Below are positions 1 to 64,000 of a DNA stretch of 64,000 nucleotides, in pieces. This DNA is from a virus. Lineage: Duplodnaviria > Heunggongvirae > Uroviricota > Caudoviricetes. The stretch lies in IMG/VR virus record IMGVR_UViG_2939127364_000001. One strand, written 5' to 3'. Position numbers and translations under genes: made by a program. The notes under the pieces are model-generated. The model had not been told where the DNA came from. It saw only the letters and a list, made by a program, of their open reading frames with translations, and did not search any database. How positions within the stretch are numbered: the stretch's first letter is position 1; every line of letters starts with the position of its first letter.

Positions 1-10163: not shown

Positions 10164-10335
10164 TTAGACACTTCCGAGCCGTTGATAATACTGGTTTTCA
10201 TATTCTGTCGGTGACATCTGATCGCTGGAACCATGCCGACGCTTACTGTTATAAAACATTTCGATGTAATCAAAAATATCGCTGCGGGCTTCTTCCCGCG
10301 TTCCGTAGATCTTTTTCTTTATCCGTTCGCGTTTC
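10164..10335 (-). pseudogene. IS3-family transposase C-terminal remnant
   Basis: Minus-strand frame ...WLKRERIKKKIYGTREEARSDIFDYIEMFYNSKRRHGSSDQMSPTEYENQYYQRLGSV-stop, typical of the C-terminus of IS3-family OrfB; no intact upstream transposase. Confidence 0.5.
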
Positions 10336-10469
10336 AACCAGCAAACAGTAGATGAAAACTACAGATATACCTGTAGCCACTGCCATCAGATAGAGTTTGA
10401 TCATGTGTTTTCCTATGTGGCTATTGTGTGTAGATGATAAGTAGGTGCTTATATATTTTCAAGGTATAA

Positions 10470-10487
10470 AGGCGTCCATTCGGACGC
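10470..10487 (-). terminator. Hairpin downstream of recA (weak terminator)
   Basis: GGCGTCC-ATTC-GGACGCC hairpin 8 nt after the recA stop; T-run on minus strand is weak. Confidence 0.35.
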
Positions 10488-10494
10488 CTGAAAA

Positions 10495-12834
10495 TTAATC
10501 TTCTAATTCATCTGTCGGTGATGTCTTCTCGCGCCTGTCATCTATTGCCTGTAACGCAGCAATGATTTCAGCTAATGGCTTCTCCCGGTACATCTCGACG
10601 ATCTGTGATTTGGTGTATTTCTTCTCGCCAATTTCCACACGCCCGCTGGCGCTCTTGGGCAGGTATCCTTCCTCCAGCATGTATTCGACCAGAGACTCGA
10701 CGACGTCCAGCCCGCGAGTCGGGTCGAAGTAGAATTTCCATGAGCATTTGCCAAACGGAGGCGCGACTTTGTTTTTAATGCACTCGGCGCCAACGTCCTG
10801 TCCGATCTTCTCTTTGCCATCCTTCATGACGGATGCACCCAGACGGATGCGCACCGACGCGTAGAACTTCGGAGAGTCGCCACCCGGAGACGTAGTCGGA
10901 TCGCCAAACATCACACCAATTTTGGTACGCACCTGGTTCAAGAAGATGATGCACGCGTTGTACTTACGCGCCCAAAGCGCCAGAGTAGGGAAGTTCGCAC
11001 TTGTCGCGCGCGCCAGCGCCGTGTTGTCGTTCATGTTCAGCTGATCTTTGTCCTTCGCAGTGCCTTCTGCCATCTTGTCGAACTTCTCAGCCTTCGAGTT
11101 CGGAACCATCGACGCCAGAGAGTCGGCTACGATGCAGATAGGGGCTGTTTCCGGAATAAGCTCTTCGTCGCGCACCAGCTTGAGGATTGTGCCGATCAGC
11201 TCTACGGAGTCTTCGAAGGTATCCGGCTGTTTGTAGACCCACTGACCGTCGTCTTCGTCGGCGTTCAGTCCGTTCGCTACCGCCAGACCAACGTCGAAAC
11301 TGTTTTCGTGGTCAAGGAATACGGCCAGACCATCCTGTTTTTGTGCTGACACCATCGCAGCCGTCGCGAGGAATGTGTTGTGGCTGATAATCCCGTTAGA
11401 CCAGAAAGAGTGTGTTTCCGGCATCGCTACGTCGAACGTTGGTGCTTCACCTTCCTCAATAGCCACGACTTCGTCGTAGAACAAGTTAGAGTCAATTACC
11501 GCTGCCAGTTGTGCAAACAGATGCTCGTTAAAACGATTCTTTCTGCCAATGAAGGAGACATAGATTTCTCGCAGTTTGTCTATTCCGACACGATCGCCGC
11601 GGCCAATAACGTGATCTACCAGAACGTAGTCTTTACGAGAGGTCTTGGTGAGTGACTCGTAGAGTGATTTCACTAAGCCGCTGATGTGCGGAGCGTAGCC
11701 TAAATAAGTGCGGTCAAAACTAATGTCCCGTTTGGTTGCCACTGCTAAACGAGCCGGAGACTCGAACCCAATCGTTGACAGGAAAAGGTCGTAGTTAGAG
11801 CCACTGAATGACAGCCGGTAATATATGTTTTTATAACCTGCGACGTGTTTTTCAGAGATAGTTGACGTAATCCCCAGATTCAGGAGCATGAGGCGAATTT
11901 GCTGTAGCAGCAGCCCACTCGCGCTCACAACCTCAATGCAGCGACCATCATTGACGTGGCATTCCAGCTCAAAGTAGCCGCGAAGGAATGCAATTTGAGC
12001 CTCGCTATTGGCGCGACGCACACTCAACGGAACCTGCTTGCCAGCAGCTTTCTCATACTCCAGACCATATTCTTTAAAAAGCAGCGAACGCACCTCTTTG
12101 CTAAACAGCACATGGTCTTCCGAGCCGTTATGTTTTCTCGTAACTGGCATCTTGTCTGATACCAGCGAAATGAGGCGGTAGTACTCATCCTTGATGAAAG
12201 GATCTGTGTTAGAAAAATTCACTGAATTTTCAGAGGCCACGTATCCGTCAGCAATTAAATAGCCCATCAGTTTTGCGATATTGGCATCCAAGTGCTGATC
12301 GCCGAATTGATGTGTGCCAACCATTGAAGGAATCGTGTCGCCTACACTGATTTTTTCAGCATGCCGCCAGACGATATTGCCTAAGTCGTCAACCACACGA
12401 ATTGGGTGACGGAACGTAGCCTCGATGTAACCCCCTGATGCCAGCTTAATGCGCTTGAATTTGCGACGGTTGTTCCATGTCAGGTGTGAAGTCTTCTCTA
12501 TCACGCCATTTTCATTGATGAGTCCAACGTTATGCTCTACATCGCGAGTAGTGCATGTTGCTTTGTGCCCCTCAATCTCAAACAACTCTTTCACTGTTAC
12601 CATTCCACGCTCCGTCAGCAGCATGGTGTCTGCGGTAACACATTTCCCCGCGCTTGGTGGCCCGAATACTTCTACGATACGACCACATGGGAAACCGCCA
12701 TCGTAACGACCGGAAATAGCTTTGTTTAACGGAGGAAAGCCTGTGTCAATCCAATGAGTTACTTTCTGAATTTCGTCGTTGCTACCGATTTTCTTTTTCA
12801 GAGCAAGTGCCAGTGCGGATTTTCCTTTTGCCAT
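10495..12834 (-). CDS. recA: RecA-family recombinase interrupted by an intein
   Basis: N-extein GRIVEVFGPPSAGK (RecA P-loop) then Cys; C-extein IFLNQVRTKIGVMFGDPTTSPGGDSPKFYASVRIRLG matches the RecA core; total 779 aa vs ~350 for RecA. Confidence 0.85.
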   Translation of the reverse strand: MAKGKSALALALKKKIGSNDEIQKVTHWIDTGFPPLNKAISGRYDGGFPCGRIVEVFGPPSAGKCVTADTMLLTERGMVTVKELFEIEGHKATCTTRDVEHNVGLINENGVIEKTSHLTWNNRRKFKRIKLASGGYIEATFRHPIRVVDDLGNIVWRHAEKISVGDTIPSMVGTHQFGDQHLDANIAKLMGYLIADGYVASENSVNFSNTDPFIKDEYYRLISLVSDKMPVTRKHNGSEDHVLFSKEVRSLLFKEYGLEYEKAAGKQVPLSVRRANSEAQIAFLRGYFELECHVNDGRCIEVVSASGLLLQQIRLMLLNLGITSTISEKHVAGYKNIYYRLSFSGSNYDLFLSTIGFESPARLAVATKRDISFDRTYLGYAPHISGLVKSLYESLTKTSRKDYVLVDHVIGRGDRVGIDKLREIYVSFIGRKNRFNEHLFAQLAAVIDSNLFYDEVVAIEEGEAPTFDVAMPETHSFWSNGIISHNTFLATAAMVSAQKQDGLAVFLDHENSFDVGLAVANGLNADEDDGQWVYKQPDTFEDSVELIGTILKLVRDEELIPETAPICIVADSLASMVPNSKAEKFDKMAEGTAKDKDQLNMNDNTALARATSANFPTLALWARKYNACIIFLNQVRTKIGVMFGDPTTSPGGDSPKFYASVRIRLGASVMKDGKEKIGQDVGAECIKNKVAPPFGKCSWKFYFDPTRGLDVVESLVEYMLEEGYLPKSASGRVEIGEKKYTKSQIVEMYREKPLAEIIAALQAIDDRREKTSPTDELED
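11377..12642 (-). other. Intein (~422 aa) with LAGLIDADG homing-endonuclease domain inside the RecA P-loop
   Basis: Begins CVTADTMLL (block A), TFRH (block B), LMGYLIADGYV and FLRGYFELECHV (LAGLIDADG motifs), ends ...WSNGIISHN followed by Thr. Confidence 0.8.
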
Positions 12835-12836
12835 GA

Positions 12837-13109
12837 TCAGGCTCCTTTTGTTTCGTTGATTCGTTTTAAAGCGGCGGATTCGTCGAATACAATCGCATCG
12901 TGATTAAGGAGTCTGGATACACGAGCGAGGATTTTTACGACCTGCTCGCTGACTAATCCAAACTCGCGATCTGTCGCTTTCATTCCGGCAGCGCCTAGAA
13001 TTGACGGCAGTGCGATGACAGCGTACTCACCGTGATAAAAGACAATCTCTTTTGCCAGTTGGGTGGGGGTGGTTGTAGCGCCATTAATAATCGATTTAAG
13101 CATTAGCAA
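12837..13109 (-). CDS. Hypothetical protein
   Basis: 90 aa ORF between recA and exonuclease genes, translationally coupled. Confidence 0.4.
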   Translation of the reverse strand: MLMLKSIINGATTTPTQLAKEIVFYHGEYAVIALPSILGAAGMKATDREFGLVSEQVVKILARVSRLLNHDAIVFDESAALKRINETKGA

Positions 13110-14098
13110 TACCTTTCGAATGGAAGAACAAACACTTCAAGGTCTTCAAGGAACGAACGGAAATTCAGCTCGTAGCACAGTTGCTCGAATGCTTTCACGT
13201 CACGATTGCCTTTGATTGTTTCGATTTCGGTAGGCGGAAACTTCGTCTCAATCAGGTTCATTAGCGTGATGTTTCTCTTGAACGCTTCGAGCATTCGACA
13301 GCCTGTTTTCTCGTTGAAGGCATTCTTCGCTAGTTTGTTGAAGGCGGTCTTATGGCGTCCTTTGTCAACCACGATTGAGCCGTCGTTGATGCCGCGTACC
13401 ATCGTTGCGACACTTCCCCATTCATGCAGCAGCTCTTTCGCACCGCCAGCACCAATGCCACCAACACCGCTAATGTTGTCCGATTTATCGCCTTGTAATG
13501 CTTTTGCTTCCAAAAATGCGCGAGGAGTAGCGAATCCTGTCAGCTCCGCAAATTGCTCAAAATTAACCTGCTTGTTTTTGGCGTCTTCGCGCAGGCTTAC
13601 CCAGCTTACGTTTTCGCGAACTAACTGAAGCCAGTCGCTATCGCCTGTTAACAGATAGATGTGTTCAACGGTTGGCTGCGGTGCCATGCGGGATACCAGC
13701 AGCCCGGCCAGATCATCCGCTTCTGCATCTTTTGCAATGAGTTGGGTAACTCCAAGCGCGGTCATCATTTTGAGGATGTATGGCTTCTGGATAGCAAAGC
13801 CTTCCTTCATCTTTTTCATATCAGGATCGTCGTCGCGATTTGCTTTGTAGTCCGGGTAAAAGTCGCGACGCTTGTCACTAAATCCATCCCAAAGAATCAT
13901 AGGTCGGGCATGGAGGATGGAGGCATAACGACGGACGTTCTTAACAAAGCCGAAAGCAGCCTGTACTTCCATTTCGCCGTTGTGCAATTTGTCAGATTGT
14001 TGGTGGTAATAACCCAGGCTATTGCCATCTACGAAGAGATAATTCACCGGTACATTCCTTCCAAAAAGTAAGGCGTCCGTAGACGCCTTACTGGTCAC
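13103..14098 (-). CDS. 5'-3' exonuclease / flap endonuclease (FEN family)
   Basis: 331 aa; acidic metal-binding clusters and a helix-hairpin-helix-like GIGAGGAKEL segment characteristic of T5 D15 / Pol I 5'-exo family. Confidence 0.65.
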   Translation of the reverse strand: MTSKASTDALLFGRNVPVNYLFVDGNSLGYYHQQSDKLHNGEMEVQAAFGFVKNVRRYASILHARPMILWDGFSDKRRDFYPDYKANRDDDPDMKKMKEGFAIQKPYILKMMTALGVTQLIAKDAEADDLAGLLVSRMAPQPTVEHIYLLTGDSDWLQLVRENVSWVSLREDAKNKQVNFEQFAELTGFATPRAFLEAKALQGDKSDNISGVGGIGAGGAKELLHEWGSVATMVRGINDGSIVVDKGRHKTAFNKLAKNAFNEKTGCRMLEAFKRNITLMNLIETKFPPTEIETIKGNRDVKAFEQLCYELNFRSFLEDLEVFVLPFERYC

Positions 14099-14107
14099 GT
14101 AATGGGA

Positions 14108-15136
14108 TTACAGAGAGTCCAGCTCTCTCAGTAGGTCATCCAGACCTTCATCTTCCGTCGCAGATGCGGTTGCTACAGATGTCGCTGCGACTGCTTCAGA
14201 CTCTTTGACTGATACGGCAACGGCAGCGGAACTTGCCTCTGGTTTAAATTCAGTTTCAACGGCACGGAGGATTTCTTCATCAACCAGACTGGTTGGTTCA
14301 GAAGCCGGTGTGTGCGCGGTTGCTACAGCCGTCGCTCCTTCTGTATGACCAGTGACAGAGCCAAATCCAGGTAGTGCCGCAGCCGATGTTTTCGCGGTTG
14401 AGGAAATTGCTGGTGCAGATGCTGCGGCAGTTGGTGCAGCGATGCCAATCAGACGACCCATAGTGCGAACTGTCGACAGAAGACGAGTTTCATCAGCCTG
14501 ATTTGCGTATGCGATCAGATCATGCTGGGTGTTCCAGAATTTATCTTCGATATCGCCTTTGTAGACTTTACGCTTAGGCGAGACGTCATATTTGGTATCG
14601 CGACCAGAGCCAGTACGTTTAATCAGGAATGCGTAGCCTTCCTCTTTGCTCAGTGGATTGCCGATATCATCAGCGATGTCTTCGGTGATTGCTTTGCAGA
14701 TATCATCGAATACAGTAGACGGCAGCTCGATTAACTGGCATTTCTCAGCATCTGCGAAATCCTCACGAGCAGAAAGAATGCCGTTGACCAGGTAGCGAGG
14801 AGTGGCACGCATTTGACCGATGCGTTCTTCCATTGCTTTGTTACCCTTGTGACGAGCGCGACCTTCCATCACCATTTCGCATAGCTGACAAGCGCGACCG
14901 TGAGTATGTTGCTCACAAATATAAGCGTTGGTTGCTTCTTTACCGTCCTCGTTCTGATACTTAACGTAGTGCATACCGAAAGTCTGGAAGAACTTACCGT
15001 TTGGGTCGTCCTTATTCGGGAAGATACGGATATAGTTGACGCCATCTTTTAAGCGAGTCAGATCAACGTTGTTACCACGTTTGGCGGCAATGTCTTCACG
15101 AGTTTTGTTAAGCAAATCAAGTAATGTCTTAGACAT
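14108..15136 (-). CDS. Putative ssDNA-binding protein (zinc knuckle, Ala/Ser/Thr-rich linker, acidic C-terminal tail)
   Basis: CEQHTHGRACQLCE zinc-ligand cluster, low-complexity linker, C-terminus TEDEGLDDLLRELDSL; position in replication module. Confidence 0.4.
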   Translation of the reverse strand: MSKTLLDLLNKTREDIAAKRGNNVDLTRLKDGVNYIRIFPNKDDPNGKFFQTFGMHYVKYQNEDGKEATNAYICEQHTHGRACQLCEMVMEGRARHKGNKAMEERIGQMRATPRYLVNGILSAREDFADAEKCQLIELPSTVFDDICKAITEDIADDIGNPLSKEEGYAFLIKRTGSGRDTKYDVSPKRKVYKGDIEDKFWNTQHDLIAYANQADETRLLSTVRTMGRLIGIAAPTAAASAPAISSTAKTSAAALPGFGSVTGHTEGATAVATAHTPASEPTSLVDEEILRAVETEFKPEASSAAVAVSVKESEAVAATSVATASATEDEGLDDLLRELDSL

Positions 15137-15253
15137 GTGTTTCTCCTTGTTGTGATTTGGCCGATGGCGCTATGCGCGTTGGGCTTTCGTTCATTCGTGG
15201 CTCTTTCGAGCTGTTCAATGATAGATCAGTACTTATTTATTATCTATCAAAAA

Positions 15254-15685
15254 TCAACGGGGAGTAATAAAGCGTTCGGAGCCTAATCGCTCCAATTCAA
15301 CAATGGCCATCTTCGACGCCTGAACGATCATGTCTCGGCGATGCGAAAAGGCGGCGACAGCATGTTTGTATATGTCTGCGATGTGCCGTGCTTCATCCAA
15401 CTTCTGCCGTTTAGACAGATACTGTGGGTTTGTTTTAACCTTAGCGTCCAGTACAGACTCGTTGAACTTAATGCCGTTCATACTCAAGTTCTTACGCTCT
15501 GTGTCGTATAGCTTTGCTTCAACAGCTTCAAGGTTAAGTTTTGCCTCTGCGACATCTCGATCTGCCTGCGCTAGTTTTGACCCATACTCCATTAAAAGCC
15601 GTGGCTGTTTACGCCATACTTCCTCAAGGTTGTCGCGGTCGAACTCCAGATCGGCCATGATTTTAGAAAAAATATCAGTGTTCAC
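15254..15685 (-). CDS. Hypothetical coiled-coil protein (possible recombination mediator)
   Basis: 143 aa, predicted helical; located next to SSB-like and RecA genes. Confidence 0.3.
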   Translation of the reverse strand: MNTDIFSKIMADLEFDRDNLEEVWRKQPRLLMEYGSKLAQADRDVAEAKLNLEAVEAKLYDTERKNLSMNGIKFNESVLDAKVKTNPQYLSKRQKLDEARHIADIYKHAVAAFSHRRDMIVQASKMAIVELERLGSERFITPR

Positions 15686-15892
15686 TCTAATAGGTTCCTA
15701 CTTATAAAATCTGTATCAATTATATCAAACAGAGAACGGGTTTATGGCGTCATGTCAACTTTGTTCAGGGGAAGATATTGAGATCACCGAAGATAATTAG
15801 TTGTCTTATTTTGGTAAGCTGTGCTGACCATCTTTAGGTCACATACATGAGATGGATGGGGTGTGGCATGAGCGGATGAAATTCAGTCGCCG

Positions 15893-15921
15893 TTGACAGA
15901 TGTCAACACTGTGAATAGAAT
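15893..15921 (+). promoter_or_regulatory. Sigma70-like promoter with palindromic -35 (TTGACAGATGTCAA) driving the HicA-like gene
   Basis: TTGACA (15893-15898), 17-nt spacer, TAGAAT (15916-15921), then GGAGG RBS and ATG at 15939. Confidence 0.6.
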
Positions 15922-15938
15922 ACTATTATCGGAGGCGA

Positions 15939-16163
15939 ATGAAGCAACATCCGAATAAGCATATTCAAGCAGCCATTGACTATGCATTAAGTAAAGGCTG
16001 GATCTGGGTAGCAGCTGGTGGTGCTGCACATTGTTTTTGCAGACTGCGATGCGGTAATCCAGAAGGTGAACACAAAACTCACCAAATGAGCGTATGGTCG
16101 ACTCCGGGTAATCCCGAAAACCAAGCCAAACAGATCAAACGAATGGTTGATCGTTGTAAATGA
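15939..16163 (+). CDS. HicA-like toxin candidate
   Basis: 74 aa; ALSKGWIWVAAGGAAHCF resembles the HicA core (G-W..V...G..H.F) as recalled; basic small protein followed by putative antitoxin. Confidence 0.35.
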   Translation: MKQHPNKHIQAAIDYALSKGWIWVAAGGAAHCFCRLRCGNPEGEHKTHQMSVWSTPGNPENQAKQIKRMVDRCK

Positions 16164-16223
16164 TTTCAAGGCGGCATTAGCCGCCTTTTGCAGAAACTGT
16201 CCAACTATCTTCAAAGGAAAACT

Positions 16224-16787
16224 ATGGCGCTTTATAACTTCACTCTGACGCTCTCAGGCGTATCGTATGAGACGGAAGGACTGGAAGACGCGCTGTACCA
16301 AAACGGCTGTGACGATGCGCTAATTTGCGCATATGGAAACTCCGTCTATGTAGAATTTGACCGCGAAGCACAATCACTTGATGCAGCTATCGCATCTGCG
16401 GTCGACAATATTGAATCAGCCGGTATCGGTGCAATTGTTGAATCCGTCGACTCGGCTCTTGTGGGCTTAAGCGATATCGCGGAACTGACAGACCTGTCTC
16501 GCCAGGCTGTGGCGTTGCTCAAAGACGGTAAGCGCGGAAGCGGCGACTTCCCTTGCCCTGTACAACGCATAAAAGGCCAGTCGCCTCTGTGGGATTGGGC
16601 TGATGTGGCTGAATGGCTCATGGATAACGGACGACTTAAAGAGGGCGATCAGATTGTCCAAAATGCCCGAACTTTGAGTAAATGGAATCTGGCGCTTCGA
16701 AACAGCGTCTCGAAAGATTTCAACGAAATAGAGCAAATTGCTGAGAAACTGATTAAACGCCGCAAGGATATTGCGAAATGCGCATAA
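16224..16787 (+). CDS. HicB-like antitoxin candidate with HTH domain
   Basis: Start at ATG 16224 after RBS AAAGGAAAA; N-terminus MALYNFTLTLSG resembles HicB N-terminus as recalled; LSDIAELTDLSRQAVALLKDGKRG HTH-like segment. Confidence 0.35.
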   Translation: MALYNFTLTLSGVSYETEGLEDALYQNGCDDALICAYGNSVYVEFDREAQSLDAAIASAVDNIESAGIGAIVESVDSALVGLSDIAELTDLSRQAVALLKDGKRGSGDFPCPVQRIKGQSPLWDWADVAEWLMDNGRLKEGDQIVQNARTLSKWNLALRNSVSKDFNEIEQIAEKLIKRRKDIAKCA

Positions 16788-16790
16788 TGA

Positions 16791-16820
16791 AACCCGCCAA
16801 CTGGCGGGTTTTCTTTATTA
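16791..16820. terminator. Bidirectional hairpin terminator between HicB-like gene and dnaE
   Basis: AACCCGCC-AACT-GGCGGGTT followed by TTCTTTATT on plus strand. Confidence 0.6.
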
Positions 16821-19800
16821 CTTATTTATCGTCTCCGCGATATCAGCCAGAATGGCCTCCAGTCGCTCTCCTTCTTCCGGTCGGAAGTACAGGATATTCG
16901 GGTTAAATCCGTAGAAGACGGTTGCATCAAGCTCTGGGAAGTACTCCTTACGACCAATCAGATCTGATGGTTTACTCTTATTGTTAAATAGTGCGGTTGA
17001 ACGACTACCACACGTCAAAATGTAGGTTGGTCGTACAAGATTAATTTCTTCCCGCATAAAGTCTGTGAACTGGCCTATCTCGTCTTTGGTATAGTCTTTC
17101 TCTTTGTCCTTAACCTTCTTACAAACACCCGTGACATAAAGATCGCCCATGCGCAGATCTCCAACTGTCAGTAGTTTTGCCTTAAAGTCGTCGTATCCGT
17201 TCTCCATGAAGTAGCCGGTACGAGCGTCATTGCCGTTCGCATTGTCCAGAATGATCATGATTTTGGGTTTAATACCAATAGTCGGGCGTATCAACTCCTC
17301 ACCCAAGCCCATTTCAGCCGCCATACGTGTCATGAGTACGTTGATTTCGGCAGAACGCTTAGGATTCATTTCGAACGGACGTGATGCTTTAACAGCGTCA
17401 ATGATGAGATTGCCCATCAGCTCAGCCTGGTCGCGCAGTCGTTCAGGATCAGTTGCTGGCAGACTGCCTGGCTCAATTGACGCAAAAGCCCCTACTTTAT
17501 GAAGCGACTCGCGTACACGACTGTTACATGCACGCTTCTCGACCGCTTCATCGAATTGTGCCACTGACTCGAATTTGCCACCAACTTTCTCACGCGCACG
17601 CATAATTGCCTGACAACCATTTTCAGAACAGCCTTTCACAGCAGAGAATGGCGCATACAGTGCCTGACTGCCGTCTTCGAGTGTGCGGATCTCAATTCGG
17701 TTAGATGACACATTAACGTCTGGTGGCAATACGCGAATGCCATAGGTCAGCGCATCCTTCACCAGCCCCTGATGCTTATCCTCGCCCAGAATGGTGAGCG
17801 CAGCTGCGAAGAACTCAGCAGGGTAGTGCGTCTTTAGCCACATAGACTGATAACTGATTAAAGAATAAGCAACGGAGTGTGATTTATTGAAGGCATATCC
17901 ACCGAACTTCTCAAAGGCGTCCCATATTTCTTGGGCTTTTTCCTTACTGAGACCTTCTTGTTCAGAGACGATCTCCACGTAGTCTATGCCGTCACTAATA
18001 GCCTCGCTGTAGCTTCTACGCTTACCGTCTGAGCAATCCAGTTTTGCGTGTTTGTGAACCTCTACAGTACCTCCATTTTTGAGTGACAGTGTCACCCAGC
18101 CTGCTTGTGCTCGTTCTACAAAATCGCTGCCGATCGCTTTCATCTTATCCATGTTCTTTTTACCGATAGCGGAACGCAGAGCGTCTGCTTCGGCCATAGA
18201 GAACCCGGCAAGTACTCGGGAACTTTGCATGATTTGTTCCTGATAGAGCAAAACACCATTAGTCTCCCGGGTGACTTCCTCAAGACGCGGATGAATTGAA
18301 TGTGGAGCCATGAAGCCTTTGGCCACGGAGACATAGTCGTCCAACATGCCGGATTGGATCGGGCCAGGTCGGAAGAGCGCGGTCGTGGCGACAACGGTTT
18401 TAAAGCTCATTGGCTCAATGCCACCGCCCAGATCTTTAAGCAGCTTGCGCATGGGGCCGGACTCCAGCTGGAATACGCCCTGCGTGTACCCTGCAGCGAA
18501 CCCATCCAGAACCTTACGATCGTCCAGTGGAATAGCATCGAGATTGATGTCTTCCCCGGTACTCTCTTTGATGTAGCGTTTCGCGCTATCCAGCAGATCG
18601 AGCGTTGCCAGACCGAGAACGTCCAGCTTAATCAGCCCCATCGCCTCGCAGTAACGTTTATCGAACGCAATACAGCGAGCGTTGCCACGCAGCTCGACGG
18701 GCGTGCGCTCTACCAGTGGAACGCCAGCGACGATCATCCCCGCAGCGTGACGGCCAAAACCACGCATCAGGCTTTGTAGCTTACACGCCGCTTTGAACGC
18801 TTCCGGGTTTTTCGTGGCGTATTTGTCCAGGCTGGCCAGTTGCTCGCGCAGCTCTTCCAGAGACAGGCTATCGTCTTCCAGATTCTTGAACTCTTTGGAT
18901 ACCGCCATATCCGCAGCGTCGACACCGTAAATACGCGCAGTGTCTCGCAGCGCAGAAGCGGCGCCCAGATAGGTGAAGTTTGGAATACCGGCAACGTAAT
19001 CTTCGCCATAGCGTTCATTCAGATACTCGATCACCTCATGACGACGTGCCTGGCTGAAGTCCAGATCCGCATCCGGTAAGTCAAGACGTTCAGGGTTGAT
19101 GAAACGCTCAAACAGAAGACCGTGACGGATAGGATCGACGTTGGTTATGCCTATGCACCACGCCACCAGAGAACCGGCAGAGGAACCACGACCTGGCCCG
19201 ACAGGAATGCCAGTTTCACGGCTGTGATTCATCAGGTCGCGCACCATCAGGAAGTAACCACAGAAGCCCAGGCGAGTCAGCGTGTCCATTTCGTACTTAA
19301 GTCGCTCAACATAAACCCTGTTCTCAGAAGCCGGTGGTGTGTATCCAAACTCTTTTGTGGTAAGACGTTTACGCAGCCCTGCAACAGCCAGTTTCATCAG
19401 CGTTGCAGGTTCGTCGTCTGCCATCTTGGGCAGTGCTGGTGGCAATTCATGCCAGCGCCATGTACAGGCTTCGATAATGGAGTCCTGCGTTGTTGAGGCC
19501 ATTGCAGCTGTTACCGGCACATCCATGCGAACGGAGAAGGCTTTAAGCGCCTCAAGGAGATGGCGGCGACCATTGACGGCGTTATCTCGCTGGTGGGGTA
19601 TACGCAGACGATGCGGCTGGTCGATTTTTATGTTGTTCGTAACCATGTGCGCAATGTCTTTAATGTCTGCATCGTCGGTCGATTCGTAATAAGCGGGATA
19701 GAACGCTACTGGCTCTATTTTCAGTGCGCTGGCTACTTTCATCGCTCGGACGTTAATCTGGTCGTAGAATGGGGTAGGGTGCGGATAAACCACGCTATAG

Positions 19801-20324
19801 AAGTTGTCTTTCCCGCCCGCTGTAATCAGTGAGCTTATGATTTTTGCAAAATCGTTGCGTTGGAACACGCTACCGATGTCGGAAGTGAGCAGGATGATGT
19901 TGCCTTTGGCATATGTAGAAACCAACTGTTCGAGCGAGAGACGCGGTACAAAGTAGAACTGTTCTCGTGTGTTGGCCACCGTCATTAGTTCGCAGATGTC
20001 GCGATATCCTTGCTCATTTTTAATTAGAGCGGTAAACGAGTAGTTACGTCCCCGCTCTAATGATTCCATACATCTCATAGATTCTTTAGCAAGTTTAGCC
20101 CGGTGCTCGTATGTGGGATCATCAACGATATTTAGTTTCACACCACAAATAACCGCCATGTCGTCACCAGCGGCACGTTGTAGTGGAATAACACTCGCAA
20201 TATTCATGCTATCTGCTGAAATTACAGCGGTGTAGCCAGCTTCTCTGGCAATCTTCACCGCGTTTTCTGCTTTTAGAGCCGACTCCCCAAGTGAGAAGTC
20301 AGTTCGAACCATCAGTGCTTTCAT
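16818..20324 (-). CDS. dnaE: DNA polymerase III alpha-type (DnaE family) replicative polymerase
   Basis: 1168 aa; N-terminal PHP-like region; [48 protein letters not shown] matches the conserved DnaE palm motif. Confidence 0.85.
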   Translation of the reverse strand: [1168 protein letters not shown]

Positions 20325-20508
20325 GTGTTTTTACCTTTATGGTTTTTTTGATTTTGTCATTGGGGAAGCCTACGAACTTCCCATACATCGAAATCGCAAC
20401 TTCTTTTGCTGATTGGTGACAATCGGGCTTGTCTGGACATACCAGACAAGCCTTACCAGTTTCAGAAGCAGCGATAAGAGAGCCGAAACATCCTTTACGC
20501 ACGATCAA
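20299..20508 (-). CDS. Small Cys-rich hypothetical protein
   Basis: 69 aa ORF with CLVCPDKPDCH cluster, coupled between AAA ATPase and dnaE. Confidence 0.3.
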   Translation of the reverse strand: MIVRKGCFGSLIAASETGKACLVCPDKPDCHQSAKEVAISMYGKFVGFPNDKIKKTIKVKTHESTDGSN

Positions 20509-21740
20509 CCAAATATTTTTTGAACAACTTCACGAGCCGCTTGTGCAGAAACTGAAGGGAGTTTGTTAATGAAAGAACGCTCAATACCTGTCACAAAGTC
20601 GCCTCGCATCATTCCAATCTTGGCCGACAACAAAAGTTCACGAGGGCCAATTGGCTGACTGATAAGGTGTTCTTCGTATCCATCGCGAACGATACCGGCA
20701 AACTTAACCATCTTTTCTGCGTATTCATCCACGATACCGGCATTTATCAACATGTTGATCTCTGCCTCTTTGCTCATGTATTTCACATTCGAAACGATGC
20801 CAAAACGCGAAAAGTTCGCGGCGTTCTGGATGTTTGTACCCTGGTACAAGCCGGTTTCATCACCAGATCCGTTCGTGTTGCCAGTGCCAATGAAAGCAAA
20901 CCGTTCATGCGGAGTAATGCGACGCCATTCTGGAGTCGCCTCTTTGATGACCAACGCTTCACCTTCCAGCACTGGCTGATACACGCCAAGAATCTGTGGA
21001 AACGCAAAGTCGTATTCATCCGCGAGGTAAACCCAGCCATGCTTCATTGCGAGCGCAAGCAAGCCAGGCTCGAAATACGTAGAGCCATCACGCGCCAGAA
21101 TTTGCCCCGTAACATGTGCCTCTTCCATTGATGCTGTATGTTGGGCACGGATCAACGGACGATTGAGCAAAGCACATAGTTGTGTAGGCAATGACGATTT
21201 GCCTGTTCCTGCATGACCCCACAAATAGCCAGGTATGCCAAGTTCAAGCATCATGAAAATGTCTTTGATCAGTTCGAAGTCGCCATATACGTAGCCCTTC
21301 TTCACTTCTGGAACGAACTCTGGAAACGGCGTATTGACGTTGACGCTAACCATGAGCGGCGTCCCACGTTTTGTTCCGAGTTCTTTCACCGTTACATTTA
21401 GCAGTTCGTGAGCTGCGACCAGATCTGTCTTGTACTCAACTGTGCCTGTGTAGCCTGGGCTACTGGTCACGCCAGATGATTTGGCCATTTCGCTTTTTTG
21501 CTCGGCACGTTTAGCTTGAATTGCATCAAGTGCCTTTTTCGATAGCGTTGGCTCATCTGGAAACTGTGTTGTGTACATTTTCAGTACGGTGTCAGGATCG
21601 GCATCTTTTACTGACTCAGGAATGCCCTCGCAATTACCATTGGCTACATGGGACTTAAAATAGTGAAATGATTTTCCGCACCACTTGCAAACAAGGTAAT
21701 CAGAAGGATTTTTTTCATTTTGCAGTGCAGTAGTAGTCAT
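20505..21740 (-). CDS. AAA+ ATPase (MoxR/CobS-like)
   Basis: 411 aa; Walker A LWGHAGTGKSSL; N-terminal CxxC...C cluster. Confidence 0.65.
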   Translation of the reverse strand: MTTTALQNEKNPSDYLVCKWCGKSFHYFKSHVANGNCEGIPESVKDADPDTVLKMYTTQFPDEPTLSKKALDAIQAKRAEQKSEMAKSSGVTSSPGYTGTVEYKTDLVAAHELLNVTVKELGTKRGTPLMVSVNVNTPFPEFVPEVKKGYVYGDFELIKDIFMMLELGIPGYLWGHAGTGKSSLPTQLCALLNRPLIRAQHTASMEEAHVTGQILARDGSTYFEPGLLALAMKHGWVYLADEYDFAFPQILGVYQPVLEGEALVIKEATPEWRRITPHERFAFIGTGNTNGSGDETGLYQGTNIQNAANFSRFGIVSNVKYMSKEAEINMLINAGIVDEYAEKMVKFAGIVRDGYEEHLISQPIGPRELLLSAKIGMMRGDFVTGIERSFINKLPSVSAQAAREVVQKIFG

Positions 21741-21835
21741 GCGTTTTTCCTTTGTTTTCTAATGAGCGTTCAACTTCTTATATAAATATATCATTATCTA
21801 TCGTAAGTGGTTACTTATCATTAAGGCTGTTTTGT

Positions 21836-23944
21836 TCACTTTAAAATGATACGAGATAGTTCAGTAACTACAGATGAACCAAGACTATCAACGCTCGTTA
21901 CCAGGGCATGATTTGAGTAAAATCTCTCCGGTGCGTCAGTCATGATGCCAATTGCCATCAAATCAATGTCAGTCTGCGTTTCAATTTGCTTCGCAACCGA
22001 ACGCAAATGAGCGTCAAAACCTCTCCCAACAGCCCACGGCTCGCCATCGCTCAGAACAAGCATGATCTTCCTGTCCTCCATGCGACCGGAAAATAACGAT
22101 GCAAGGCTGGCTATGCTTTCACCATCCACGTTATTAAGAAGTGGGAATGTGTAGCCTACGCACCCCATACGTGAGCGAACTTCGCGAGAATTTACCTTTT
22201 CATTCCAATTTTTGATGATAGGTAGCATTAAAGATTCAAAGCGAGAGAACTCATACTTGACAGCCTTAAGTTCTCCTGCCGCCATATGACTACCAAATGT
22301 AGTGAAGCCGGTGATAATGTTGGGAACATTTATTCGATCAAGGGCATCGGCGATGGTATATGCACTTGCAAGAGCCAATTGTATCGTTATACCCCTCATT
22401 GAACCTGATAAATCAATCACTTGTTGAACACAGGCGTTAACGGCTTTAGATTCTTCTTTTTTACGAAACACGCGATCATCATTCATTGCTAATCTGTAGA
22501 TACTAGAACCATGAATGCGCCCCCGACGCTGGCCCGGTATAAACTGAACTCTGTTTCTGCTTGCTATTGCTCGCTCCAGGTCTTTTGCCAGCGTCGACGA
22601 AACACCTGACGAAAGATGCTTTTCAATATATTTGTCGAAGAGCTGGTTGCCTTCAGAAACGATGCGATAGCGGCTGATTGGACATCCTCCTAAATCAATA
22701 TCGGAGAATGTTTTAATAAGCCGTTTGATATGGGCTTCTGCCTGATCAATCGAGCCGATGAAGTCGTATGAGCGATTGTATGGCCTGTATTCGCTTTTCG
22801 AGCTTTCTGTTAACTCGCTTTTAATCGTTTCGGATAGAGCATCTTCTGTCATGCCTCCGACTTCATCTTCTATGCTATCCAGCTCCTCTAAAGCCTCTTC
22901 CAGACTCATTTTTGACGGAGTTGGAATATCTGAAGAGCCGTCTTCTGTCGTTTTTCTTTTTTCGTGGTCAGCGGTTAATGATTCTGACGCCGCGTTATCA
23001 GAAGCATCAGAATCTGATACCTCTTTATCATTTTCTGTATCATCGAATATTGTTTCTGATGATTCAGAATTATCTGAATCATCGCTGTCGTTATTATCAT
23101 GTTTGTGCTTACTGTGTGATTCTGATTTGATAGATTTGTGATTATCTAACGCTGAGGGTGTCTCATGATCTTCGTTGTCTTCATTGTTTTCTCCAGAGGC
23201 ATCCGTCTGGTCAGCGTCTGAAGGATCGGAAGTTTTTCCCGGAGCTGACTCCTTACCTTTGCTTTCACTTTCAGTGTCTTTGAGGATCTTAGCTATGGTC
23301 GCAGCCACCTTTACACAATCCTCGGTGCAAGACATGTTACGCACGGCCACATCGATACCATGTTCTTTTAATAATGAAATTGGTTTCTCAATGACAGGCC
23401 AATATTCATCCATGAAATCTACGAACGGTGCTTGGCCATCCCAGGCTCTTACAACCGGACAGAGAAAGAAGTTTAGAAAAAGCGCGCGCTGATCTTTGCC
23501 ACAATAAGCAATAGCCTCTGAAGCCTTTGGTTTAAAGACTTTTTCGATTATAAGGCGCTGAGTTGCCATCAGATTACGTCTTGTTCCGTTAAAGATCTGA
23601 CCCATTTTTCGCTCGATGAACACGTCTTCTAAGGCATTCCATAGCGACCAGGAAGGAACGCGTCCTTTTTCTCTCATTTTGTTGGACACACGAATATCGG
23701 TAAACAAAATGTGAGCAACCTCATGATCGAGAAATCCGCGCACAGCATTCATCAATGCCGGTGTTGCGTTATCCGGGATTGATGGGATGTTTACGAGAAT
23801 TGGCTCTCCATCATCGTTATAGCGTACATAAGCGTCGTCCCCTCGTTCTGCAACAGGGATGTTTTTACCTGAAAGGAGAGCGACTACTCGTTTTACACTG
23901 TCACGGAAGTCCTGAACCTCTTTGATGGAACGTTTTTTAGACAT
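21836..23944 (-). CDS. von Willebrand factor A domain protein (CobT-like) with long acidic linker
   Basis: 702 aa; C-terminal MIDAS motif VIDLSGSM; central D/E/S-rich low-complexity region. Confidence 0.6.
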   Translation of the reverse strand: MSKKRSIKEVQDFRDSVKRVVALLSGKNIPVAERGDDAYVRYNDDGEPILVNIPSIPDNATPALMNAVRGFLDHEVAHILFTDIRVSNKMREKGRVPSWSLWNALEDVFIERKMGQIFNGTRRNLMATQRLIIEKVFKPKASEAIAYCGKDQRALFLNFFLCPVVRAWDGQAPFVDFMDEYWPVIEKPISLLKEHGIDVAVRNMSCTEDCVKVAATIAKILKDTESESKGKESAPGKTSDPSDADQTDASGENNEDNEDHETPSALDNHKSIKSESHSKHKHDNNDSDDSDNSESSETIFDDTENDKEVSDSDASDNAASESLTADHEKRKTTEDGSSDIPTPSKMSLEEALEELDSIEDEVGGMTEDALSETIKSELTESSKSEYRPYNRSYDFIGSIDQAEAHIKRLIKTFSDIDLGGCPISRYRIVSEGNQLFDKYIEKHLSSGVSSTLAKDLERAIASRNRVQFIPGQRRGRIHGSSIYRLAMNDDRVFRKKEESKAVNACVQQVIDLSGSMRGITIQLALASAYTIADALDRINVPNIITGFTTFGSHMAAGELKAVKYEFSRFESLMLPIIKNWNEKVNSREVRSRMGCVGYTFPLLNNVDGESIASLASLFSGRMEDRKIMLVLSDGEPWAVGRGFDAHLRSVAKQIETQTDIDLMAIGIMTDAPERFYSNHALVTSVDSLGSSVVTELSRIILK

Positions 23945-24042
23945 GGCTAATCCTTTGTTATGAAAACAAATTATTTACTAGTGTGTTTAATGTAGCACTG
24001 CGCGAACAGGGAACTAAGCCATTCGCGCAGGGAGAAGAGGGG

Positions 24043-24255
24043 TTAACAGATTCTGACGGCTAAAGACCCGGAGCCGGTATTGAGAAGCGTGAAGCGTTTG
24101 TTGTTAAGTTCGAATATAAATCCAGTTGTGTCATTCACACCAACCTGAATCTGCTCATTCGGTAGATCGGTGAGGATGTCAGCTACACACTCATCAGCTA
24201 ATTTCTGTACGTGTCCGATCTCAAGAGCGATTAGGCTGGAAATAGTGGTGTTCAT
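24043..24255 (-). CDS. Hypothetical protein
   Basis: 70 aa ORF divergent from HTH regulator gene. Confidence 0.3.
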   Translation of the reverse strand: MNTTISSLIALEIGHVQKLADECVADILTDLPNEQIQVGVNDTTGFIFELNNKRFTLLNTGSGSLAVRIC

Positions 24256-24432
24256 TCAATCAATCCATTCTAACTTATACTATGGTAAGGAATACTACTA
24301 AAATTTGTATCAATACTGAATACATTCATATTATATGCAAGTTGATTTTCTTACCTGTTTTGGGTTAATTTTTCTCCGTGCAATGGCCTTTAACCGGTCT
24401 TTTAAGTGCCTATCGAAAAAAATGATAATAGC

Positions 24433-24475
24433 TTTACAACCCTAACCTTTGATGTAATATCGGTAAGCACTTACC
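24433..24475 (+). promoter_or_regulatory. Promoter (TTTACA-16-TAATAT) with downstream 14-bp palindromic operator GGTAAGCACTTACC
   Basis: -35 at 24433-24438, -10 at 24455-24460, palindrome at 24462-24475, ATG at 24507. Confidence 0.5.
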
Positions 24476-24506
24476 AGAGAGAATTGAACGCGCAAAGGTT
24501 GTAACC

Positions 24507-24893
24507 ATGTCTGATAACAAGATTGAATTTATAGAAAGTCGCTACGCTGCTTTTATCGCAGGGTTGATTGAATCCTCACCTATGAGCCAGGCCCAGATAG
24601 CCAAAACAATTGGGTATAAAAACGCCAACAACCTTTCTTTAATTAAAAGCGGCAAAATTCCTTTGCCTATCGATAAGGTTCGTCCGCTGGCGCTGGCACT
24701 GGGTATTGAGCCAAGTCGTCTTATGATGATGGTGCTGGAAGAACGCCAACCCGAACTCGCAGCATTTTTATACAAAGAAGGCACTGCTCCTCTTAACGAG
24801 GACGAAAAACAGGTTCTTGCTGCATATAACGAGCGATTCGGTAAAGAGAAAGGCGCATCACAAAAGGTTGTTGAGGCCATAAAGTCTCTATGA
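24507..24893 (+). CDS. HTH (XRE/Cro-CI-like) transcriptional regulator
   Basis: 128 aa; helix-turn-helix segment SQAQIAKTIGYKNANNLSLIKSG. Confidence 0.6.
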   Translation: MSDNKIEFIESRYAAFIAGLIESSPMSQAQIAKTIGYKNANNLSLIKSGKIPLPIDKVRPLALALGIEPSRLMMMVLEERQPELAAFLYKEGTAPLNEDEKQVLAAYNERFGKEKGASQKVVEAIKSL

Positions 24894-25991
24894 AAAATTT
24901 ACACGAATAAGCTCTGTTGATAGACGATCTCCCTTGAATTTGTGGTCAATTTCGTCTAAATCCGGTTGCTCTACGATTGATGCGATGTACGTCGAGAAAC
25001 TTTCTAAGGCGTCTCGCATCTCGTCCATATAATCGTGCCGGTCGTAGACCCGATCTATCCCCTCAAGACTGTGGTTCATGATTTTGCGTGATACCTCCTG
25101 GCTTATGCCTAATGCTGGGAAGTAACTACGCGCAGTACGGCGCAAATCTCGGGGTGTAAATGGCTCAAGCTCCATCAGTTCTGGTCGTTCCAGAATACGA
25201 CGTAATGCCTGGGCTATTGCCACTTTAGACATAGGAAGGTCTTTCCCGATTTTTTTATTCGAAGGCACGAGCCACTGGCTGTCTTTACCATATTCGAACA
25301 ACTCTTCAATACAAGTGCGCATTAATGAGCTTAAAGGCAGAGAATGCTCACGGGCAGATTTGTTCCTCTTGCCTTGATTCCAAACCCCACGCTTAAGATT
25401 GAACTCACTTTTTTTAGCCCGCAGTACTTCGTCAGGTCGTCTTGCGGATACAAGACATAGCCTGGCCGCCCATTTTGTACCAGCACACACATTGAAGTAG
25501 TCCCATATATTCCAGAACACCCATACCTCTGCGTCGGTCAGCTTCCGCTCGCGAGGTGTGGGCTTTGCGCCACCGGCAACTTTGTTAAGTGACATATCGT
25601 TTAACGGTGACACGTCTATCATCCCCTGGAAGGCGCACCAGCTAAGGAACTGCTTCATCAGAGAGAAAACGCGGCGGCCCATAACAATTTTGCCATCCAG
25701 TATTAGTGGGTTGACCAGTTGGTTCACCATGAACCTATTAATGTCACTTACTTTTACATCGGCAATGTGCGGCAAAACATGTATCAAAATACAATGAACA
25801 GCGATCTCTGGCCGACGTCTGGTTATCAGCAGAGATAAGCGAGTGAATAACATGAATGCGTCCGAGAATCTCATGTCATTGCTGACCTGGGAGATCATAA
25901 CGGCCTGCATTTGAGATGCTCTTTCGAGATACTCTATCGCCTCTTTTGAGGTGTTCTCCGCAGCGCGTGCTCTGTCAAAGCTATTTTTCAT
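24888..25991 (-). CDS. Tyrosine recombinase (integrase/resolvase family)
   Basis: 367 aa; C-terminal catalytic-like region PRDLRRTARSYF...KIMNHS...RVYDRHDY. Confidence 0.6.
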   Translation of the reverse strand: MKNSFDRARAAENTSKEAIEYLERASQMQAVMISQVSNDMRFSDAFMLFTRLSLLITRRRPEIAVHCILIHVLPHIADVKVSDINRFMVNQLVNPLILDGKIVMGRRVFSLMKQFLSWCAFQGMIDVSPLNDMSLNKVAGGAKPTPRERKLTDAEVWVFWNIWDYFNVCAGTKWAARLCLVSARRPDEVLRAKKSEFNLKRGVWNQGKRNKSAREHSLPLSSLMRTCIEELFEYGKDSQWLVPSNKKIGKDLPMSKVAIAQALRRILERPELMELEPFTPRDLRRTARSYFPALGISQEVSRKIMNHSLEGIDRVYDRHDYMDEMRDALESFSTYIASIVEQPDLDEIDHKFKGDRLSTELIRVNFS

Positions 25992-26088
25992 ATGACAATC
26001 ACCGAGTTACGCCGATGCACTGTATAAGTAAACAGTATATTAGGCATAGATTCTTATAGGATCAAGAGTAAAAGTAACTCATTTTCAC

Positions 26089-26123
26089 TAATGATTCCAT
26101 ACATAGTAGGTATGGAATCATTA
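26089..26123. other. loxP-like site: perfect 14-bp inverted repeats around a 7-bp spacer (TAATGATTCCATAC-ATAGTAG-GTATGGAATCATTA)
   Basis: Perfect palindrome ~100 bp upstream of the tyrosine recombinase start; architecture matches tyrosine-recombinase core sites. Confidence 0.5.
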
Positions 26124-26201
26124 TGACGTTGTTTTTTGAATTTTAAGGGAAACGGGAGTGAGTTTGGTGGGAATAAAAACGGCTCCTGTGAGCCGTTAAA
26201 A

Positions 26202-26447
26202 TCAGAGGGTGCTGACGTATGCAGCCAGTTCTGTGTATCCGCCAATCGGTTGGCCATCGATCAGCACTTGGGGGATAGTCTCTACCGGTTTACCAACAAT
26301 TTCACTTAGTTTTTCCTTGTCGATACCGGCAGTGGTGATGTCGATGTACTCATAATCACCGTAGCCATGTCCCTTTAGTTGCTTCGCCAGCTCGACCGCA
26401 CGTTTGCAGTATGAGCAGTTATCTCGTCCGTAGATAGTGATCGTCAT
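26202..26447 (-). CDS. Glutaredoxin (GrxA/NrdH-like)
   Basis: 81 aa; CSYC active site; GKPVETIPQVLIDGQPIGGYTEL closely resembles E. coli glutaredoxin 1. Confidence 0.8.
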   Translation of the reverse strand: MTITIYGRDNCSYCKRAVELAKQLKGHGYGDYEYIDITTAGIDKEKLSEIVGKPVETIPQVLIDGQPIGGYTELAAYVSTL

Positions 26448-26794
26448 TGCTTTGCCTCATGCCACTTTTGCTTCAGGAGATAGCCTTCCAGGGGCCAGAT
26501 TTGATCGATAGCATCTTTTCGAGCGTACTCGCGACCAACATCAAAATTGAAGATTTCTGGTCTTACGCACGCAGATTTTCCCGTTACGGTATATCCATTT
26601 TTGAGAACCATAACGCAGAACGTTAAGAGTTTTAACGACTCATGACCTTTGTCGATATCTGTTTTTGAATTGTAAACAGAGATGAAGTTATCCCCGTGGC
26701 TGGCATCATATGCAGTGAAATAATGTTCACTTTGAATGAGTTGTTCAATGTGTTCAGGGGTGACTTTTAGTGGTGTGTTCTCTTTGCTGGTCAT
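26444..26794 (-). CDS. Hypothetical protein
   Basis: 116 aa ORF coupled to glutaredoxin gene. Confidence 0.4.
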   Translation of the reverse strand: MTSKENTPLKVTPEHIEQLIQSEHYFTAYDASHGDNFISVYNSKTDIDKGHESLKLLTFCVMVLKNGYTVTGKSACVRPEIFNFDVGREYARKDAIDQIWPLEGYLLKQKWHEAKQ

Positions 26795-26837
26795 TATTTC
26801 TTCCTACAAAGTTCGTAGACTTGACTCTTTCAGTTGC

Positions 26838-26866
26838 AAAAAAGGGGCCGAAGCCCCTTTGAATTT
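26838..26866. terminator. Bidirectional rho-independent terminator
   Basis: GGGGCCGAAGCCCC hairpin flanked by A-run upstream and T-run downstream. Confidence 0.7.
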
Positions 26867-26935
26867 TGCGCTGAAAAAAAGTGTTGCTAGGATGTTAGCA
26901 AGCTATGGTTAAGAACGTCTGCCGTAATTGTCTAT

Positions 26936-27013
26936 CACAGCGTTGAGCGGTCTGGTTTATGTTAGCGGAGTCTTAATCTGGGTGATTAAAAGGCCAAACC
27001 GCTCAACGCTGTG
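26936..27013. repeat. Hairpin element E0 (16-bp perfect arms CACAGCGTTGAGCGGT / ACCGCTCAACGCTGTG, 46-nt loop) abutting tRNA-Ser 3' end
   Basis: Arms at 26936-26951 and 26998-27013. Confidence 0.6.
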
Positions 27014-27015
27014 TC

Positions 27016-27102
27016 TGGCGGAGAGTAATGGAATCGAACCATCATCGTTTGCACAATGGGACGGATTTCAAGACCGCTTGAGCACCATGCTCCCTACTCT
27101 CC
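27016..27102 (-). tRNA. tRNA-Ser (anticodon UGA), type II with long variable arm
   Basis: Minus strand GGAGAGTAGGGAGCATGGTGCTCAAGCGGTCTTGAAATCCGT...GGTTCGATTCCATTACTCTCCGCCA; anticodon loop CTTGAAA; one mismatch in anticodon stem. Confidence 0.6.
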
Positions 27103-27202
27103 AGCTATTGTGATGGTCGGTGCTGAACTCCGACACAGGGTTGTAGCAAGCCCCGCAAAGCGCGCACTACTGTAGTTGCGGCACATCAGCCTGTGCATTC
27201 AT

Positions 27203-27281
27203 CACAACGGTAAGATCACTACCTTTCGACCAGTCATTGTGCACATGAACGACGATTAACCGTAATGATCTTATCGTTGTG
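27203..27281. repeat. Hairpin element E1 (15-bp arms CACAACGGTAAGATC / GATCTTATCGTTGTG, one mismatch)
   Basis: Arms at 27203-27217 and 27267-27281. Confidence 0.55.
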
Positions 27282-27332
27282 TTGTGAAGCCAGATGCTTA
27301 TCTTCTGGTTGCTTCAAAGAGCTGCACTTCCT

Positions 27333-27421
27333 CACAACGGTAAGAGCACTGGTCTGACTCTATCGATTTACGGGCTTGTGGGTCAGTATCGCCGATTCGC
27401 CCAATGCTCTTACCTGTTGTG
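27333..27421. repeat. Hairpin element E2 (arms CACAACGGTAAGAGC / GCTCTTACCTGTTGTG) abutting tRNA-Thr 3' end
   Basis: Arms at 27333-27347 and 27406-27421; paralogous to E1. Confidence 0.55.
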
Positions 27422-27422
27422 T

Positions 27423-27498
27423 TGGTGCCGGTTAACGGGATCGAACCGCTGACATCCTGCTTACAAGGCAGGCGCTCTACCAACTGAGCTAAACCGGC
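27423..27498 (-). tRNA. tRNA-Thr (anticodon UGU)
   Basis: Minus strand GCCGGTTTAGCTCAGTTGGTAGAGCGCCTGCCTTGTAAGCAGGATGTCAGCGGTTCGATCCCGTTAACCGGCACCA; canonical cloverleaf, encoded CCA. Confidence 0.8.
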
Positions 27499-27502
27499 AA
27501 TT

Positions 27503-27589
27503 TGGTGGGGAGTGATGGAGTCGAACCACCCGAGTCGCAATGACAGTAGATTTACAGTCTACCCCGCTGCCCCTACGGACTAACTCCCC
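27503..27589 (-). tRNA. tRNA-Tyr (anticodon GUA), type II
   Basis: Minus strand GGGGAGTTAGTCC...GGGTAGACTGTAAATCTACTG...GGTTCGACTCCATCACTCCCCACCA; anticodon loop CTGTAAA. Confidence 0.65.
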
Positions 27590-27594
27590 TAAAT

Positions 27595-27669
27595 TGGCGA
27601 TGGTGGGTGGATTCGAACCACCGACCAGTTGGTTAACAGCCAACTGCTCTACCGCTGAGCTACACCATC
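27595..27669 (-). tRNA. tRNA-Asn (anticodon GUU)
   Basis: Minus strand GATGGTGTAGCTCAGCGGTAGAGCAGTTGGCTGTTAACCAACTGGTCGGTGGTTCGAATCCACCCACCATCGCCA. Confidence 0.75.
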
Positions 27670-27935
27670 AATTCAGCACTGCCAGTATTTATTACTCAAC
27701 AGTGCCAATCGCGACGGTTTAGTTTCTGCCAGGAAACGCACCGCTACTTGCACTTTTCGTTAGTGCCAGACGCTTTCGACTTCGCTCAATAGTAGAAGGC
27801 AAAATCTTTAAGTAGATGATGTTTCTGAGGACAGCACCTACTTTGTAATTTATACAATGTGATGTATGGAATCATTTGTTGTGAAAACAGGCACCAATGG
27901 CAACAGTGGTTAAACCTACACAACAATCCTGTCTT

Positions 27936-28057
27936 CACAACGTTGAGGCCACTACTCCGATTGAATGTTTGCCCAACATGTTACATATCAACGCTCGCCG
28001 GTATCTCTGTGAATAGAACCTTAGAATTGATAAAAATGTAATGGCCTCAACGTTGTG
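27936..28057. repeat. Hairpin element E3 (16-bp perfect arms CACAACGTTGAGGCCA / TGGCCTCAACGTTGTG, ~90-nt loop)
   Basis: Arms at 27936-27951 and 28042-28057. Confidence 0.55.
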
Positions 28058-28218
28058 TGCTGGCTAACCATACCAGCCGGGCTACGTCGCCGCTTTTTAA
28101 CCCAGTATAAACGACATAATTGAACAAAATGACGTAACAGGACGGGCGGTCAGTGGCTAAGAATCCGGGAGTCATATGGAGTTGAAAATATACCAACCGC
28201 CCATTCTGTTACTTCATC

Positions 28219-28242
28219 GGAGGGAACATGAATGTTCCCTCC
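28219..28242. promoter_or_regulatory. Perfect 24-bp palindrome GGAGGGAACATGAATGTTCCCTCC in gene-poor AT-rich region
   Basis: 11-bp arms with 2-bp centre; no convincing ORF in 27670-28447. Confidence 0.4.
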
Positions 28243-37920: not shown

Positions 37921-38442
37921 GTGAGCAATACAACGATAGAGATTTTCTCTGGAGAGAAAGATTATGATCTAAACGGTTTTGATTGCGGCGAAGAGTCACT
38001 AAACGCCTTTTTAGCCAACCACTTAAAAAGGCAGCATGAGGGAAAAATTCTTCGTGCTTATGTGCTTTGCACTCAAGAAGAAAGGCCAAAAGTGTTAGGA
38101 TATTACACTTTGTCAGGTAGTTGTTTTGAAAAGGAGTCCTTACCTTCAAGAAGCAAACAAAAGAAGGTTCCTTATCGGAATGTTCCAAGTGTTACTTTGG
38201 GTAGGCTGGCTTTGGACAAGTCCCTTCAAGGTCAAGGATTTGGCTCAATGCTTGTAACACATGCAATGCGCGTTGTGTACAATGCATCTCTTGCTGTAGG
38301 CATTCATGGACTTTTCGTTGAGGCGTTAAATGACAAAGCCAAGGCGTTTTATAAAAGTTTAGACTTTATCCAGCTGGTTGGTAACAACGAGCGTTCTTTG
38401 TTCTATCCTACAAAATCTATCGAAAAATTGTTCGAAGAATAA
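37921..38442 (+). CDS. GNAT acetyltransferase toxin (TacT/AtaT-like)
   Basis: 173 aa, GTG start 8 nt after antitoxin stop; GNAT motif LQGQGFGSMLV; antitoxin-toxin order typical. Confidence 0.7.
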   Translation: MSNTTIEIFSGEKDYDLNGFDCGEESLNAFLANHLKRQHEGKILRAYVLCTQEERPKVLGYYTLSGSCFEKESLPSRSKQKKVPYRNVPSVTLGRLALDKSLQGQGFGSMLVTHAMRVVYNASLAVGIHGLFVEALNDKAKAFYKSLDFIQLVGNNERSLFYPTKSIEKLFEE

Positions 38443-38474
38443 TGTGTTCCCCTCATTTGAGGGGAACTTCGACA

Positions 38475-38660
38475 TCACCAACCACAAACCCTCTCTCCCA
38501 TCGTATTGTGAAAAAGGATTTGGCGTTCGGTTTCTTCAGTCATTACATCATTATTGCTGATATAGATAGGCTCAGCCCCATCGCAGAACAACACGCTGGT
38601 GGTTTGTGGTTTAATGACGCACCCACTTATCATACAACTCACGATGAACGGCAGAAGCAT
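38475..38660 (-). CDS. Rz1-like o-spanin lipoprotein candidate
   Basis: Frame overlapping 3' end of Rz-like gene; MLLPFIVSCMISGC with lipobox ISGC. Confidence 0.4.
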   Translation of the reverse strand: MLLPFIVSCMISGCVIKPQTTSVLFCDGAEPIYISNNDVMTEETERQILFHNTMGERVCGW

Positions 38661-38862
38661 CTTTCTGACGTATTTTACTGCTCGTCTCATTCACCACTTT
38701 CACTGTGTTTTGAAGTCGTTTTCTGTCTTCCTGTTTTGCCTTCTCTTCCATTGCTCGTCGCGCCGCATTCCCGCCCATCGTGTAAGCGCCGACAAAAACG
38801 AAAAGAACGGCAGCCAGCGTAATCAAAGCAACTTTTAGCTTTGTCATCAGGCTGCCTAGCAT
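38611..38862 (-). CDS. Rz-like i-spanin
   Basis: 83 aa; N-terminal transmembrane helix then charged coiled-coil region; follows endolysin-like gene. Confidence 0.5.
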   Translation of the reverse strand: MLGSLMTKLKVALITLAAVLFVFVGAYTMGGNAARRAMEEKAKQEDRKRLQNTVKVVNETSSKIRQKDASAVHRELYDKWVRH

Positions 38863-38863
38863 A

Positions 38864-39583
38864 TTAGACCATCCCTTTCTGGTGTCTTCTTACCTGCGAC
38901 CAGGCAATGAATCCGGCCACAACAATAGTGGCAATGCCGAAGATGATGCGTACTGTATCCCCGCTAGAGATATGACCTTGTGCCTTATCCATAGCAGCGG
39001 AAACCTGCGGCATAACATCGGCCAGCTGCGCCAGACCAATACCTGCTGTAACAGTTGCGCCTGCGGTTTCTTTAGTTACAGGAACAGCCTTCACGGTTTT
39101 CACCGGCTTAACAACGCCAGCTCGACGCAGACCTTCCTCAATAACTTCTGCCGCATACCAGGTGTTCAGCGTTTTTAGCGGGCCTCGGCCATTCTCGTGG
39201 CGAATGATTGCCTCAACCAAAGGTCGAAGGATGTCGTAATCATGCAGATCGATGATCATGTCTGCGGTTACACCAACGGCTTTAGACACCTCATTAATGT
39301 AGGCGTCAGTATTGTTTTCATTCGGCGGTGCCCAGCGTTCAATAACTTCACGAATGGTATCGATACTTGTGCCGTCTTTTGCGCGACGTTTATCGTGGTA
39401 GGTAATTAGAGTCACCGCCAGCGCACGAATCCCCCAAACAGGGTCTTTAAACGTGCAAAAGCGCGGTTCGTCTGGATTCGCAACCAGACCTTGCCACGGT
39501 GATCCTTTATCAAGATTACCGGGGTTATTATTACGAATGCCTCTCGGGGTCTTCATCCTTGATCTCCTGTTATTGCAGTCCAC
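38864..39583 (-). CDS. Putative endolysin / lysis protein with C-terminal hydrophobic segment
   Basis: 239 aa; position between holin-like and spanin genes; C-terminal IIFGIATIVVAGFIAW; enzymatic family not determinable by eye. Confidence 0.35.
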   Translation of the reverse strand: MDCNNRRSRMKTPRGIRNNNPGNLDKGSPWQGLVANPDEPRFCTFKDPVWGIRALAVTLITYHDKRRAKDGTSIDTIREVIERWAPPNENNTDAYINEVSKAVGVTADMIIDLHDYDILRPLVEAIIRHENGRGPLKTLNTWYAAEVIEEGLRRAGVVKPVKTVKAVPVTKETAGATVTAGIGLAQLADVMPQVSAAMDKAQGHISSGDTVRIIFGIATIVVAGFIAWSQVRRHQKGMV

Positions 39584-39905
39584 TTTTTACGCCATACGCG
39601 GCTAACCCCAAAAGCAGTGCGGTAATAATGAACGACGTTATTTTAGAAACAATGCCGCCAAAGAACCCACTTGAGATGGAATCTAACCGGTTAAGGAGTT
39701 TGTCCAGATTGGAGTGTTGAATACTATGTTGCGCCGGGGTCATATCACCAAAGTAGGTTTTCAGCTGATCATTGACCTCCTGGCCAATTTCTTCACGTAG
39801 CTCTTTACCTAATTTGCCAACAACCTCCCGAGCAACGATCGCGGCAATACGCTCAACTTGCTCTGTTGTAACGCCCGCCATCTCGTTCGACATGTTTTCC
39901 TCCAT
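39570..39905 (-). CDS. Putative holin
   Basis: 111 aa; C-terminal transmembrane segment ITSFIITALLLGLAAYGV; first gene of lysis cassette. Confidence 0.35.
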   Translation of the reverse strand: MEENMSNEMAGVTTEQVERIAAIVAREVVGKLGKELREEIGQEVNDQLKTYFGDMTPAQHSIQHSNLDKLLNRLDSISSGFFGGIVSKITSFIITALLLGLAAYGVKSGLQ

Positions 39906-39967
39906 GAAAAGTCAAATCGGGATGGCGGTTTTATATCATAAAACGCCCACACTTGGTAGGTAAGTAC

Positions 39968-40756
39968 TTACACATGAGCGCCGTAAATTGCCCCAGCTTT
40001 AGTCCATGTAGGCGCGTTGCCAGTTACGGCTTTACCAGCTGCCCCGCCGCCGTACATTGTCCCCAATCGTCCAGTAGCAGCAGCACCAGCGGCACCTACA
40101 TTACCTCCACTGCCGCATGTGTATTGAACAGCGGTAGAGCCGATCAAATATTGAGCACCAATCCCGGGAGCGGTTAGAGTGCCAGAAGTTGCCGCACGCG
40201 AAGTTGAAGCTGGCGGCCTTGTAGTGTTTGCAACACCAAACGGGCGACCGCCACCACCCATACCACCATCGGCTGAGTTACCGCCGCCACCACCGCCACC
40301 ACCGGCAATAGCGCCGTTATTGGTTATTCTTAAACGAGTCCCAATCCCGTTGTTAATAGCAGTGCCACCGGCAGCACCGCCACCTTTAACGCCACCATTA
40401 CCGCCACGGCCATAGACAGTTACACCTGCGTTGATTACAAGGCTGATATAAGAGTTGGTAAGTGAACTCGGGAAATCTAAACATGGCACGCCGCTACTGG
40501 ACGACACCAGATCCCCTGTAATGGTAACAACGACTGGCGTCGCCCCCTGGGATTTTAAATAGTTGATCAGTGTGTCTTTGTTGTAGTTATGATTCGCACC
40601 GATGCTGTACTGAACTTCTTTAGATCGCCCGGCCATTTGAGACATTGAACCAGCCGCTGGCAGTTGCACCGCCGTTCGAGCCGCACTCATCCATCTCTGG
40701 CCTGTCACACTGACAGCCGAAGACCCAATCCAACCGGGAACACCGACAATTGGCAC
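39968..40756 (-). CDS. gp38-like tail fiber adhesin with glycine-rich motifs
   Basis: GTG start at 40756 preceded by AAAGGAG; N-terminus PIVGVPGWIGSSAVSVTGQRWMS and GRSKEV...TGDLVSSS...GRGGNGG...NNGAIAGGGGGGGG resemble recalled T2-type gp38; directly downstream of long tail fiber. Confidence 0.6.
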   Translation of the reverse strand: MPIVGVPGWIGSSAVSVTGQRWMSAARTAVQLPAAGSMSQMAGRSKEVQYSIGANHNYNKDTLINYLKSQGATPVVVTITGDLVSSSSGVPCLDFPSSLTNSYISLVINAGVTVYGRGGNGGVKGGGAAGGTAINNGIGTRLRITNNGAIAGGGGGGGGNSADGGMGGGGRPFGVANTTRPPASTSRAATSGTLTAPGIGAQYLIGSTAVQYTCGSGGNVGAAGAAATGRLGTMYGGGAAGKAVTGNAPTWTKAGAIYGAHV

Positions 40757-40822
40757 ATCTAATCTCCTTTTTGATGTGAATATCCTGAATTGGTGAGGGT
40801 GGCCCCTCACCATTCACCTTGA

Positions 40823-43800
40823 TTACATTTTTGCCTTCAGTTCGCGCACTTCCTCGCGCAGCTCTTTGACAGCCTCGACCAACATGCCGATAACGCCGTT
40901 GTAGTTAAGACGCAGACGAGGCTCTCCTGACTGATCGTTATGGTCAACCGTTACCAGTTCAGGCTGAACATTCTGGACGTCCTGAGCGATGAGGCCGCCA
41001 GACTGCTCATAACGGCCACAGACCTGAATCTCGTAGAGAACACCTTCGATCTGCTCCAGCTTGTCGAGCGCCCGCTCAATTTTGCGAATATTGCGCTTAC
41101 TACGGCGGTCGGAACGGATGTAAACGTCGTTAAAGCTACCATTCCCACCACAAACCCAAGTGCCGTCATTTTGCAAATAAGCATTAGCATCAGTGCCATT
41201 ATCAGTACGTGAGTTGTTTATCATGTAAAAGCCGAATTGGCTGTTACCTAAACCACCAACAAAAAATTTCCTATCAGCATGGTCTTGTCTTAACAATGCC
41301 TGAGCAGAACTAGTTGATACCTGATTAAGACCAAAAATAACGTTTTGATCTCGCATGCTAATCCAAGAACCTGAGTTGCTGTTAATAGAAAACCTGTTTG
41401 CATATACCCAGGAATTGGTTTTTATATCTCCAGTAACGTTGACAGGCTTATTGCTTTGAACACTCCCACTCGTAAAGCGTAAAACTTGGGTGTTATTGGC
41501 GTAAACATCAAGAATGCCATCTCCATTTTGTTTTAATCCGGTATCGCTATCACCCAGAACAATTGAGTTCCCACCAAGACCATTGACCACACCCAGCCCA
41601 AGACCACCGTCAACAACAGCACCATTGCCCATTGCTACTCTGCCATTAGTGAGATTTACATAAAATGGACGAAGCGAACCTATATCACCATTTTCTCCCT
41701 GGTCTTTTGCTGTCGGGATAAGGTAAAAATTATTTTCGGAACGGCGAAAAATCATCCCGTATGCCGCATCGTAAATGCGCAACCCATCCGTAGAGCGGAT
41801 CTTAAGCTGTCCGGACATCGTACCGCCGCTGTTTTTCATAAATAGCGCATCAATCCAGCCTGCAAATCCCGACTTATTAATGTATAAATTTCCATCATTT
41901 GCCAGAATGCCTCCACCTTGCGTCTTGAGGGGCTGACTCACATTTTGCAGCGTCAGCACACCAGTCATTGTTCCGCCAGAAATCGGTAACGCACCGACAT
42001 CAGCCGCTGTGGGTTTATGAGCAGTGGTATAGACCTGCGCCCAACCAGACCAATTCGCTGTCGAAGTATCACGGCGTGAACGAACATAAACCGGTGCATG
42101 AGCACCATTCGTTCCGCTCCAGCCAATAAGCAACTCGCCCTCACCAGCAGCACTCGCACCTTTCATGTGCAATACGTTGCCATACGTGGTCGGGTAGCTA
42201 TTGTTGTACGCCTCATACATTTGAATGCCAGCAGTGCCTTGAGTAGAGCCACTTAACGCCGTTACGGGCCCGCGTGATACCAATGTATTAATGTTGATAT
42301 CGCCTGAGCCATCAAACTTAACACCATTGATGTTTCTAGCAGTTTGCAACTTCGTAGCTGTTGAAGCATTACCGTTCAAGCTACCATTGATGCCGCCAGT
42401 AACATTGAGTCCATTACCAATGGACACAGCACCGCTGGTATTATTAATTGTAATCGGTCGCAAACCGTTCCATGAACCTAATGTGTCTCCTGATGCTGTT
42501 AGCATGAAATATGTGTTCGACCCATCATTACGGATAAAGAACCCAAAGCTACCGTAAGCAATGCGGAAACCATTTGCATATTTTGAAATGATCTCGCCAG
42601 AAGATGTCAAACCTCCAGATAATGTCCCACCGGTAAGAGGTAATGCACCAACGTCAGATGCTGTTGGTTTATTTTTCGTGTTATATACTCTTCGCCATCC
42701 TGGAGAATAATCTGTGCCATTAAATACATAGATAAACTCCGCATTAGTGAGAGCACCAGAGACACTCGTCGTTGTGGCCGTTGTTATACGGATCGTATAA
42801 TTGTTTGAGCTACTACCGTTATTAAATACCTCTATAACAGCTCCTGCCAATGGAATAACGCCACAACCAGTTTCACTATTTGGTATGGTTGCACTATTGG
42901 CATAGGCCCACGCACATCGAGCAATCCATGACCTTGTGGTAAACGCGCCGTTATTTTGCAATAACGTCACTAACTGTGCTGTTGTTATTGCTCCGCCATT
43001 ACTTCCTGTAGTTAACCAACCAGTAGGAGATGCCGGGCAACCTATATCGGCAGGCCCCAACGATATATTTCTTGTGCCATCAAACGCAATACCGTTGATG
43101 GTTCTTGCGGTTTGCAACTTCGTAGCAGTAGCCGCGTTGCCCGTTGTATTCTGATTACCAGTCGTATTAACACCTGGCAAATTAATATTCGCAGTACCAT
43201 CAAAGCTCACGCCGCCGATAGTTCTTGCCGTCTGAAGTTTTGTAGCAGTTGCAGCATTACCAGTGGTGTTCTGATTACCCGTAGTATTTACACCTGGAAG
43301 GTTGATATTTGCAGAACCGTCGAAACCAACTCCACCGATAGATCTTGCCGTCTGCAATTTCGTTGCTGTACTTGCATTACCATTTAATGTTCCGGTGATC
43401 CCACCAGTAACAGACAACGGACCTGAAACTGTTCCTCCGGTTGTTGGCAGTGCTCCAATATCTAACGGCGTCGGTTTCTGATGTGTGCTATACATCGTAT
43501 AAACAACACCATCGGTAACGCTGGAAGGCTTACTCGCTGAATATGTTGGCGATGTATAAATAGAAACTGTCGCATTTGCAGTACAATCCCAATGGATATT
43601 TACACGAGTCGCATAATTGCCAATCTCAACGTAAATATCATATGTATCGCCGGATGTGTTGATCCAGGCGAAATTCGTTAATCCGACAGCTGTACGCTTC
43701 CACAAAGCACCTGTAATCCCTTTGGGGTTTCCATTGCCTGCTCGTAGAACCAGTTCTGAAATACCTGCCTGATGTGGGGAGCCAACGTTAAACCCTGCGC

Positions 43801-45469
43801 CACCAATCAGGCTTATGTAAACCACGGAACTGGCTTGTGGCATGGTTACAGTTGCCAGCTTGAACCATCCGGCACCACCACTAAAAGACATTGTTATTGA
43901 ATTTAAAGTACCAATATCTTTCGGCGTTAATGTGATATCCGCAGTCAGTGCTTTACCGTTAACTTTTCGGTTAGATGGTACCCTGCCATTCGCATTGTCA
44001 TTGGCTGCTTTAACTGCCTTCGGTGTCGCGGCAAGCGTTTCAGATGTGCTGTTGGTTGCACTACTGAGCTGGACTATCCCCTTTTTCGTCGTGCTCGCAT
44101 CCTCAAGCGCCACGGCGGATGCAATATCCTCTGCCCGTTTTGCCGCTGTCTCAGCGCGCGTTGCTGCGGATTCTGCCGTACTTTTGCTCTGTGCTGCCGC
44201 CGTCGCACTGCCAGCAGCCTCTGTTGCCTTCGTGGATGCCGTCGTGGCGCTGCCCTTCGCTGCTGACGCCTGTCTGGTCGCCTCATCTTTTGAAGCAGAC
44301 GCAGATGATGCCGATGACGCTGCCGAACTGGCGGACGATGCCGCTGCCGTTTTTGAGGATTCTGCACGGGTTTCCGACGCTTTCGCGTTCGTTTCGGATG
44401 TCTTCGCTGCGGAAGCTGACCTCGCTGCTGCGCTGGCCTGTTCAGTGGCTTGGCCAGCCTTCGTTGTGGCTGTTGAAGCAGACGATGCGGCACTTTCTGC
44501 CGATTTTCCGGCGGCGGTGGCACTGGCTGAGGCCTGCCCGGCACTTGTTGACGCGGCACTGGCAGACGACGCAGCCGCTGTTTTTGAGCCTGCCGCAGCC
44601 GAGGCGCTCTGTCCCGCTGCCGTTTCAGAAGACCTGGCGTTCGTCTCGGACGTTTTTGCCGCCTTCGCGGAATTTCCTGCCGCCGTTGCCGAGGAAGCGG
44701 CATTACTGGCGCTCGAGGCTGCGCTCGTTTCTGATGATTTCGCTGCCTCTTTTGAGGCCGCCGCATCCCGGGCTGAGGTGGCAGCTTCTGACGCCTTCGT
44801 GGTCGCGGTGGATGCAGAAGTGGCTGCAGATTTTTGTGACGCTGCAGCATTCGTTTCAGATTTTTTCGCAGCAGTTGCACTCGCACTTGCGGCACTTTGT
44901 GAGGATGCCGCAGCGGATGCACTTTGAGACGCTTGAGAGGCTTTTTCTCCAGCAGTATTGGCGCTTTCTGCTGCTGCGGCAGCACTGGCCGCCGCCTCAC
45001 GAGCTTTGTCGCCAGCAGCATCAATCGCGTCAGTGTTATTTTTATACCACTCAACGTTTTCGTTGTGCTCGTTGACGATCTGCATTAGCGGCTTAACGGT
45101 CACTTCTGTACCGTCTTCACGCTCGATTGTCACCTCATCCAGCGCAGTCAACCAACTGCGTATGGACTTGGAATCAGCCGACATACGCGACATTAGCGCA
45201 GTAAAGCGCGCGCTAAACTGTGTTAAGTCGCCTTCATAGGTCGTAATGATTCGGCACGGAACCTCAGACTGAGTTTCGCCGGTATAAGGTTCTGAGAGAA
45301 CAATATTCGTATCGCTTATTACGCGCTTGATCTCGTACAGCTTATTGTCGGGGCCAATGACGATCATCCCCGGCAACACACCATTAGCTGTTACGTTCCA
45401 GGCTGTCCCTGCCCCAACCAGAGTATTGCTACCCTGTGTAAATGTGATAGTACCTTCCCTGTACCACAT
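40823..45469 (-). CDS. Long side tail fiber protein
   Basis: 1548 aa; Ala/Ser/Thr-rich low-complexity region, tandem tail-fibre repeats (ATATKLQTARTIGGVSFDG), C-terminal SDRRSKRNI segment resembling S74 intramolecular chaperone domain. Confidence 0.85.
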   Translation of the reverse strand: MWYREGTITFTQGSNTLVGAGTAWNVTANGVLPGMIVIGPDNKLYEIKRVISDTNIVLSEPYTGETQSEVPCRIITTYEGDLTQFSARFTALMSRMSADSKSIRSWLTALDEVTIEREDGTEVTVKPLMQIVNEHNENVEWYKNNTDAIDAAGDKAREAAASAAAAAESANTAGEKASQASQSASAAASSQSAASASATAAKKSETNAAASQKSAATSASTATTKASEAATSARDAAASKEAAKSSETSAASSASNAASSATAAGNSAKAAKTSETNARSSETAAGQSASAAAGSKTAAASSASAASTSAGQASASATAAGKSAESAASSASTATTKAGQATEQASAAARSASAAKTSETNAKASETRAESSKTAAASSASSAASSASSASASKDEATRQASAAKGSATTASTKATEAAGSATAAAQSKSTAESAATRAETAAKRAEDIASAVALEDASTTKKGIVQLSSATNSTSETLAATPKAVKAANDNANGRVPSNRKVNGKALTADITLTPKDIGTLNSITMSFSGGAGWFKLATVTMPQASSVVYISLIGGAGFNVGSPHQAGISELVLRAGNGNPKGITGALWKRTAVGLTNFAWINTSGDTYDIYVEIGNYATRVNIHWDCTANATVSIYTSPTYSASKPSSVTDGVVYTMYSTHQKPTPLDIGALPTTGGTVSGPLSVTGGITGTLNGNASTATKLQTARSIGGVGFDGSANINLPGVNTTGNQNTTGNAATATKLQTARTIGGVSFDGTANINLPGVNTTGNQNTTGNAATATKLQTARTINGIAFDGTRNISLGPADIGCPASPTGWLTTGSNGGAITTAQLVTLLQNNGAFTTRSWIARCAWAYANSATIPNSETGCGVIPLAGAVIEVFNNGSSSNNYTIRITTATTTSVSGALTNAEFIYVFNGTDYSPGWRRVYNTKNKPTASDVGALPLTGGTLSGGLTSSGEIISKYANGFRIAYGSFGFFIRNDGSNTYFMLTASGDTLGSWNGLRPITINNTSGAVSIGNGLNVTGGINGSLNGNASTATKLQTARNINGVKFDGSGDININTLVSRGPVTALSGSTQGTAGIQMYEAYNNSYPTTYGNVLHMKGASAAGEGELLIGWSGTNGAHAPVYVRSRRDTSTANWSGWAQVYTTAHKPTAADVGALPISGGTMTGVLTLQNVSQPLKTQGGGILANDGNLYINKSGFAGWIDALFMKNSGGTMSGQLKIRSTDGLRIYDAAYGMIFRRSENNFYLIPTAKDQGENGDIGSLRPFYVNLTNGRVAMGNGAVVDGGLGLGVVNGLGGNSIVLGDSDTGLKQNGDGILDVYANNTQVLRFTSGSVQSNKPVNVTGDIKTNSWVYANRFSINSNSGSWISMRDQNVIFGLNQVSTSSAQALLRQDHADRKFFVGGLGNSQFGFYMINNSRTDNGTDANAYLQNDGTWVCGGNGSFNDVYIRSDRRSKRNIRKIERALDKLEQIEGVLYEIQVCGRYEQSGGLIAQDVQNVQPELVTVDHNDQSGEPRLRLNYNGVIGMLVEAVKELREEVRELKAKM

Positions 45470-45562
45470 GTTGAATATGCTCCTTGATTTGGCGGGTTAT
45501 CCTTGCCCGCCATTAAGTAAATGCTTACCTATTTTTACCGATATAAAAATTTTTTTCCACCA

Positions 45563-48500
45563 TCACAGACGGCCAATTCTTACTCGTAAGACGTTGTTAT
45601 CGTCATAAACGTCAATCCGCTGACCATTTATAACCAATCGCCCATTGCCGCCGCTATTACCGTTGATCTCAAGCGTTCCATTTTTGCCGAACCGCCATCC
45701 AGATCTACCGCTAACAAAATTGGTAGATTGCAGATCGCCTACTTTTGCATTGGTGATTGTGCCATCCTTGATATACGCTCCATTCATATAGGCGATACTG
45801 TTTTCGATAACAAATGGCGTTGTGATCTTCCCGTTAACAGAGTTGACCAAACCAAACCTGTCCGCCTGAACCAAAAACTGAGATAGCCCAGTGGTGTCAA
45901 TACCAAGCGCAATACCGGCAACATACTTCTGACCTCCGCTCGTTGAAGTCTCCATTTTCAACGTCCACGCGGTTGACACTTTTTTGTTGGTATCAGCAAT
46001 AGCTGTTGCCTGCTGTTGAATTGTCGCGGTATTTCCATCCACCTCTGCTTTCAGAGTATCGATTCGCCCACTCAGAGCATTATCTGCCTGCGTTCTCGCT
46101 GTCGTTTCAGTTGTTACCGCCGCGGAAATGTTGGCTGCCGTTTGAGACTCTAAGTTTGTGATTTGAGTCGCCAATGCAGCATCTTGGTCTGTACGCGTTT
46201 TCGTTTCGGTTGCTACAGCCGCTTTAATATCCTCTTTGTATTGAGAGGTCAGCTTGGTGATCTGAGACGACAACGCCGAGTCAGCATCAGTTCGAGCCTG
46301 CGTTTCAACTGCAACGGCCGCACTAATATCTTTCGCTGTCTGTGCTTTTAAATTTGAAACCTCTTTTGTTAAAGCGGTATCACCATCTGCACGAGCCGTT
46401 GTTTCTCTGGCAAGAGACGCCTCGAGATCATTAGCTTTTGCTGTAAGAGACGTAATCTGGGTAGACAATGCACTATCGGCATCAGTCCTTGCTTTTGTCT
46501 CTACAGCAACCGCTGCGGCAATATCAGTTCCGGTTTGTGCTCGCAGGCTGTTAATTTCTCGTGAGAGCGCCTGGTCAGCACTTGCTCTGGCCTCCTGCTC
46601 CTGAGTGATGGCAGCGGATATATCACCGTCAACCTTTGACTGAAGCTGGTTTATTTGTTTGGCTAACGCAGAGTCCCCGCTTGCTCGGGCCTCCTGCTCA
46701 CTACGTATTGCAGCAGAAATATCATCATCAACCTTTGCCTGAAGTTGGGTGATCTGGCTTGCCAGAGCCGAATCTTCCGTTGCTCGGGCTTCTTGCTCTT
46801 CCTTAATAGCTGCGACGATATCGTTGCTTACTTTCGACTCAAGCTGAGTGATCTGTGTCGTCAGAGCTTCATCGGCAGATGTACGAGCCTCCTGCTCTGT
46901 ACTAATCGCCGCGCTGATATCTCCTTCAAACTTAGATTGCAGCTGAGTGACACGCTTTGCCAACGCTTCATCGCCATCGGCACGAGCGGTGGACTCTTCC
47001 AGAATACTGGCCTTAATGTCTTCGCCAATTTCTACGCGAATTTCCTCAACCTTCGTGGCCATTGCAGACATATCATCAGCAAAGGTTTTCTGTGTTGTTG
47101 CGATCTTCGCGTTATTGACCATCTGCTTGTGCTGGTCTTCATCTTGACGAAGAGCCAGGTCAATATTTGTTTTGGCTAACGCCTCAATGTTCGTAGTCAG
47201 TTCTGCACTTGCACGATCGACCTCTGCAACCGTCTTTTTCATTTCTTCAACGGCAGCGGAGCTTTCCTCTACCGTTGACTGCAACACTTCCAGTTGTTTA
47301 GCGTTTGCAGCATCGCCTTCAACACGAGCCTCGCTTTCCTTAGCAATAAGAGCCGCCGCTTCATCTCTTGCAGCCTTTATTGCCTCGACTGTATTAGCGA
47401 GAGCTTTATCGTGTTCAGATACGGTGTTTTCGATTTCAACAATTGCAGCATCAGTAGCATCAATTTTTTCAAACGCTTCATTGACCTTGTCGATCGTTGC
47501 CGAAACCTCACCTTTAAGCTCGGTTTGTGCGTTCTCCAAAGCATCGCTACGCTCGTTGAATTTTATTTCAAAATCCGCGAGGTTATCGCTGAACTGCTTA
47601 TCTAATTCAGCTATATCTTCCTTAACGTCGTTTACCGCCCCCTCCAAAGATTCGACGCTCTGGTTGATATGCTCATTTAACTCGTCAACTGCTTCTTGAG
47701 AGGCTTTGCTGTTGATGTCCTCAAGCAGAGCCTGACCAAGCTCGGAAGATGTAATTTTGCCAGTCAGGAACGACAGTACATCGCGAGTTGTCGCCTCTGT
47801 ACCCAAGTTTGAGTTCGGAGGACTTAACATACCTCGCTTGTTCGATGCTCGAACCCAGTAATACCACGTTTCACTATCCCCAAGACCAGCATGTGTAAAG
47901 GTGGTGCTTGCAGACTCTGCGATCAGTTTCGCCGTATCCAGATTGTTGGTCTGGGATGCGTAAACATTAATGTGATCAAGGTCTACCGAATCTGGATTAA
48001 CCCAATTCAGTATCACATTACGATAGTCTCCAACGGCCGTTAATGACGTTGGTGCATCCGGCGGTGTCATTGTGCCCAGCACCTGATAAACGGTACTGAT
48101 AATTTCTGTTTTTTTACCGTTGAATGAAACCGCATACAGTTGGAAGTCGTAGCGTCCATTCTCCGCGACATTAACAATTTCGTATTGCTCTTCGGTTACA
48201 CGCGCCGATTGCCAGTTCGATATATTGTTTTCATCAGAACGTCGCCAACTGATCCAATACTCTGGAGATTTCCCTTCCCATGTTGCAGTCAGTTTTACTG
48301 ACAGGTTGCCAGGGCTTGAGAGATAAGTCCCTTCGGTGATTTGCAAATTAGACGGCTTGGAGTAAGTCGGGTCCAATACCGTCGTATTCTGCGGGATAAG
48401 CGTTGCACCATTGTCGATCGCCTCATATTTAGACGGATTGTTCTCAACAGCGGTGATGTCAAAGCTACCCGGCGTTTCCCCCTGCGCGATGTTAACGATG

Positions 48501-50296
48501 CGAACGCGCATAGGTTCGAGATCTGGTTCTGTAATTGTCCAGACACCGTTCAAAACAGGCGTTTCCGCTGACGACAGGGCTTTTGAAAACGTAACTTTTG
48601 TTATATTTTCGCCAGTTTCAAGAACATCGCGTTCAACGATTTTGCCTTCCTGATTCAGTATTCGAATAAAGCAGCCGCCTTTGGCTAACGACACAGGCGC
48701 ATCGAGTGTGACGCTGTTTTTGGTAAACGCCACAATTCGACCTGAGTTACGTTTGCCTGCGCGATATTTGTTCTGAATCAGAACGGTTTCACCAGGCATC
48801 AGAAATGACGCGTCTAAGCCAGCAGTAAATGTAATTACATCCGACTCCATTCTGGCGGTATATAAAAGCCACAAACCAACTCGGTGAGCCTGCCCTCGGC
48901 TTGTACAGCCAAATGCTACGACTTCTGTTTTACGCTCACCATAACGGCGCATTGCGTCCTGATCTTCGACGTACTCGATGTTTTGCTTATAACCGTCCTC
49001 CTTGTTGTTGTAGGTTACGAGCGCAACGGATGGGCGATCTTTACGCGCAGAACCTTTATAGGTAAACAATCCATCTTTGACGTTAGAGTTGGTAAACATC
49101 ATTACCGGATCTGATGGGCTATCCTGCATGATGTTGACCATCCCACCAGCCCAAAACACCATGCCGCGGAATGCTCCGGCAATATCCTGAATTAGCCGGT
49201 ATGCGTCCTGTCGACTGGTGATCTGCGTATTGATTGCAAAGCGTTTCTCTTTGCCACCAAAGCCATCATCGACCTCTTCGTCACAATATCGACCAATCTG
49301 GTACAACTGGCCAAGGTCAATCATAGATTCCGACACATACTGACCAAGGCCATATCGAGCATTGGTCAGCAAATCAAAGAGAATCCACGCGGGGTTCGAA
49401 GAAGACAACAGCTTAAAAGTGCCATCCCATACCCCAGCGTAAGTGTTACTGGACTCGTTATAGTTTGAAGGTACTCGAATTTTTAGGCCACGCACCAGAT
49501 AAGAGCGAGATGGCATGGTGCTGCCGAATTGCTCAGAGTTTACCTTCAATCCAACCAAAACAGAGTTTGGATAGTTCATCGGTGTATCGACAATTTCCCC
49601 GATTGAATCCACCCATGTATCGTTATAGAGATACTGGCTACTGTTATCATCGGTAATACGGACCACACGAACCTTGTATGCGCGTCCAGGCTTAGGCAGC
49701 TTCAGCTCGTAGCTACGGTAATAAACGCCGGTCTTCTTTGCTGTTAGCTTAATGCCAACGCTTTTTTCACCTTCCGCGACCACATCTACAAATGTTGAGT
49801 CGCCATTTGCTATCTGGAACTTGTACTCAACAGTCGTACCGTTCGTGTCACCAGTTTTTTTATCTATGCTTCGCAAAGAAGGAAACTTCATGATGACACG
49901 AACCCGATCAGCTTCATCGTTATCGATTGAAACCGTTACATAATGTGTTTTTTTTAACTGGATATTGACGGATTTAGGCGTTTCAACGAAATCAAAGCCA
50001 GACATTGGAGTCTGGTCTTGTGAACCGTCGCGAAAATCCCATGTGATTCCGCTGAAGTTGGAGGAACCGTCTTCATTTACAATCGGCAGATCGTCGATAA
50101 AAATAGATCTTGCGCCATTTACTAAGCCGCCAATTACCCCTTCCCCAAGAAGATCGAGGATAGCGGCCATTGCACGAGAATTTACGGTATCGTCGGCTTC
50201 AACCGGTGTACGGCTGGAGCTTTTGCTGCTTTTTTTACCACCCGCACCGGCAATAAACAGCGGTAGCTTTTTCTTCTTGAACTGTTCCATGTTCAA
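45563..50296 (-). CDS. Tail tip central fiber protein (lambda J-like)
   Basis: 1577 aa; N-terminal two-thirds alignable by eye to lambda J (e.g. YAGVWDGTFK, FGCTSRGQAHRVGLWLL); C-terminal part replaced by repeat-rich coiled coil. Confidence 0.85.
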   Translation of the reverse strand: MNMEQFKKKKLPLFIAGAGGKKSSKSSSRTPVEADDTVNSRAMAAILDLLGEGVIGGLVNGARSIFIDDLPIVNEDGSSNFSGITWDFRDGSQDQTPMSGFDFVETPKSVNIQLKKTHYVTVSIDNDEADRVRVIMKFPSLRSIDKKTGDTNGTTVEYKFQIANGDSTFVDVVAEGEKSVGIKLTAKKTGVYYRSYELKLPKPGRAYKVRVVRITDDNSSQYLYNDTWVDSIGEIVDTPMNYPNSVLVGLKVNSEQFGSTMPSRSYLVRGLKIRVPSNYNESSNTYAGVWDGTFKLLSSSNPAWILFDLLTNARYGLGQYVSESMIDLGQLYQIGRYCDEEVDDGFGGKEKRFAINTQITSRQDAYRLIQDIAGAFRGMVFWAGGMVNIMQDSPSDPVMMFTNSNVKDGLFTYKGSARKDRPSVALVTYNNKEDGYKQNIEYVEDQDAMRRYGERKTEVVAFGCTSRGQAHRVGLWLLYTARMESDVITFTAGLDASFLMPGETVLIQNKYRAGKRNSGRIVAFTKNSVTLDAPVSLAKGGCFIRILNQEGKIVERDVLETGENITKVTFSKALSSAETPVLNGVWTITEPDLEPMRVRIVNIAQGETPGSFDITAVENNPSKYEAIDNGATLIPQNTTVLDPTYSKPSNLQITEGTYLSSPGNLSVKLTATWEGKSPEYWISWRRSDENNISNWQSARVTEEQYEIVNVAENGRYDFQLYAVSFNGKKTEIISTVYQVLGTMTPPDAPTSLTAVGDYRNVILNWVNPDSVDLDHINVYASQTNNLDTAKLIAESASTTFTHAGLGDSETWYYWVRASNKRGMLSPPNSNLGTEATTRDVLSFLTGKITSSELGQALLEDINSKASQEAVDELNEHINQSVESLEGAVNDVKEDIAELDKQFSDNLADFEIKFNERSDALENAQTELKGEVSATIDKVNEAFEKIDATDAAIVEIENTVSEHDKALANTVEAIKAARDEAAALIAKESEARVEGDAANAKQLEVLQSTVEESSAAVEEMKKTVAEVDRASAELTTNIEALAKTNIDLALRQDEDQHKQMVNNAKIATTQKTFADDMSAMATKVEEIRVEIGEDIKASILEESTARADGDEALAKRVTQLQSKFEGDISAAISTEQEARTSADEALTTQITQLESKVSNDIVAAIKEEQEARATEDSALASQITQLQAKVDDDISAAIRSEQEARASGDSALAKQINQLQSKVDGDISAAITQEQEARASADQALSREINSLRAQTGTDIAAAVAVETKARTDADSALSTQITSLTAKANDLEASLARETTARADGDTALTKEVSNLKAQTAKDISAAVAVETQARTDADSALSSQITKLTSQYKEDIKAAVATETKTRTDQDAALATQITNLESQTAANISAAVTTETTARTQADNALSGRIDTLKAEVDGNTATIQQQATAIADTNKKVSTAWTLKMETSTSGGQKYVAGIALGIDTTGLSQFLVQADRFGLVNSVNGKITTPFVIENSIAYMNGAYIKDGTITNAKVGDLQSTNFVSGRSGWRFGKNGTLEINGNSGGNGRLVINGQRIDVYDDNNVLRVRIGRL
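46040..47030 (-). repeat. Tandem 99-bp (33-aa) coding repeats, ~9-10 units, inside J-like gene
   Basis: Repeated unit DISAAI-EQEARAS-D-ALA-QI-QLQSKV; DNA periodicity visible in 46040-47030. Confidence 0.7.
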
Positions 50297-50307
50297 AAAA
50301 TCCTTGT

Positions 50308-50901
50308 TTACATTAGCTGGTCAATCGTGATTGAAGAACTCACAACCTGTGAGCCAACCAGAATTTCCTCGCCATAGATAAGTTGTACTGGGTTGCCCTG
50401 GTTTTCTGTATTTTGAGGGCCGTCGAAATAATAAGAGTTCGAGTTATCTGCCTGTCTCACACTTTCGTTAGTGGCTTGCGGCGATATGATTTGTGATATG
50501 CCGCCCATCATCAGTGACAAACCGAGAGGTGCTAAAGCAGGCATCACTACCGCCGATACAACCAACAAAGCGGCCCCTACTACCGTCTGAAACCACCCAA
50601 AAGCAGATCCACCGCTTCCTCGCGGAACAGGTGTAATGCGGATTTTGGCAATGTTGTCAGACTGCCCCATCATCTGATATTCACTTTCGTCAACAGACCA
50701 CTTGTGGCCCTGTTTATTGGTGATCTGGATGTGGTAACGGTCATAGGTTTTGATATTGCGCTTCATCCATGCTTTAAACCCAGGCTTGTTGGCCTCAATT
50801 AAATCCAGAGCCTGTTTTGTATTGCGCACCTTTAGATGCCAGTGGCGGCCAAAATGTTTGGCCATAGGGCCGCCAAGCTGCACATGAACTAACTCAGACA
50901 C
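50308..50901 (-). CDS. Tail assembly protein (lambda I-like)
   Basis: 197 aa; C-terminal Gly/Ala-rich hydrophobic region like lambda I; position between K-like and J-like. Confidence 0.75.
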   Translation of the reverse strand: MSELVHVQLGGPMAKHFGRHWHLKVRNTKQALDLIEANKPGFKAWMKRNIKTYDRYHIQITNKQGHKWSVDESEYQMMGQSDNIAKIRITPVPRGSGGSAFGWFQTVVGAALLVVSAVVMPALAPLGLSLMMGGISQIISPQATNESVRQADNSNSYYFDGPQNTENQGNPVQLIYGEEILVGSQVVSSSITIDQLM

Positions 50902-51713
50902 GTCTCATCTCCCTTGAGCAAGTCTCTGTGACGCAAGTGATGCGTCGTATGTTTCTGATACATTCCGCCGTAATAAGCACGACAACTAAGACGGTCGATC
51001 TGGTGATGAAGAATCATTCCATCGCCGATATAAACCGCGCAGTGATCTGGCATTTTCCCGTATTGAATAAAGAAGACGTCCCCACGTTGAGGCTCTGTTC
51101 CAGGCGCAAGCCGTACCAATCCTTCGTTTCGGTAGTTCTGGTCGAGAATGTCGTTATCGCCGGTGTACCACGATGGAATATGCAGGTGTGCGTTCGGGTT
51201 TAGTTCGACGTTAAACTCACGCTTCAAATAGTCCCGACACAACATCCAGCAATCGAATACGCCAAATACATACGGTCTGCCCAGGTATGGCATTTCGAAA
51301 CCATCAGGTGTGATCACATTCATCTCGCTAAAATGGAAAGGGGCATCTCCCTCAACATTCTTGCGAATAGCCAGAATCATCCACGGAACTTCCGTCGCTT
51401 CGCAGCCTGCACGATCGGCATCAGATGCTTCTGCTGATTCATCAGTATGTGAATGCCAGATTGCGATAACATCACCCGCATCCTCTGCCGCCATAATGTC
51501 GTCAACGTGCATTACAAAAGTGTTCTGCGGGTTCTCCGAAACATTCCGCGCTTCCATAAAGCGATATTTGTCGCCATTAGTTCTAACCAGAAAGCCACAC
51601 GCTTCATTAGGGTAGCGATTTATGGCGCAGAGATAGATTTGCTGCATAACGTCAGAGCCAAGCTCAGGGATTGCTTTATTACCCATACCGCGTAGCTCCA
51701 ATAAATCCGCCAA
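50889..51713 (-). CDS. Tail tip assembly protein (lambda K-like; JAB/MPN + NlpC/P60)
   Basis: 274 aa; JAMM-like HSHTDESAEASDAD motif. Confidence 0.8.
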   Translation of the reverse strand: MADLLELRGMGNKAIPELGSDVMQQIYLCAINRYPNEACGFLVRTNGDKYRFMEARNVSENPQNTFVMHVDDIMAAEDAGDVIAIWHSHTDESAEASDADRAGCEATEVPWMILAIRKNVEGDAPFHFSEMNVITPDGFEMPYLGRPYVFGVFDCWMLCRDYLKREFNVELNPNAHLHIPSWYTGDNDILDQNYRNEGLVRLAPGTEPQRGDVFFIQYGKMPDHCAVYIGDGMILHHQIDRLSCRAYYGGMYQKHTTHHLRHRDLLKGDETCLS

Positions 51714-52410
51714 AATGGATCACACCGTCGGCAAAATAATTCCGACGCGCATTACAGGCGTCATAACGTTTTGTGCAGTAATCCGCACCAGACATAGACG
51801 TCTGCTGGTTATTTTTGTCGAAATATGGACCGGTATAGCCGCATTCTGGCCCTCGGTATTTCCACGGGCAGGTGTTTTTAATGATCTGACGATACGGCAG
51901 TTGCACCCCCATCAAATCGAACACACTGGACAATTCAAACTCGACAACCTGATGAGTTTCGAGAGTTTTCTGTTCGATAAACCACATTTCATCCGGGAAA
52001 TGTTGGTTTGGATCTGCTGTTGGGTTGCCGTCTTTAAAATTAACGGCATCGAGGAAGCGAGCCAGCGTCATCTTGCGAATAATGCGGCAGCCAACAAGAT
52101 CGTCGTTTGCCTGAACTTCCGCAGAGACAGTTCCGGCAAAGTTCGATACCTGAATTTTTGGACGTGGCAACGTTCCCTGGCCAGTTTTGTCAAAGCCTGA
52201 TGCTTTGATTGGCCACGGCTCGTATGTCACTCCTTGCCAGACGACCGGTTGCATCAGTTCGTTTGTTCCGGCGTGGAAGAATAGCTTCCCCCCTGAAGTT
52301 GTGTTCGACATATCCAGTACGAACAACTCAATGAGTGCAGAGGGAGATAAGCTCTGAATATCAGCTTTAATTCCCATTGTTTCATCCTTGAAATAAGTAG
52401 GCGCTAACAT
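51679..52410 (-). CDS. Minor tail protein (lambda L-like)
   Basis: 243 aa; C-terminal Cys cluster CPWKYRGPECGYTGP...C...C resembles lambda L. Confidence 0.8.
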   Translation of the reverse strand: MLAPTYFKDETMGIKADIQSLSPSALIELFVLDMSNTTSGGKLFFHAGTNELMQPVVWQGVTYEPWPIKASGFDKTGQGTLPRPKIQVSNFAGTVSAEVQANDDLVGCRIIRKMTLARFLDAVNFKDGNPTADPNQHFPDEMWFIEQKTLETHQVVEFELSSVFDLMGVQLPYRQIIKNTCPWKYRGPECGYTGPYFDKNNQQTSMSGADYCTKRYDACNARRNYFADGVIHFGGFIGATRYG

Positions 52411-52459
52411 CCTGTCAGCGCCACAATGATAGTAAATTAGTACTTACTTATCTAGATAC

Positions 52460-52795
52460 TTAAGCCTCAAATACTTGTCTGAATGTAGCTGTTAAGACAC
52501 AGTACCCCTGATATCGCTTGACCGTATGACTGTCACATACAACTACAATCCGTTTTCCTCTTGGATTAACCCAATAGAACGACTCAACGCCTGCTCGCTC
52601 AGTCAGGAAGTCATCGATTGCATTAATTTCGTTGTATGATCTGGTAAAGGTTAACGACCATTCTTCTTTAATACGATTAAGACCTTGAGCCTGTCGCTGC
52701 TCGTAGTCATCACCAAAATTAAGTACCGTTACATTCGGTTTTACGCTTTTTTCAGATTCGTAATCTGGATACCAATTAAACGTTTGTCTTTCCAT
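52460..52795 (-). CDS. Minor tail protein (lambda M-like)
   Basis: 111 aa; FGDDYEQRQAQGLN resembles lambda M FGDGYSQRAPAGLN. Confidence 0.75.
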   Translation of the reverse strand: MERQTFNWYPDYESEKSVKPNVTVLNFGDDYEQRQAQGLNRIKEEWSLTFTRSYNEINAIDDFLTERAGVESFYWVNPRGKRIVVVCDSHTVKRYQGYCVLTATFRQVFEA

Positions 52796-52837
52796 CTCAC
52801 ATCCTTGTGAGACTGCCCCGGTCGGGGCAGTCGATAG

Positions 52838-55800
52838 TTAGTTACGTTGAGTGTTTGGGTTGAGTGATCCGCCAGGGCGTTTCTCTTGAGCGATAGTCTC
52901 AAGCGCGATTGCTTTCATCCGTTGAGCGGCATTGTTCCATATGCTTTCTGTATCGCCGGATTCAGTTGTGCTACCGTCACTATGGACGTTGATCTCAATT
53001 GATACCGGAGAAAGAACATTTCCTCCTCCACTCATACCATCGGTACTGAGCGTTACAGGGATTGTTCGACCATCAGGCAATGGAACATACGCCTCATTCA
53101 TATCGCCTTCCCCAAACAACGCCAATTGAGGTGAGTTGGCGATACCGCCTTTCTGGTATGCCCGGAGCGGGATCACGCCGTCTTTTCCGAATATGCCACC
53201 ATTTGCAAACTTCGGAATTGCAGGAATACCATTCGTGCCATCGGCAGCAGAACTGGTCAGATTGTTGAACCCGGAAGTTGAGCCAGAAGAACCGGACATC
53301 AATCCATCGAATCCACCACCAGCCCATACTGAAACCAAACCAGATGCAACTGTTGCGCCGAAATTCAACCACTTATTACCAGAGCCGGAAGCATTAGCTC
53401 CAAGCATTGCAAACGCGGCAGACAGCGCGCCGGTAACAGAACTGAGGTTCTGCATCGAGAAGATGGAGTCCTTCACGGCTTTTGTCTCGGCATCTTTGGC
53501 TTCAGTGCTATCAAATAGCCCTGATACCCAGCTACCAATCGCATTTGTTGCAGTGCCAATTGCGCTGGTGGTCTGCTGTGTTGTTTGCCCCAATCCAGTT
53601 ACCGAACTGGACGTCTCCTTCGTGGCTTCTCCTACCGACTTGTCGCCATTAACAGTGTTGCTTATGCGCACACCTTGATTGGCAACGGCGGAAGCAACCC
53701 CGGTGAGCAAATTACCACTCTGTGAACTACCAGCTGCGGTGGTTCCCATCCCCAACATGTTCATTAGAGGCAGCGTGATCTGCGACTTCACGACCATATT
53801 GGTGATATCTTTCAAAATGGACTGAGACAGGCTGGAGAAGCTCATCTTCCCGTTAATAACGAAATCAGTCAGGACATCAGTTAAGCCACTAAACAAATCA
53901 GTCCAGGTGCTTTCGATCTGCTCTGCCAGGTTTTCGTATTCCAGTGCCAACTTCTGCGTCGCAGTCCCCGTCTCTTTAATAAGCGCGGTATTGCCAGCAG
54001 CAATAAGTTGATTGATCTTTTTATCGAACAACTCAATCTGGCTTTGTGAGGCTGTGCCTGACTCAATCGCAGCTTTACGTAAATCCATCAACGCTTTAAG
54101 GTTGCGATTATAGGTTTCTTCGAAATCAGCAACTTTCTCTTCACGAGACGGCGTATAGCCAGCACTAATAATGGAATCCGCCTCCGGTGCCCAAGTGGAG
54201 ATCATCTGCTCAACATTGCGGCGATTAAACATCTCGCGATATTCAGGTGTCGCATTTTTGAGGTCTTCAAGACGTTTTTTCGCCTTGTCGATCATCTCTT
54301 GAGTGATGAACTCGTTAGGAACCGCATTAGCCAAATCTGTCAGCGATTTCGTTGTATCGCGAAGAGACTGATCAAACGATACCGTAGCCTTAGAGCTTTC
54401 ACCCATTTGCCCCATAAGCTGATCGGCTTTGTCCAGAGCCTTCTGATATCCGGCCGCCAGTTTCTGTTGCGCTGCCTGTTCTTTCTTTGCTGCTCTCTCG
54501 GCTGCTTTTGCGGTACGGTTTGCTGCCTTATCTGCTGCTTCTGCATCAAGTTCACGAGCTTTTGTCAGAGTCTTAATTACTGCGATGCGGTCATTTTCTG
54601 ACAACTGCTCTAATTTCACATCACCGTAAATTTTCTTCTGTCTTAATTGCTCCTTGAGTTGTCGAGGCCCAACAACAGGTTGACCTTGTAAGTCGTATAA
54701 TGCGGTACCATCGAGATTGACTCTTTGATACCTTTTAGAGTCCATCTGCTGTTTCCAAAAACCAGTCATAGTTTTGGAATTAGCATCAACTGGTGTGCTT
54801 GAAAACTCACCAATTTTACCGCCATTAATAGAAACCAAGCCGTCCCCAGCTTTCACGCTAAGACTGATTTCAAGGTTCTCCATCCCCTCTTTTACAATCT
54901 TCAAAGCCTCGGTGGTGGCGTCTATCTTTGTCTGGGCTTCTTTTTGCCCCTGCATATCGTTCGACTCTTGGGTCTTTTTGAGCTCTTCAGAGTATGTGGC
55001 GAGTTCACCAAGCCCCTTCTCATAACGAGCTTTATACCCTTTGAGTTTTTGCTCGTCGGCCTGGGCGTACAAACGTCCAAGTTCTGCGTTGTTTTCTGCC
55101 CTTAATTTGCTTTTTTCGTGGTCGGACAAGTCCGACCGCGCGGCAATTTTCTCATTGCTTTTGGTGAGTCTTTCTATCTCTTTGGCGACTGAGGCTATTA
55201 ATGCATTCCCTTTCTGGTTGACCGCATCAATATCCTCTCTATATTTCTTAGTAATGCTTTGTTTGATGGTTTCGGCTATGCCGCCATCAAGAGCTTTGGC
55301 GACTTCCTCTCTTTCTTTTCGCGCTTTTTCCAGTTTCTTTTTGCTGTCGTCAACATCGACACCAACTTCGTACGGTCCCGTGTATGCTGAAAAATGCAAG
55401 GTTTTGCCAGTCTCGACTTCTTTTTCCAGTCTGGAGATCTCTCGATCTTTCTTGCTCAGTTCGCTTTCCAGCATCGCGCGATCTGCCTGCGTCATCGCTT
55501 CAGGGATTTCTCTGACTTTGTTTACAACGTCTTCGACTTTCTTCCTCAGACTGCTCATGTGCCAGATCAGCGTCGAAACCGCCGTTACCGCAGCAGTAAA
55601 GAAGAACCCTATAGGGTTTGCAGCCATGAACGCAGTCAAGCCAGCAAATGCATTGCGAATAGCAAAAATCAATGCAGGGATGGTAGATAGTCCCATGCGT
55701 GAGGCTCGATTGAAGCGTTTAACGGCTGTCGTCGCAAGATCAAATGTCCCCTGTATTGTGGTGGATACCGTAGCAAAGGTGCTGATCATGCTATTAGCAG

Positions 55801-57421
55801 TGCCAATGACACCAGAAATCCCCGATTTGAGGAGTCTGAAGGCCATCGTGACAGCGACGGCTTTGCCGAAAGTGACAACAAGCTCCTGGTTTTTAATCAG
55901 CCATTTCGCCAGGTCACGCAAACCATCAATAGCCGTCGTCAATCCGCTTCCCAACGAGTGAGCAAAAGATGTACCCTCTGCGCTATTCATCAGGGAGGTG
56001 AGTTCTTTCATTCCCTCTCTTAAAGAAGACAAATAACCAGTCTGGCCTACTTTGTCCGCGAACAGCGTAAAGGCTGTCTTCATTTGCGCCAACGTACCGG
56101 TAAATGTGTTCATCATTTCGGACGCAGCTCCCTCGTTCTGCATCTTCAACTCTTTGAACATAAGTGCCAGTGCGTTTTTGGCTTCTACCGTTCCAGATGC
56201 TACAGCTTTAGTTAACTCGCCCATTGTCAGACCAGCAGCCTTGGCCATTGCGTTCATTGCTGTCGGAATCGCCTCACCTAATTGCTGGCGAAGCTCTTCC
56301 ATCGATACAACACCCTTACCAGACATCTGCTGAACAGCAATGGATGCACGCTTCAGAAGTTCGCTATCACCACCAAAACGAGCAACGGAGTCCACCAGCG
56401 CCTTCAGAGAACCATCGGTTGGATCTAAGCCAGCAGAACGAAACTTCACGAAGGAGTCTGTTAACGCCTGCATCGCGAACGGCGCATTTTGAGCCATGTC
56501 TACGATGTACTTCATATCATCAGCGGCAGCCTGGCCCGGGTTGGACTTCTCCTTATTCAACCCTCGAAGCATCACCCGCATACGTTCCATTTCGGCCGCA
56601 GCTTCAACAATAGGCTTCTGCCACCCAAACATGATGTCAGTAACCGTTCTGGCTGCATCTCCGATCTCGCCAAGCAGGAAAATGTTGCCACGAAGGCCAG
56701 AGAACATACCTCCTTCGTTACTTTTACCGCTATGGCCAGAAGCGCCGCTACGCCGCCCGCTACCACCATCGCCACTTCCAGATGTACGAACGCGTACCGG
56801 CTTGCTAATCAGTTGCTGACGTCCGATAACTTCGTCCATCTGCTCACGAACCTTTTTCAGTCCCTCGGCAGCCTGACTCGTTGTGACACCCCAATTACTG
56901 AGTCGCTTCGTCGTGGTATTAAGGCGCGTATTCATGCCACTCACGGACGCAGAGGCTTCTTTGACCTCCGTACCAAAGCGGCTTGCGCTTTTGCTTGCAT
57001 AGGTCGCCCAATCAGAGAAATCATTTAGCTCTGATTGCACTTTACGTAATGACGCGGTGAGTTTATCTACTGAAGAAGTTGTCGTATCGACGCGCTCAAT
57101 CAGGGCTTTAAGACCAGAATTGAGGCTGGTGATGTTGCCACGCATTTTACGCGTAGCATCTGAAGCAAGCTCAAAACCGGCAGCTACATCCTGTAGTTTA
57201 TCTGCCGTAGAATCGAGCTTGCTTTCCAGAACGCCAATGATACGGGCGACCGAACCCAAAGAGCGTTCAAAGGTTTGGATTTTTTGAGCAGGCTTTGTTA
57301 CCTGCTCACCAAATCGAGTAAGCAGTTTCCCCGCACGATCGATTGACGCTGTAAACTGTTTGTCTTCCAGCGACAGGATAAACTCTACGTTTTGTGACAT
57401 TCCCTTGTCATCCTCTGCCAA
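52838..57421 (-). CDS. Tail tape measure protein
   Basis: 1527 aa, helical coiled-coil rich, between tail chaperones and M-like gene. Confidence 0.85.
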   Translation of the reverse strand: MAEDDKGMSQNVEFILSLEDKQFTASIDRAGKLLTRFGEQVTKPAQKIQTFERSLGSVARIIGVLESKLDSTADKLQDVAAGFELASDATRKMRGNITSLNSGLKALIERVDTTTSSVDKLTASLRKVQSELNDFSDWATYASKSASRFGTEVKEASASVSGMNTRLNTTTKRLSNWGVTTSQAAEGLKKVREQMDEVIGRQQLISKPVRVRTSGSGDGGSGRRSGASGHSGKSNEGGMFSGLRGNIFLLGEIGDAARTVTDIMFGWQKPIVEAAAEMERMRVMLRGLNKEKSNPGQAAADDMKYIVDMAQNAPFAMQALTDSFVKFRSAGLDPTDGSLKALVDSVARFGGDSELLKRASIAVQQMSGKGVVSMEELRQQLGEAIPTAMNAMAKAAGLTMGELTKAVASGTVEAKNALALMFKELKMQNEGAASEMMNTFTGTLAQMKTAFTLFADKVGQTGYLSSLREGMKELTSLMNSAEGTSFAHSLGSGLTTAIDGLRDLAKWLIKNQELVVTFGKAVAVTMAFRLLKSGISGVIGTANSMISTFATVSTTIQGTFDLATTAVKRFNRASRMGLSTIPALIFAIRNAFAGLTAFMAANPIGFFFTAAVTAVSTLIWHMSSLRKKVEDVVNKVREIPEAMTQADRAMLESELSKKDREISRLEKEVETGKTLHFSAYTGPYEVGVDVDDSKKKLEKARKEREEVAKALDGGIAETIKQSITKKYREDIDAVNQKGNALIASVAKEIERLTKSNEKIAARSDLSDHEKSKLRAENNAELGRLYAQADEQKLKGYKARYEKGLGELATYSEELKKTQESNDMQGQKEAQTKIDATTEALKIVKEGMENLEISLSVKAGDGLVSINGGKIGEFSSTPVDANSKTMTGFWKQQMDSKRYQRVNLDGTALYDLQGQPVVGPRQLKEQLRQKKIYGDVKLEQLSENDRIAVIKTLTKARELDAEAADKAANRTAKAAERAAKKEQAAQQKLAAGYQKALDKADQLMGQMGESSKATVSFDQSLRDTTKSLTDLANAVPNEFITQEMIDKAKKRLEDLKNATPEYREMFNRRNVEQMISTWAPEADSIISAGYTPSREEKVADFEETYNRNLKALMDLRKAAIESGTASQSQIELFDKKINQLIAAGNTALIKETGTATQKLALEYENLAEQIESTWTDLFSGLTDVLTDFVINGKMSFSSLSQSILKDITNMVVKSQITLPLMNMLGMGTTAAGSSQSGNLLTGVASAVANQGVRISNTVNGDKSVGEATKETSSSVTGLGQTTQQTTSAIGTATNAIGSWVSGLFDSTEAKDAETKAVKDSIFSMQNLSSVTGALSAAFAMLGANASGSGNKWLNFGATVASGLVSVWAGGGFDGLMSGSSGSTSGFNNLTSSAADGTNGIPAIPKFANGGIFGKDGVIPLRAYQKGGIANSPQLALFGEGDMNEAYVPLPDGRTIPVTLSTDGMSGGGNVLSPVSIEINVHSDGSTTESGDTESIWNNAAQRMKAIALETIAQEKRPGGSLNPNTQRN

Positions 57422-57794
57422 ATATTTGCATCAGTTGCTCTTTGGCGTCAGGGTCTGCCTTATCCTGGCTTGGATCGTAGACTTTATCTGTTACGACTGG
57501 TCTTCCAATCCTGAGTTGCAAACCCTCCATGAACGCCTTCACAGCCTCGCCATCCGCCTGGGACGCACGAGCGACTTGTAAGTTGCGGACATCCTCTTCC
57601 GCACGCAGACGGTCTATATTGCGACTGAGCATCCAGAACATCGTGAGAGGAACGTTCAGTAGCTCTAATGGCGACACGGCGTAGTGAGCAACTACACGAC
57701 TGAAATAGAATCCGAGATCTATTGAGACGGTCCTTGTCCCGGATTCATCGCGGGAAATTACTTTGCCCCTTCGCCAGCCGCTTTTTCGTTTTCT
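57408..57794 (-). CDS. Tail assembly chaperone, T-like -1 frame segment (predicted to be expressed as G-T fusion)
   Basis: Frame is open from 57794 and is -1 relative to the G-like gene; overlaps G 3' end by 37 nt; no good independent start. Confidence 0.5.
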   Translation of the reverse strand, partial: RKRKSGWRRGKVISRDESGTRTVSIDLGFYFSRVVAHYAVSPLELLNVPLTMFWMLSRNIDRLRAEEDVRNLQVARASQADGEAVKAFMEGLQLRIGRPVVTDKVYDPSQDKADPDAKEQLMQIFGRG

Positions 57795-58075
57795 TCATCA
57801 ATCACTTCCATAGCGAAGGTGAAGATCTGCTGGAGTTGCGGAACAGTCAGTTTTTCAAGAACTTCGTCAGGTACTGAAGGGATAACCTTACGAACCAGAT
57901 CTGCATAAGCTGTCACTTGCTCAACAGGAGACATGTTCATGAGATCTTTGCCTTCCATCTGCTTGATGGAAACAAAGAGGCCGACGGTCATTTCAACGAT
58001 GGGATATTCTTTGCCACCAAATTTGATGCTTTTTTTCGGCGGCAGAATGGAGTCGAGATCGAGTAATTTGGTCAT
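57758..58075 (-). CDS. Tail assembly chaperone (lambda G-like)
   Basis: 105 aa acidic protein between major tail and tape measure genes. Confidence 0.65.
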   Translation of the reverse strand: MTKLLDLDSILPPKKSIKFGGKEYPIVEMTVGLFVSIKQMEGKDLMNMSPVEQVTAYADLVRKVIPSVPDEVLEKLTVPQLQQIFTFAMEVIDEENEKAAGEGAK

Positions 58076-58136
58076 GGTTTAAATCCTTTTAAACTCATAC
58101 AGAGGCCCATCCATGGGCCTCTTGGGTTATCACAAT

Positions 58137-64000: not shown

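Follow-up and report, generated by a model that had tools for sequence, protein, structure and literature searches.

The window (the whole stretch of 64,000 nt that was analysed) is an SSU5-like phage-plasmid of E. coli, as judged from its synteny with SSU5, pHCM2 and pLF82 (Cyrano), to which its nucleotide identity is high, and from the presence of RepA, its own replisome genes and siphovirus structural genes. A long ORF on its minus strand encodes the N-extein, intein and C-extein of a RecA-like recombinase (Table 1). The gene order of 5'-3' exonuclease, small ORF and recombinase matches SSU5_058-060. The Shine-Dalgarno sequence, read directly in the DNA, lies 7 nt before the recombinase ATG, and the stop codon of the upstream ORF (12837-12839) is found 2 nt before this ATG. 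This arrangement points to a translationally coupled operon. The masses computed from the sequence were 86.6 kDa for the precursor, 47.6 kDa for the free intein and 39.0 kDa for the ligated exteins (357 aa). The closest record, NZ_JBWDPM010000001.1, names the same coordinates “LAGLIDADG family homing endonuclease.” Small ORFs of 62-91 aa on the opposite strand inside 10495-12834 were taken as spurious because they are located within a conserved coding region. When 10000-15400 was scanned for promoters and terminators, the number of sites was no higher than in shuffled controls. The base composition was without a sharp boundary specific to the intein, with a GC content of 48% in the intein, 47% in the N-extein and 54% in the C-extein. 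Variable cargo is located directly 3' of the recombinase gene.

Table 1. Features of the intein-containing recombinase gene, with positions in the window.
Feature	Position	Strand	Basis or remark
Shine-Dalgarno AAGGAG	12842..12847	(-)	upstream of recombinase ATG
Precursor ORF (N-extein, intein and C-extein of phage-plasmid RecA-like recombinase)	10495..12834	(-)	779 aa plus stop
N-extein, aa 1-64	12643..12834	(-)	C-terminal end is Walker A GPPSAGK (aa 58-64, 12643-12663)
Co-conversion footprint, 5' half, GCGGGGAAA	12643..12651	(-)	last 9 nt of N-extein; same in 35/35 intein-containing alleles
Intein, 422 aa (precursor aa 65-486)	11377..12642	(-)	Hint splicing domain split by LAGLIDADG homing-endonuclease domain
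Block A, CVTADTMLL (precursor aa 65-73), Cys1 nucleophile	12616..12642	(-)	NCBIfam intein_Nterm covers aa 65-147
Block B, GGYIEATFRHPIRV, with TxxH (T-F-R-H)	12394..12435	(-)	conservation in relatives
LAGLIDADG motif 1 (block C), KLMGYLIADGYV, precursor aa 188-199	12238..12273	(-)	PI-PkoII and TliVMA align over motif
Block D-like endonuclease segment, GKQVPLSV (conserved K-x-VP)	12019..12042	(-)	alignment of relatives
LAGLIDADG motif 2 (block E), FLRGYFELECHV, precursor aa 283-294	11953..11988	(-)	LAGLIDADG_3 at aa 279-356
Block F, PTFDVAMPETHSF	11404..11442	(-)	conservation in relatives
Block G, SNGIISHN, penultimate His and terminal Asn	11377..11400	(-)	NCBIfam intein_Cterm covers aa 466-487
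+1 nucleophile Thr487 (Walker A Thr, first C-extein residue)	11374-11376	(-)	sequence and RecA alignment
Co-conversion footprint, 3' half, ACATTCCT	11369..11376	(-)	first 8 nt of C-extein; common to 35/35 intein-containing alleles
C-extein, aa 487-779 plus stop	10495..11376	(-)	remainder of RecA core, with L2-like NQVRTKIGVMFGDPTTSPGG segment

The exteins matched the Pfam RecA family (PF00154) in two stretches (9.9e-37; 127 bits against a cut-off of 27), and the alignment of the spliced extein with E. coli RecA structures (E 1e-35 to 1e-30) was continuous across the junction. The segments GPPSAGKT, FLDHE, IVADS and NQVRTKIGVMFGDPTTSPGG were aligned to RecA and cover the Walker A motif, the Walker B Asp, the catalytic Glu and an L2-like loop. 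The GPPSAGK of the N-extein aligned with GPESSGK of E. coli RecA, and the insertion point corresponds to K72↓T73 of that protein (here and below, the arrow marks the junction). The score against TIGR02012, the equivalog model of bacterial RecA, was 135.8 bits and thus below its cut-off of 325.3. The recombinase is a diverged phage-type RecA-like protein that is enlarged around loop L1 and is not an orthologue of cellular RecA; SSU5 gp60 is its intein-free orthologue.

The profile matches of the insert were far beyond chance: on the precursor, Pfam returned LAGLIDADG_3 at 9.4e-18 and Intein_splicing at 6.9e-12, and the NCBIfam models intein_Nterm and intein_Cterm scored 35.8 and 17.8 bits against cut-offs of 24.5 and 15.6, respectively. 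All the splicing blocks and both LAGLIDADG acids were present, and each is conserved in those relatives that still have the segment concerned. Cys65 adjoins Lys64, and Cys at intein position 1 is conserved in the relatives in which the N-junction is present. In block B (ATFRHPIRV, intein residues 75-83, with T76 and H79), the relatives conserve the His, followed by Pro in most, and most of them also conserve the Thr. The K-x-VP of the block D-like segment is found in most relatives that keep the endonuclease, and the residues P401, T402, D404, V405, P408, T410, S412 and F413 of block F are nearly invariant. The C-terminal junction reads PTFDVAMPETHSF...SNGIISHN↓T, in which HN is aa 485-486 and T is aa 487; HN↓T or HN↓S is found in almost all relatives. 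Thr at +1 is a less common nucleophile than Cys or Ser and is often slower. The predicted catalytic acids, in intein numbering, are Asp132 of motif 1 (LMGYLIADG) and Glu227 of motif 2 (LRGYFELEC), the latter motif terminating in E-C as against the canonical D-G.

The AlphaFold2 model had a pTM of 0.83, with pLDDT below 50 at intein residues 133-144 directly after motif 1. When it was compared with the PDB by Foldseek, the best match was TliVMA (7qss; E 1e-20, TM 0.69), followed by PI-PkoII, PI-PfuI and PI-SceI. A Hint fold is predicted from the matches to mini-inteins and the Hedgehog autoprocessing domain (4oz6, 1am2, 4e2t, 1at0), and a pseudo-symmetric alpha-beta-beta-alpha-beta-beta-alpha core from those to I-DmoI (2vs7, 4un7) and the endonuclease domains of PI-PfuI, PI-PkoII and TliVMA. 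The motifs and the model thus supported the assignment of the insert as a canonical class-1 intein with a double-motif LAGLIDADG homing endonuclease, for which splicing and cleavage are predicted.

An earlier note, made from the letters of the window, had described a phage RecA homologue in which GPPSAGK is followed directly by Cys and a ~422-aa insertion with intein blocks and two LAGLIDADG motifs, ending in His-Asn before a Thr. This description was borne out: GPPSAGK occupies aa 58-64, Cys is aa 65, the insert of 422 aa lies in the P-loop between the Walker A Lys and Thr487, and the computed mass agrees with the ~39 kDa that the note had given for the spliced product. Two of the checks it had proposed, namely an intein and LAGLIDADG profile scan and an alignment of the exteins to RecA, gave the matches above cut-off and the continuous alignment reported above. 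A further check, a search for intein-free alleles in related phage-plasmids, was also positive, as 12 of 12 public records of such alleles, including SSU5 gp60, pHCM2 and a Y. pestis plasmid, read E(V/I)FGPPSAGK↓TFLAT. Their junction, GPPSAGK↓TFLATAAM, is the same as the predicted spliced junction and colinear to the residue.

Among plasmid records, the intein DNA was found in 247 and the recombinase gene in 786-846, which makes ~30% of ~800 alleles intein-plus. In 5,426 complete E. coli genomes, the recombinase was present in 249 and the intein in 119 (~2%); all copies were plasmid-borne, and no chromosomal copy of the intein was found in this set. Phage Cyrano (pLF82) is described as inducible by genotoxic stress with production of virions (PMC9928086), which speaks for the viability of an intein-bearing element. 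The intein DNA was 99.2-99.8% identical across alleles of E. coli, Klebsiella, Enterobacter and Cronobacter, the exteins of which were 80-87% identical, and the extein dS between these lineages was 1.1-1.4. Pairs of intein-plus and intein-minus alleles were nearly identical in their exteins, as in Kp CP034055 and Klebsiella phage ST13-OXA48phi12.3, for which the extein identities were 99.0% and 99.7%.

The alleles compared in detail were 19 plasmid or phage and 28 viral-contig copies out of ~800, and these are not phylogenetically independent. The full flanks GCGGGGAAA↓ACATTCCT were present in 35/35 intein-plus and 0/12 intein-free alleles, and the differences were all synonymous. At position +3, A was found in all intein-containing alleles and in 0/12 intein-free ones. 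The 5' half occurred in two intein-free alleles, and therefore this half alone is not diagnostic. The Y. pestis and S. Typhi alleles have the junction flanks GCCGGTAAA↓ACCTTTTTG. The ends of the tract vary by extein background, since only -7 is changed in the CMS-type alleles (L039, L040, L042), -7 and -4 are changed in Klebsiella, and the tract in LF82 is at least 19 nt. No intein-free plasmid allele with the full footprint was found by megablast with a 28-nt exact word, which near-matches could escape. In pairwise Nei-Gojobori counts with few substitutions, the dN/dS of the intein was ~0.1; the LAGLIDADG core stood at ~0.09, and the N-terminal Hint region was lower, at 0.02-0.04. The allele of the window is itself a recombinant, with informative sites of LF82-type up to gene nt 168 and of P59A-type from nt 384, besides a small LF82-like patch at nt 612-636; therefore general recombination does occur in the recombinase gene. 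The crossover interval, gene nt 169-383, brackets the junction at nt 192/193. A crossover within ~25 nt of the insertion site was considered and set aside, as the informative sites place it no more closely than that interval. Together, the allele comparisons showed horizontal spread of the intein with a co-conversion footprint and purifying selection, and homing between related plasmids is strongly supported by them; ordinary recombination could have contributed to the spread.

Around 100 of the best 150 relatives occupy the GK↓C...HN↓T site of RecA-family proteins, many of them bacterial and phage RecAs, and the non-RecA relatives have the same GK↓C...HN↓T/S junction. This breadth of the family comes from an exhaustive representative protein search, and a word-indexed protein search gave 14 matches. 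The RecA P-loop inteins (P0007, P0011, P0015-P0022 and others; viral contigs L049, L050, L060, L065 and L068) have the identical insertion point, G-x-x-x-x-G-K↓C...H-N↓T, and share blocks B, F and G with the window, many having two LAGLIDADG motifs, but their intein identity to the window copy is only 22-48%. Three of them (L049, L050 and P0015) belong to the same phage recombinase subfamily as the window (extein E 1e-82 to 1e-100). In four chromosomal copies (P0007, P0011, P0013 and P0014), loss of the first LAGLIDADG motif has left a degenerate endonuclease; the copy in the window, by contrast, is complete. The inteins of the enterobacterial SSU5 group form a cluster of their own with DNA identity of 92% or higher.

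The RadA inteins of Pyrococcus horikoshii and Thermococcus sibericus are reported to lie in the P-loop of the recombinase ATPase domain (PMC5790916), and thus in the P-loop of a RecA-superfamily recombinase, as in the window. Conditional splicing as a gate on a recombinase has its known precedent in these inteins, and the RadA splicing domain 4e2t (22% identity by Foldseek) is the most similar among the solved splicing domains of recombinase inteins. They are chromosomal mini-inteins of archaeal hyperthermophiles without a homing endonuclease, whereas the window intein has one and is borne on a phage-plasmid. In Mycobacterium tuberculosis, splicing is described as required for active RecA (PMC5050341, citing Davis et al. 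1991 and 1992). That intein, PI-MtuI, resembles the one in the window as a LAGLIDADG-bearing intein in a RecA but is a different allele at a different site. The mycobacterial-type model NF007072, “intein-containing recombinase RecA,” scored 100.3 bits, below its cut-off of 1024, with its best stretch in the C-extein only, and the Mtu splicing domain was 11-12% identical to the window model in structural alignment. The Mtu RecA intein site is located outside the P-loop.

The “classic” P-loop inteins are described as inserted between the invariant Walker A Lys and the nucleophilic Thr/Ser, often in phage genes (PMC5050341, PMC4760082). Mycobacteriophage TerL1-a, DnaB-b, MCM-a and RFC-a share this Lys↓Thr/Ser insertion with the window, but their hosts are terminase, helicase and clamp loader rather than a recombinase. 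The combination of Hint and double LAGLIDADG core is also seen in TliVMA (7qss), PI-PkoII (2cw7), PI-PfuI (1dq3) and PI-SceI (1vde, 1lws), which matched the window model by Foldseek with E 1e-20 to 1e-7 and TM up to 0.69 at 10-20% identity; the LAGLIDADG cores of characterised intein endonucleases matched in sequence with E 8e-8 to 2e-7. These four are from archaeal or yeast hosts, and their exteins are V-ATPase, DNA polymerase and ribonucleotide reductase.

We consider it highly probable that a class-1 intein with a homing endonuclease separates the Lys and Thr of the Walker A motif in the SSU5-like recombinase, and we infer that this intein both splices and homes. The 86.6-kDa precursor would be translated from the exonuclease/small-ORF/recombinase operon, and the Hint domain would cut out the 47.6-kDa intein by means of Cys1, the TxxH of block B, the Asp of block F and the His-Asn at the C-terminal end. 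Joining of Lys64 to Thr487 would restore GPPSAGKT and yield a 39.0-kDa recombinase able to bind ATP. Recombinase activity probably requires splicing, as may soundly be inferred from where the insert lies and from the strong purifying selection on the splicing domain. Where co-resident or co-infecting phage-plasmids carry the gene without the intein, the freed intein, and possibly the precursor, would cut these alleles site-specifically. Repair from the intein-containing copy would then bring in the intein and, with it, a few donor nucleotides from its flanks, which constitutes homing.

Three other explanations were weighed against this reading. The first, which the earlier note had set against its own proposal, takes the 422 aa for an ordinary accessory part of a larger ATPase/helicase-type protein and is improbable in the extreme. 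Nothing beyond the continuity of the ORF speaks for it, and it conflicts with the matches to intein and LAGLIDADG profiles and with a predicted fold that is the one of intein endonucleases. It was refuted by the intein-free alleles, colinear to the residue, and by an insert that is 99% identical across exteins differing by 13-20%; because of this exact presence/absence polymorphism, the helicase-domain scenario is excluded. We also find it very unlikely that the protein does not splice and that the ORF is a mere endonuclease vehicle, a selfish insertion that inactivates a dispensable recombinase. In favour of this, most RefSeq copies carry only the name “LAGLIDADG family homing endonuclease” (some are “intein-containing recombinase RecA”), the E. 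albertii p3RM15116 copy has an intact intein with a truncated C-extein, and plasmid maintenance might not require the recombinase. On the other side, the splice-site residues (Cys1, TxxH, block F Asp, His-Asn and Thr+1) were intact in every copy examined, the intein frame was open in 28/28 viral-contig copies, and the full-length ORF was intact in 6/6 other full-length plasmid alleles. Furthermore, purifying selection was strongest in Hint-N, which is expected only if extein function, and hence splicing, matters, and RecA-like proteins are listed among the persistent genes of the SSU5 group (PMC7969092).

A somewhat less remote alternative, though still an improbable one, is that the intein splices with an inactive endonuclease and owes its distribution to ordinary homologous recombination between co-resident SSU5-like phage-plasmids, which have their own RecA and exonuclease. 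The LF82-type/P59A-type recombinant in the window, the non-canonical ELEC of motif 2, the degenerate endonucleases of several chromosomal relatives and the half footprint alone in two intein-free alleles are in its favour. The low dN/dS of the LAGLIDADG core with both catalytic acids kept, and the near-identity of the intein across genera, argue for an active enzyme instead. So do the conversion tracts of 7-9 nt found exactly at the insertion site in several extein backgrounds, since tracts abutting the site fit break-initiated repair at the target and are unexpected from random crossovers in flanks of 80-87% identity.

On the preferred reading of a splicing and homing intein, a role beyond that of a passive selfish element was also considered in two forms and is held here as a tentative and rather unlikely proposal. 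By analogy with P. horikoshii RadA, splicing could respond to redox (via Cys1), temperature or ssDNA, and the recombinase would then be switched on post-translationally at induction or DNA damage. Alternatively, endonuclease breaks at the recombinase gene could drive mosaicism of co-resident SSU5-like phage-plasmids. This hotspot reading was suggested by the position of the insertion site inside the LF82-type/P59A-type crossover interval and by the variable cargo directly 3' of the gene.

P-loop inteins of the “classic” kind are well known from recombinases and other ATPases, but for the SSU5-type plasmid family they have apparently not yet been described. No earlier description of the intein of the SSU5-group recombinase was found in the available text of the intein and phage-plasmid literature (main text of PMC4760082, and PMC5050341, PMC5790916, PMC7969092, PMC8529194, PMC8914359, PMC9928086 and PMC12282955), and the supplement of PMC4760082 could list proteobacterial RecA inteins. 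Because most copies are named after the endonuclease, a recombinase gene that is persistent in the SSU5 group stays hidden from pangenome and annotation studies. The synonymous footprint GCGGGGAAA↓ACATTCCT offers a simple marker to trace independent invasions among clinically common plasmids. The intein is complete, apparently still homing and native to Enterobacteriaceae, and it is found on many clinical plasmids of Klebsiella and Enterobacter. Since alleles with and without it occur naturally on phage-plasmids manageable in E. coli K-12 (PhiR41_1, Cyrano and SSU5-like elements), homing, co-conversion and possible conditional splicing are directly testable in a model host. If conditional splicing or the recombination hotspot proves true, this would be the first native, genetically tractable system of intein homing and splicing in E. 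coli and its clinical relatives.

The translation of the recombinase precursor placed the Walker A motif, the Cys directly after it, the 422-aa insert and its His-Asn end ahead of a Thr exactly where the earlier note had read them, to the residue, and the intein blocks and two LAGLIDADG motifs claimed there were confirmed, as blocks A to G were located and both motifs identified. The calculated masses are 86.6 kDa for the precursor and 47.6 kDa for the insert, and removal of the insert leaves a protein of 357 aa and 39.0 kDa, in agreement with the ~39 kDa predicted for the spliced product.

Features of the recombinase precursor, its intein and the adjoining cargo island
Feature	Position	Strand	Sequence or remark
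Recombinase precursor ORF, 779 aa	10495-12834	-	from translation
Walker A	precursor aa 58-64		GPPSAGK, then Cys65 directly
Insert (intein), 422 aa	11377-12642	-	ends His485-Asn486, then Thr487
Intein block A			CVTADTMLL; Cys1 nucleophile
Intein block B			ATFRHPIRV; TxxH motif
Intein block C (LAGLIDADG 1)			KLMGYLIADGYV; predicted catalytic Asp132, intein numbering
Intein block D-like			GKQVPLSV; conserved K-x-VP
Intein block E (LAGLIDADG 2)			FLRGYFELECHV; predicted catalytic Glu227, intein numbering
Intein block F			PTFDVAMPETHSF
Intein block G			SNGIISHN; penultimate His, terminal Asn
Cargo island	1886-10337		
IS1 copy	within 1886-10337		cargo island
Chaperone-usher fimbrial operon, yehD-like	2816-7737		cargo island
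IS3-family element	8061-9289		cargo island
Hypothetical ORF, 237 aa	9301-10014		cargo island
IS3 remnant	10164-10337		cargo island

The Pfam scan of the precursor detected RecA in two stretches flanking the insert (E 9.9e-37), Intein_splicing across aa 73-486 (E 6.9e-12) and LAGLIDADG_3 at aa 279-356 (E 9.4e-18). Both intein_Nterm and intein_Cterm passed their curated cut-offs in NCBIfam, where the remaining strong matches were all to intein-containing proteins, archaeal or bacterial. An AlphaFold2 model of the intein built from an alignment of 11 sequences (pTM 0.83, mean pLDDT 77.7) matched TliVMA first among PDB entries (7qss, E 1e-20, TM 0.69), followed by PI-PkoII, PI-PfuI, PhoVMA and PI-SceI; the best matches of the predicted fold are full-length intein endonucleases, and its sub-domains were individually matched by mini-inteins, the Hedgehog autoprocessing domain and I-DmoI. 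The spliced extein aligned with RecA crystal structures (E about 1e-35 to 1e-30), and extein GRIVEVFGPPSAGKTFL paired with GRIVEIYGPESSGKTTL of E. coli RecA, whose flanking residues are K72 and T73; the insertion site therefore lies between the equivalents of these two residues, and the Walker A Thr itself would be the +1 splice nucleophile. The extein passed the Pfam RecA threshold and missed the NCBIfam cut-off of the bacterial RecA equivalog (135.8 versus 325.3 bits) and, judged from its sequence, is a diverged phage-type RecA-like recombinase.

Related phage-plasmids were checked for intein-free alleles and 12 were found, all uninterrupted at the junction. The same recombinase without insert is present in SSU5 gp60 (358 aa) and Escherichia phage CMS-2020a, both reading ...EVFGPPSAGK/TFLATAAM..., and the other 10 came from E. 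coli, S. Typhi pHCM2, S. Typhimurium, Enterobacter, Y. pestis, Shigella and Klebsiella. The profiles, the RecA alignment and these alleles together support the proposal of a RecA homologue split in its P-loop; the element is a LAGLIDADG intein that occupies the classic P-loop site in a RecA-family recombinase, an uncharacterised example of a well-known kind, and its architecture will not surprise a specialist. In a plasmid collection, megablast found the recombinase gene in 786 records and blastn in 846 (with a few unrelated recA matches in the blastn total), and 247 records contained intein DNA. The intein-positive fraction of gene-positive plasmids was 122/233 in Escherichia, 41/92 in Enterobacter, 71/347 in Klebsiella, 6/25 in Citrobacter, 1/49 in Salmonella and 0/63 in Yersinia. 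Of the 5,426 complete E. coli genomes screened, the recombinase was present in 249 and the intein in 119, every copy being plasmid-borne.

The recombinase gene follows an SSB-like ORF, a 5'-3' exonuclease and a small ORF, starting 2 nt past the stop codon of the last, with a Shine-Dalgarno AAGGAG 7 nt ahead of its ATG. Elsewhere the window encodes dnaE, ligase, primase, a DnaB-like helicase, siphovirus tail and capsid genes and repA. E. coli plasmid NZ_JBWDPM010000001.1 is 96-99% identical by segment with a few indels and carries the gene at identical coordinates; this identity and the synteny with SSU5_058-060 of Salmonella phage SSU5 define the replicon, on sequence grounds, as an SSU5-like phage-plasmid. 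PMC7969092 places RecA-like proteins among the persistent genes of the SSU5 group.

Immediately past the 3' end of the recombinase gene comes the cargo island; at this position SSU5 and pLF82 (phage Cyrano) encode a small membrane protein and an SPFH protein, and pP59A-2 encodes a DEAD/DEAH helicase, a methyltransferase and a DUF4391 protein. Because gene content there differs among SSU5-like elements, this position looks like a variable cargo hotspot. Four tRNA genes (Ser-TGA, Thr-TGT, Tyr-GTA, Asn-GTT) lie at 27016-27669 (-), of which NZ_JBWDPM010000001.1, the closest RefSeq record, annotates only Ser, Thr and Asn. A 255-aa ORF at 35481-36248 (+), named 'LEM-3-like GIY-YIG domain-containing protein' in that record and oriented opposite to the neighbouring replication genes, could be a second homing-endonuclease-type nuclease on the element. 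A ~0.8-kb segment with cspG and a ~1.8-kb IS200/IS605 tnpA-tnpB segment of that plasmid are absent at window 16790-16808 and ~37420, respectively, and the tail-fibre/receptor-binding region (~40050-43100) is 88% identical to it or unmatched.

When 1.84 billion representative proteins were searched exhaustively with phmmer, 4,720 matched at E ≤ 1e-3 and 187 of these at E ≤ 1e-30. Among the best 150 of the 4,720, ~100 were RecA-family proteins with an intein at the same GK/C...HN/T junction and the rest were other P-loop NTPases with an equivalent GK/C...HN/T or S junction. Viral contigs showed the same pattern; on two of ~100 kb (L049, L050) the recombinase belongs to the same subfamily and its intein is 45-48% identical. 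Novikova et al. (PMC4760082) count 56 RecA inteins in bacteria, Proteobacteria among them. The RecA intein of M. tuberculosis is another allele. On the precursor NF007072 scored far under cut-off, with its best stretch in the extein only, and structural alignment gave 11-12% identity. Four database RecA proteins (P0007, P0011, P0013, P0014) have inteins at the same P-loop site in which LAGLIDADG motif 1 is missing or the endonuclease region strongly reduced, unlike the complete copy in the window; they resemble degenerating stages in the life cycle of an intein, and P0007 is probably chromosomal, as it sits on a 550-kb contig. E. albertii p3RM15116 (CP043239.1, locus 1306 onward) has the most divergent intact intein seen (92% DNA identity), and its C-extein reading frame breaks ~110 codons past the junction, where the record annotates no CDS; this intein may have outlived its host gene. 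The intein of IMGVR_UViG_3300028993_000030 has lost 6 nt internally without a frameshift (matched length 1260 versus 1266); its reading frame is open and its flanks are normal.

Intein DNA was 99.2-99.8% identical among E. coli, K. pneumoniae, E. hormaechei and C. sakazakii alleles, the exteins of which were only 80-87% identical, with an extein dS of 1.1-1.4 between these lineages. Extein identities between intein-plus and intein-minus alleles reached 99.0% and 99.7% for K. pneumoniae CP034055 and Klebsiella phage ST13-OXA48phi12.3, and 95.3% and 97.9% for LF82 and CMS-2020a, respectively. For the intein as a whole dN/dS was about 0.10, with values of 0.02-0.04 for the N-terminal Hint region and of about 0.09 for the LAGLIDADG core. 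Purifying selection thus acts on the whole element, which argues that splicing and endonuclease functions are both maintained, now or very recently.

All 35 intein-plus alleles (7 fetched plasmid alleles and 28 IMG/VR copies) had GCGGGGAAA directly 5' and ACATTCCT directly 3' of the intein, a combination found in 0/12 intein-free alleles. At -7, -4 and +3 from the insertion site the alleles differ by third-position changes, all synonymous; A at +3 was shared by all intein-plus alleles, and the intein-free ones all had C, G or T there. The Klebsiella intein-plus/intein-minus pair differed in the N-extein solely at -7 and -4, and in the C-extein the next difference after +3 was at +351. The 5' end of the donor tract varied with extein background, with only -7 changed in three CMS-type alleles (L039, L040, L042), -7 and -4 in Klebsiella and at least 19 nt in LF82, which implies several independent events. 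The full footprint without intein was not found among intein-free plasmid alleles. Shigella sonnei p1538007_2 and E. coli pMRY16-002_2, both intein-free, combine the 5' half GCGGGGAAA with a non-intein 3' half ACCTTTTTG, which may reflect the ancestral flank of the donor lineage, partial conversion or intein loss. The window allele is a mosaic, LF82-type in the upstream DNA and N-extein to gene nt 168 and P59A-type from nt 384 on, save three LF82-like sites clustered at nt 612-636; the crossover falls within nt 169-383, an interval that includes the junction at nt 192/193. This position is compatible with homing-associated repair without being proof of it.

The standard model of intein splicing and homing is best supported. 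After translation of the precursor, the Hint domain would catalyse an N-S acyl shift at Cys65, followed by trans-esterification onto Thr487, cyclisation of Asn486 and a final acyl rearrangement, restoring GPPSAGKT in an active 39-kDa recombinase and freeing a 47.6-kDa LAGLIDADG endonuclease, which would cut intein-free alleles so that repair copies the intein in. We infer the splicing chemistry and DNA cleavage from family knowledge and the selection pattern. On the same basis, with 47.6 kDa inserted between the Walker A Lys and Thr the nucleotide-binding loop should be unable to form, which should make the recombinase dependent on splicing for its activity. Genotoxic stress induces Cyrano (pLF82), which bears an intein, and virions are made (PMC9928086), so a phage-plasmid can work with the intein in place.

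RefSeq naming of this one precursor is inconsistent: some copies are 'intein-containing recombinase RecA' (WP_022649903.1), 'recombinase RecA' is also used, and most are 'LAGLIDADG family homing endonuclease' or 'hint domain-containing protein', the former, commonest name hiding the recombinase. Within the literature collection searched, no paper connects an intein with SSU5-like phage-plasmids. The alleles compared give population evidence of ongoing homing that is unusually clean, from enterobacterial phage-plasmids that are clinically common. The intein is of value as a native, tractable system in E. coli and for the correction of its annotation.

Follow-up and report, generated by a model that had tools for sequence, protein, structure and literature searches.

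A predicted self-repressed, toxin-antitoxin-like gene pair in the backbone of an SSU5-type phage-plasmid

The stretch of DNA analyzed here (the window, 64 kb at its full length) belongs to an Escherichia coli SSU5-type phage-plasmid, and in its SSU5/pMT1-type backbone two adjacent, co-directional genes form what we read, with a probability of about 0.55, as an autonomous, self-repressed cassette of toxin-antitoxin (TA)-like design, the first product being the presumed toxin. Gene A (15939-16163, plus strand) encodes a basic protein of 74 aa (pI 9.5), as an earlier sequence-only reading had described, and matched phrog_5923. Gene B (16224-16787, plus strand) encodes an acidic protein (pI 4.5) that matched phrog_2620; its open reading frame had also been recognized, but with a length of 188 aa instead of the actual 187 aa. 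With one promoter, one terminator and one predicted DNA-binding product, the two genes make up a discrete operon, in agreement with the two-gene module proposed before. Searches with the PADLOC models showed that A matched six PDC-M06A models (best 1e-18) and B matched PDC-M06B at 1.5e-32, and the order and adjacency A>>B agreed with that system. By these model matches the pair is the defence candidate PDC-M06, a member of the same family. PDC-M06 corresponds to cassette CAS_00046 (FAM_01986>>FAM_01364, 497 occurrences; Payne et al., bioRxiv 10.1101/2024.01.29.577857), and in that source it is a gene-pair name without fold, mechanism or regulation. The copy in the window differs in lying on a phage-plasmid backbone and not inside a BREX, DISARM or RM locus. 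No functional study came up in literature searches on PDC-M06 and on the protein accession.

Upstream of A, a sigma-70 promoter (TTGACA-17 nt-TAGAAT) was located on the plus strand at 15893-15921, with its hexamers at 15893-15898 and 15916-15921. It matched the consensus at 11 of 12 positions and was the top site of a 2-kb scan, bearing out the strong promoter expected ahead of the pair, and TAnnnT was conserved at the identical 17-nt spacing between species in homologous loci. The palindrome TTGACAGATGTCAA, which had been noticed around the -35 element, is real, and its full extent is a perfect 16-bp palindrome, GTTGACAGATGTCAAC (GTTGAC-AGAT-GTCAAC, 15892-15907), whose left arm overlaps the -35 hexamer. 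This putative operator was exact in 72 of the 80 species loci compared and had at most two mismatches in three more. Its arms were near-invariant, with 1.8-2.0 bits per position, and were conserved better than the -10 hexamer, while the spacer carried about 0 bits and occurred in 43 different forms. With the arms so widely conserved around a freely varying spacer, autoregulation of the pair via GTTGAC-N4-GTCAAC, which the palindrome lying over the -35 hexamer had already suggested, is strongly supported and very likely. To see if B might be a wider phage regulator, further copies were sought throughout the 64-kb window; GTTGAC-N4-GTCAAC was present as a single exact copy, the other sites being two-mismatch sites at chance level, which suggests that B acts on its own promoter alone. 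The operator is presumably read by B and not by a host factor. The sole variant with an HTH-less B (locus L141), which retains A and the N-terminal domain of B, was also without the operator. A ribosome-binding site, GGAGG, could be read directly ahead of A at 15931-15935 on the plus strand, and GGAGG was found at the matching place in most homologous loci.

Protein A was predicted to adopt an alpha-beta3-alpha fold. Its family comprises 537 clusters at 50% identity, without a Pfam family or a solved relative, and 129 distant relatives representing these clusters were used for comparison. The conserved residues were H4, K7, H31, C38, [C/H]48, T55-P56, H62 and C73, and an HPNK motif was found at the N-terminus; the window's own copy has Q62 where the family conserves H62, the residue found for example in WP_001351985.1. 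H31 was present in 122 of the 129 sequences and was placed by model and alignment at the junction of the beta1-beta2 loop and beta2, after G27. Position 48 swapped between Cys (96 sequences) and His (26 sequences), behaviour expected of a metal ligand. A metal site of Cys and His residues probably stabilizes protein A; it would be formed in the window's copy by C38, H45/H48 and C73, and in the wider family by C38, C48, C73 and H75, with zinc as the probable metal. Neither A nor B had a Pfam or NCBIfam match at E<=10, PDB sequence searches with each, singly and as profiles, gave nothing meaningful, and Foldseek of the A model against the PDB returned nothing at E<1. These sequence searches also gave no link of the pair to any known toxin or antitoxin family. 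Recurrent sub-threshold matches of A to RuBisCO_small and of B to CagE_TrbE_VirB were dismissed as noise. Longer A-family proteins (125-183 aa) were screened for domain fusions and yielded none that was informative; by eye, their extensions look like over-called N-termini.

Modeling of B suggested three parts, all encoded on the plus strand. Residues 1-78 (16224-16457; pI 4.05) were predicted to form a ferredoxin-like beta-alpha-beta-beta-alpha-beta domain, for which we propose a role in binding and neutralizing A, and the opposite charges of A (pI 9.5) and this domain are TA-like. Residues 79-135 (16458-16628), where the helix-turn-helix seen earlier was recovered in the model, would form an AlpA/excisionase-type winged helix-turn-helix and are the proposed reader of the operator. 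Residues 140-187 (16641-16784) would form a helical hairpin of two long helices (143-162 and 166-186 in the AF2 model), possibly a dimerization element. This hairpin is dispensable in some lineages: it was absent from 148-aa B variants (L134-L140), one of which (L135) keeps the operator. The best fold matches of the N-domain were HMA, ACT and Lrp/AsnC RAM domains, which are ligand- or metal-sensing, and the likely "ligand" of the B domain is protein A itself. B resembles Lrp/AsnC and NikR-type regulators in pairing a small predicted DNA-binding domain with one of beta-alpha-beta-beta-alpha-beta topology, but its domains stand in the reverse order, its HTH is of a different class and its sequence shows no similarity to theirs. 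The modeled fold of residues ~79-135 is that of the AlpA-family excisionase structure PDB 8C3T, with 25% identity, and B is labeled "AlpA family" or "AlpA-like" by PGAP and by SSU5 annotators; among the B relatives, PF05930 (Phage_AlpA) never exceeded the threshold, with sub-threshold matches in 7 of 30 and a best E of 0.025. Unlike AlpA and excisionase-type winged-HTH regulators (PF05930; 8C3T), B adds the 78-aa ferredoxin-like domain and the C-terminal hairpin, is obligately paired with A, and has a predicted palindromic self-operator instead of recombination arm sites.

The gene pair with its operator recurred across 80 bacterial species as well as in 54 viral contigs, far more than expected by chance. 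A lay upstream of B in 73 of the 80 species, and a B gene adjoined A downstream in all 54 A-anchored viral loci, truncated in one of them (L107). In that contig A was intact and a deletion of ~80 bp had taken the start and first 16 codons of B, which would be unexpected if A were lethal alone. Among the 80 species, A was deleted, frameshifted or truncated next to an intact B in 14, usually with promoter and operator kept, and an intact A with a broken B was seen in none, a count from a B-anchored sample that is biased against broken B genes. The asymmetric loss of A suggests that the harmful partner is not B. In Raoultella (locus L078) A and B are joined in frame, the one natural fusion found. 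The third gene, downstream of B, varied by lineage: it encoded a GNAT acetyltransferase in 17 species, and in the others it was either unrelated or missing. It had no PADLOC match, and for these reasons it was excluded from the system.

In complete E. coli genomes the cassette was plasmid-borne in 109 of 5,426 and never chromosomal in these. The phage-plasmids whose backbone has the pair come from E. coli, Shigella, Enterobacter and Yersinia pestis, those of pMT1 type among them. In SSU5-type elements the pair held a fixed syntenic position amid replication and recombination genes, perhaps a hint that it serves the biology of the phage itself, and base composition did not set the cassette apart from its surroundings as foreign. 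The pair is widespread in Enterobacterales and beyond, and it also occurs outside phage-plasmids, for example on Sodalis and Pseudoalteromonas chromosomes.

The sequence-only reading had taken the pair for a candidate HicAB-like TA module, with a HicA-like motif in A and a HicB-like N-terminus in B, while allowing that it might be a new variant or else an unrelated module of two genes. In gene order and charge the pair does resemble toxin-first type II TA systems such as hicAB; homology to HicA and HicB was not supported. The HMM search that it had suggested (PF07927 and HicB families) was run and gave no match for either protein: PF07927 was matched by 0 of 30 close and 0 of 129 distant relatives of A, and the HicB_lk_antitox and HicB profiles were unmatched by B and its 30 relatives. 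The accurate part was the hedge; by its profiles the pair is PDC-M06. No HicA chains were found by PDB profile search with A, and HicA was not recovered by Foldseek with the A model. Alignment of A by hhalign with a narrow, E. coli-type HicA profile (67-98% identity) reached 57% probability over 17 columns, but it paired the N-terminal HPNK helix of A with the C-terminal helix of HicA, a wrong register, and was rejected; hhalign of B against E. coli HicB gave 0.2% probability.

Likeness to HicAB (PF07927; PDB 6HPB, 5YRZ, 4P78 and 6G26) lies in the order of the genes, with that of the presumed toxin first, in a small, basic A with a predicted alpha-beta3-alpha fold and a conserved His that the model places about where beta2 begins, in an acidic partner with two domains, one of them predicted to bind DNA, and in a putative palindromic operator at the promoter from which the pair is expressed. 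The pair differs in having no profile-level similarity, A in its Cys/His (probable zinc) site and N-terminal HPNK motif, and B in its modeled AlpA/MerR-type winged HTH and extra C-terminal helical hairpin. In HicA the catalytic His opens beta2, behind a loop that contains Gly; H31 of A is its possible counterpart. Canonical HicA is not known to have a Cys/His site or an N-terminal HPNK motif. The C-terminal DNA-binding domain of HicB is an RHH or an Xre-type HTH; that of B is neither in the model, and the predicted N-terminal fold of B differs from the partial RNase H-like fold with which HicB caps HicA. The pair is not a true HicAB. A genuine, highly diverged HicAB, with A as a HicA mRNA interferase and B as a HicB antitoxin, is improbable, given that 0 of 159 A-family members matched the HicA profile, that the hhalign match was out of register, that both the N-terminal fold and the DNA-binding class of B are unlike HicB, and that A has the additional site and motif. 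In favor of such descent, the small gene comes first and the DNA-binding partner second, and the genes were annotated as HicAB by the authors of the Cyrano study (PMC9928086).

Between A and B, a hairpin absent from the first description was found on the plus strand at 16168-16189 (AAGGCGGC-atta-GCCGCCTT plus a TTTT run; -15.8 kcal/mol, z = -3.6). Lineages with long gaps had hairpins of differing sequence at the equivalent position, and none was present where the gap was 3-35 nt. The A-B hairpin probably either acts as an intrinsic terminator of partial strength or stabilizes a 3' end. The terminator thought to bound the pair is present after B at 16789-16820, with a 10-bp GC-rich stem (16789-16812) and a T-run (-16.9 kcal/mol, z = -6.0); it folds on both strands and is common to the convergent Pol III alpha gene. 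A near-identical pair in Cyrano was transcribed in lysogens, where RNA-seq placed A 30x and B 14x above the prophage background, an A:B mRNA ratio of ~2:1 (PMC9928086). For a toxin-first operon it would be an odd design to let a hairpin reduce the mRNA of B below that of A, and this speaks against the explanation we prefer. An Rfam scan of 15500-17000 gave nothing above the gathering score, and thus no sign of a type I/III RNA antitoxin or a known leader.

We considered that A, small and basic, with a predicted HicA-like alpha-beta3-alpha fold and the conserved positions H4, K7, H31 and H62, should act as a harmful effector, most likely a nuclease or an RNA-targeting protein; both its toxicity and its biochemical activity are what we infer from the features above. 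The acidic ferredoxin-like N-domain of B would bind A and neutralize it, the AlpA-type winged HTH of B, probably as a dimer, would bind the operator over the -35 hexamer and repress the operon, and the A-B hairpin would trim read-through into B. The pair is expressed in the plasmid state, where it would likely provide plasmid addiction or keep out competing phages, or do both. A fuller version of this proposal, which falls somewhat short of an even chance, would make A a new family of small metal-stabilized toxins with a HicA-like fold, B a new antitoxin architecture (ferredoxin-like plus AlpA-type winged HTH, acting at GTTGAC-N4-GTCAAC), and the pair a module for addiction or defence in the backbone of SSU5-type phage-plasmids and of those pMT1 plasmids of Yersinia pestis in which these genes recur.

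The main role could instead be anti-phage defence or superinfection exclusion, PDC-M06 being a real abortive-infection system in which B restrains A until infection releases or activates it; mechanistically this overlaps with the TA-like cassette and differs in the selected function alone. Both PADLOC models match, phage-plasmids often carry defence systems, the Cyrano pair is expressed as a lysogeny-phase "moron" (PMC9928086), and the PDC candidates originate from genes and cassettes lying within BREX, DISARM and type I RM systems. However, all 145 PDC systems are explicitly candidates only in the source paper (bioRxiv 10.1101/2024.01.29.577857), and the pair is a fixed element of the SSU5-type backbone, not cargo of a variable hotspot, which leaves a primary role in defence possible but doubtful. 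We regard as unlikely a non-toxic regulatory module, in which B would be an autoregulated AlpA-like factor whose ACT/RAM-like domain senses a ligand or partner and A a small metal-binding co-regulator or effector. The HMA, ACT and Lrp/AsnC RAM fold matches, the 14 species with B intact and no functional A, the contig that tolerates A without B, the excess of A mRNA over B mRNA and the missing toxin homology would all suit it. The single operator copy in the 64-kb window, with B apparently regulating only itself, does not, and neither do the movement of an isolated two-gene unit across unrelated contexts, the repeated independent loss of the shorter gene, unexpected for a harmless cofactor, and the L141 locus, where an HTH-less B still keeps A and the N-domain. 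Very improbable is that B serves as an excisionase or recombination directionality factor with A as an accessory protein: phrog_2620 is labeled "excisionase and transcriptional regulator" and the winged HTH resembles an AlpA-family excisionase structure, but the host element replicates as a plasmid, the predicted site is one palindrome at the promoter of the pair itself and not an att-arm array, and, of L006 and L007, the two chromosomal contexts with genes listed, an integrase lies near the pair in L006 alone.

Should A be toxic and B neutralize it, the preferred TA-like reading would define a new toxin-antitoxin family, with a toxin that shares at most its fold with HicA and an antitoxin that combines parts not previously seen together. 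It would be the first mechanism for the PADLOC candidate PDC-M06, and the pair could explain phage-plasmid persistence or the exclusion of other phages. If A is not toxic, the pair would be a well-conserved, self-repressed regulator pair of modest interest. With operator, promoter and domain boundaries now defined, the system is directly testable. When the N-domain of B was compared for faster evolution after loss of A, its excess divergence over the HTH was 0.081 versus 0.049 (one-sided p = 0.06), a weak trend toward faster change once A is lost.

The cassette of the basic 74-aa protein A and the acidic 187-aa protein B formed a compact + strand operon within a run of − strand genes for replication and recombination, which code for a 5'-3' exonuclease, a gp32-like SSB, a UvsY-like product and, convergent with the operon, Pol III alpha. 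Its promoter, TTGACA/17 nt/TAGAAT (15893-15898 and 15916-15921, + strand), was the top site in the scan with 11/12 matches, and the −35 element lay inside a perfect 16-bp palindrome, GTTGACAGATGTCAAC (15892-15907), whose exact form GTTGAC-N4-GTCAAC, here called the operator, occurred only once in the 64-kb window. A ribosome-binding site (GGAGG, 15931-15935, + strand) preceded gene A (15939-16163, + strand; pI 9.5), which was followed by a hairpin with an 8-bp GC-rich stem and TTTT (16168-16189, + strand; −15.8 kcal/mol, z = −3.6), gene B (16224-16787, + strand; pI 4.5) and a terminator (16789-16812 plus T-run, z = −6.0). The strong promoter, the −35 inside a palindrome, the basic 74-aa ORF and the bounding terminator described in the sequence-only reading were thus all recovered; its second gene was present too, with 187 residues and not 188, and the intergenic hairpin was missing from that description. 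The B terminator directly abutted the dnaE stop in the window (~16788-16817), which lacks an insertion of ~820 bp that phage Cyrano carries between B and Pol III alpha (L001 7089-7936). Plasmid pA320_p0 has an insertion of about the same size there, encoding a cold-shock protein annotated cspG (L005 4484-4699); the Cyrano record annotates no gene in this region.

The same reading had proposed the pair as a HicAB-like candidate and named a profile search as the check. Searches of Pfam and NCBIfam returned no HicA or HicB match at E<=10. In PHROGs, A corresponded to phrog_5923 (function unknown) and B to phrog_2620 ('excisionase and transcriptional regulator'), and in PADLOC, A matched six PDC-M06A models (best 1e-18) and B matched PDC-M06B (1.5e-32). 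The PDC-M06 entry, cassette CAS_00046, counts 497 occurrences and is one of 145 untested 'phage defence candidates' drawn from genes that lie within BREX, DISARM and type I RM loci; a literature search found no mention of PDC-M06 or of the protein accession. The existence of the pair is therefore not new, since it is catalogued as PDC-M06 and labelled HicAB in one phage record. New are, for A, its conserved residues and probable metal site; for B, the way its domains are arranged; and for the pair as a whole, the precise operator with its conservation, the asymmetric decay, the link to an SSU5/pMT1-type plasmid backbone and the failure of the HicAB label in family tests.

A word-indexed search with A gave 32 close clusters, none of them named, and an exhaustive profile search gave 537 (clustered at 50% identity). 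Searched with profiles, the PDB yielded nothing. The AF2 model of A (pLDDT 86) showed an alpha-beta-beta-(short helix)-beta-alpha arrangement. Using hhalign, the A profile matched an E. coli-type HicA profile with 57% probability over 17 columns, out of register, with the N-terminal helix of A placed on the C-terminal helix of HicA. Because this match was short and misregistered, and Pfam HicA_toxin matched 0/30 close and 0/129 diverse family members, membership of A in the HicA family, suggested earlier from a HicA-like motif, was not supported, and a HicA-like fold is plausible but marginal. Among the 129 sequences, the conserved positions were H4 (125), K7 (113), W21 (125), H31 (122), C38 (125), T55 (123), P56 (128), H62 (101) and C73 (122); position 48 was Cys in 96 and His in 26, and 66 carried a His just past the end of the window A. 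This exchange of Cys for His would fit a structural metal site. In the model, H31 sits at the loop-beta2 junction, presumably the location of the catalytic His of HicA as well.

Codon 62 of the window A (16122-16124) is CAA, encoding Gln, where relatives have CAT; His62 was present in 15/15 near-identical fetched loci as in 101/129 family members. NZ_OZ121086.1, which is the best match in E. coli (99.9% over 941 nt), encodes an A protein that differs at residue 62 only, and this codon most probably accounts for the only nucleotide mismatch over the 941 nt; the change could be an attenuating mutation of a putative toxin or a sequencing error. Start codons of A were unusually weak or non-canonical in several lineages: Pseudoalteromonas A is annotated from ATA (L006 8001), and the Enterobacter lineage, seen in Enterobacter/Kluyvera phage-plasmids (L002 8001; L008, L012, L013), from CTG, where a TTG in the same frame, two codons further 5' and 5 nt past GGAG, looks like a better start.

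The search with B gave 273 clusters, named 'DNA-binding protein', 'HTH transcriptional regulator' or 'AlpA family'. Its AF2 model (pLDDT 87.7) had three parts: a beta-alpha-beta-beta-alpha-beta domain (residues 2-75), a winged HTH (helices 82-89, 93-100 and 125-134, strand 122-124), which bears out the HTH proposed earlier, and a helical hairpin (143-162 and 166-186). The proposed HicB-like N-terminus found no support, since hhalign against E. coli HicB gave 0.2% probability and HicB Pfam families matched 0/30 relatives of B; Phage_AlpA appeared in these relatives below threshold only.

Two samples of loci were compared, 80 loci from 80 species fetched with B as query and 54 viral contigs fetched with A. 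A lay immediately upstream of B in 73/80 species, and a B gene followed A in 54/54 viral loci. Chromosomes with no relation to phage-plasmids had the pair too: in Sodalis it was flanked by a LysR-type regulator gene and ssb/uvrA, and in Pseudoalteromonas it adjoined an integrase and an IS110 transposase. In Raoultella ornithinolytica (L078 2668-3564), replacement of the A stop codon yields a natural in-frame fusion of A and B in one ORF, with the junction ...HHQKDLAMALYNFTL.... Some loci (L134-L140) had a B lacking only the C-terminal hairpin, and in IMG/VR contig 3300031991_000103 (L141 3001-3524) B was reduced to an 85-aa ferredoxin-like N-domain without the HTH, a terminator-like hairpin still separating it from A. 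A GNAT acetyltransferase gene (Pfam Acetyltransf_3, E ~1e-29; no PADLOC match) lay 3' of B on the same strand in 17 species of the Klebsiella, Raoultella and Scandinavium group, starting roughly 10-90 nt past the B stop (L051, L055, L059, L060, L062, L069-L072, L074-L076 and others; ~3574-4140); in other lineages the third gene was unrelated or absent.

The operator was exact in 72/80 species loci and had <=2 mismatches in 3 more, which supports the autoregulation earlier suggested from the palindrome. Its arms carried 1.8-2.0 bits per position, the spacer ~0 bits (43 different spacers), and the right arm, outside the −35, was more conserved than the −10 hexamer (TAnnnT, 1.0-1.7 bits). Enterobacter pulveris (L046 ~2650-2700) had two tandem operators upstream of A, TTGACATCCGTCAA and TTGACAGGCGTCAA, 22 nt apart. 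No GTTGAC-N4-GTCAAC was found upstream in L141, whose B lacks the HTH, whereas the operator was kept in L135, whose B lacks the C-terminal hairpin. Together with the conserved arms, this is strong indirect evidence that the HTH of B reads the palindrome and represses the promoter, and autoregulation, taken alone, is very probable.

In the B-anchored sample, both genes were intact in 64 species, A was lost or broken beside an intact B in 14 (cleanly deleted in 5, frameshifted or truncated in 9), both had decayed in 2, and an intact A with a broken B was seen in 0; promoter and operator were kept in 4/5 clean deletions. Since B is 2.5 times longer than A, this pattern does not look neutral, in a sample whose selection through B is biased against broken B genes. 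The A-anchored set contained one locus with a nonsense codon in A (L132) and one counterexample to the asymmetry, the only A-intact, B-broken locus seen: in IMG/VR contig 3300013741_000046 (L107 3222-3300), a deletion of ~80 bp relative to L106 takes out the start of B through codon 16, together with its ribosome-binding site. This may reflect either a misassembly or a loss that is tolerated.

Lineages in which 48-84 nt separate A and B had a GC-rich stem-loop directly past the A stop codon, of differing sequence and in several cases followed by a T-run; those with 3-35 nt (Klebsiella, Scandinavium and similar) had none. Judged by this distribution, the hairpin is a lineage-specific tuning element and not core to the system. 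In RNA-seq of the LF82 lysogen, CYRAN_51 (A) and CYRAN_50 (B) stood 30-fold and 14-fold over prophage background and belonged to the set of genes whose expression does not depend on the lytic programme (PMC9928086, Table 1). The roughly 2:1 ratio of A to B message fits partial termination at the intergenic hairpin.

We considered a self-repressed, toxin-antitoxin-like cassette, akin to type II TA-like or defence-candidate cassettes, the best supported model (probability about 0.55). The analysis established the operon anatomy, tight A-B linkage with mobility, the conserved operator and the opposite charges, together with the predicted folds, plasmid-state expression and repeated loss of A with B retained. 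A would be harmful to the cell, possibly as an RNase given its HicA-like fold and conserved His/Lys, an activity we predict only tentatively; the N-domain of B would bind A and its HTH the operator, and the selected function may be plasmid addiction, phage exclusion or both. Several points weigh against the model: there is no sequence-level tie to any toxin, the fold match is marginal, L107 is a counterexample to the loss pattern and the operon design yields more A than B message.

At the cassette, the window was 98.7% identical to Escherichia phage Cyrano (OV696614), whose record names the genes 'HicA toxin protein' and 'putative antitoxin HicB', and across 25 kb it was 99.1% identical to the E. 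coli IncFIB plasmid pA320_p0, where PGAP names A 'hypothetical protein' and B 'DNA-binding protein'. Cyrano is plasmid pLF82, an SSU5-type phage-plasmid (PMC9928086); SSU5 itself carries B at 68% identity, labelled 'AlpA-like'. In PLSDB, 259 plasmids carried the cassette (80 from Escherichia, 78 from Enterobacter, 63 from Yersinia with Y. pestis KIM10+ among them, and others). Of 5,426 complete E. coli genomes, 109 had it, each time on a plasmid of roughly 106-116 kb. Comparison of Enterobacter hormaechei phage-plasmids (L002 2548-4890 and 10053-14305) with the window, where one undivided ORF of 1168 aa (16818-20324) encodes Pol III alpha, showed a Pol III alpha gene interrupted by an HNH/NUMOD4 homing-endonuclease gene, which leaves ORFs of 787 aa and 389 aa, and a RecA gene with an intein bearing a LAGLIDADG domain.

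Follow-up and report, generated by a model that had tools for sequence, protein, structure and literature searches.

A CobS/CobT-related gene pair with a metallopeptidase-like domain in the replication region of an SSU5-like phage-plasmid

Results and Discussion

Overview of the locus

The window analysed here, a 64,000-nt stretch of DNA from a tailed virus, encodes a CobT-related protein whose N-terminal domain holds an intact predicted zinc-peptidase site (HExxH...E) in an M48-like fold, unlike the cellular CobT proteins examined. A CobS-related AAA+ ATPase is encoded next to it. Annotations of the genes existed already, and earlier work has described the metallopeptidase-vWA architecture; this is a known, widespread phage pair, and its existence and domain content are ordinary. 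What goes beyond an earlier sequence-only reading of this DNA is the HExxH peptidase-like domain, which forms the N-terminal third of the 702-aa protein, the minus-strand gene order and the tight coupling to dnaE.

The cobST genes are spread over tailed viruses of bacteria and archaea, and virome studies regularly class them as a cobalamin 'auxiliary metabolic gene'. For the viral clade, our analysis suggests that this is probably a mislabelling, because the peptidase site is intact, no CobN partner is evident in the enterobacterial hosts, and the pair lies in the replication module and is probably expressed early. The version found on an E. coli phage-plasmid offers a genetically tractable system for the function of the pair. 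At 99.7% identity, the window corresponds to Escherichia phage Cyrano / pLF82, which is of the SSU5-like phage-plasmid type; that the DNA is a phage-plasmid had been guessed correctly in the sequence-only reading. Together with its close relatives, the element occurs in E. coli, Salmonella, Klebsiella and Yersinia as hosts.

The CobT-related protein

The CobT-related protein (702 aa; 21836..23944, minus strand) consists of an M48-like peptidase domain, an acidic linker, a shaft segment and a vWA/MIDAS domain. It matches the Pfam families CobT (N-domain, residues 9-294, 4.5e-27) and CobT_C (vWA, residues 492-701, 3.7e-82) as well as phrog_1576 (2.3e-300), and a profile of its viral homologues matches Brucella CobT 9uka at 1.8e-62. 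The pLDDT of the full-length AF2 model is 80.1. The long acidic linker and the C-terminal vWA domain with its MIDAS motif, both proposed from the letters alone, are confirmed.

The linker (residues 223-385; 22790..23278, minus strand) is Ser-rich and disordered, with 31% D+E, 27% S+T and a pI of 4.08, and residues 231-337 have pLDDT values below 50 in the full-length model. Across close relatives in the SSU5 group the length of the protein ranges from 649 to 790 aa. The shaft-equivalent segment (residues ~463-504; 22433..22558, minus strand) aligns to residues 373-413 of Brucella CobT, that is, to the shaft Q373-R413, which in Brucella inserts into the CobS ring (preprint 10.64898/2026.07.21.739949); G471, G475, D489, R491 and F493 of this segment are conserved. 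The vWA domain (21839..22432, minus strand) has a complete MIDAS, D511-L-S513-G-S515 with T548 and D633, which is invariant across the homologue alignments. It matches the crystal structure 21vt of a CobT vWA domain at 8.6e-16, and the corresponding region of the AF2 model adopts an alternating beta-alpha fold.

The zincin/M48-like N-terminal domain covers residues 1-222 (23279..23944, minus strand). Its zinc-binding/catalytic motif is HEVAH (H74-E75-x-x-H78; 23711..23725, minus strand), and a downstream helix, N103-x-x-E106-D107-x-x-x-E111 (23612..23638, minus strand), contains the candidate third metal ligand. As in gluzincins, the HExxH is thus followed by a downstream Glu, the two being placed by the model on helices 62-81 and 99-117, and the fold of the domain is that of a zincin. 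A single-sequence phmmer search of the domain against PDB sequences gave only spurious HLA and SOD matches, the alignment of its profile to PDB sequences begins only at the Glu helix, and Pfam M48 gave no match at the sequence level.

The HExxH motif was kept in all 149 site-spanning sequences among the best 150 representatives (50%-identity clusters; 1114 matches). It is invariant in the homologue alignments A1, A3 and A5, and every complete ORF of the SSU5-like, Pol A-type and T4-like lineages retains it, with the exception of one (L060). In the viral alignments E106, D107 and E111 are also invariant. In contrast, four cellular CobT proteins, those of S. meliloti, Cereibacter, Pandoraea and Sphingomonas, have DSMALR, DAFALR or DAAALQ in place of the HExxH, while E106 and E111 are retained in cellular CobT too. 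These cellular sequences were recovered by tblastn of plasmids and chromids; the contig scan was keyed on the HExxH peptide, and cellular CobT lay outside its reach. It may also be noted that an HExxH...E site could bind metal for delivery instead of serving in proteolysis.

The CobS-related ATPase

The second protein is a CobS-related AAA+ ATPase of the MoxR/AAA_5 class (411 aa; 20505..21740, minus strand). The sequence-only reading had recognized a Walker A AAA+ ATPase here, and this is well supported by Pfam AAA_5 (residues 173-293, 2.1e-15), phrog_249 (4.9e-106) and the CobS structure 9ujv (9.6e-26). Walker A (G175-HAGTGKS182), Walker B (D241-E242), sensor-1 (N288), the Arg finger (R312) and sensor-2 (R367) align to G71-S78, D141-E142, N186, R210 and R271 of the Brucella protein, and these catalytic motifs are invariant across 71 homologues. 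Since all catalytic AAA+ residues are kept, the protein should form a hexameric ATP-hydrolysing ring, as far as can be predicted from sequence. The assignment to the MoxR class agrees with the five intact AAA+ motifs and with the adjacent, co-oriented vWA gene with its complete MIDAS. Through the regions of the helix-2 insert and the pre-sensor-1 beta-hairpin the alignment to CobS is continuous, and Brucella R147, which contacts the shaft, aligns to F247.

The alignment to Brucella CobS begins at residue 141 and ends at Brucella residue 315 of 328. The preceding residues 1-140 (21321..21740, minus strand) form an N-terminal extension with the motif C18-x2-C21-x4-H26-x4-H31. The extension is absent from cellular CobS and from the T4-like and Pol A lineages. 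Within it, SSU5-like relatives always have C18, and the conservation of G22, H26 and H31 is 90% or higher.

Gene order and transcription unit

The genes cobT, cobS, orf69 and dnaE all lie on the minus strand, so that the 5'-3' order is CobT-like protein (702 aa), CobS-like protein (411 aa), a 69-aa Cys4 ORF and DnaE. The sequence-only reading described an ATPase followed by a 702-aa protein. The two are indeed neighbours; with both genes on the minus strand, however, the gene for the vWA protein is transcribed ahead of the ATPase gene. Similarly, the range 20299-23944, which had been taken as a gene pair, does contain the pair but also the conserved 69-aa ORF (orf69; 20299..20508, minus strand; phrog_6337, 2.2e-44). 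A 95-nt gap on the same strand separates cobT from cobS, and orf69 shares 4 nt with the end of cobS and 26 nt with the beginning of dnaE, an arrangement by which it is read as translationally coupled to both. The orf69 product also has a weak match to phrog_3616; its pattern C7-x-G-x11-C21-x2-C24-x5-C30 is identical to a motif conserved at the N-terminus of the phrog_3616 ORF (~200 aa), which 26 related loci carry with cobS on one side and dnaE on the other.

According to ORF prediction and annotation, the last gene of the apparent cobT-cobS-orf69-dnaE unit encodes a DnaE-type DNA polymerase III alpha subunit (16818..20324, minus strand). A 70-aa ORF lies 5' of cobT (24043..24255, minus strand; phrog_2627, 8.8e-41), shows synteny with enterobacterial relatives and may represent the unit's first gene; an HTH repressor gene is divergent from it (24507-24893, plus strand). 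No terminator-like sites were seen in the minus-strand intergenic gaps between 24255 and 16818. The sole minus-strand terminator-like match in this interval, at 17505-17488, is inside dnaE, and a hairpin is located at 16789-16812. In the promoter scan the number of sites stayed below the chance expectation, and no clear promoter on the minus strand was seen 5' of cobT. Only three tRNAs, all outside the cobT-cobS region, were found by the Rfam search, and the tandem-repeat search gave nothing meaningful. Elsewhere the element encodes a class I RNR (NrdA/NrdB), and in the window more than 15 kb separate cobT/cobS from the tail and head genes.

Genomic context in other phages

The order cobT-cobS-(Cys4 ORF)-dnaE-uvsY-gp32-exo-recA is preserved at 29-40% protein identity and spans alpha-, beta- and gammaproteobacteria, a cyanobacterium, a Chloroflexi MAG and Desulfosarcina. 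In the Pol A lineage, the pair belongs to a replication module with DnaB helicase and a family A polymerase, and in the T4-like lineage it lies between gp47/gp46 and gp45/gp44/gp62. The pair is therefore inside the replication/recombination module in three lineages with different polymerases (DnaE, Pol A and T4-like). CobS is no more than two ORFs from CobT on the same strand in 70 of the 95 loci, and a replication or recombination gene occurs within six ORFs in 71 of them; one T4-like sub-lineage has a CobT-like gene without an adjacent CobS. Gene order within a phage lineage may also reflect inheritance and not functional linkage.

The viral homologues occur with hosts as different as archaea, actinobacteria, cyanobacteria and enterics, and structural matches in BFVD include haloarchaeal tailed viruses and actinophages. 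Since 2010 cobS has been in the list of T4-like cyanophage core genes (PMC3037559), and it has served as the early-gene marker for cyanophage P-SSM2 (PMC6628666). DnaE was considered as a general client of the pair and rejected, as the Pol A and T4-like lineages have the pair without DnaE.

Comparison with known systems

Domain searches found AAA_5 (MoxR/dynein-related class), CobT and CobT_C/vWA, and both proteins match the solved Brucella CobS and CobT structures; the earlier designation as a 'CobS/CobT-like' MoxR-vWA pair is accurate. Homology to CobNST at the domain level extends to the shaft and the MIDAS. However, the CobS-like protein scores 86.1 bits against the cut-off of 558.55 of the NCBIfam CobS equivalog TIGR01650, and the CobT-like protein, through residues 295-697 only, scores 68.1 bits against the cut-off of 759.05 of the CobT equivalog TIGR01651, which is 15% and 9% of the respective cut-offs. 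Because both scores are so far below the equivalog cut-offs, the proteins should be named 'CobS/CobT-related' and not CobS/CobT.

The Brucella melitensis CobS/CobT (9ujv and 9uka; Pseudomonas denitrificans type) likewise consist of an AAA+ ring subunit and an adaptor, the adaptor having the same plan of M48-like N-domain, acidic disordered linker, shaft and vWA/MIDAS. The two systems share the full set of AAA+ catalytic residues as well as the shaft segment and the MIDAS. In contrast, the HExxH is intact in the phage protein and lost in the four cellular CobT examined, the gene order is cobT-cobS in the phage and cobS-cobT in cells, the 140-residue Cys/His extension occurs only in the phage CobS-like protein, and the cobaltochelatase has a CobN partner whereas the phage element is without one.

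The viral cobST cluster, described as MoxR-vWA with an N-terminal metallopeptidase, belongs to the same family (phrog_249 and phrog_1576) and is known from cyanophages, group 2.2 jumbo phages and haloarchaeal tailed viruses. The architecture and adjacency found here match the published descriptions and nothing essential differs; the pair is the SSU5-like version of this cluster, and the CobS N-terminal extension and the coupling to the Cys4 ORF and dnaE are particular to its lineage. Other MoxR/vWA pairs (NorQ/NorD, CbbQ/CbbO, RavA/ViaA, CoxD/CoxE and ATV p618/p892) also have an AAA_5-type ATPase beside a MIDAS vWA protein, and the phage pair shows weak sequence matches to CbbQ, NorQ and NorD. 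However, descriptions of the adaptors in these pairs mention no peptidase domain, and the clients on which they act are known enzymes or parts of virions. Compared with the M48/M56 gluzincins and minigluzincins (Ste24/ZMPSTE24, BepA, BlaR1, projannalysin and selecase), the N-domain is soluble and fused to a vWA domain.

Possible function of the pair

The sequence-only reading called the function of such pairs in phages unresolved. This agrees with the literature, where our searches gave no work on what the pair does in SSU5-like elements, nothing relevant on CobST function in SSU5, pLF82 or Caulobacter, and no experiment on any viral CobS/CobT. Our preferred reading, held at slightly less than even confidence, is that the pair is a viral relative of the CobS-CobT motor-adaptor module that does not depend on CobN and most likely acts as an ATP-driven protein remodelling and processing machine of the early/replication programme of the phage-plasmid. 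The vWA MIDAS would capture a protein client by one of the client's acidic residues, the shaft would transmit ATP hydrolysis in the CobS-like ring, by analogy with one preprint on Brucella CobSTN, and the N-terminal zinc peptidase would cut the client or an associated protein. Because of the gene position and the translational coupling, the client may be a component of the replication/recombination apparatus or a protein on replicating DNA.

Such a machine would probably not make cobalamin. Proteins of this kind from tailed viruses have been proposed to act as cobaltochelatase subunits (PMC8651126), here as auxiliary subunits that hijack host CobN (or ChlH/BchH) to boost the cobalamin supply for the phage. 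The clear CobS/CobT homology and the conserved shaft and MIDAS fit this proposal; nevertheless, we consider it highly improbable, as the element has no CobN, the equivalog scores are low, the phage RNR is a class I NrdAB enzyme that does not use B12, and the HExxH is conserved only in the viral clade when set against the four cellular CobT. E. coli, Salmonella, Klebsiella and Yersinia are known either to have no de novo cobalamin synthesis or to use a CbiK pathway without CobN, and these hosts count against a CobN partnership. For E. coli, the absence of CobN is based on the literature and on the annotation of the element: no CobN is present among the 126 annotated features of the Cyrano record, and an aerobic B12 pathway in E. 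coli needed heterologous cobN, cobS and cobT (PMC6249242). A different use of the same homology, unlikely on balance, is that the pair is a metal-insertion chaperone modelled on CobNST, BchIDH, NorQ/NorD and CoxD/CoxE, which would load metal into a phage metalloenzyme such as the di-iron NrdB, the PHP domain of DnaE or the Cys4 ORF product, with the HExxH...E site acting as a metal relay and not as a protease. The nearest relatives with solved structures, CobS/CobT and NorQ/NorD, are metal-insertion machines, the element carries NrdA/NrdB, DnaE and the Cys4 protein, the latter two translationally coupled to cobS, and E106 and E111 persist in cellular CobT. However, the Pol A and T4-like contexts lack DnaE and the Cys4 ORF, which excludes a DnaE-specific role as the general one; metal insertion as such does not depend on HExxH, as cellular CobT functions in its absence; and a strictly kept catalytic Glu of HExxH is typical of hydrolysis.

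Rather unlikely, in our view, is a protease for host takeover or counter-defence, in which an early-expressed protease, assisted by the AAA+ ATPase, would remove a host protein, for example a nucleoid or replication factor, or a component of a defence system. The wide spread of hosts noted above for the homologues speaks against one host-specific target, and the proteins are conserved and not fast-evolving, the linker excepted. In addition, no match above noise came from the PADLOC defence-system models, and the genes around the pair belong to replication; the pair does not class with the anti-phage MoxR-vWA ternary systems, for which such a match or a third component of the VMAP/iSTAND kind would be expected. 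For the MoxR-vWA-metallopeptidase pair of group 2.2 jumbo phages an assembly role has been proposed (PMC7824862), with the MoxR/vWA tail system of Acidianus two-tailed virus as an analogy, and MoxR-vWA pairs serve as assembly chaperones in several systems. By this analogy the pair could be a virion-assembly chaperone with a maturation protease; we regard this as improbable here, since all three lineages place the genes in the replication/recombination module and not among structural genes, the tail and head genes of the window are distant, and cobS is early in P-SSM2 (PMC6628666).

A quite speculative reading is that viral CobS/CobT might be a replisome-associated AAA+ protease, clearing tightly bound or cross-linked host or phage proteins from the replicating template as a functional analogue of Cdc48-Wss1 or p97-SPRTN. 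If true, this would explain the position in the replication/recombination modules of phages with three polymerase types, and also the retention of the peptidase active site in the viral clade alone. The likeness to Cdc48/p97 with Wss1/SPRTN is an analogy only, as there is no ATPase homology and no DNA-binding domain was identified in the phage pair; the fold scores are those of a generic zincin similarity.

Locus, gene order and existing annotation

Three ORFs were called within 20299-23944, all on the minus strand: a 702-aa CobT-like vWA protein (21836-23944, -), a 411-aa CobS-like AAA+ ATPase (20505-21740, -) and orf69, a 69-aa ORF (20299-20508, -). The sequence-only reading placed a CobS/CobT-like pair here with the ATPase ahead of the vWA protein. 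The pair is present and its interpretation as CobS/CobT-like holds, but because all the ORFs lie on the minus strand, the vWA protein is transcribed first and the ATPase second. The gap between cobT and cobS is 95 nt, and orf69 shares 4 nt with the stop end of the 411-aa ORF and 26 nt with the start of the gene for an 1168-aa DnaE-type polymerase (dnaE, 16818-20324, -). No terminator-like site was found in the minus-strand intergenic gaps before a hairpin at 16789-16812, just beyond dnaE; the remaining minus-strand matches are confined to dnaE and the repressor-gene region. Since these gaps are free of such sites, cobT-cobS-orf69-dnaE looks like a single transcription unit, and its first gene may be a 70-aa ORF (24043-24255, -) facing the divergent HTH repressor gene. 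The 98 nt separating the 70-aa ORF from cobT include an inverted repeat (CTGCGCGAA-N15-TTCGCGCAG, window ~23995-24027, -) without a following T-run. Three consecutive tRNA genes occur at 27426-27669 (-), annotated in phage Cyrano as Asn, Thr and Ser.

Across the region, identity to Escherichia phage Cyrano (OV696614, i.e. plasmid pLF82), an SSU5-like phage-plasmid, is 99.7%, and similar DNA is present in 769 PLSDB plasmids of Klebsiella, Escherichia, Enterobacter, Yersinia and Salmonella. RefSeq names the 702-aa protein 'cobalamin biosynthesis protein CobT' or 'cobaltochelatase CobT-related protein' and the 411-aa protein 'AAA family ATPase', whereas OV696614.1 labels CYRAN_47 (21836-23944) 'dimethylbenzimidazole phosphoribosyltransferase' and CYRAN_48 (20505-21740) 'cobalamin synthetase'. 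A Pfam search of both proteins gave no support for the Cyrano names. Both describe Salmonella CobT and CobS, which are unrelated proteins, and the annotation is therefore an error by name collision. With annotations in place for both genes and a published description of the family, the pair is known ground.

The CobT-like protein

Pfam matched the 702-aa protein to CobT (residues 9-294, 4.5e-27) and CobT_C (492-701, 3.7e-82), bearing out the C-terminal vWA domain of the earlier reading. The MIDAS residues D511, S513, S515, T548 and D633 are invariant across the homologue alignments. The acidic linker was also confirmed: residues 223-385 contain 31% Asp+Glu (pI 4.1), and most of this stretch (231-337) has pLDDT <50 in the full-length model, of which the overall pLDDT is 80.1 and the C-terminal domain is confident, with alternating beta-alpha structure. 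A profile from 65 diverse homologues matched Brucella CobT (1.8e-62), aligning Q373-R413 of the latter with residues ~463-504. In the cryo-EM structure of CobSTN, Q373-R413 is the 'shaft' that enters the nucleotide-bound CobS ring (10.64898/2026.07.21.739949).

The N-terminal peptidase-like domain of the protein was overlooked in the sequence-only reading. Residues 1-222 carry HEVAH (H74-H78) followed by N103-x-x-E106-D107-x-x-x-E111. Used as query against 1.84 billion cluster representatives, this domain yielded 1114 matches, and among the best 150 of these HExxH is kept in all 149 sequences spanning the site; three alignments show no variation at H74, E75, H78, E106, D107 or E111. In bona fide cellular CobT of Sinorhizobium meliloti, Cereibacter azotoformans, Pandoraea oxalativorans and Sphingomonas parapaucimobilis (n = 4), DSMALR, DAFALR or DAAALQ replaces the viral DHEVAH, while E106 and E111 are kept. 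With HExxH lost in these four proteins and kept in the viral ones, the sequences examined indicate that the viral domain has all catalytic residues and that the cellular one is an inactivated peptidase fold. The AlphaFold model of the domain (pLDDT 91.7, pTM 0.87) comprises one helix, a three-stranded sheet, the HExxH helix and the Glu helix, consistent with Brucella CobT_N having been described as M48C-like. A metallopeptidase-vWA fusion has been noted in jumbo phages (PMC7824862), and cyanophage cobT genes are reportedly annotated as peptidases in most cases (PMC8651126).

In seven homologous loci of other genomes, peptidase and vWA are encoded by two ORFs, an arrangement also reported for haloarchaeal virus HHTV-2 (PMC8651126); these may be real splits, frameshifts or sequencing errors. 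The 715-aa CobT-like ORF called at another locus (L060:8666-10813) has the MIDAS and neither HExxH nor the Glu-helix motif, which may reflect divergence of the N-domain or an incorrect choice of start.

The CobS-like ATPase

The Walker A ATPase of the earlier reading was recovered as an AAA_5 domain (2.1e-15) in the 411-aa protein, a member of phrog_249 (4.9e-106). Among solved structures its closest match is Brucella CobS (9.6e-26), with midasin, CbbQ and NorQ next. By residue-by-residue alignment read against the published Brucella CobS numbering, we located Walker A (G175-S182), Walker B (D241-E242), sensor-1 (N288), the arginine finger (R312) and sensor-2 (R367), none of which varies among 71 homologues taken from the retrieved loci. 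Residues 1-140 (window 21321-21740, -) have no counterpart in cellular CobS. This extension is lineage-specific, carrying C18-x2-C21-x4-H26-x4-H31 in SSU5-like relatives and being absent from the T4-like and Pol A lineages. The motif is zinc-finger-like, and its second Cys is Asp in some relatives.

Distribution among phages

Scanning one genome per species gave 31 loci, many of them on contigs of 96-118 kb. They fall in alpha-, beta- and gammaproteobacteria, in a cyanobacterium and a Chloroflexi MAG, and in Desulfosarcina. The order helicase-primase-ligase...HTH-cobT-cobS-dnaE-uvsY-gp32 (SSB)-exo-recA is preserved at 29-40% identity (tblastn). Eleven contigs of ~96-118 kb share this order at 29-60% identity, suggesting that SSU5-like phage-plasmids reach far beyond Enterobacteriaceae. 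The genera sharing it are Xenorhabdus, Morganella, Photobacterium, Roseospira, Phyllobacterium, Ancylobacter, Massilia, Paracoccus, Chitinibacter, Faunimonas and Magnetospirillum; one Photobacterium locus (L007) is on a 1.05-Mb contig.

An IMG/VR scan added 75 loci, and clustering of their ORFs with Pfam/PHROG annotation of recurrent neighbours revealed two further lineages. In a Pol A-type lineage, cobT-cobS is ahead of primase, DnaB-type helicase, family A polymerase and PDDEXK nuclease genes; in a T4-like lineage, it is between gp47/gp46 and gp45/gp44/gp62/regA. Nearly all complete ORFs retain the HExxH, Glu-helix and MIDAS motifs, the exact Glu-helix search pattern often being unmatched in the Pol A-type lineage. 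At 70 of 95 loci CobS is encoded on the same strand within two ORFs; at 71 of 95 there is a recognisable gene of replication or recombination within six ORFs. Haloarchaeal tailed viruses and actinophages also carry the family, judging by BFVD matches.

The orf69 pattern, C-x-G-x11-C-x2-C-x5-C, is the conserved N-terminal motif of the ~200-aa phrog_3616 family, which 26 non-enteric relatives (L060:12146-12745 and 25 other loci) encode between cobS and dnaE; enteric orf69 looks like a shortened form. A sigma-70 region 2-like ORF (Sigma70_r2, 7.6e-06; phrog_351), absent from the window, occupies this interval in 18 non-enteric relatives (L018:13631-14278 and 17 others). In several relatives (L006, L041, L058), dnaE is split by an HNH endonuclease ORF (phrog_1492, 8.7e-47 for the family representative), suggesting a homing element or intein-type insertion. 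Cellular cobS-cobT of Sinorhizobium (L035:585-4657), Cereibacter (L036:1-4651) and Sphingomonas (L038:1-4618), with no other cob genes adjoining, is next to BolA-family and J-domain protein genes.

Possible function of the pair

The label in common use, 'cobalamin AMG', is probably wrong for the viral clade. The element itself encodes the ribonucleotide reductase NrdAB, of a class not known to use B12. The NCBIfam equivalog models scored 86 bits for CobS (cut-off 558.55) and 68 bits for CobT (cut-off 759.05). A cobaltochelatase booster, as published, requires host CobN (PMC8651126); this role is improbable for an element with no CobN among the 126 annotated features of Cyrano, and foreign cobN, cobS and cobT had to be supplied for the aerobic B12 pathway in E. 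coli (PMC6249242). The published idea of a virion-assembly factor (PMC7824862) probably does not apply, fitting poorly with gene position and early expression; cobS is an early-gene marker in cyanophage P-SSM2 (PMC6628666). Nor is the pair likely to be a defence system, showing no similarity to defence-system models.

In the most likely mechanism, with the Brucella structures as template, a CobS-like hexamer would bind its adaptor via the shaft and N-domain. In the chelatase the MIDAS face of vWA holds CobN; here it would hold another protein client, to be remodelled by ATP hydrolysis, and the N-domain zinc site would cut the client or a partner. Sequence and models show the ATPase motifs, shaft, MIDAS, peptidase motif and fold; ring formation, client capture and proteolysis are inferred. 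The phage-plasmid pair makes function testable in E. coli. For the SSU5-like lineage, the first client candidates are DnaE and the product of orf69, a Cys4 ORF, because they are translationally coupled to the pair. Since the pair is found alongside other polymerase types as well, its general client must be something more widely shared.

Follow-up and report, generated by a model that had tools for sequence, protein, structure and literature searches.

Phage-plasmids of the SSU5/pHCM2/pMT1 type are common in Escherichia coli (251 of 5,426 complete genomes), Klebsiella, Salmonella Typhi, and Yersinia pestis, and their upkeep has hardly been studied so far. The stretch of DNA analyzed here (64,000 nucleotides, referred to as the window) belongs to such an element from E. 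coli and is 98% identical to phage Cyrano, its closest relative, the complete sequence of which counts 108,379 bp. It carries a tyrosine recombinase gene (int), a palindrome upstream of it, and single copies of the arm of this palindrome at a distance (Table 1). This raises the questions whether the palindrome is the recombination site of the adjoining recombinase, which reaction the two would perform, and what the scattered arms contribute.

Table 1. Coordinates of the features of the int region (positions in the window)
Feature	Position	Strand	Remarks
Single half-site in dnaE	20059-20071	-	oriented as left arm; codons Cys-Met-Glu-Ser-Leu
HTH gene ('putative repressor', CYRAN_45)	24507-24893	+	convergent, overlaps the int 3' end; weak Pfam HTH_19 match
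Tyrosine recombinase gene (int), 367 aa	24888-25991	-	'Integrase' CYRAN_44 in the Cyrano annotation
Degenerate int-internal copy GTTTGGAATCAAG	25373-25385	-	codons V-W-N-Q; no change in any of the 12 motif columns over 16 distinct contexts
LexA (SOS) box CACTGTATAAGTAAACAGTA	26018-26037	.	immediately past the likely int promoter, with which it overlaps; putative operator, from consensus
Candidate sigma-70 int promoter	26037-26065	-	-35 TTGATC (26060-26065), 17-bp spacer, -10 TAATAT (26037-26042)
Putative core recombination site, TAATGATTCCATAC-ATAGTAG-GTATGGAATCATTA	26089-26123	.	14-bp inverted arms, 7-bp asymmetric spacer
Arms of the site	26089-26102 and 26110-26123		spacer ATAGTAG at 26103-26109
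Family-conserved arm portions	26091-26102 and 26110-26121		ATGATTCCATAC and GTATGGAATCAT
Cargo slot, empty in the window	26124-26201	.	between site and glutaredoxin terminator
Conserved A/T-tract flank TTTTTTGAATTTTAAGG	26132-26148	+	cargo side; candidate accessory or bending element
Glutaredoxin terminator	26178-26197	-
Single half-site upstream of tRNA cluster	27864-27876	+	oriented as right arm; about 195 bp upstream (transcription sense) of tRNA-Asn/Tyr/Thr/Ser
Conserved 50-aa membrane-protein gene (MIPYISLAF...)	28735-28887	-	MIPY gene
Single half-site over start codon of MIPY gene	28876-28888	+	oriented as right arm

The recombinase

The int product is the only site-specific recombinase annotated in Cyrano. 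Its open reading frame matches the Pfam family Phage_integrase (PF00589; E 2.9e-10), and the catalytic residues R185, K211, R281, R284, H307, and Y316 are conserved across 36 homologues, R185, R284, and Y316 being invariant down to 25% identity. Position 281 is Arg within the family and His in the P4-type outgroup. An AlphaFold2 (AF2) model (pLDDT 85.4, pTM 0.76) displayed a two-domain fold, consisting of a core-binding and a catalytic domain and preceded by a short, helical N-terminus. Hence, both the signature of the tyrosine recombinase superfamily (R...K...H/R-x-x-R...H/W...Y) and its two-domain C-clamp fold were retrieved. A Foldseek comparison of this model with the PDB returned lambda Int (1z1b; E 5.5e-7) as best structural match, besides Tn1549 Int, XerH, XerA, and IntI, whereas Cre (E 0.03-0.1) ranked under lambda Int, Tn1549 Int, and the Xer proteins. 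At the sequence level, a phmmer search of the PDB gave no match at E 0.1, homology to Cre was not found, and the NCBIfam match stayed far under its cutoff (33.9 versus 434 bits). Outside the family, the closest proteins by sequence are P4-type integrases (26-34% identity). The DUF4102 arm-binding domain (PF13356) occurred only in the outgroup hits (P0114-P0120) and is absent from the recombinase. The protein is thus predicted to be an active 'simple' tyrosine recombinase, composed of the core-binding and catalytic domains only.

The palindrome as putative cognate site of the recombinase

The initial annotation had described a perfect 14-7-14 palindrome about 100 bp upstream of the recombinase gene and had proposed it as a tyrosine-recombinase core site. 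The palindrome was found exactly at the positions described, and 97 bp separate its left end from the start codon of int (25991). First-order Markov-chain randomization of the window yielded on average 0.13 perfect inverted repeats per randomization (arms of at least 11 bp, spacers of 3-12 bp). The 13-mer GTATGGAATCATT contained in the arms occurs in five exact copies in the window; the whole Cyrano genome likewise has five, compared with 0.017 expected from base composition. The palindrome itself occurs once in the whole genome of Cyrano and once in that of pHCM2, and no second copy of the full site was present in any locus examined, neither among those read individually nor among 80 viral contigs. 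Full-text literature searches with the arm sequences, and with SSU5, pHCM2, or pMT1 combined with recombinase terms, did not retrieve a description of the site.

Comparative genomics supported the core-site proposal. In a sample of 13 lineages plus 80 viral contigs, each recombinase homologue (44-100% identity) was preceded, at a distance of 42-110 bp, by one palindrome with a 7-bp spacer. The former encompassed pHCM2, pMT1, Klebsiella, Cronobacter, Enterobacter, E. coli S56, Kluyvera, Buttiauxella, and three Chimaeribacter loci, as well as the Klebsiella michiganensis type, Xenorhabdus, Providencia, Pantoea, Nissabacter, Photorhabdus, Rahnella, and Erwinia; the latter, from IMG/VR, had one palindrome upstream of int in 80 of 80 loci. 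Arms of 12-15 bp and a spacer of 7 bp were common to all lineages. The arms are invariant among the SSU5-like relatives and uniform inside clades, and between clades (44-60% protein identity) both sides change symmetrically, giving the arm pairs ATGATTCCATAC/GTATGGAATCAT, GTGATTCCATAC/GTATGGAATCAC, and (A/G)TGACTCCAGAC/GTCTGGAGTCA(T/C); this change with recombinase divergence runs from ATGATTCCATAC to GTGACTCCAGAC. The spacer, in contrast, is fixed in length but free in sequence, with at least 12 variants across lineages and seven among recombinases that are 82-100% identical, one of these being the exact reverse complement of another. The co-occurrence of site and gene, the fixed 7-bp spacer of free sequence, and the symmetric co-variation of both arms with the protein strongly support the palindrome as the putative cognate core site of the adjoining recombinase. 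Each 12-14-bp arm would bind one recombinase monomer, and strand exchange would take place across the asymmetric spacer. Indeed, inverted arms around an asymmetric spacer of 6-8 bp, arms that track the protein, and a recombinase free of an arm-binding domain are the characteristics of simple core sites of the Cre/loxP and Flp/FRT type. In this way, a natural series of candidate recombinase/site pairs becomes available, comprising two arm families and many spacers, which might serve as genome-engineering tools beside Cre/lox.

One and the same spacer was found to run in either direction with respect to int (CTATTAA or TTAATAG). Such a flipped spacer was considered as direct proof of recombinase action and rejected, as both flanks keep their orientation and template switching in a hairpin can invert a loop without any recombinase. 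It is used here solely to argue that the polarity of the site is unconstrained.

On the cargo side, a (T)nGAAWTCTGA-like element lies 10-25 bp past the arm and is common to various cargo classes and to Nissabacter, Chimaeribacter, and Pantoea; it was not present in pMT1. No clear group of neighboring accessory sites was seen that could make resolution selective.

Multimer resolution versus chromosomal integration

Multimer resolution and integration had both been put forward as the function of this system, and the distribution of the site favors the former. The site occurred once per plasmid in the 251 E. coli genomes that contain it, and the search of the host chromosome for the same core, suggested as a check for an attB, returned 0 chromosomal places in the 5,426 complete E. 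coli genomes at E values up to 10. Similarly, in a scan of 185,579 species genomes, the full site was found only beside int homologues, apart from one unrelated match. Given one plasmid-only site per replicon, a spacer that is variable and even flipped, and a protein that lacks an arm-binding domain, resolution is favored over integration, and the 367-aa recombinase probably resolves plasmid dimers at its cognate palindrome in the manner of Cre/loxP. Since each replicon has a single site, a substrate would arise only when the plasmid prophage dimerizes by homologous recombination, which would place two directly repeated sites on one molecule. Exchange between these would restore monomers and may keep the low-copy phage-plasmid segregating. 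A spacer in either orientation would be harmless for such one-site resolution but not for a reaction with a directional partner. The support consists of sequence features, co-occurrence, co-variation, and distribution, and it provides a testable model for how low-copy prophage plasmids escape the cost of dimers, with a likely cognate site for the recombinase.

Alternatively, the palindrome could be the core of an attP at which the recombinase integrates the phage-plasmid into the chromosome, so that plasmid and integrated states alternate. The annotation of the gene as an integrase and the P4-type integrases as its closest relatives outside the family fit this reading, as do three Chimaeribacter genomes in which the block of int plus site stops about 20 bp past the palindrome and gives way to unrelated DNA, much like the border of an integrated island. 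It is nevertheless very unlikely in view of the contrast between 251 site-bearing plasmids and the lack of any chromosomal site in the 5,426 E. coli genomes, and of a spacer that would have to match attB and yet is highly variable. A chromosomal attB with a shared core and a conserved overlap matching it, as expected for an integrative Int/attP system, were not found in these searches. Compared with the lambda- and P4-type integrases, the recombinase differs in its lack of an N-terminal arm-binding domain, its variable overlap region, and its restriction to plasmid-like replicons wherever the replicon type could be determined.

The arrangement resembles that of Cre/loxP of P1, Dre/rox, and Vika/vox, in which a plasmid prophage likewise possesses one simple tyrosine recombinase with a single nearby site. 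The loxP site combines inverted arms of about 13 bp with an 8-bp asymmetric spacer, versus 7 bp here, arm-type sites are absent in both, and plasmid multimer resolution is the presumed shared role. The differences are that the present recombinase falls outside the Cre sequence family and that its site lies directly upstream of the int promoter. By arrangement, the system can also be likened to ResD/rfsF of the F plasmid, Rsd/crs of Salmonella virulence plasmids, and TnpI/IRS of Tn4430 and Tn5401, where the recombinase gene lies beside its own plasmid site; these act in multimer or cointegrate resolution, by analogy with the role proposed here.

Putative SOS control of int

A scan with the consensus promoter found none near the site; the proposed int promoter is a weak one (8/12), under the threshold, and its hexamers and spacing are identical in pHCM2. 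The LexA box near this promoter, of the form CTGT-N8-ACAG, was present in 78 of the 80 viral contigs, which are SSU5-like relatives, its distance from the arm being constant at 53-55 bp. The whole Cyrano genome contains three matches to CTGT-N8-ACAG, two of which are close to the LexA consensus, namely the box at the int promoter and one before an S24 peptidase gene. Among the clades compared, the box at int is found in the SSU5-like and K. michiganensis-type phage-plasmids and is absent in the remaining ones. In the SSU5 clade, LexA may hold int transcription down, which should rise during the SOS response. The LexA box at int in these two groups of phage-plasmids is another difference from Cre, for which, to our knowledge, neither a LexA-boxed promoter nor distant conserved single arms are known. 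SOS-repressed expression would be unusual for a housekeeping resolution function. Among the Cyrano genes for which expression in lysogens was reported (PMC9928086), int does not figure.

A cargo hotspot beside the site

The site forms one edge of a cargo hotspot. In 80 loci (79 viral contigs and the window), the first 700 bp past the arm fell into about 25 sequence classes. Cyrano has an 800-bp insert with CYRAN_43 in this slot, and Klebsiella a colicin-immunity gene together with YafO; contents of the hotspot include highly expressed morons and, in pMT1 of Y. pestis, the caf1 (F1 capsule) operon, which starts directly at the arm edge.

This layout raises the possibility of an integron-like capture platform, in which the recombinase, induced by the SOS response, would use the palindrome to take up circular cargo and so account for the variable neighboring genes. 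As in the integron IntI/attI system, the int gene diverges from the site, variable cargo lies beyond the latter, the int promoter bears a LexA box (78 of 80 SSU5-like loci, with repression predicted), and IntI is among the fold matches of the recombinase; the caf1 operon beginning right at the arm edge points the same way. However, attC-bounded cassettes or arrays of these were not found, the cargo-side arm is intact in every element, and in most lineages the junction is found about 25 bp from the arm, on its outer side, instead of in the spacer. Moreover, neither a second site, full or hybrid, nor related repeats flank the cargo in any case. The cargo genes occur in either orientation, and the far boundary of the cargo is irregular, being situated inside the 3' end of grx in Cyrano. 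As a sharp edge is equally explained by selection that keeps an essential site beside an insertion-tolerant intergenic gap, capture by the recombinase appears highly improbable.

Conserved single half-sites

Besides the palindrome, its neighborhood contains three single half-sites, one each in dnaE, ahead of the tRNA cluster, and at the MIPY gene start. The initial annotation had listed two half-site copies, at 27862-27878 and 28874-28890; both exist, as the 17-mers GATGTATGGAATCATTT at 27861-27877 and 28873-28889, so that the coordinates had been one base too high, and the copy in dnaE had been overlooked. All three are invariant at orthologous positions. The dnaE copy was unchanged in 31 distinct contexts, in which 34 of 48 flanking columns vary; it sits in a DnaE loop that is hypervariable among more distant homologues and is also present in the Nissabacter element, the int product of which is 60% identical. 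The copy upstream of the tRNA genes was invariant in 28 distinct contexts, with 46 of 48 flanking columns varying. The copy at the MIPY gene is kept in pHCM2, Klebsiella, E. coli S56, pMT1, and Nissabacter. This conservation at the DNA level indicates that the single half-sites have some function, and a role of the recombinase in resolution only would leave them without explanation.

An objection raised beforehand was that the motif might be part of conserved small ORFs beginning with MIPY. This holds for the copy at 28876-28888 only, where coding constraint does contribute, as the peptide of the K. michiganensis-type lineage retains IPY in spite of two changes in the DNA. The dnaE copy is read in another frame and strand (CMESL), and the tRNA-upstream copy heads no conserved ORF, the possible MIPY ORF being 29 aa long in the window and 6 aa in pHCM2; therefore, MIPY ORFs do not explain the motif. 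Likewise, the ORFs at the palindrome and upstream of the tRNA genes are not conserved. The broader proposal, that the motif is either such a by-product or an RNA feature, namely a hairpin, a terminator, or a transcript pairing AUGAUUCCAUAC with GUAUGGAAUCAU, can draw on the ATG included in the motif, on the one copy that is the true start of a conserved small gene, and on the dnaE copy, which in mRNA sense is complementary to the other two single arms. Yet one-sided arm changes of the G-U type were not found in 17 elements read individually and 80 viral contigs, except for one imperfect Photorhabdus site, and it is the sequence itself that is conserved, beyond mere pairing. Furthermore, the AT-rich hairpin has no adjacent U-tract, a canonical terminator is located 55 bp off, and an Rfam scan of positions 19000-31000 retrieved tRNAs only. 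An origin in RNA or in small ORFs can hence be given almost no credence.

The extra copies had also been interpreted as accessory sites. In TnpI systems, extra copies of the same binding motif are accessory and regulatory elements, but these repeats lie within about 100 bp of the core, whereas the present arms are situated 1.7, 2.8, and 6.0 kb from the palindrome, on both sides of it and in mirror orientation, and two of them are embedded in coding sequence. In addition, they consist of one arm each, and neither the 80 viral contigs nor the other loci read showed a rearrangement in which they take part; a classical accessory role is not supported.

A different explanation considers the palindrome and the single arms as an operator system, bound by the recombinase-fold protein or the neighboring HTH protein, which would regulate int, the tRNA cluster, the MIPY-gene operon, and dnaE, recombination being secondary or absent. 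The single arms are indeed conserved as DNA at gene starts and inside genes, and the palindrome lies just upstream of the int promoter, at only 42-46 bp from the int start codon in Nissabacter and Chimaeribacter. Recombinase-fold repressors recognize several sites scattered over the phage genome, and their catalytic residues are lost. The Foldseek search also gave a weak match (E 0.016) to one of these, the repressor SroF of phage phi3T, which shares the fold; YopR of SPbeta is a related prophage repressor. Unlike in SroF, the catalytic tyrosine and arginines are strictly conserved in the present family, as described above, which is unexpected for a pure repressor, and the principal site is built like a recombination core, the fixed 7-bp asymmetric spacer of free sequence being a hallmark of a strand-exchange region. 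Distant clades, moreover, have the palindrome without single arms, none being found within 10 kb of it in Xenorhabdus, Providencia, Pantoea, Rahnella, and Erwinia. As to the HTH gene, it adjoins int in all phage-plasmid contexts but was not found near int in the non-phage contexts of Chimaeribacter, Pantoea, Rahnella, and Erwinia, where the pair of palindrome and int is kept. Its absence from six such loci that retain the palindrome makes the HTH 'repressor' an unlikely binder of the latter, though it might bind the single arms. Overall, a system of operators in place of a recombination site seems unlikely, although an operator role is compatible with dimer resolution, a dual role being possible.

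The three or four conserved single arms most likely represent additional places at which recombinase monomers dock, serving regulation or DNA architecture. Each of them shares its direction with whichever arm of the palindrome is nearer, and conserved single arms kilobases away, which occur in clades with the arm GTATGGAATCA(T/C), again distinguish the system from Cre. Tentatively, the recombinase may have two functions: it would resolve multimers at the palindrome, and its monomers, once induced by SOS, would also bind the single arms in dnaE, at the MIPY start, upstream of the tRNA genes, and in int. Together, these arms would make up a polar control layer, similar to dif/KOPS or to a roadblock, over the early replication region of SSU5-type phage-plasmids. 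If true, this arrangement would be one not described so far for any tyrosine recombinase; the mirror-oriented arms together with SOS control suggest a regulatory layer that has not been linked to a tyrosine recombinase before.

Several other origins of the single arms were considered and rejected. A shufflon or invertase was suggested by the arms at 20059 and 28876, which are inverted and have the neighboring seven bases ATGAGAT in common, but these bases differ between the two sites in pHCM2 and Klebsiella, and no inverted arrangement occurred among the 80 viral contigs. Degenerate second arms beside the single sites were not apparent, the sequence 7 bp upstream showing no convincing arm match. 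Neither are the single arms scars of module junctions, as the alignment of the window with pHCM2 is continuous across the tRNA-upstream and MIPY-start copies. Finally, the degenerate copy inside int reads GTATGGAATCAA in most non-E. coli SSU5-like lineages examined; for this copy, the conserved W-N-Q residues of the protein offer a partial explanation.

Site-recombinase association

Four lines of evidence, namely position, clade conservation, spacer and co-variation, indicate that the palindrome belongs to the adjoining tyrosine recombinase gene (int). The initial annotation had described a perfect 14-7-14 palindrome ~100 bp upstream of a tyrosine recombinase gene, and both features were confirmed (see table). 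Palindromes of this size are unexpected by chance, since randomisations of the window with a first-order Markov chain contained 0.13 on average. All homologues examined carried a single site, at a distance of 42-110 bp upstream of the gene. Furthermore, its 12-bp arms (ATGATTCCATAC/GTATGGAATCAT) were invariant in 80/80 IMG/VR contigs of the SSU5 clade of phage-plasmids (82-100% protein identity) and unchanged in pHCM2, pMT1, Klebsiella, Cronobacter, Enterobacter, Kluyvera and Buttiauxella; intergenic sequence flanking the arms was only ~75% identical in the SSU5 clade. The spacer was constant in length (7 bp) and variable in sequence, the IMG/VR loci carrying CTACTAT (35 loci), CTATTAA (24), TTGGTAG (11), TTGTAAG (7) and three other variants (one locus each), as written on the strand where int reads rightward, i.e. 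the reverse complement of the window plus strand.

In distant homologues, both arms shifted jointly and the spacer length was maintained. Nissabacter and Chimaeribacter (57-60% int identity) possessed the arms of the SSU5 clade; the sites were TGTGATTCCATAC-TATATAA-GTATGGAATCACA in the K. michiganensis type (59%), ATTGTGACTCCAGAC-TTAATAG-GTCTGGAGTCACAAT in Pantoea (50%) and ATGACTCCAGAC-TACATAG-GTCTGGAGTCAT in Providencia (44%). Rahnella, Erwinia and Xenorhabdus (45-50%) had arms of the GACTCCAGAC type, as in Pantoea and Providencia, and Photorhabdus (48%) had an imperfect, intermediate site. In Chimaeribacter, Pantoea, Rahnella (on a 722-kb replicon) and Erwinia, int was located among metabolic, H-NS or chemotaxis genes, and neither phage genes nor a homologue of the neighbouring HTH gene were found near it, though the palindrome was retained. 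Since the palindrome is kept without these genes, int plus site constitute the minimal conserved unit.

Location of the features in the window and in related records
Feature	Record	Position (strand)	Remarks
int	window	24888-25991 (minus)	367 aa
Palindromic site TAATGATTCCATAC-ATAGTAG-GTATGGAATCATTA	window	26089-26123	97 bp upstream of int ATG
LexA box CACTGTATAAGTAAACAGTA	window	26018-26037	near-consensus; adjoins weak promoter TTGATC-17-TAATAT
Slot between site and grx	window	26124-26201	empty
Single arm in dnaE	window	20059-20071 (minus)	
Inverted repeat TAGAGCGG...CCGCTCTA	window	20019-20058 (minus)	8 bp, 19-nt loop; directly 3' of dnaE half-site
tRNA-upstream single arm	window	27861-27877	
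Single arm at MIPY start	window	28873-28889	13-mer at 28876-28888
Hairpins among four tRNA genes	window	26936-27013, 27200-27284, 27339-27414, 27878-27941, 27936-28057	arms 14-23 nt, loops 36-82 nt
Further perfect palindromes, 7-bp spacers	window	1076-1110, 36265-36295	
CYRAN_43	Cyrano (L001)	10125-10990	span of the slot holding this gene
LexA box ATACTGTATGTGTATACAGTAT	Cyrano (L030)	89277-89292	just upstream of S24 LexA-like peptidase gene CYRAN_98
Location listed alongside the CYRAN_98 box	pHCM2 (L023)	13515-13530	
caf1R-caf1M-caf1A-caf1 operon	pMT1 (L003/L032)	5234 onward	from the arm's very edge
CobS-like gene (AAA_5) with LAGLIDADG_3 match	Xenorhabdus element (L020)	14481-16802	beside CobT-like gene
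Site-like match	VGYV01000988.1 (L015)	316-347	8-bp spacer

The two further palindromes of the window read AAAAAGGCTCACTA-TCCACTG-TAGTGAGCCTTTTT, which looks like a bidirectional terminator, and ATGCATTGGCGC-AATGTAC-GCGCCAATGCAT.

Genomic context

The window shared 98% identity with Escherichia phage Cyrano, which in E. coli LF82 is the SSU5-like plasmid prophage pLF82; identity was 73-78% with pHCM2 (Salmonella Typhi), pMT1 (Yersinia pestis) and many ~110 kb IncFIB-typed plasmids of Klebsiella, Enterobacter and Cronobacter. The neighbours of int are early/replication arm genes of SSU5-type elements, encompassing dnaE, a CobS-like AAA ATPase (annotated as cobalamin synthetase), a CobT-like vWA protein and the HTH gene, followed after int by glutaredoxin, a Gp49-family gene, four tRNAs and DNA ligase. 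The LAGLIDADG_3 domain match in the Xenorhabdus CobS-like gene suggests that an intein or homing endonuclease was inserted there in this lineage.

Recombinase and probable SOS control

The int product matched Pfam Phage_integrase, and R185, K211, R281, R284, H307 and Y316 were kept across 36 homologues, with a single family-specific change, Arg in place of the His that opens the HxxR motif. Its AlphaFold model (pLDDT 85) displayed a two-domain clamp fold, closest to lambda Int (core-binding and catalytic domains), Tn1549 Int, XerH, XerA and IntI, with Cre ranking below these. The nearest sequence outgroup consisted of P4-type integrases with a DUF4102 arm-binding domain. This domain is missing from the present family, which has a short helical N-terminus in its place, so that the int product is a simple recombinase, expected to need the core site alone.

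Of the 80 SSU5-like loci, 78 had a LexA box, whose distance from the arm was fixed at 53-55 bp; Nissabacter, Providencia, Pantoea, Rahnella, Erwinia and Chimaeribacter lacked it. Judging from the sequence, int would be repressed by LexA. The whole Cyrano genome contained three CTGT-N8-ACAG matches, just two of them near the LexA consensus; int and the S24 peptidase gene may thus form a small SOS regulon of the element. Ciprofloxacin induces Cyrano, and the genes reported to be active in its lysogens do not include int (PMC9928086).

In full-text literature searches, neither the site nor the function of this recombinase was found described. The module is an uncharacterised instance of a well-known type, in which a plasmid carries a simple tyrosine recombinase together with a lox-like site, differing from the usual ones by SOS control, presumably through LexA, and by conserved, mirror-oriented single arms.

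Proposed roles: multimer resolution and integration

The initial annotation had proposed either plasmid multimer resolution or integration, and a search of the host chromosome for an attB core. The site was carried by 251 of the 5,426 complete E. coli genomes, always plasmid-borne and once per plasmid, and no chromosomal copy was found among these 5,426. When 185,579 species, each represented by one genome, were scanned for the pattern, the full site was found beside int homologues only, with one exception, an unrelated match with exact ATGATTCCATAC/GTATGGAATCAT arms in a Planctomycetota MAG. This match lies in GC-rich DNA, on a 2.2-kb contig without a recombinase; ~0.01 matches with an 8-bp spacer were expected by chance over the whole species collection, and it may represent chance or contamination.

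An attP overlap must match its chromosomal attB. The spacer drifts freely and even occurred as exact reverse complements (CTATTAA versus TTAATAG) with both flanks unchanged, as between the otherwise collinear elements L098 and L012 versus L008, L013 and L016. Such a flip, which looks like a hairpin-loop inversion via template switching, makes no difference to a one-site system whose substrates are dimers, and harms a directional reaction with a partner site. The absence from E. coli chromosomes and the spacer drift argue against chromosomal integration by int. Multimer resolution is favoured, possibly combined with circularisation after infection, as for Cre/loxP in P1, because the single site is plasmid-only in E. 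coli, no chromosomal target was found there, the spacer drifts and no second site-specific recombinase is annotated in Cyrano.

Cargo slot next to the site

Homology among relatives stopped at, or ~25 bp past, the arm facing away from int, and the distal sequence fell into ~25 classes when the window and 79 viral contigs (80 loci) were compared. The slot beyond this arm held CYRAN_43 in Cyrano, a gene reported to be expressed at 723 times the local background in lysogens (PMC9928086), a colicin-immunity gene and YafO in Klebsiella, and toxin-antitoxin genes with a colicin DNase in Xenorhabdus. In pMT1, the whole capsule (F1) operon took the place of the grx-to-tRNAs stretch. Since the cargo-side arm was intact throughout, the junctions fell outside the spacer and no second site flanked the cargo among the loci compared, the slot is read as an insertion-tolerant gap edged by an essential site. 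The same observations speak against integron-like capture at the palindrome.

Single arms

The 13-mer arm occurred in five exact copies within the window, as in complete Cyrano, where 0.017 were expected. Both half-site copies of the initial annotation were real, with coordinates one base off, and a third, in dnaE, had been overlooked. Orthologous positions in pHCM2, Klebsiella, E. coli S56, Nissabacter and the viral contigs also had these three copies. Counting distinct sequence contexts, and only copies recognised with at most one mismatch, so that lost copies are uncounted, 0/12 motif columns varied at the dnaE copy versus 34/48 flank columns, and 0/12 versus 46/48 at the tRNA-upstream copy. 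Three loci spanning the dnaE region were without the dnaE copy.

The dnaE copy encodes Cys-Met-Glu-Ser-Leu in a DnaE loop that is hypervariable in distant homologues, the adjacent residues varying even between close relatives; as the motif is fixed within a variable loop, the constraint acts on DNA or RNA rather than on protein. The alternative that the motif merely belongs to small ORFs beginning MIPY held at 28876, the genuine start of a conserved 50-aa membrane protein, and not at the dnaE copy (CMESL) or the tRNA-upstream copy, the latter opening no conserved ORF. In the K. michiganensis-type lineage, the 28876 motif has decayed and the peptide is kept, so coding contributes there. Most non-E. 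coli SSU5-like lineages examined had an extra copy inside int (GTATGGAATCAA, codons V-W-N-Q).

All copies were confined to 9-13 kb centred on the palindrome, with none elsewhere in whole pHCM2 or Cyrano, and each single arm matched the nearer palindrome arm in orientation in all loci. The K. michiganensis-type lineage used its own variant (GTATGGAATCAC); distant clades had no single arms within 10 kb of the site. No sign of recombination between arms was seen: spacer-side bases differed among copies, and no inversions or deletions occurred in the 80 viral contigs. The best guess is that recombinase monomers also dock on the single arms, which would give these extra sites a part in regulation or architecture.

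The long hairpins interspersed with the tRNA genes, for which no Rfam match was found, make up one family, with stems that start with CACAACG or CACAGCG. One of them (27878-27941), with an arm (GTTGTGAAA.CAGG) that relatives keep, begins 2 nt past the tRNA-upstream half-site.

What the first reader, a model, noticed from the sequence alone, without database searches (positions are those of the whole stretch)
26936..28057. Family of long hairpin elements with conserved CACAACG...CGTTGTG termini interleaved with the tRNA genes
Four elements (E0 26936-27013, E1 27203-27281, E2 27333-27421, E3 27936-28057) each have 15-16-bp near-perfect terminal inverted repeats enclosing 46-90 nt. Two of them start within 2 nt of the 3' ends of tRNA-Ser and tRNA-Thr, so they would be co-transcribed with the tRNAs. 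They do not look like tRNAs or intrinsic terminators, and I cannot assign them to any known element class. Candidates are precursor-processing structures, a small stable RNA family or miniature mobile elements.
Basis: seen in the sequence. Interest (0 to 1): 0.65.

Follow-up and report, generated by a model that had tools for sequence, protein, structure and literature searches.

The report
Phage tRNA-linked long RNA hairpin family
The four hairpins are real members of a widespread but unannotated family of about 20-base-pair RNA stem-loops, also present in phages lambda and P1, that sit directly after phage tRNA genes and most likely act as cutting sites that free the tRNAs and small RNA "cargo" from one long precursor.

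Summary
E0, E1, E2 and E3 lie at the stated coordinates with 19-23 bp stems, and a diverged fifth member (E4) lies at 28129-28217. All are on the tRNA (minus) strand, inside a 1.65-kb non-coding island.

Selection acts on the RNA of that strand. Non-Watson-Crick stem pairs are G·U far more often than A·C, and 15 of 20 stem pairs covary.

The family is widespread in phages of Enterobacterales: P1, D6, SSU5-like phage-plasmids, lambdoid late leaders (lambda 44787-44862, just after tR'), Nonanavirus and Phapecoctavirus. Rfam and RefSeq do not annotate it.

- The helix stays about 20 bp while the interior is swapped freely. One stem carries at least 12 unrelated interiors, and one interior occurs in four stems.
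- 131 copies start within 2 nt of a tRNA 3' end.

Best model (confidence 0.5, inferred): RNase III-type processing stems that cut after the last tRNA of a run and release small-RNA cargo. A 1988 paper reports RNase III sites in the lambda late transcript, but I could not read their coordinates.

A mobile element, an integron attC site, a terminator, a tRNA and a Y RNA are not supported. I rate it a new variant of a known kind, of moderate interest.

The parts
28402..28430 (-). Promoter-like site (TTTACT-17-TAAAAT) at the upstream edge of the non-coding island
   Evidence: Consensus scan only. It lies just after ORF 28448-28738. Function not shown.
28129..28217 (-). E4, a diverged fifth hairpin (GUAACAGAAUGGGCGGU...ACCGCCCGUCCUGUUAC)
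   Evidence: 22-nt arms, 86% complementary. Fold -36.1 kcal/mol, z = -5.06. P1 and D6 carry intermediate forms at the equivalent position.
27936..28057 (-). E3 hairpin: 20-bp closing stem with an 82-nt interior
   Evidence: (-47.8 kcal/mol, z = -6.1). The identical element occurs in 27 fetched loci.
27878..27941 (-). Alternative helix: the 3' end of E3, GUUGUGAAGACAGG, pairs with the downstream CCUGUUUUCACAAC
   Evidence: Inverted repeat I11, 14 nt, 93% complementary. It is present in the fold of 27670-27935.
27862..27875 (.). One of five copies of the 14-mer ATGTATGGAATCAT, a possible repressor operator, lying between E3 and tRNA-Asn
   Evidence: 5 matches in the window against 0.5 expected; 0 of 100 shuffles reach 5. 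The role is inferred.
27595..27669 (-). tRNA-Asn (GUU)
   Evidence: ARAGORN; Rfam tRNA model, 75.5 bits.
27503..27589 (-). tRNA-Tyr (GUA)
   Evidence: ARAGORN; Rfam, 39.7 bits.
27423..27498 (-). tRNA-Thr (UGU), the last tRNA of the Asn-Tyr-Thr run
   Evidence: ARAGORN; Rfam, 73.1 bits.
27333..27421 (-). E2 hairpin: CACAAC-A-GGUAAGAGCAUUGG...CCAGUGCUCUUACCGUUGUG, with a bulged A on the 5' arm; it starts 1 nt after the CCA of tRNA-Thr
   Evidence: (-37.3 kcal/mol, z = -5.4).
27281..27338 (-). Spacer module closed by GUUGUGAGG/CUUCACAAC, holding a boxA-like GCUCUUUGAAG and the hairpin CCAGAAGAUAAGCAUCUGG
   Evidence: Fold. The module is conserved in P1, D6, SJ46, Sashavirus and upstream of the N-like gene of P22-like phages.
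27203..27281 (-). E1 hairpin, whose interior is a conserved structured RNA with a palindromic apical loop (GUGCAC)
   Evidence: (-32.7 kcal/mol, z = -4.5).
27107..27208 (-). Cloverleaf-like, tRNA-like module closed by GUUGUGAUG/CAUCACAAU, overlapping the last 6 nt of E1
   Evidence: Fold shows a four-way junction, but z is only -0.8. The arm GCAC/GUGC covaries with GCGC/GCGC and ACGC/GCGU in related loci (sequences). Low confidence.
27016..27102 (-). tRNA-Ser (UGA)
   Evidence: ARAGORN. Below Rfam's gathering score as tRNA-Sec-like, 41.1 bits.
26936..27013 (-). E0 hairpin: CACAGCGUUGAGCGGUUUGG...CCAGACCGCUCAACGCUGUG; it starts 2 nt after the CCA of tRNA-Ser
   Evidence: (-41.2 kcal/mol, z = -9.3).
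26838..26862 (-). Intrinsic-terminator-like hairpin (GGGGCUUCGGCCCC followed by UUUUUU) ending the island, ahead of ORF 26444-26794
   Evidence: Read directly from the sequence. It is the stretch matched by the terminator part of an Rfam sRNA model. The simple terminator scan did not list it.

Best explanation
The elements are RNA structures on the tRNA-sense transcript. Each is a closing helix of about 20 bp, roughly two turns of double-stranded RNA, around an exchangeable interior.

They belong to one polycistronic non-coding precursor. On the minus strand it reads: promoter-like site, E4, E3, tRNA-Asn, tRNA-Tyr, tRNA-Thr, E2, spacer module, E1, tRNA-like module, tRNA-Ser, E0, terminator.

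Proposed mechanism (inferred, not shown). Within a tRNA run, RNase P cutting at the next tRNA leaves a 4-5 nt trailer on the tRNA before it. After the last tRNA of a run there is no such cut. The hairpin that starts 1-2 nt after the CCA supplies one. Host RNase III cleaves the 20-bp helix and leaves a short single-stranded trailer, which exonucleases trim back to CCA. The same cut releases the interior as a small hairpin RNA with a shortened stem. It also frees the 3' GUUGUG stub to pair with a downstream CACAAY, closing the next module.

In lambdoid phages the same hairpin sits just after the tR' terminator and would separate the leader from the late message.

Some interiors have functions of their own. 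The E1 interior is conserved across unrelated phages and carries a self-complementary loop.
For: **Shown here**

1. The structure is real and selected on the sense RNA. In 46 unique elements oriented like the nearest tRNA there are 71 G·U pairs and 2 A·C; on the opposite strand the counts are 27 and 24. A diverse set of 32 stems has 44 G·U and 7 A·C. In that set 94.2% of cells are paired, 15 of 20 pairs change on both sides, and 0 of 500 shuffles reach the observed values. Matches found from the termini alone extend by at least 6 of 8 further pairs in 75 of 84 and 25 of 25 unique cases.
2. Helix length is held constant while content is not. The closing helix is 18-23 bp in 64 of 71 unique elements (median 20), while total length runs from 48 to 122 nt. 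D6 has a 48-nt version with essentially no interior. An ideal E. coli RNase III substrate is a 22-bp helix (PMC3867540).
3. Stem and interior are separable. One stem (CACAACAGGTAAGAGCATTG...) carries at least 12 unrelated interiors. The E1 interior occurs inside four different stems.
4. Position and polarity are strict. 131 elements begin -2 to +2 nt after the 3' end of a tRNA on the same strand (Thr 54, Ser 51, Asn 26), against 1 case of the reverse order. The link with tRNA-Thr holds in Phapecoctavirus DE16, whose tRNA-Thr sequence is quite different.
5. Transcription context. The elements lie in a 1.65-kb ORF-free island inside a minus-strand gene run, with a promoter-like site upstream and a terminator-like hairpin downstream.
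6. Lambda carries a member at 44787-44862, a few nt after tR'. It is the longest helix between pR' and S. In phage 21 the same slot holds tRNA-Asn and tRNA-Thr instead.

**From the literature**

Daniels et al. 1988 (Virology 167:568) report RNase III processing sites in the lambda late transcript in vivo. I saw the title in the reference list of PMC7547250.

**Established knowledge**

E. coli RNase III cleaves helices of about 20 bp or more. T7 early RNA and rRNA operons are matured in this way.
Against: - No cleavage data for these elements were available to me.
- I could not read the coordinates of the 1988 lambda RNase III sites. The lambda late leader has a second candidate helix, the composite tR' hairpin with a 15-bp perfect core.
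- Comparison with the published proximal-box and distal-box preferences (PMC1540722) is ambiguous. U9-A, A10-U, A11-U, G12-C and the U18-A / U17·G step resemble the boxes, but the register is off by about one base pair. In addition, 13 of 32 stems have G-C at position 10.
- RNase III alone does not obviously explain why the outer CACAACG/CGUUGUG is so strongly conserved.
- Loci were collected with patterns that fix the termini, so the degree of terminal conservation in the wider family is partly ascertainment. The Nonanavirus PJ16 copy of E1 has a different stem sequence.
- Many of the counted copies are close relatives, so the counts are not independent events.
Confidence: 0.5

Rival explanations
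1. The elements are chiefly free-standing functional small RNAs. The long stem is a stabilising scaffold, and the variable interior is the active part, for example a decoy, a sponge, a protein-binding domain or a dimerising RNA. Any processing would be incidental. This overlaps the best explanation and differs mainly in which part is under selection.
For: - The E1 interior is conserved across P1-like, Phapecoctavirus, Nonanavirus and lambdoid contigs, while its closing stem changes completely.
- Its apical hexamer stays palindromic through paired changes: GUGCAC, GCGCGC, GGGCCC.
- The interior of the window's E2 recurs in Klebsiella phage pJN2-26 inside a different 7-bp stem.
- The P1 copy of E2 holds a canonical T-arm, GAGGGUUCGAAUCCCUAC.
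- Known precedents (from my own knowledge): T4 species 1 and 2 RNAs, rtT RNA, and the 3' external spacer of leuZ.
Against: - Versions with no interior exist (48 nt in D6).
- At the same locus in near-identical phage-plasmids the interior is replaced outright while stem and flanks stay.
- I found no complementarity longer than 12 nt between any interior and the rest of the window, which is chance level.
- This reading does not explain the strict placement 1-2 nt after a tRNA 3' end.
Confidence: 0.25
2. The hairpins are passive structures. They keep a long untranslated transcript folded so that Rho cannot load, exonucleases stall and neighbouring tRNAs fold independently. No specific nuclease cut is involved.
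For: - The whole 1.65-kb island is untranslated and densely structured.
- A boxA-like GCUCUUUGAAG lies between E2 and E1.
- The interiors vary freely.
Against: - A hairpin starting 1-2 nt after the CCA would hinder, not help, exonucleolytic 3' trimming of the tRNA unless something cuts it.
- From established knowledge of RNase III, near-perfect 20-bp double-stranded RNA in E. coli is expected to be bound or cut.
- Passive structure does not predict a constant helix length of about 20 bp or conserved stem sequence.
Confidence: 0.15
3. The elements act at the DNA level, either as miniature inverted-repeat transposable elements or as integron attC-like recombination sites that move tRNA and non-coding RNA cassettes.
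For: - They have terminal inverted repeats of 19-23 bp with variable interiors.
- Modules are gained and lost exactly at direct CACAAY repeats. Phage Cyrano has tRNA-Thr-A-CACAAT-tRNA-Ser where the window carries a 313-nt block.
- GTTGTG loosely resembles the integron core site GTTRRRY.
- A tyrosine recombinase gene lies about 1 kb away.
Against: - No target-site duplication in 169 of 173 flank pairs, fewer than in shuffled controls.
- The orientation is fixed: the bulged A is always on the 5' arm in the tRNA-sense orientation.
- The bias of G·U over A·C is specific to one strand, which DNA-level symmetry would not give.
- All four strict-termini copies in the 64-kb window lie inside the one non-coding island.
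- CACAAC and GTTGTG do not fit RYYYAAC and GTTRRRY.
- The nearby recombinase matches only generic phage-integrase models, not an integron integrase.
- The indels at 6-bp repeats can be explained by ordinary recombination between short repeats.
Confidence: 0.05

Closest known systems
RNase III processing stem-loops in phage polycistronic transcripts (T7 early RNA sites; lambda N-leader, sib and late-leader sites)
   Same: Both are long intramolecular helices of about two turns, placed between functional units of one long phage transcript in E. coli and its relatives. Lambda carries a member in the very leader for which RNase III sites were reported.
   Different: Cleavage is not shown here. The elements form a sequence family with conserved termini and exchangeable interiors. 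They abut tRNA 3' ends. No such family is curated in Rfam.
RNase III processing stalks of rRNA operons, which also carry tRNAs
   Same: Both are long helices formed by sequences flanking a structured RNA, in an untranslated operon that contains tRNAs and boxA-type elements.
   Different: Here the helix encloses only 10-90 nt rather than a whole rRNA. There are several in series, and the enclosed RNA is not conserved.
T4 species 1 and 2 stable RNAs (rnaC, rnaD) at the end of the T4 tRNA cluster
   Same: Both are small structured RNAs of unknown function encoded next to, and on the same strand as, phage tRNA genes. rnaC also contains a T-arm.
   Different: There is no sequence similarity. The T4 RNAs are not simple long-stem hairpins, and the rnaD fold is not better than shuffles (z = -0.8).
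Spacer-derived RNAs of bacterial tRNA operons (3' external spacer of glyW-cysT-leuZ; rtT RNA of tyrT)
   Same: Both are functional or stable RNAs released as by-products of tRNA precursor processing (from my own knowledge).
   Different: Those are released by RNase E from single-stranded spacers and act by base pairing. Here I found no target complementarity in the window, and the defining feature is a 20-bp helix.
Animal pri-miRNA hairpins cut by Drosha (analogy of working principle only)
   Same: A generic double-stranded stem of fixed length serves as an excision device for a variable RNA embedded in a longer transcript, often in clusters. Rfam's only weak hits to these elements are to miRNA precursor models.
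   Different: Different domain of life and different enzyme subclass. The useful product here would be the interior or the flanking tRNA, not a 22-nt duplex. There is no homology.
HIV-1 dimerisation initiation site kissing loop (applies to the E1 interior only)
   Same: An apical loop presents a 6-nt palindrome. The variants seen here, GUGCAC and GCGCGC, are the same two hexamers I recall from HIV-1 subtypes (for the E1 loops).
   Different: The setting is entirely different. Dimerisation of E1 is untested. The loop is 7 nt on a 3-4 bp stem.
STnc100 and PasD prophage small RNAs (Rfam RF02076)
   Same: P1 has a match below Rfam's threshold (33.4 bits, E = 4e-5) right after its last hairpin. That RNA starts UGGUGAAU and ends CACCGG...CACCA, like the tRNA-like modules that follow the hairpins. 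STnc100 is prophage-encoded (bioRxiv 10.64898/2026.05.13.724894).
   Different: This concerns the neighbouring modules, not the hairpins themselves. There is no hit in the window.

Membership tests
E. coli RNase III substrate | Intramolecular helix of about 20-22 bp (two turns) | tested here: met
   The closing helix is 18-23 bp in 64 of 71 unique elements, median 20. The window elements have 19-23 bp. The ideal substrate is 22 bp (PMC3867540).
E. coli RNase III substrate | Proximal-box and distal-box base-pair preferences, with no antideterminant pairs | tested here: inconclusive
   Stem positions 9-12 (U-A, A-U, A-U, G-C) and 17-18 (U·G, U-A) resemble the published boxes (PMC1540722; stem counts). 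However, the spacing is off by about 1 bp, and 13 of 32 stems have G-C at position 10. The in vivo scoring matrix of PMC6212723 was not available.
E. coli RNase III substrate | rnc-dependent cleavage in vivo or cleavage by the purified enzyme | not testable with these tools
   The only available evidence is the title of Daniels et al. 1988 for the lambda late transcript. The coordinates could not be read.
Miniature inverted-repeat transposable element | Terminal inverted repeats | tested here: met
   19-23 nt arms.
Miniature inverted-repeat transposable element | Target-site duplication flanking the element | tested here: not met
   169 of 173 flank pairs have none; 4 have 2 nt, below the shuffled control.
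Miniature inverted-repeat transposable element | Dispersed copies in either orientation | tested here: not met
   All four copies with these termini in the 64-kb window lie within the 1.65-kb non-coding island (the diverged E4 lies there too). The bulged A is always on the 5' arm in the tRNA-sense orientation.
Integron attC site | Core sites RYYYAAC and GTTRRRY | tested here: not met
   The termini are (T)CACAAC and GTTGTG(N), which break the consensus at two and one positions respectively (read from the sequences).
Integron attC site | An integron integrase in the element | tested here: not met
   The neighbouring recombinase (24888-25991) matches only generic phage-integrase models. Lambda, P1 and DE16 carry members of the family, and no integron integrase appears in the annotated stretches I fetched around them.
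tRNA or tRNA pseudogene | Match to the tRNA covariance model or an ARAGORN call | tested here: not met
   ARAGORN calls none of the hairpins. Rfam gives no tRNA hit on them even at E up to 10. Some interiors do contain a T-arm-like hairpin.
Bacterial Y RNA (YrlA) | Match to the Rfam YrlA model (Ro-binding helix plus tRNA-like domain) | tested here: not met
   No hit on any hairpin. The one weak YrlA hit in P1 spans two true tRNAs. I did not search for a Ro/Rsr protein.
Intrinsic terminator | G+C-rich hairpin followed by a U-tract | tested here: not met
   No T-run follows any of the elements, and the terminator scan does not list them.
T4 rnaC / rnaD stable RNAs | Sequence or structural homology to the T4 RNAs | tested here: not met
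   The T4 RNAs were fetched and folded, and show a different architecture. Only the genomic setting is alike.

The most novel reading that the evidence does not exclude
Phages of Enterobacterales share a modular RNA cassette system. A conserved stem of about 20 bp, cut by RNase III, would be a universal excision scaffold and a functional parallel to pri-miRNA processing. It would deliver a changing library of small structured RNAs, co-transcribed with phage tRNAs. Some of these RNAs are tRNA-like, and one may dimerise through a kissing loop. The shared CACAAC/GUUGUG junctions would serve twice. In the RNA they would switch pairing partner after cleavage, so that the next module can close. In the DNA they would be the short homologies at which cassettes are exchanged between unrelated phages. 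The cargo RNAs would act on the host, for example as decoys for nucleases that target tRNAs.
Probability: 0.2. Interest if true: 0.75.

Novelty: new variant of a known kind. Interest (0 to 1): 0.5.

Why it matters
- Lambda and P1 are among the best-studied phages, yet this conserved RNA element has no annotation in their records and no Rfam family. In P1 the elements lie under two opposite-strand ORFs of unknown or only putative function, upl and plp.
- A defined family would correct such annotations. It would also give a testable answer to how the last tRNA of a phage tRNA run gets its 3' end, and explain the non-coding stretch between tR' and the lysis genes of lambdoid phages.
- If the interiors prove to be functional RNAs, the family would offer an entry point to a pool of phage small RNAs that are exchanged as cassettes. 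The stem might also serve as a natural scaffold for expressing small RNAs in E. coli.
- If the hairpins are only processing sites, this is a tidy but ordinary addition to RNase III biology.

Tried and rejected
- **Rfam.** I scanned at gathering and at permissive thresholds on the window, P1 and eight other loci. Nothing matched the hairpins except chance-level miRNA-precursor hits.
- **Y RNA (YrlA).** I considered this because of the T-arm in the P1 copy. The model does not match.
- **T4 rnaC and rnaD.** Fetched and folded; not related.
- **Antisense regulation.** The longest complementarity between any interior and the rest of the window is 12 nt, which is chance level.
- **Mobile element and integron attC site.** Rejected; see the membership tests.
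- **Literature.** Searches by sequence string and by topic found no description of the family. Lobocka 2004, Daniels 1988, a lambda review and Zhang & Nicholson 1997 could not be opened.
- **Lambda GenBank records.** They carry no RNase III feature.
- **E. coli K-12 prophage DLP12.** It holds no member, so K-12 RNase III maps cannot be used for that prophage.
- **RNase III scoring matrix.** The supplement of PMC6212723 is not held.
- **Species-representative genomes.** The scan gave 31 hits. Seven are true members, six from named Enterobacterales genera and one from an unnamed MAG (L227). L244 is an unrelated perfect hairpin, and the other 23 are chance matches.
- **Covariance model.** I did not build one. 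The interiors cannot be aligned, and a stem-only model would penalise them.
Full report
**1. What is in the window**

The four tRNA genes all lie on the minus strand: Asn 27669-27595, Tyr 27589-27503, Thr 27498-27423 and Ser 27102-27016 (Rfam agrees for three of them).

The four hairpins are at the stated coordinates.
- As RNA of the tRNA strand they fold at -32.7 to -47.8 kcal/mol, with z-scores of -4.5 to -9.3.
- For E1, E2 and E3 the tRNA-strand fold is more stable than the opposite-strand fold.
- A fifth, diverged member lies at 28129-28217.
- A scan of the whole window for hairpins with these termini finds only these four.

All five sit in an ORF-free stretch, 26795-28447. It lies between minus-strand ORFs, with a promoter-like site at its upstream edge and a terminator-like hairpin at about 26862-26838. 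On the transcript, E2 begins 1 nt after the CCA of tRNA-Thr and E0 begins 2 nt after the CCA of tRNA-Ser.

**2. What the replicon is**

The window is a P1/D6-like phage-plasmid. Its closest relatives are Escherichia phages CMS-2020a and Cyrano.

P1 itself has four such hairpins in the ban operon, around tRNA-Asn and tRNA-Thr. Three of them lie under the opposite-strand ORFs annotated as upl and plp.

**3. The family is widespread**

It found 90 contigs for the symmetric type.
- Annotated phages with members include P1, P7, D6, SJ46, Klebsiella phage-plasmids such as pJN2-26, Nonanavirus PJ16 (which has no tRNAs; the hairpins sit between the capsid and neck genes) and Phapecoctavirus DE16.
- In lambdoid phages the hairpin lies just after the tR' terminator of the late operon. 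HK75 and 189 other phage records match that stretch.
- Lambda itself carries it at 44787-44862.
- In phage 21 the same slot holds tRNA-Asn and tRNA-Thr instead.
- 348 of 5426 complete E. coli genomes carry the HK75-type stretch. It is unannotated in all but 2 of the 30 rows I sampled, and those 2 list only a hypothetical protein.
- Among species-representative genomes, true members occur in Rahnella, Pantoea, Erwinia and Ewingella, all Enterobacterales, plus one unnamed MAG. The other hits do not continue as hairpins of this family and look like chance.
- Rfam has no family for them. I found no description in the literature held here.

**4. Selection acts on the RNA, on the tRNA strand**

- In elements oriented like the nearest tRNA, the non-Watson-Crick stem pairs are 71 G·U against 2 A·C. 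In the opposite orientation they are 27 against 24.
- In a hand-picked diverse set of 32 stems the counts are 44 G·U against 7 A·C, with G·U spread over ten stem positions.
- In that set 94.2% of cells are paired, 15 of 20 pairs change on both sides, and no shuffle of 500 or slid register comes close.
- Caveats: I built that alignment from the arms only, and partly from sequences already filtered for pairing. The less biased check is that pattern matches, which fix only 12-13 positions per arm, continue to pair in the next eight positions in nearly all cases.
- The bulged A of the E2 type is always on the 5' arm in the sense orientation.

**5. Stem and interior are separate modules**

- The closing helix is 18-23 bp in 64 of 71 unique elements, while total length runs from 48 to 122 nt.
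- One stem sequence carries at least 12 unrelated interiors. Some sit at the same locus in near-identical phage-plasmids.
- Conversely, the E1 interior occurs in four different stems, and the stems differ by compensatory changes.
- The E1 interior has an inner helix and a 3-bp apical stem. Its loop hexamer is GUGCAC, GCGCGC or GGGCCC, always a palindrome. This suggests loop-loop pairing between two copies, but that is untested.
- The interior of the window's E2 recurs in pJN2-26 inside a different short stem.

**6. Position and polarity**

- In the fetched loci, 131 elements begin -2 to +2 nt after the 3' end of a tRNA on the same strand. Only one tRNA begins right after an element.
- The tRNAs concerned are Thr(UGU), Ser(UGA) and Asn(GUU).
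- Within runs, the tRNAs are 4-5 nt apart, and the hairpin follows the last one.
- These loci were chosen because they contain hairpins, so the proportions are not population estimates. The polarity, however, is not an effect of that choice.

**7. The junction motif**

In the window, the 3' GUUGUG of E3, E2 and E1, plus the next few bases, is also complementary to a downstream CACAAY that closes the next module. Across the family, 55 of 91 cases extend this second helix by at least 3 pairs, against 24 of 91 in a shifted control.

At the DNA level the same motif marks the ends of indels. Cyrano reads tRNA-Thr-A-CACAAT-tRNA-Ser, where the window has a 313-nt block running from CACAAC to CACAAT.

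**8. Mechanism**

None of the mechanism is shown; all of it is inference.

- A near-perfect helix of about 20 bp in E. coli is the textbook substrate of RNase III (PMC3867540; PMC6212723).
- A cut there would give the last tRNA of a run a short trailer for exonucleases, playing the part that RNase P plays within the run.
- The same cut would release the interior as a small hairpin RNA.
- It would also free GUUGUG to close the next module.
- In lambda, a 1988 paper reports RNase III sites in the Q-dependent late transcript. I verified the title, but I could not read where the sites are. The hairpin is the longest helix in that leader, although the tR' hairpin is a second candidate.
- Comparison with the published box preferences is suggestive but ambiguous.

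**9. Rivals**

- A scaffold-plus-cargo small RNA is compatible with the best model and likely for E1. It does not explain the versions without an interior or the placement next to tRNAs.
- Purely passive structure does not explain the fixed helix length. A hairpin at the CCA would also block trimming.
- A mobile element or attC site is contradicted by the absence of flanking duplications, by the fixed orientation, by the strand-specific G·U bias, and by the lack of a matching recombinase.

**10. Verdict**

The feature is real. It is an RNA-level family that is unannotated yet present even in lambda and P1. By kind it belongs with phage RNase III processing stem-loops and with stable RNAs co-transcribed with tRNAs. 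Three properties have no description that I could find: it abuts tRNA 3' ends, its stem sequence is conserved, and its interiors are exchanged. I rate it a new variant of a known kind, with interest 0.5.

Noticed in passing
window 20060-20073, 26091-26104, 26108-26121, 27862-27875, 28874-28887: The 14-mer ATGTATGGAATCAT occurs five times (0.5 expected; 0 of 100 shuffles reach 5). Two copies form a palindrome at 26089-26123. One lies between E3 and tRNA-Asn. It looks like the operator of the phage repressor, comparable to the C1 operators of P1, one of which controls the ban promoter.
   Followed up: partly
window 27203-27281 (E1 interior); L004 1730-1809; L005 about 2501-2591; L248-L264: The apical loop of the E1 interior is a 6-nt palindrome that stays palindromic through paired changes (GUGCAC, GCGCGC, GGGCCC). 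Two of these are the hexamers I recall from the HIV-1 dimerisation loop. This points to possible loop-loop dimerisation.
   Followed up: partly
window 27281-27338; L001 about 1757-1826; L007 1501-1558: The spacer between E2 and E1 is a conserved module with a boxA-like GCUCUUUGAAG and the hairpin CCAGAAGAUAAGCAUCUGG. It is shared with P1, D6 and Sashavirus. In P22-like phages a related module sits immediately upstream of the ribosome-binding site of the N-like antiterminator gene.
   Followed up: partly
window 27107-27208; L213 1318-1458; L245 about 458-547: The hairpins are followed by cloverleaf-like modules. These start GUUGUG-RUGAA, continue with a D-arm-like hairpin, and end with a T-arm-like hairpin and YCACAAC. 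In HK75 the T-arm is canonical (GCCGGUUCGAUUCCGGC). They look like degenerate tRNAs. The CACAAC motif aligns with the CACCA 3' end of tRNA-Thr in phage 21.
   Followed up: partly
L001 (P1) 1218-1337, minus strand of the locus: There is a match below threshold to the Rfam prophage small RNA STnc100 (33.4 bits, E = 4e-5), directly downstream of P1's last hairpin and upstream of tciA.
   Followed up: no
L001 (P1) 1376-1945: The P1 ORFs upl and plp are annotated on the strand opposite to the tRNAs. They cover three of the hairpins and overlap tRNA-Thr. The covarying RNA stems suggest that these ORF calls may be spurious.
   Followed up: no
L002 (Cyrano) 1800-1830 compared with window 27103-27421: Cyrano lacks tRNA-Tyr and lacks the 313-nt block holding E2, the spacer module, E1 and the tRNA-like module. 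The block's ends fall exactly on direct CACAAY repeats.
   Followed up: yes
window 4112-4226 and 1348-1492: Two other long inverted repeats lie elsewhere in the window: 20-nt arms at 90% with 75 nt between them, and 29-nt arms at 79% with 87 nt between them. By sequence they are unrelated to this family.
   Followed up: no
window 27016-27102: ARAGORN calls tRNA-Ser(UGA). Rfam scores it only as tRNA-Sec-like, below the gathering threshold (41.1 against 47 bits). The D6 record notes the same difficulty with its copy.
   Followed up: no

Follow-up and report, generated by a model that had tools for sequence, protein, structure and literature searches.

A class of phage endolysins exemplified by Enc34 ORF39 combines a PHA02564 catalytic domain with a C-terminal transmembrane domain, and the same layout is found in BSPM4 M4Lys, Chi gp38, the Siskin endolysin, and the protein described here. 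The Enc34 catalytic domain is muralytic, with Glu131 as the catalytic residue and Tyr95 and Trp79 positioning the substrate, and the C-terminally anchored architecture has been described as restricted to Chivirus and certain related viruses (PMC8943055). M4Lys alone lyses E. coli in a manner that requires its C-terminal membrane domain and is not blocked by the Sec inhibitor azide, and mass spectrometry indicates N-acetylglucosaminidase activity (PMC7143992). Its predicted topology is N-out/C-in with one helix (PMC7143992), at odds with the N-in/C-in, two-helix prediction published for the Siskin endolysin.

Salmonella phage SSU5 and Escherichia phage Cyrano, the latter being pLF82, which makes virions (PMC9928086), provide the closest described cassettes. 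Both records already carry holin, endolysin, Rz, and Rz1 labels at the corresponding position (SSU5_026-030 and CYRAN_22-25). SSU5 has also been listed among overlapped-architecture spanins, with its o-spanin in the Chi family and its i-spanin as a singleton (PMC6139136).

We analyzed a 64,000-nt stretch of viral DNA (IMG/VR record IMGVR_UViG_2939127364_000001; hereafter, the window), which carries a lysis cassette at 38475-39905. The four genes share the same orientation on the minus strand, and all four ORFs were recovered there (39570..39905, 38864..39583, 38611..38862, and 38475..38690). The initial annotation had proposed the order holin-like gene, C-terminally anchored endolysin, Rz-like i-spanin, and overlapping lipobox o-spanin, and both the sequence and the homologues agree with that order, with the first gene in the holin position. 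All four genes, their order, and their strand are shared with SSU5 and Cyrano. At the nucleotide level, the cassette is 99.1% identical to Cyrano and 82% identical to SSU5, and protein identities to SSU5 are 95% for the first gene (SSU5_026), 93% for the endolysin (SSU5_027), 74% for Rz (SSU5_028), and 74% for Rz1. In SSU5, unlike in the window, three additional small genes, cor among them, precede the cassette, and other genes follow it.

For the first gene, ATG 39893 is the most likely start, as GGAGGA lies 6 nt upstream and ATG 39905 falls within that Shine-Dalgarno. The 239-aa length first given for the endolysin belongs to a GTG-extended ORF; the most likely start is ATG 39556, which has AGGAG upstream and gives 230 aa. 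The resulting lengths of 107 aa and 230 aa match the annotations of Cyrano and SSU5. Features are collected in Table 1.

Table 1. Features of the lysis cassette and its immediate downstream border, with positions in the window
Feature	Position	Strand	Basis
107-aa tail-anchored membrane protein	39570..39893	minus	ORF and Shine-Dalgarno; phrog_5093; "holin" in Cyrano and SSU5 records
230-aa endolysin, Enc34 ORF39/M4Lys type	38864..39556	minus	PDB 7Q47; phrog_873 "endolysin"; Shine-Dalgarno
Endolysin catalytic domain, residues 1-150	39107..39556	minus	Alignment to 7Q47
Endolysin C-terminal two-helix membrane domain	38888..39067	minus	Hydropathy, charge counts; conserved with Chi and BSPM4
83-aa Rz-like i-spanin	38611..38862	minus	phrog_1026 "Rz-like spanin" (2e-24); hydropathy
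71-aa Rz1-like o-spanin precursor	38475..38690	minus	phrog_1275 "Rz-like spanin" (4.7e-25); lipobox
Terminator-like GC-rich hairpin GTTCCCCTCAAATGAGGGGAAC	38446..38467	minus	Consensus scan and sequence; pattern match only

Scans of the four proteins with Pfam, NCBIfam, and PADLOC gave nothing above curated cut-offs, and the informative searches were those against PHROGs and PDB sequences. In the PHROG search, the first-gene product matched phrog_5093 (2.2e-68) and the endolysin matched phrog_873 (9.3e-89), alongside the spanin matches in Table 1. The cassette is conserved in 407 PLSDB plasmids, and together with the PHROG matches, this places the four-gene pattern, as read from sequence, far beyond chance. 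The predicted functions are taken from homologues at 55-60% identity. Overall, these comparisons make it highly probable that an SSU5-like Escherichia phage-plasmid, essentially Cyrano/pLF82, has its late lysis cassette at this locus, encoding an Enc34/M4Lys-type glycosidase and overlapped spanins that would act through the mechanism proposed below. A Gp38-type adhesin gene lies directly before the cassette and a TacA/GNAT toxin-antitoxin pair after it. The hairpin, 8 nt past the Rz1 stop codon, separates the cassette from the convergent GNAT-toxin gene, which ends at 38442.

The last two genes are predicted by homology to encode a two-component spanin of overlapped architecture, as first proposed. 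The Rz-like i-spanin has an N-terminal transmembrane helix at about residues 5-29 (hydropathy maximum, 2.33 at residues 11-29), followed by a charged periplasmic part of 54 aa with a net charge of +6, and shows only weak similarity to Chi gp39 (E=0.04). The Rz1 ORF shares 80 nt with the 3' end of Rz in another frame and runs 136 nt past it. Its product carries a signal peptide with a basic N-terminus, a hydrophobic core, and a lipobox, ISGC, at residues 21-24 (Cys24), which fits the consensus [LVI][ASTVI][GAS]C (PMC6139136). The +2 residue is Val, with no inner-membrane retention residue there. The mature o-spanin would be 48 aa long with 2 prolines, and it is 41-51% identical to BSPM4 gp40 and Chi gp40. 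As for periplasmic cysteines available for intermolecular disulfides, the o-spanin has two beyond the lipidated one and the i-spanin has none. The Rz1 CDS annotated in Cyrano is 39 aa long and starts past the lipobox, an annotation that truncates the protein.

The endolysin, which the initial annotation could not assign to a family by eye, is an Enc34 ORF39/M4Lys-type enzyme. Phmmer against PDB returned 7q47_A ("Endolysin," Enc34) at E=6.8e-54, with query residues 3-151 aligned to chain residues 6-168, and this match settles the fold of the catalytic domain at the level of sequence homology, predicting it to be all-helical and lysozyme-alpha-lobe-like. Residues W75, Y86, and E121, in the motifs ERWAPP, DAYIN, and RHENG, align with Enc34 Trp79, Tyr95, and catalytic Glu131, respectively (the 7Q47 chain and the Enc34 paper differ by 1 in their numbering). 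BLASTP gave 55% identity to Chi gp38 and BSPM4 M4Lys over residues 4-228 of 230, membrane domain included, and by homology the protein is a predicted peptidoglycan glycosidase of this type. The C-terminal hydrophobic segment noted initially is present as a strong helix at residues 204-223 (19-residue window maximum KD, 2.07 at residues 204-222). The anchor had been called unusual for an endolysin, whereas it is a published hallmark of this class (PMC6498227, PMC7143992, PMC8943055). Ahead of the strong helix, residues 164-187 form a second one that is only weakly hydrophobic (mean KD, 0.88), which counts against the mechanism proposed below; a loop at residues 188-203 joins the two, and a basic tail, RHQKGMV, follows. 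The linker before helix 1 has 6 K/R (net +4), the loop has a net charge of 0, and the tail has a net charge of +2. When the C-terminal 85 aa were searched alone for fusions to other catalytic domains, only fragments of close relatives were returned. An N-terminally anchored SAR endolysin was also considered and rejected for lack of a hydrophobic helix at the N-terminus, where the sequence MKTPRGIRNNNPGN is hydrophilic; hydrophobic segments occur only past residue 160.

The catalytic domain also forms the N-terminus of tail or internal virion proteins (PDB 9vvp Gp29, plus matches to tape-measure and "internal virion protein" entries), and PHROGs places phrog_873 in its "head and packaging" category, both of which would suit a virion-associated lysin acting at entry instead of an endolysin. 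We regard this as very improbable, given that the gene is flanked by the holin-position gene and the spanin genes, away from the structural module, and that its product is collinear along its entire length with M4Lys, an enzyme that lyses cells from within, and carries a C-terminal membrane domain in place of a structural-protein extension. There is also no other candidate for the endolysin: the window contains the catalytic domain only once, and SSU5 has no other annotated endolysin. The call of an endolysin with a peptidoglycan-hydrolase fold thus stands. The first-gene product opens with a hydrophilic, helical N-terminal stretch of about 77 aa and has the conserved motif YFGDMTPAQHSIQHSNLDKLLNRLD, a single hydrophobic helix at about residues 79-103 by hydropathy, and a 5-aa tail, KSGLQ. 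Only the secondary-structure pattern of an AlphaFold2 model was used here (10-sequence alignment; mean pLDDT, 45). The stop codon of the gene lies 13 nt ahead of the endolysin ATG, so that, as expected of a holin, the product is a small membrane protein encoded next to the endolysin. The initial "holin-like" call is one of position: no match was found for the protein to recognized holin families in Pfam, NCBIfam, or annotated PHROGs, none of its 33 relatives matched a holin family, and phrog_5093 itself is labeled "unknown function." A family member is the first lysis gene in 11 of 11 independent cassettes of metagenomic relatives. From its location and sequence, the protein may be a holin, or it may be a holin accessory or regulator.

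That it is a genuine holin, and the only one, is plausible but somewhat short of an even proposition. It would represent a new topological class with a single C-terminal helix and its bulk in the cytoplasm, and its lesion would free or activate a tethered endolysin whose membrane domain merely anchors it. The classical position directly upstream of the endolysin and the labels in SSU5 and Cyrano agree with this, as do the small size of the protein and the very strong conservation of its one transmembrane helix. Like holins, the relatives precede at least four unrelated endolysin types. In the window and in one relative's cassette (L007), there is no small membrane protein besides the family member and the spanins. 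Elsewhere in the family, however, it is not the sole candidate hole-former, as recognized holins sit beside it in L010 (phrog_8226 "holin," 4e-10) and L013 (PF13272 Holin_2-3), and five Peptidase_M15_3 cassettes and a GH108 cassette encode a further small protein bearing one or two transmembrane helices. The tail, with one Lys, also differs from the extended, highly charged C-terminal tail typical of holins, and the homologous M4Lys lyses cells without any partner.

With no holin-family match, and with a holin or small membrane protein adjoining in relatives, the protein could therefore act as an accessory to a holin or as a regulator of lysis timing, comparable to an antiholin or an XhlA-like partner. 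The hole-forming activity would then reside in the C-terminal membrane domain of the endolysin itself, and lysis would proceed without a canonical holin; we hold this to be a serious possibility, though not a probable one. Recognized or probable holins adjoin in most cassettes of the distant relatives, although most of these second holins were called by hydropathy only. The cytoplasmic juxtamembrane motif is conserved, with G49, H56, and H60 invariant in the phrog_5093 alignment, which suggests specific interaction or sensing rather than a generic pore. In BSPM4, lysis by M4Lys requires the membrane domain and not ORF_37, which slightly delays lysis (PMC7143992), but this independence from a holin was observed under heavy over-expression and could be artefactual (PMC8943055). 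Moreover, the 107-aa protein is not homologous to Chi/BSPM4 gp37 (for Chi gp37, no BLASTP match and an hhalign probability of 1%), so the ORF_37 data are not directly transferable. PBSX XhlA, a membrane protein needed alongside a distinct holin, XhlB, and the XlyA endolysin (PMC5589764), offers a functional precedent, against which none of the 33 family members gave a Pfam XhlA match. More tentatively still, phrog_5093 could found an as yet undescribed family of tail-anchored proteins that regulate lysis or partner holins, and in SSU5-like elements it would partner a self-inserting, C-terminally anchored endolysin. If true, SSU5-like plasmids, which are widespread, would lyse their host without a canonical holin. 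When distant phrog_5093 members were run by tblastn against cultured phages, the only matches were SSU5-like elements.

We propose that the four genes would be transcribed together behind the tail-fiber genes, with transcription stopping at the hairpin. The endolysin would build up tethered to the inner membrane via its C-terminal helices; the charge distribution would favor an N-in/C-in hairpin, in which case the catalytic domain would stay cytoplasmic. At a programmed time, a membrane lesion or depolarization would let the catalytic domain reach the wall. This lesion may involve both the membrane domain of the endolysin and the 107-aa protein, acting as the holin or as its accessory or timer. 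The catalytic domain would then cut the glycan strands, and a complex of Rz in the inner membrane and Rz1, an outer-membrane lipoprotein, would disrupt the outer membrane.

The cassette itself is already known, as the SSU5 and Cyrano records label its genes, a crystal structure and lysis data exist for the endolysin class, and the spanins have been catalogued. The anchored endolysin looks unusual, yet its class has been solved structurally and tested in related phages, which makes the finding genuine but unremarkable. What goes beyond published annotation is that the phrog_5093 "holin" may be an accessory or regulator. In RefSeq plasmid records, the cassette genes are labeled no more than "hypothetical protein" or "membrane protein," and a complete lysis module thus goes unrecognized in hundreds of enterobacterial "plasmids." The locus touches on two questions, namely how a C-terminally anchored endolysin gains access to the wall, which concerns the whole class (PMC8943055), and what job the phrog_5093 protein performs. 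Both could conveniently be addressed genetically with SSU5-like phage-plasmids in E. coli K-12-compatible hosts.

Compared with more distant systems, the cassette shares individual features with several. Overlapped spanins of the P2 LysB/LysC type and those with a Chi-family o-spanin (Kongari et al. 2018) likewise have an i-spanin with an N-terminal transmembrane helix, whereas the i-spanin here is very short and free of cysteine, and is paired with an o-spanin that has only 2 prolines and 2 non-lipidated cysteines. PBSX XhlA of Bacillus subtilis is a small membrane protein encoded first in its lysis cassette, a gene order resembling that of the phrog_5093 cassettes. XhlA is tail-anchored, with a coiled-coil followed by a C-terminal helix. 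It belongs to a Gram-positive system and has no detected sequence relationship with phrog_5093, and we take the resemblance as a lead. SAR endolysins that work with pinholins (phage 21, P1 Lyz) are an analogy, as they are tethered to the inner membrane before lysis and make a large-hole holin dispensable (PMC8943055); their anchor is N-terminal rather than C-terminal, while the enzyme here lacks an N-terminal signal and lysis by M4Lys is azide-insensitive. Closest in the endolysin itself are Chi and BSPM4, in which the enzyme occupies the same cassette slot and shares the helix-loop-helix membrane domain and basic tail (M4Lys and Chi gp38), and the o-spanin is homologous. The gene upstream of the endolysin is unrelated, its product having a C-terminal transmembrane helix here and an N-terminal one in Chi gp37, and the element is a phage-plasmid of ~108 kb as opposed to a 59-kb Chi-like virulent siphovirus. 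SSU5-like elements, whose records already say endolysin, therefore widen the range of the Enc34-type architecture.

The lysis cassette comprises four tightly packed, co-oriented ORFs on the minus strand, exactly as the initial annotation listed them, flanked by a Gp38-type adhesin gene and a TacA/GNAT pair. The adhesin gene lies directly upstream of the cassette. SSU5 has three small genes at that junction (outer-membrane protein, membrane protein, and Cor) that are missing from this one, and it carries other genes where the window has the TacA/GNAT pair, of which the toxin is a TacT/KacT-like GNAT acetyltransferase. GGAGGA precedes the ATG at 39893, and the ATG at 39905 falls within that Shine-Dalgarno sequence; the first product is therefore 107 aa. 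Likewise, AGGAG before the ATG at 39556 gives an endolysin of 230 aa, not the 239 aa first proposed, and both lengths match annotated homologues in Cyrano and SSU5. The 119-aa protein encoded after a ParA-like ATPase had no Pfam match and is labeled "RelE/ParE putative toxin" in Cyrano, though its gene position suggests a centromere-binding partition partner rather than a toxin.

Features of the lysis region and of related loci
Feature	Sequence	Position	Strand	Details
Tail fibre and adhesin region	Window	39968-45469	-	1548-aa tail fibre precedes adhesin; long Ala/Ser-rich low-complexity stretch; repeated 'GNASTATKLQTAR.I.G..FDG' units
Gp38-type tail-fibre adhesin	Window	39968..40813	-	281 aa; PF05268, 8.4e-70; glycine-rich stretches
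107-aa protein	Window	39570-39893	-	phrog_5093
Rz (i-spanin)	Window	38611..38862	-	83 aa; phrog_1026, 2e-24
Rz1 (o-spanin)	Window	38475..38690	-	71 aa; phrog_1275, 4.7e-25
GC-rich hairpin	Window	38446-38467		After Rz1, between lysis and TacA/GNAT transcription units
TacA/GNAT toxin-antitoxin pair	Window	37644..38442	+	Convergent with cassette, immediately downstream; antitoxin PF08681, 5.7e-26
ParA-like ATPase, then 119-aa protein	Window	36301-37325	-	ATPase 221 aa; stop and start codons overlap
CYRAN_25 (Rz1 CDS)	Cyrano locus	3176-3295		39 aa; window 38475-38594
SSU5_029/030 (Rz1 CDSs)	SSU5 lysis locus	2956-3186		Two alternatives
SSU5_101	Other SSU5 locus	36898-37596		"Lysozyme inhibitor LprI family protein"
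M4Lys-like protein	Metagenomic locus L007	4368-5063		231 aa; phrog_873, 2.8e-29

The endolysin had not been assigned to a family by eye because Pfam and NCBIfam do not recognize it; scans of both yielded no family. It was placed by PHROG (phrog_873 "endolysin," 9.3e-89) and by a match of residues 3-151 to PDB 7Q47 "Endolysin" (E=6.8e-54), the catalytic domain of Hafnia phage Enc34 ORF39, which is muralytic and distantly related to GH73 and GH23 enzymes (PMC8943055). The key Enc34 residues, catalytic Glu131 plus Tyr95 and Trp79 (PMC8943055), all have counterparts (E121, Y86, and W75), and by homology the protein has a peptidoglycan-hydrolase fold. A protein without such a fold and a separate endolysin elsewhere would have counted against the initial annotation; no other endolysin is annotated in SSU5, and no second copy of the domain was found in the window. 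Including its C-terminal membrane domain, the whole protein shares 55% identity with Chi gp38 and with M4Lys of phage BSPM4. M4Lys expressed alone lyses E. coli, a lysis that the Sec inhibitor azide does not block and that is lost without the transmembrane domain, and its catalytic domain takes GlcNAc off muropeptides (PMC7143992). The C-terminal anchor, initially considered unusual, is indeed present, but this architecture was first seen in phage Siskin (PMC6498227), and full-length relatives occur in ~180 phage records. The catalytic domain alone is found in roughly 600 further records, often within virion proteins.

Hydropathy places two helices in the endolysin, a weaker one at residues 164-187 and a strong one at 204-223. 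The linker ahead of helix 1 has a net charge of +4, with six K/R; the loop between the helices is neutral and the tail basic. Under the positive-inside rule, this pattern favors a hairpin of N-in/C-in topology, the arrangement predicted for Siskin (PMC6498227), which would keep the catalytic domain cytoplasmic until the membrane is breached. The less favored possibility is a one-helix N-out topology, as in the M4Lys paper (PMC7143992), with which the weak hydrophobicity of helix 1 (mean KD 0.88) is consistent.

Downstream, Rz has an N-terminal transmembrane helix by hydropathy, is unusually short, contains no cysteine, and equals Chi gp39 in size. Rz1 starts 80 nt ahead of the Rz stop codon and extends 136 nt beyond it, with a signal peptide and a lipobox (ISG|C) that agrees with the published consensus. 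E. coli lipoprotein sorting follows the established +2 rule, under which the Val at +2 implies that Rz1 would be sorted to the outer membrane. Homology supports these spanin features: Rz1 shares 41-51% identity with BSPM4 gp40 and Chi gp40, and Kongari et al. placed SSU5 among spanins of overlapped architecture, with an o-spanin of the Chi family and a singleton i-spanin (PMC6139136). PHROG matches, hydropathy, and homologues together support the original interpretation of an endolysin with a C-terminal hydrophobic segment, an Rz-like i-spanin, and an overlapping lipobox-bearing o-spanin.

The first gene, initially called holin-like, is a different case. Its 107-aa product has one C-terminal helix followed only by KSGLQ, and its sole match is phrog_5093, "unknown function." Among cultured phages it is confined to SSU5-like elements, and it is unrelated to its positional counterpart in Chi. 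We searched 1.8 billion representative proteins with a profile, obtained 53 relatives, and aligned 32 of these with the window protein. All 33 follow one plan. A hydrophilic, helical N-terminal part is followed by the motif YFGDMTPxQHxxQHxRxDKLLxxxD, in which G49, H56, and H60 are invariant, and the C-terminal transmembrane helix leaves only a very short tail. The invariant residues are juxtamembrane, ~20 residues ahead of the helix, and persist down to ~25% overall identity. The protein is tail-anchored, with its bulk presumably cytoplasmic.

In all 11 independent contexts of relatives, the phrog_5093 member opens the lysis cassette. The next enzyme is Peptidase_M15_3 in five (L008/9, L011, L014/15, L018/19, and L020), GH108 plus PG_binding_3 in L012, a phrog_669 endolysin in L010, an SLT-like enzyme with an N-terminal transmembrane helix in L013, a SAR-lysozyme-like fragment in L017, and an M4Lys-like endolysin with a transmembrane domain in L007; on the short contig L016, no endolysin was identified. 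Nearly all cassettes other than L007 also encode a further small membrane protein. L010 has phrog_8226 "holin" (4e-10) and L013 has PF13272 Holin_2-3; in the M15_3 and GH108 cassettes, the enzyme gene is followed by one for a 58-91-aa protein with one or two transmembrane helices, and L011 adds a truncated 46-aa ORF with a single helix. Two of the proteins in this last group match phrog_8494. These contexts tie the family to lysis, often beside a recognized or probable holin, and the holin label of the window gene is purely positional. The L007 M4Lys-like protein, likewise preceded by a phrog_5093 gene, keeps the C-terminal two-helix membrane domain, but VMYNG replaces the catalytic RHENG motif and ERWAPP is missing; this protein may be a membrane-active derivative with no catalytic function.

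The 107-aa protein could be a single-helix holin of new topology, a reading to which we give somewhat less than an even chance. We rate about equally the possibility that it acts as an accessory or timer for a holin, in which case the lesion in SSU5-like cassettes would come from the membrane domain of the endolysin itself. The latter reading fits the ability of M4Lys to lyse cells unaided (PMC7143992) and has a functional precedent, by analogy only, in PBSX XhlA (PMC5589764), although Pfam gave no XhlA match across the 33 family members. Lysis would begin with late co-transcription of the four genes and build-up of a putatively membrane-tethered glycosidase. A timed membrane lesion, which we infer to involve the 107-aa protein and the endolysin membrane domain, would then allow glycan strands to be cleaved and the spanins to disrupt the outer membrane.

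Across the lysis region, the window shares 99.1% identity with Escherichia phage Cyrano and 82% with Salmonella phage SSU5, and 407 PLSDB plasmids match, mostly from Escherichia, Enterobacter, and Salmonella. Cyrano is pLF82, an SSU5-like phage-plasmid of E. coli LF82 that makes virions (PMC9928086). Both phage records label holin, endolysin, Rz, and Rz1; in RefSeq plasmid records, these genes appear as "hypothetical" or "membrane protein." The Cyrano Rz1 CDS begins past the lipobox, which leaves out the signal peptide, and SSU5 has two alternative CDSs; biologically, the 71-aa ORF that carries the ISGC lipobox makes the most sense. SSU5_101 lies distant from the SSU5 lysis cassette. The cassette is already known: near-identical phage records annotate it, and its endolysin class has been characterized structurally and functionally since 2019-2022. 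The phrog_5093 role is a modest lead, and our reading of the 107-aa "holin" is the only departure from existing annotation.
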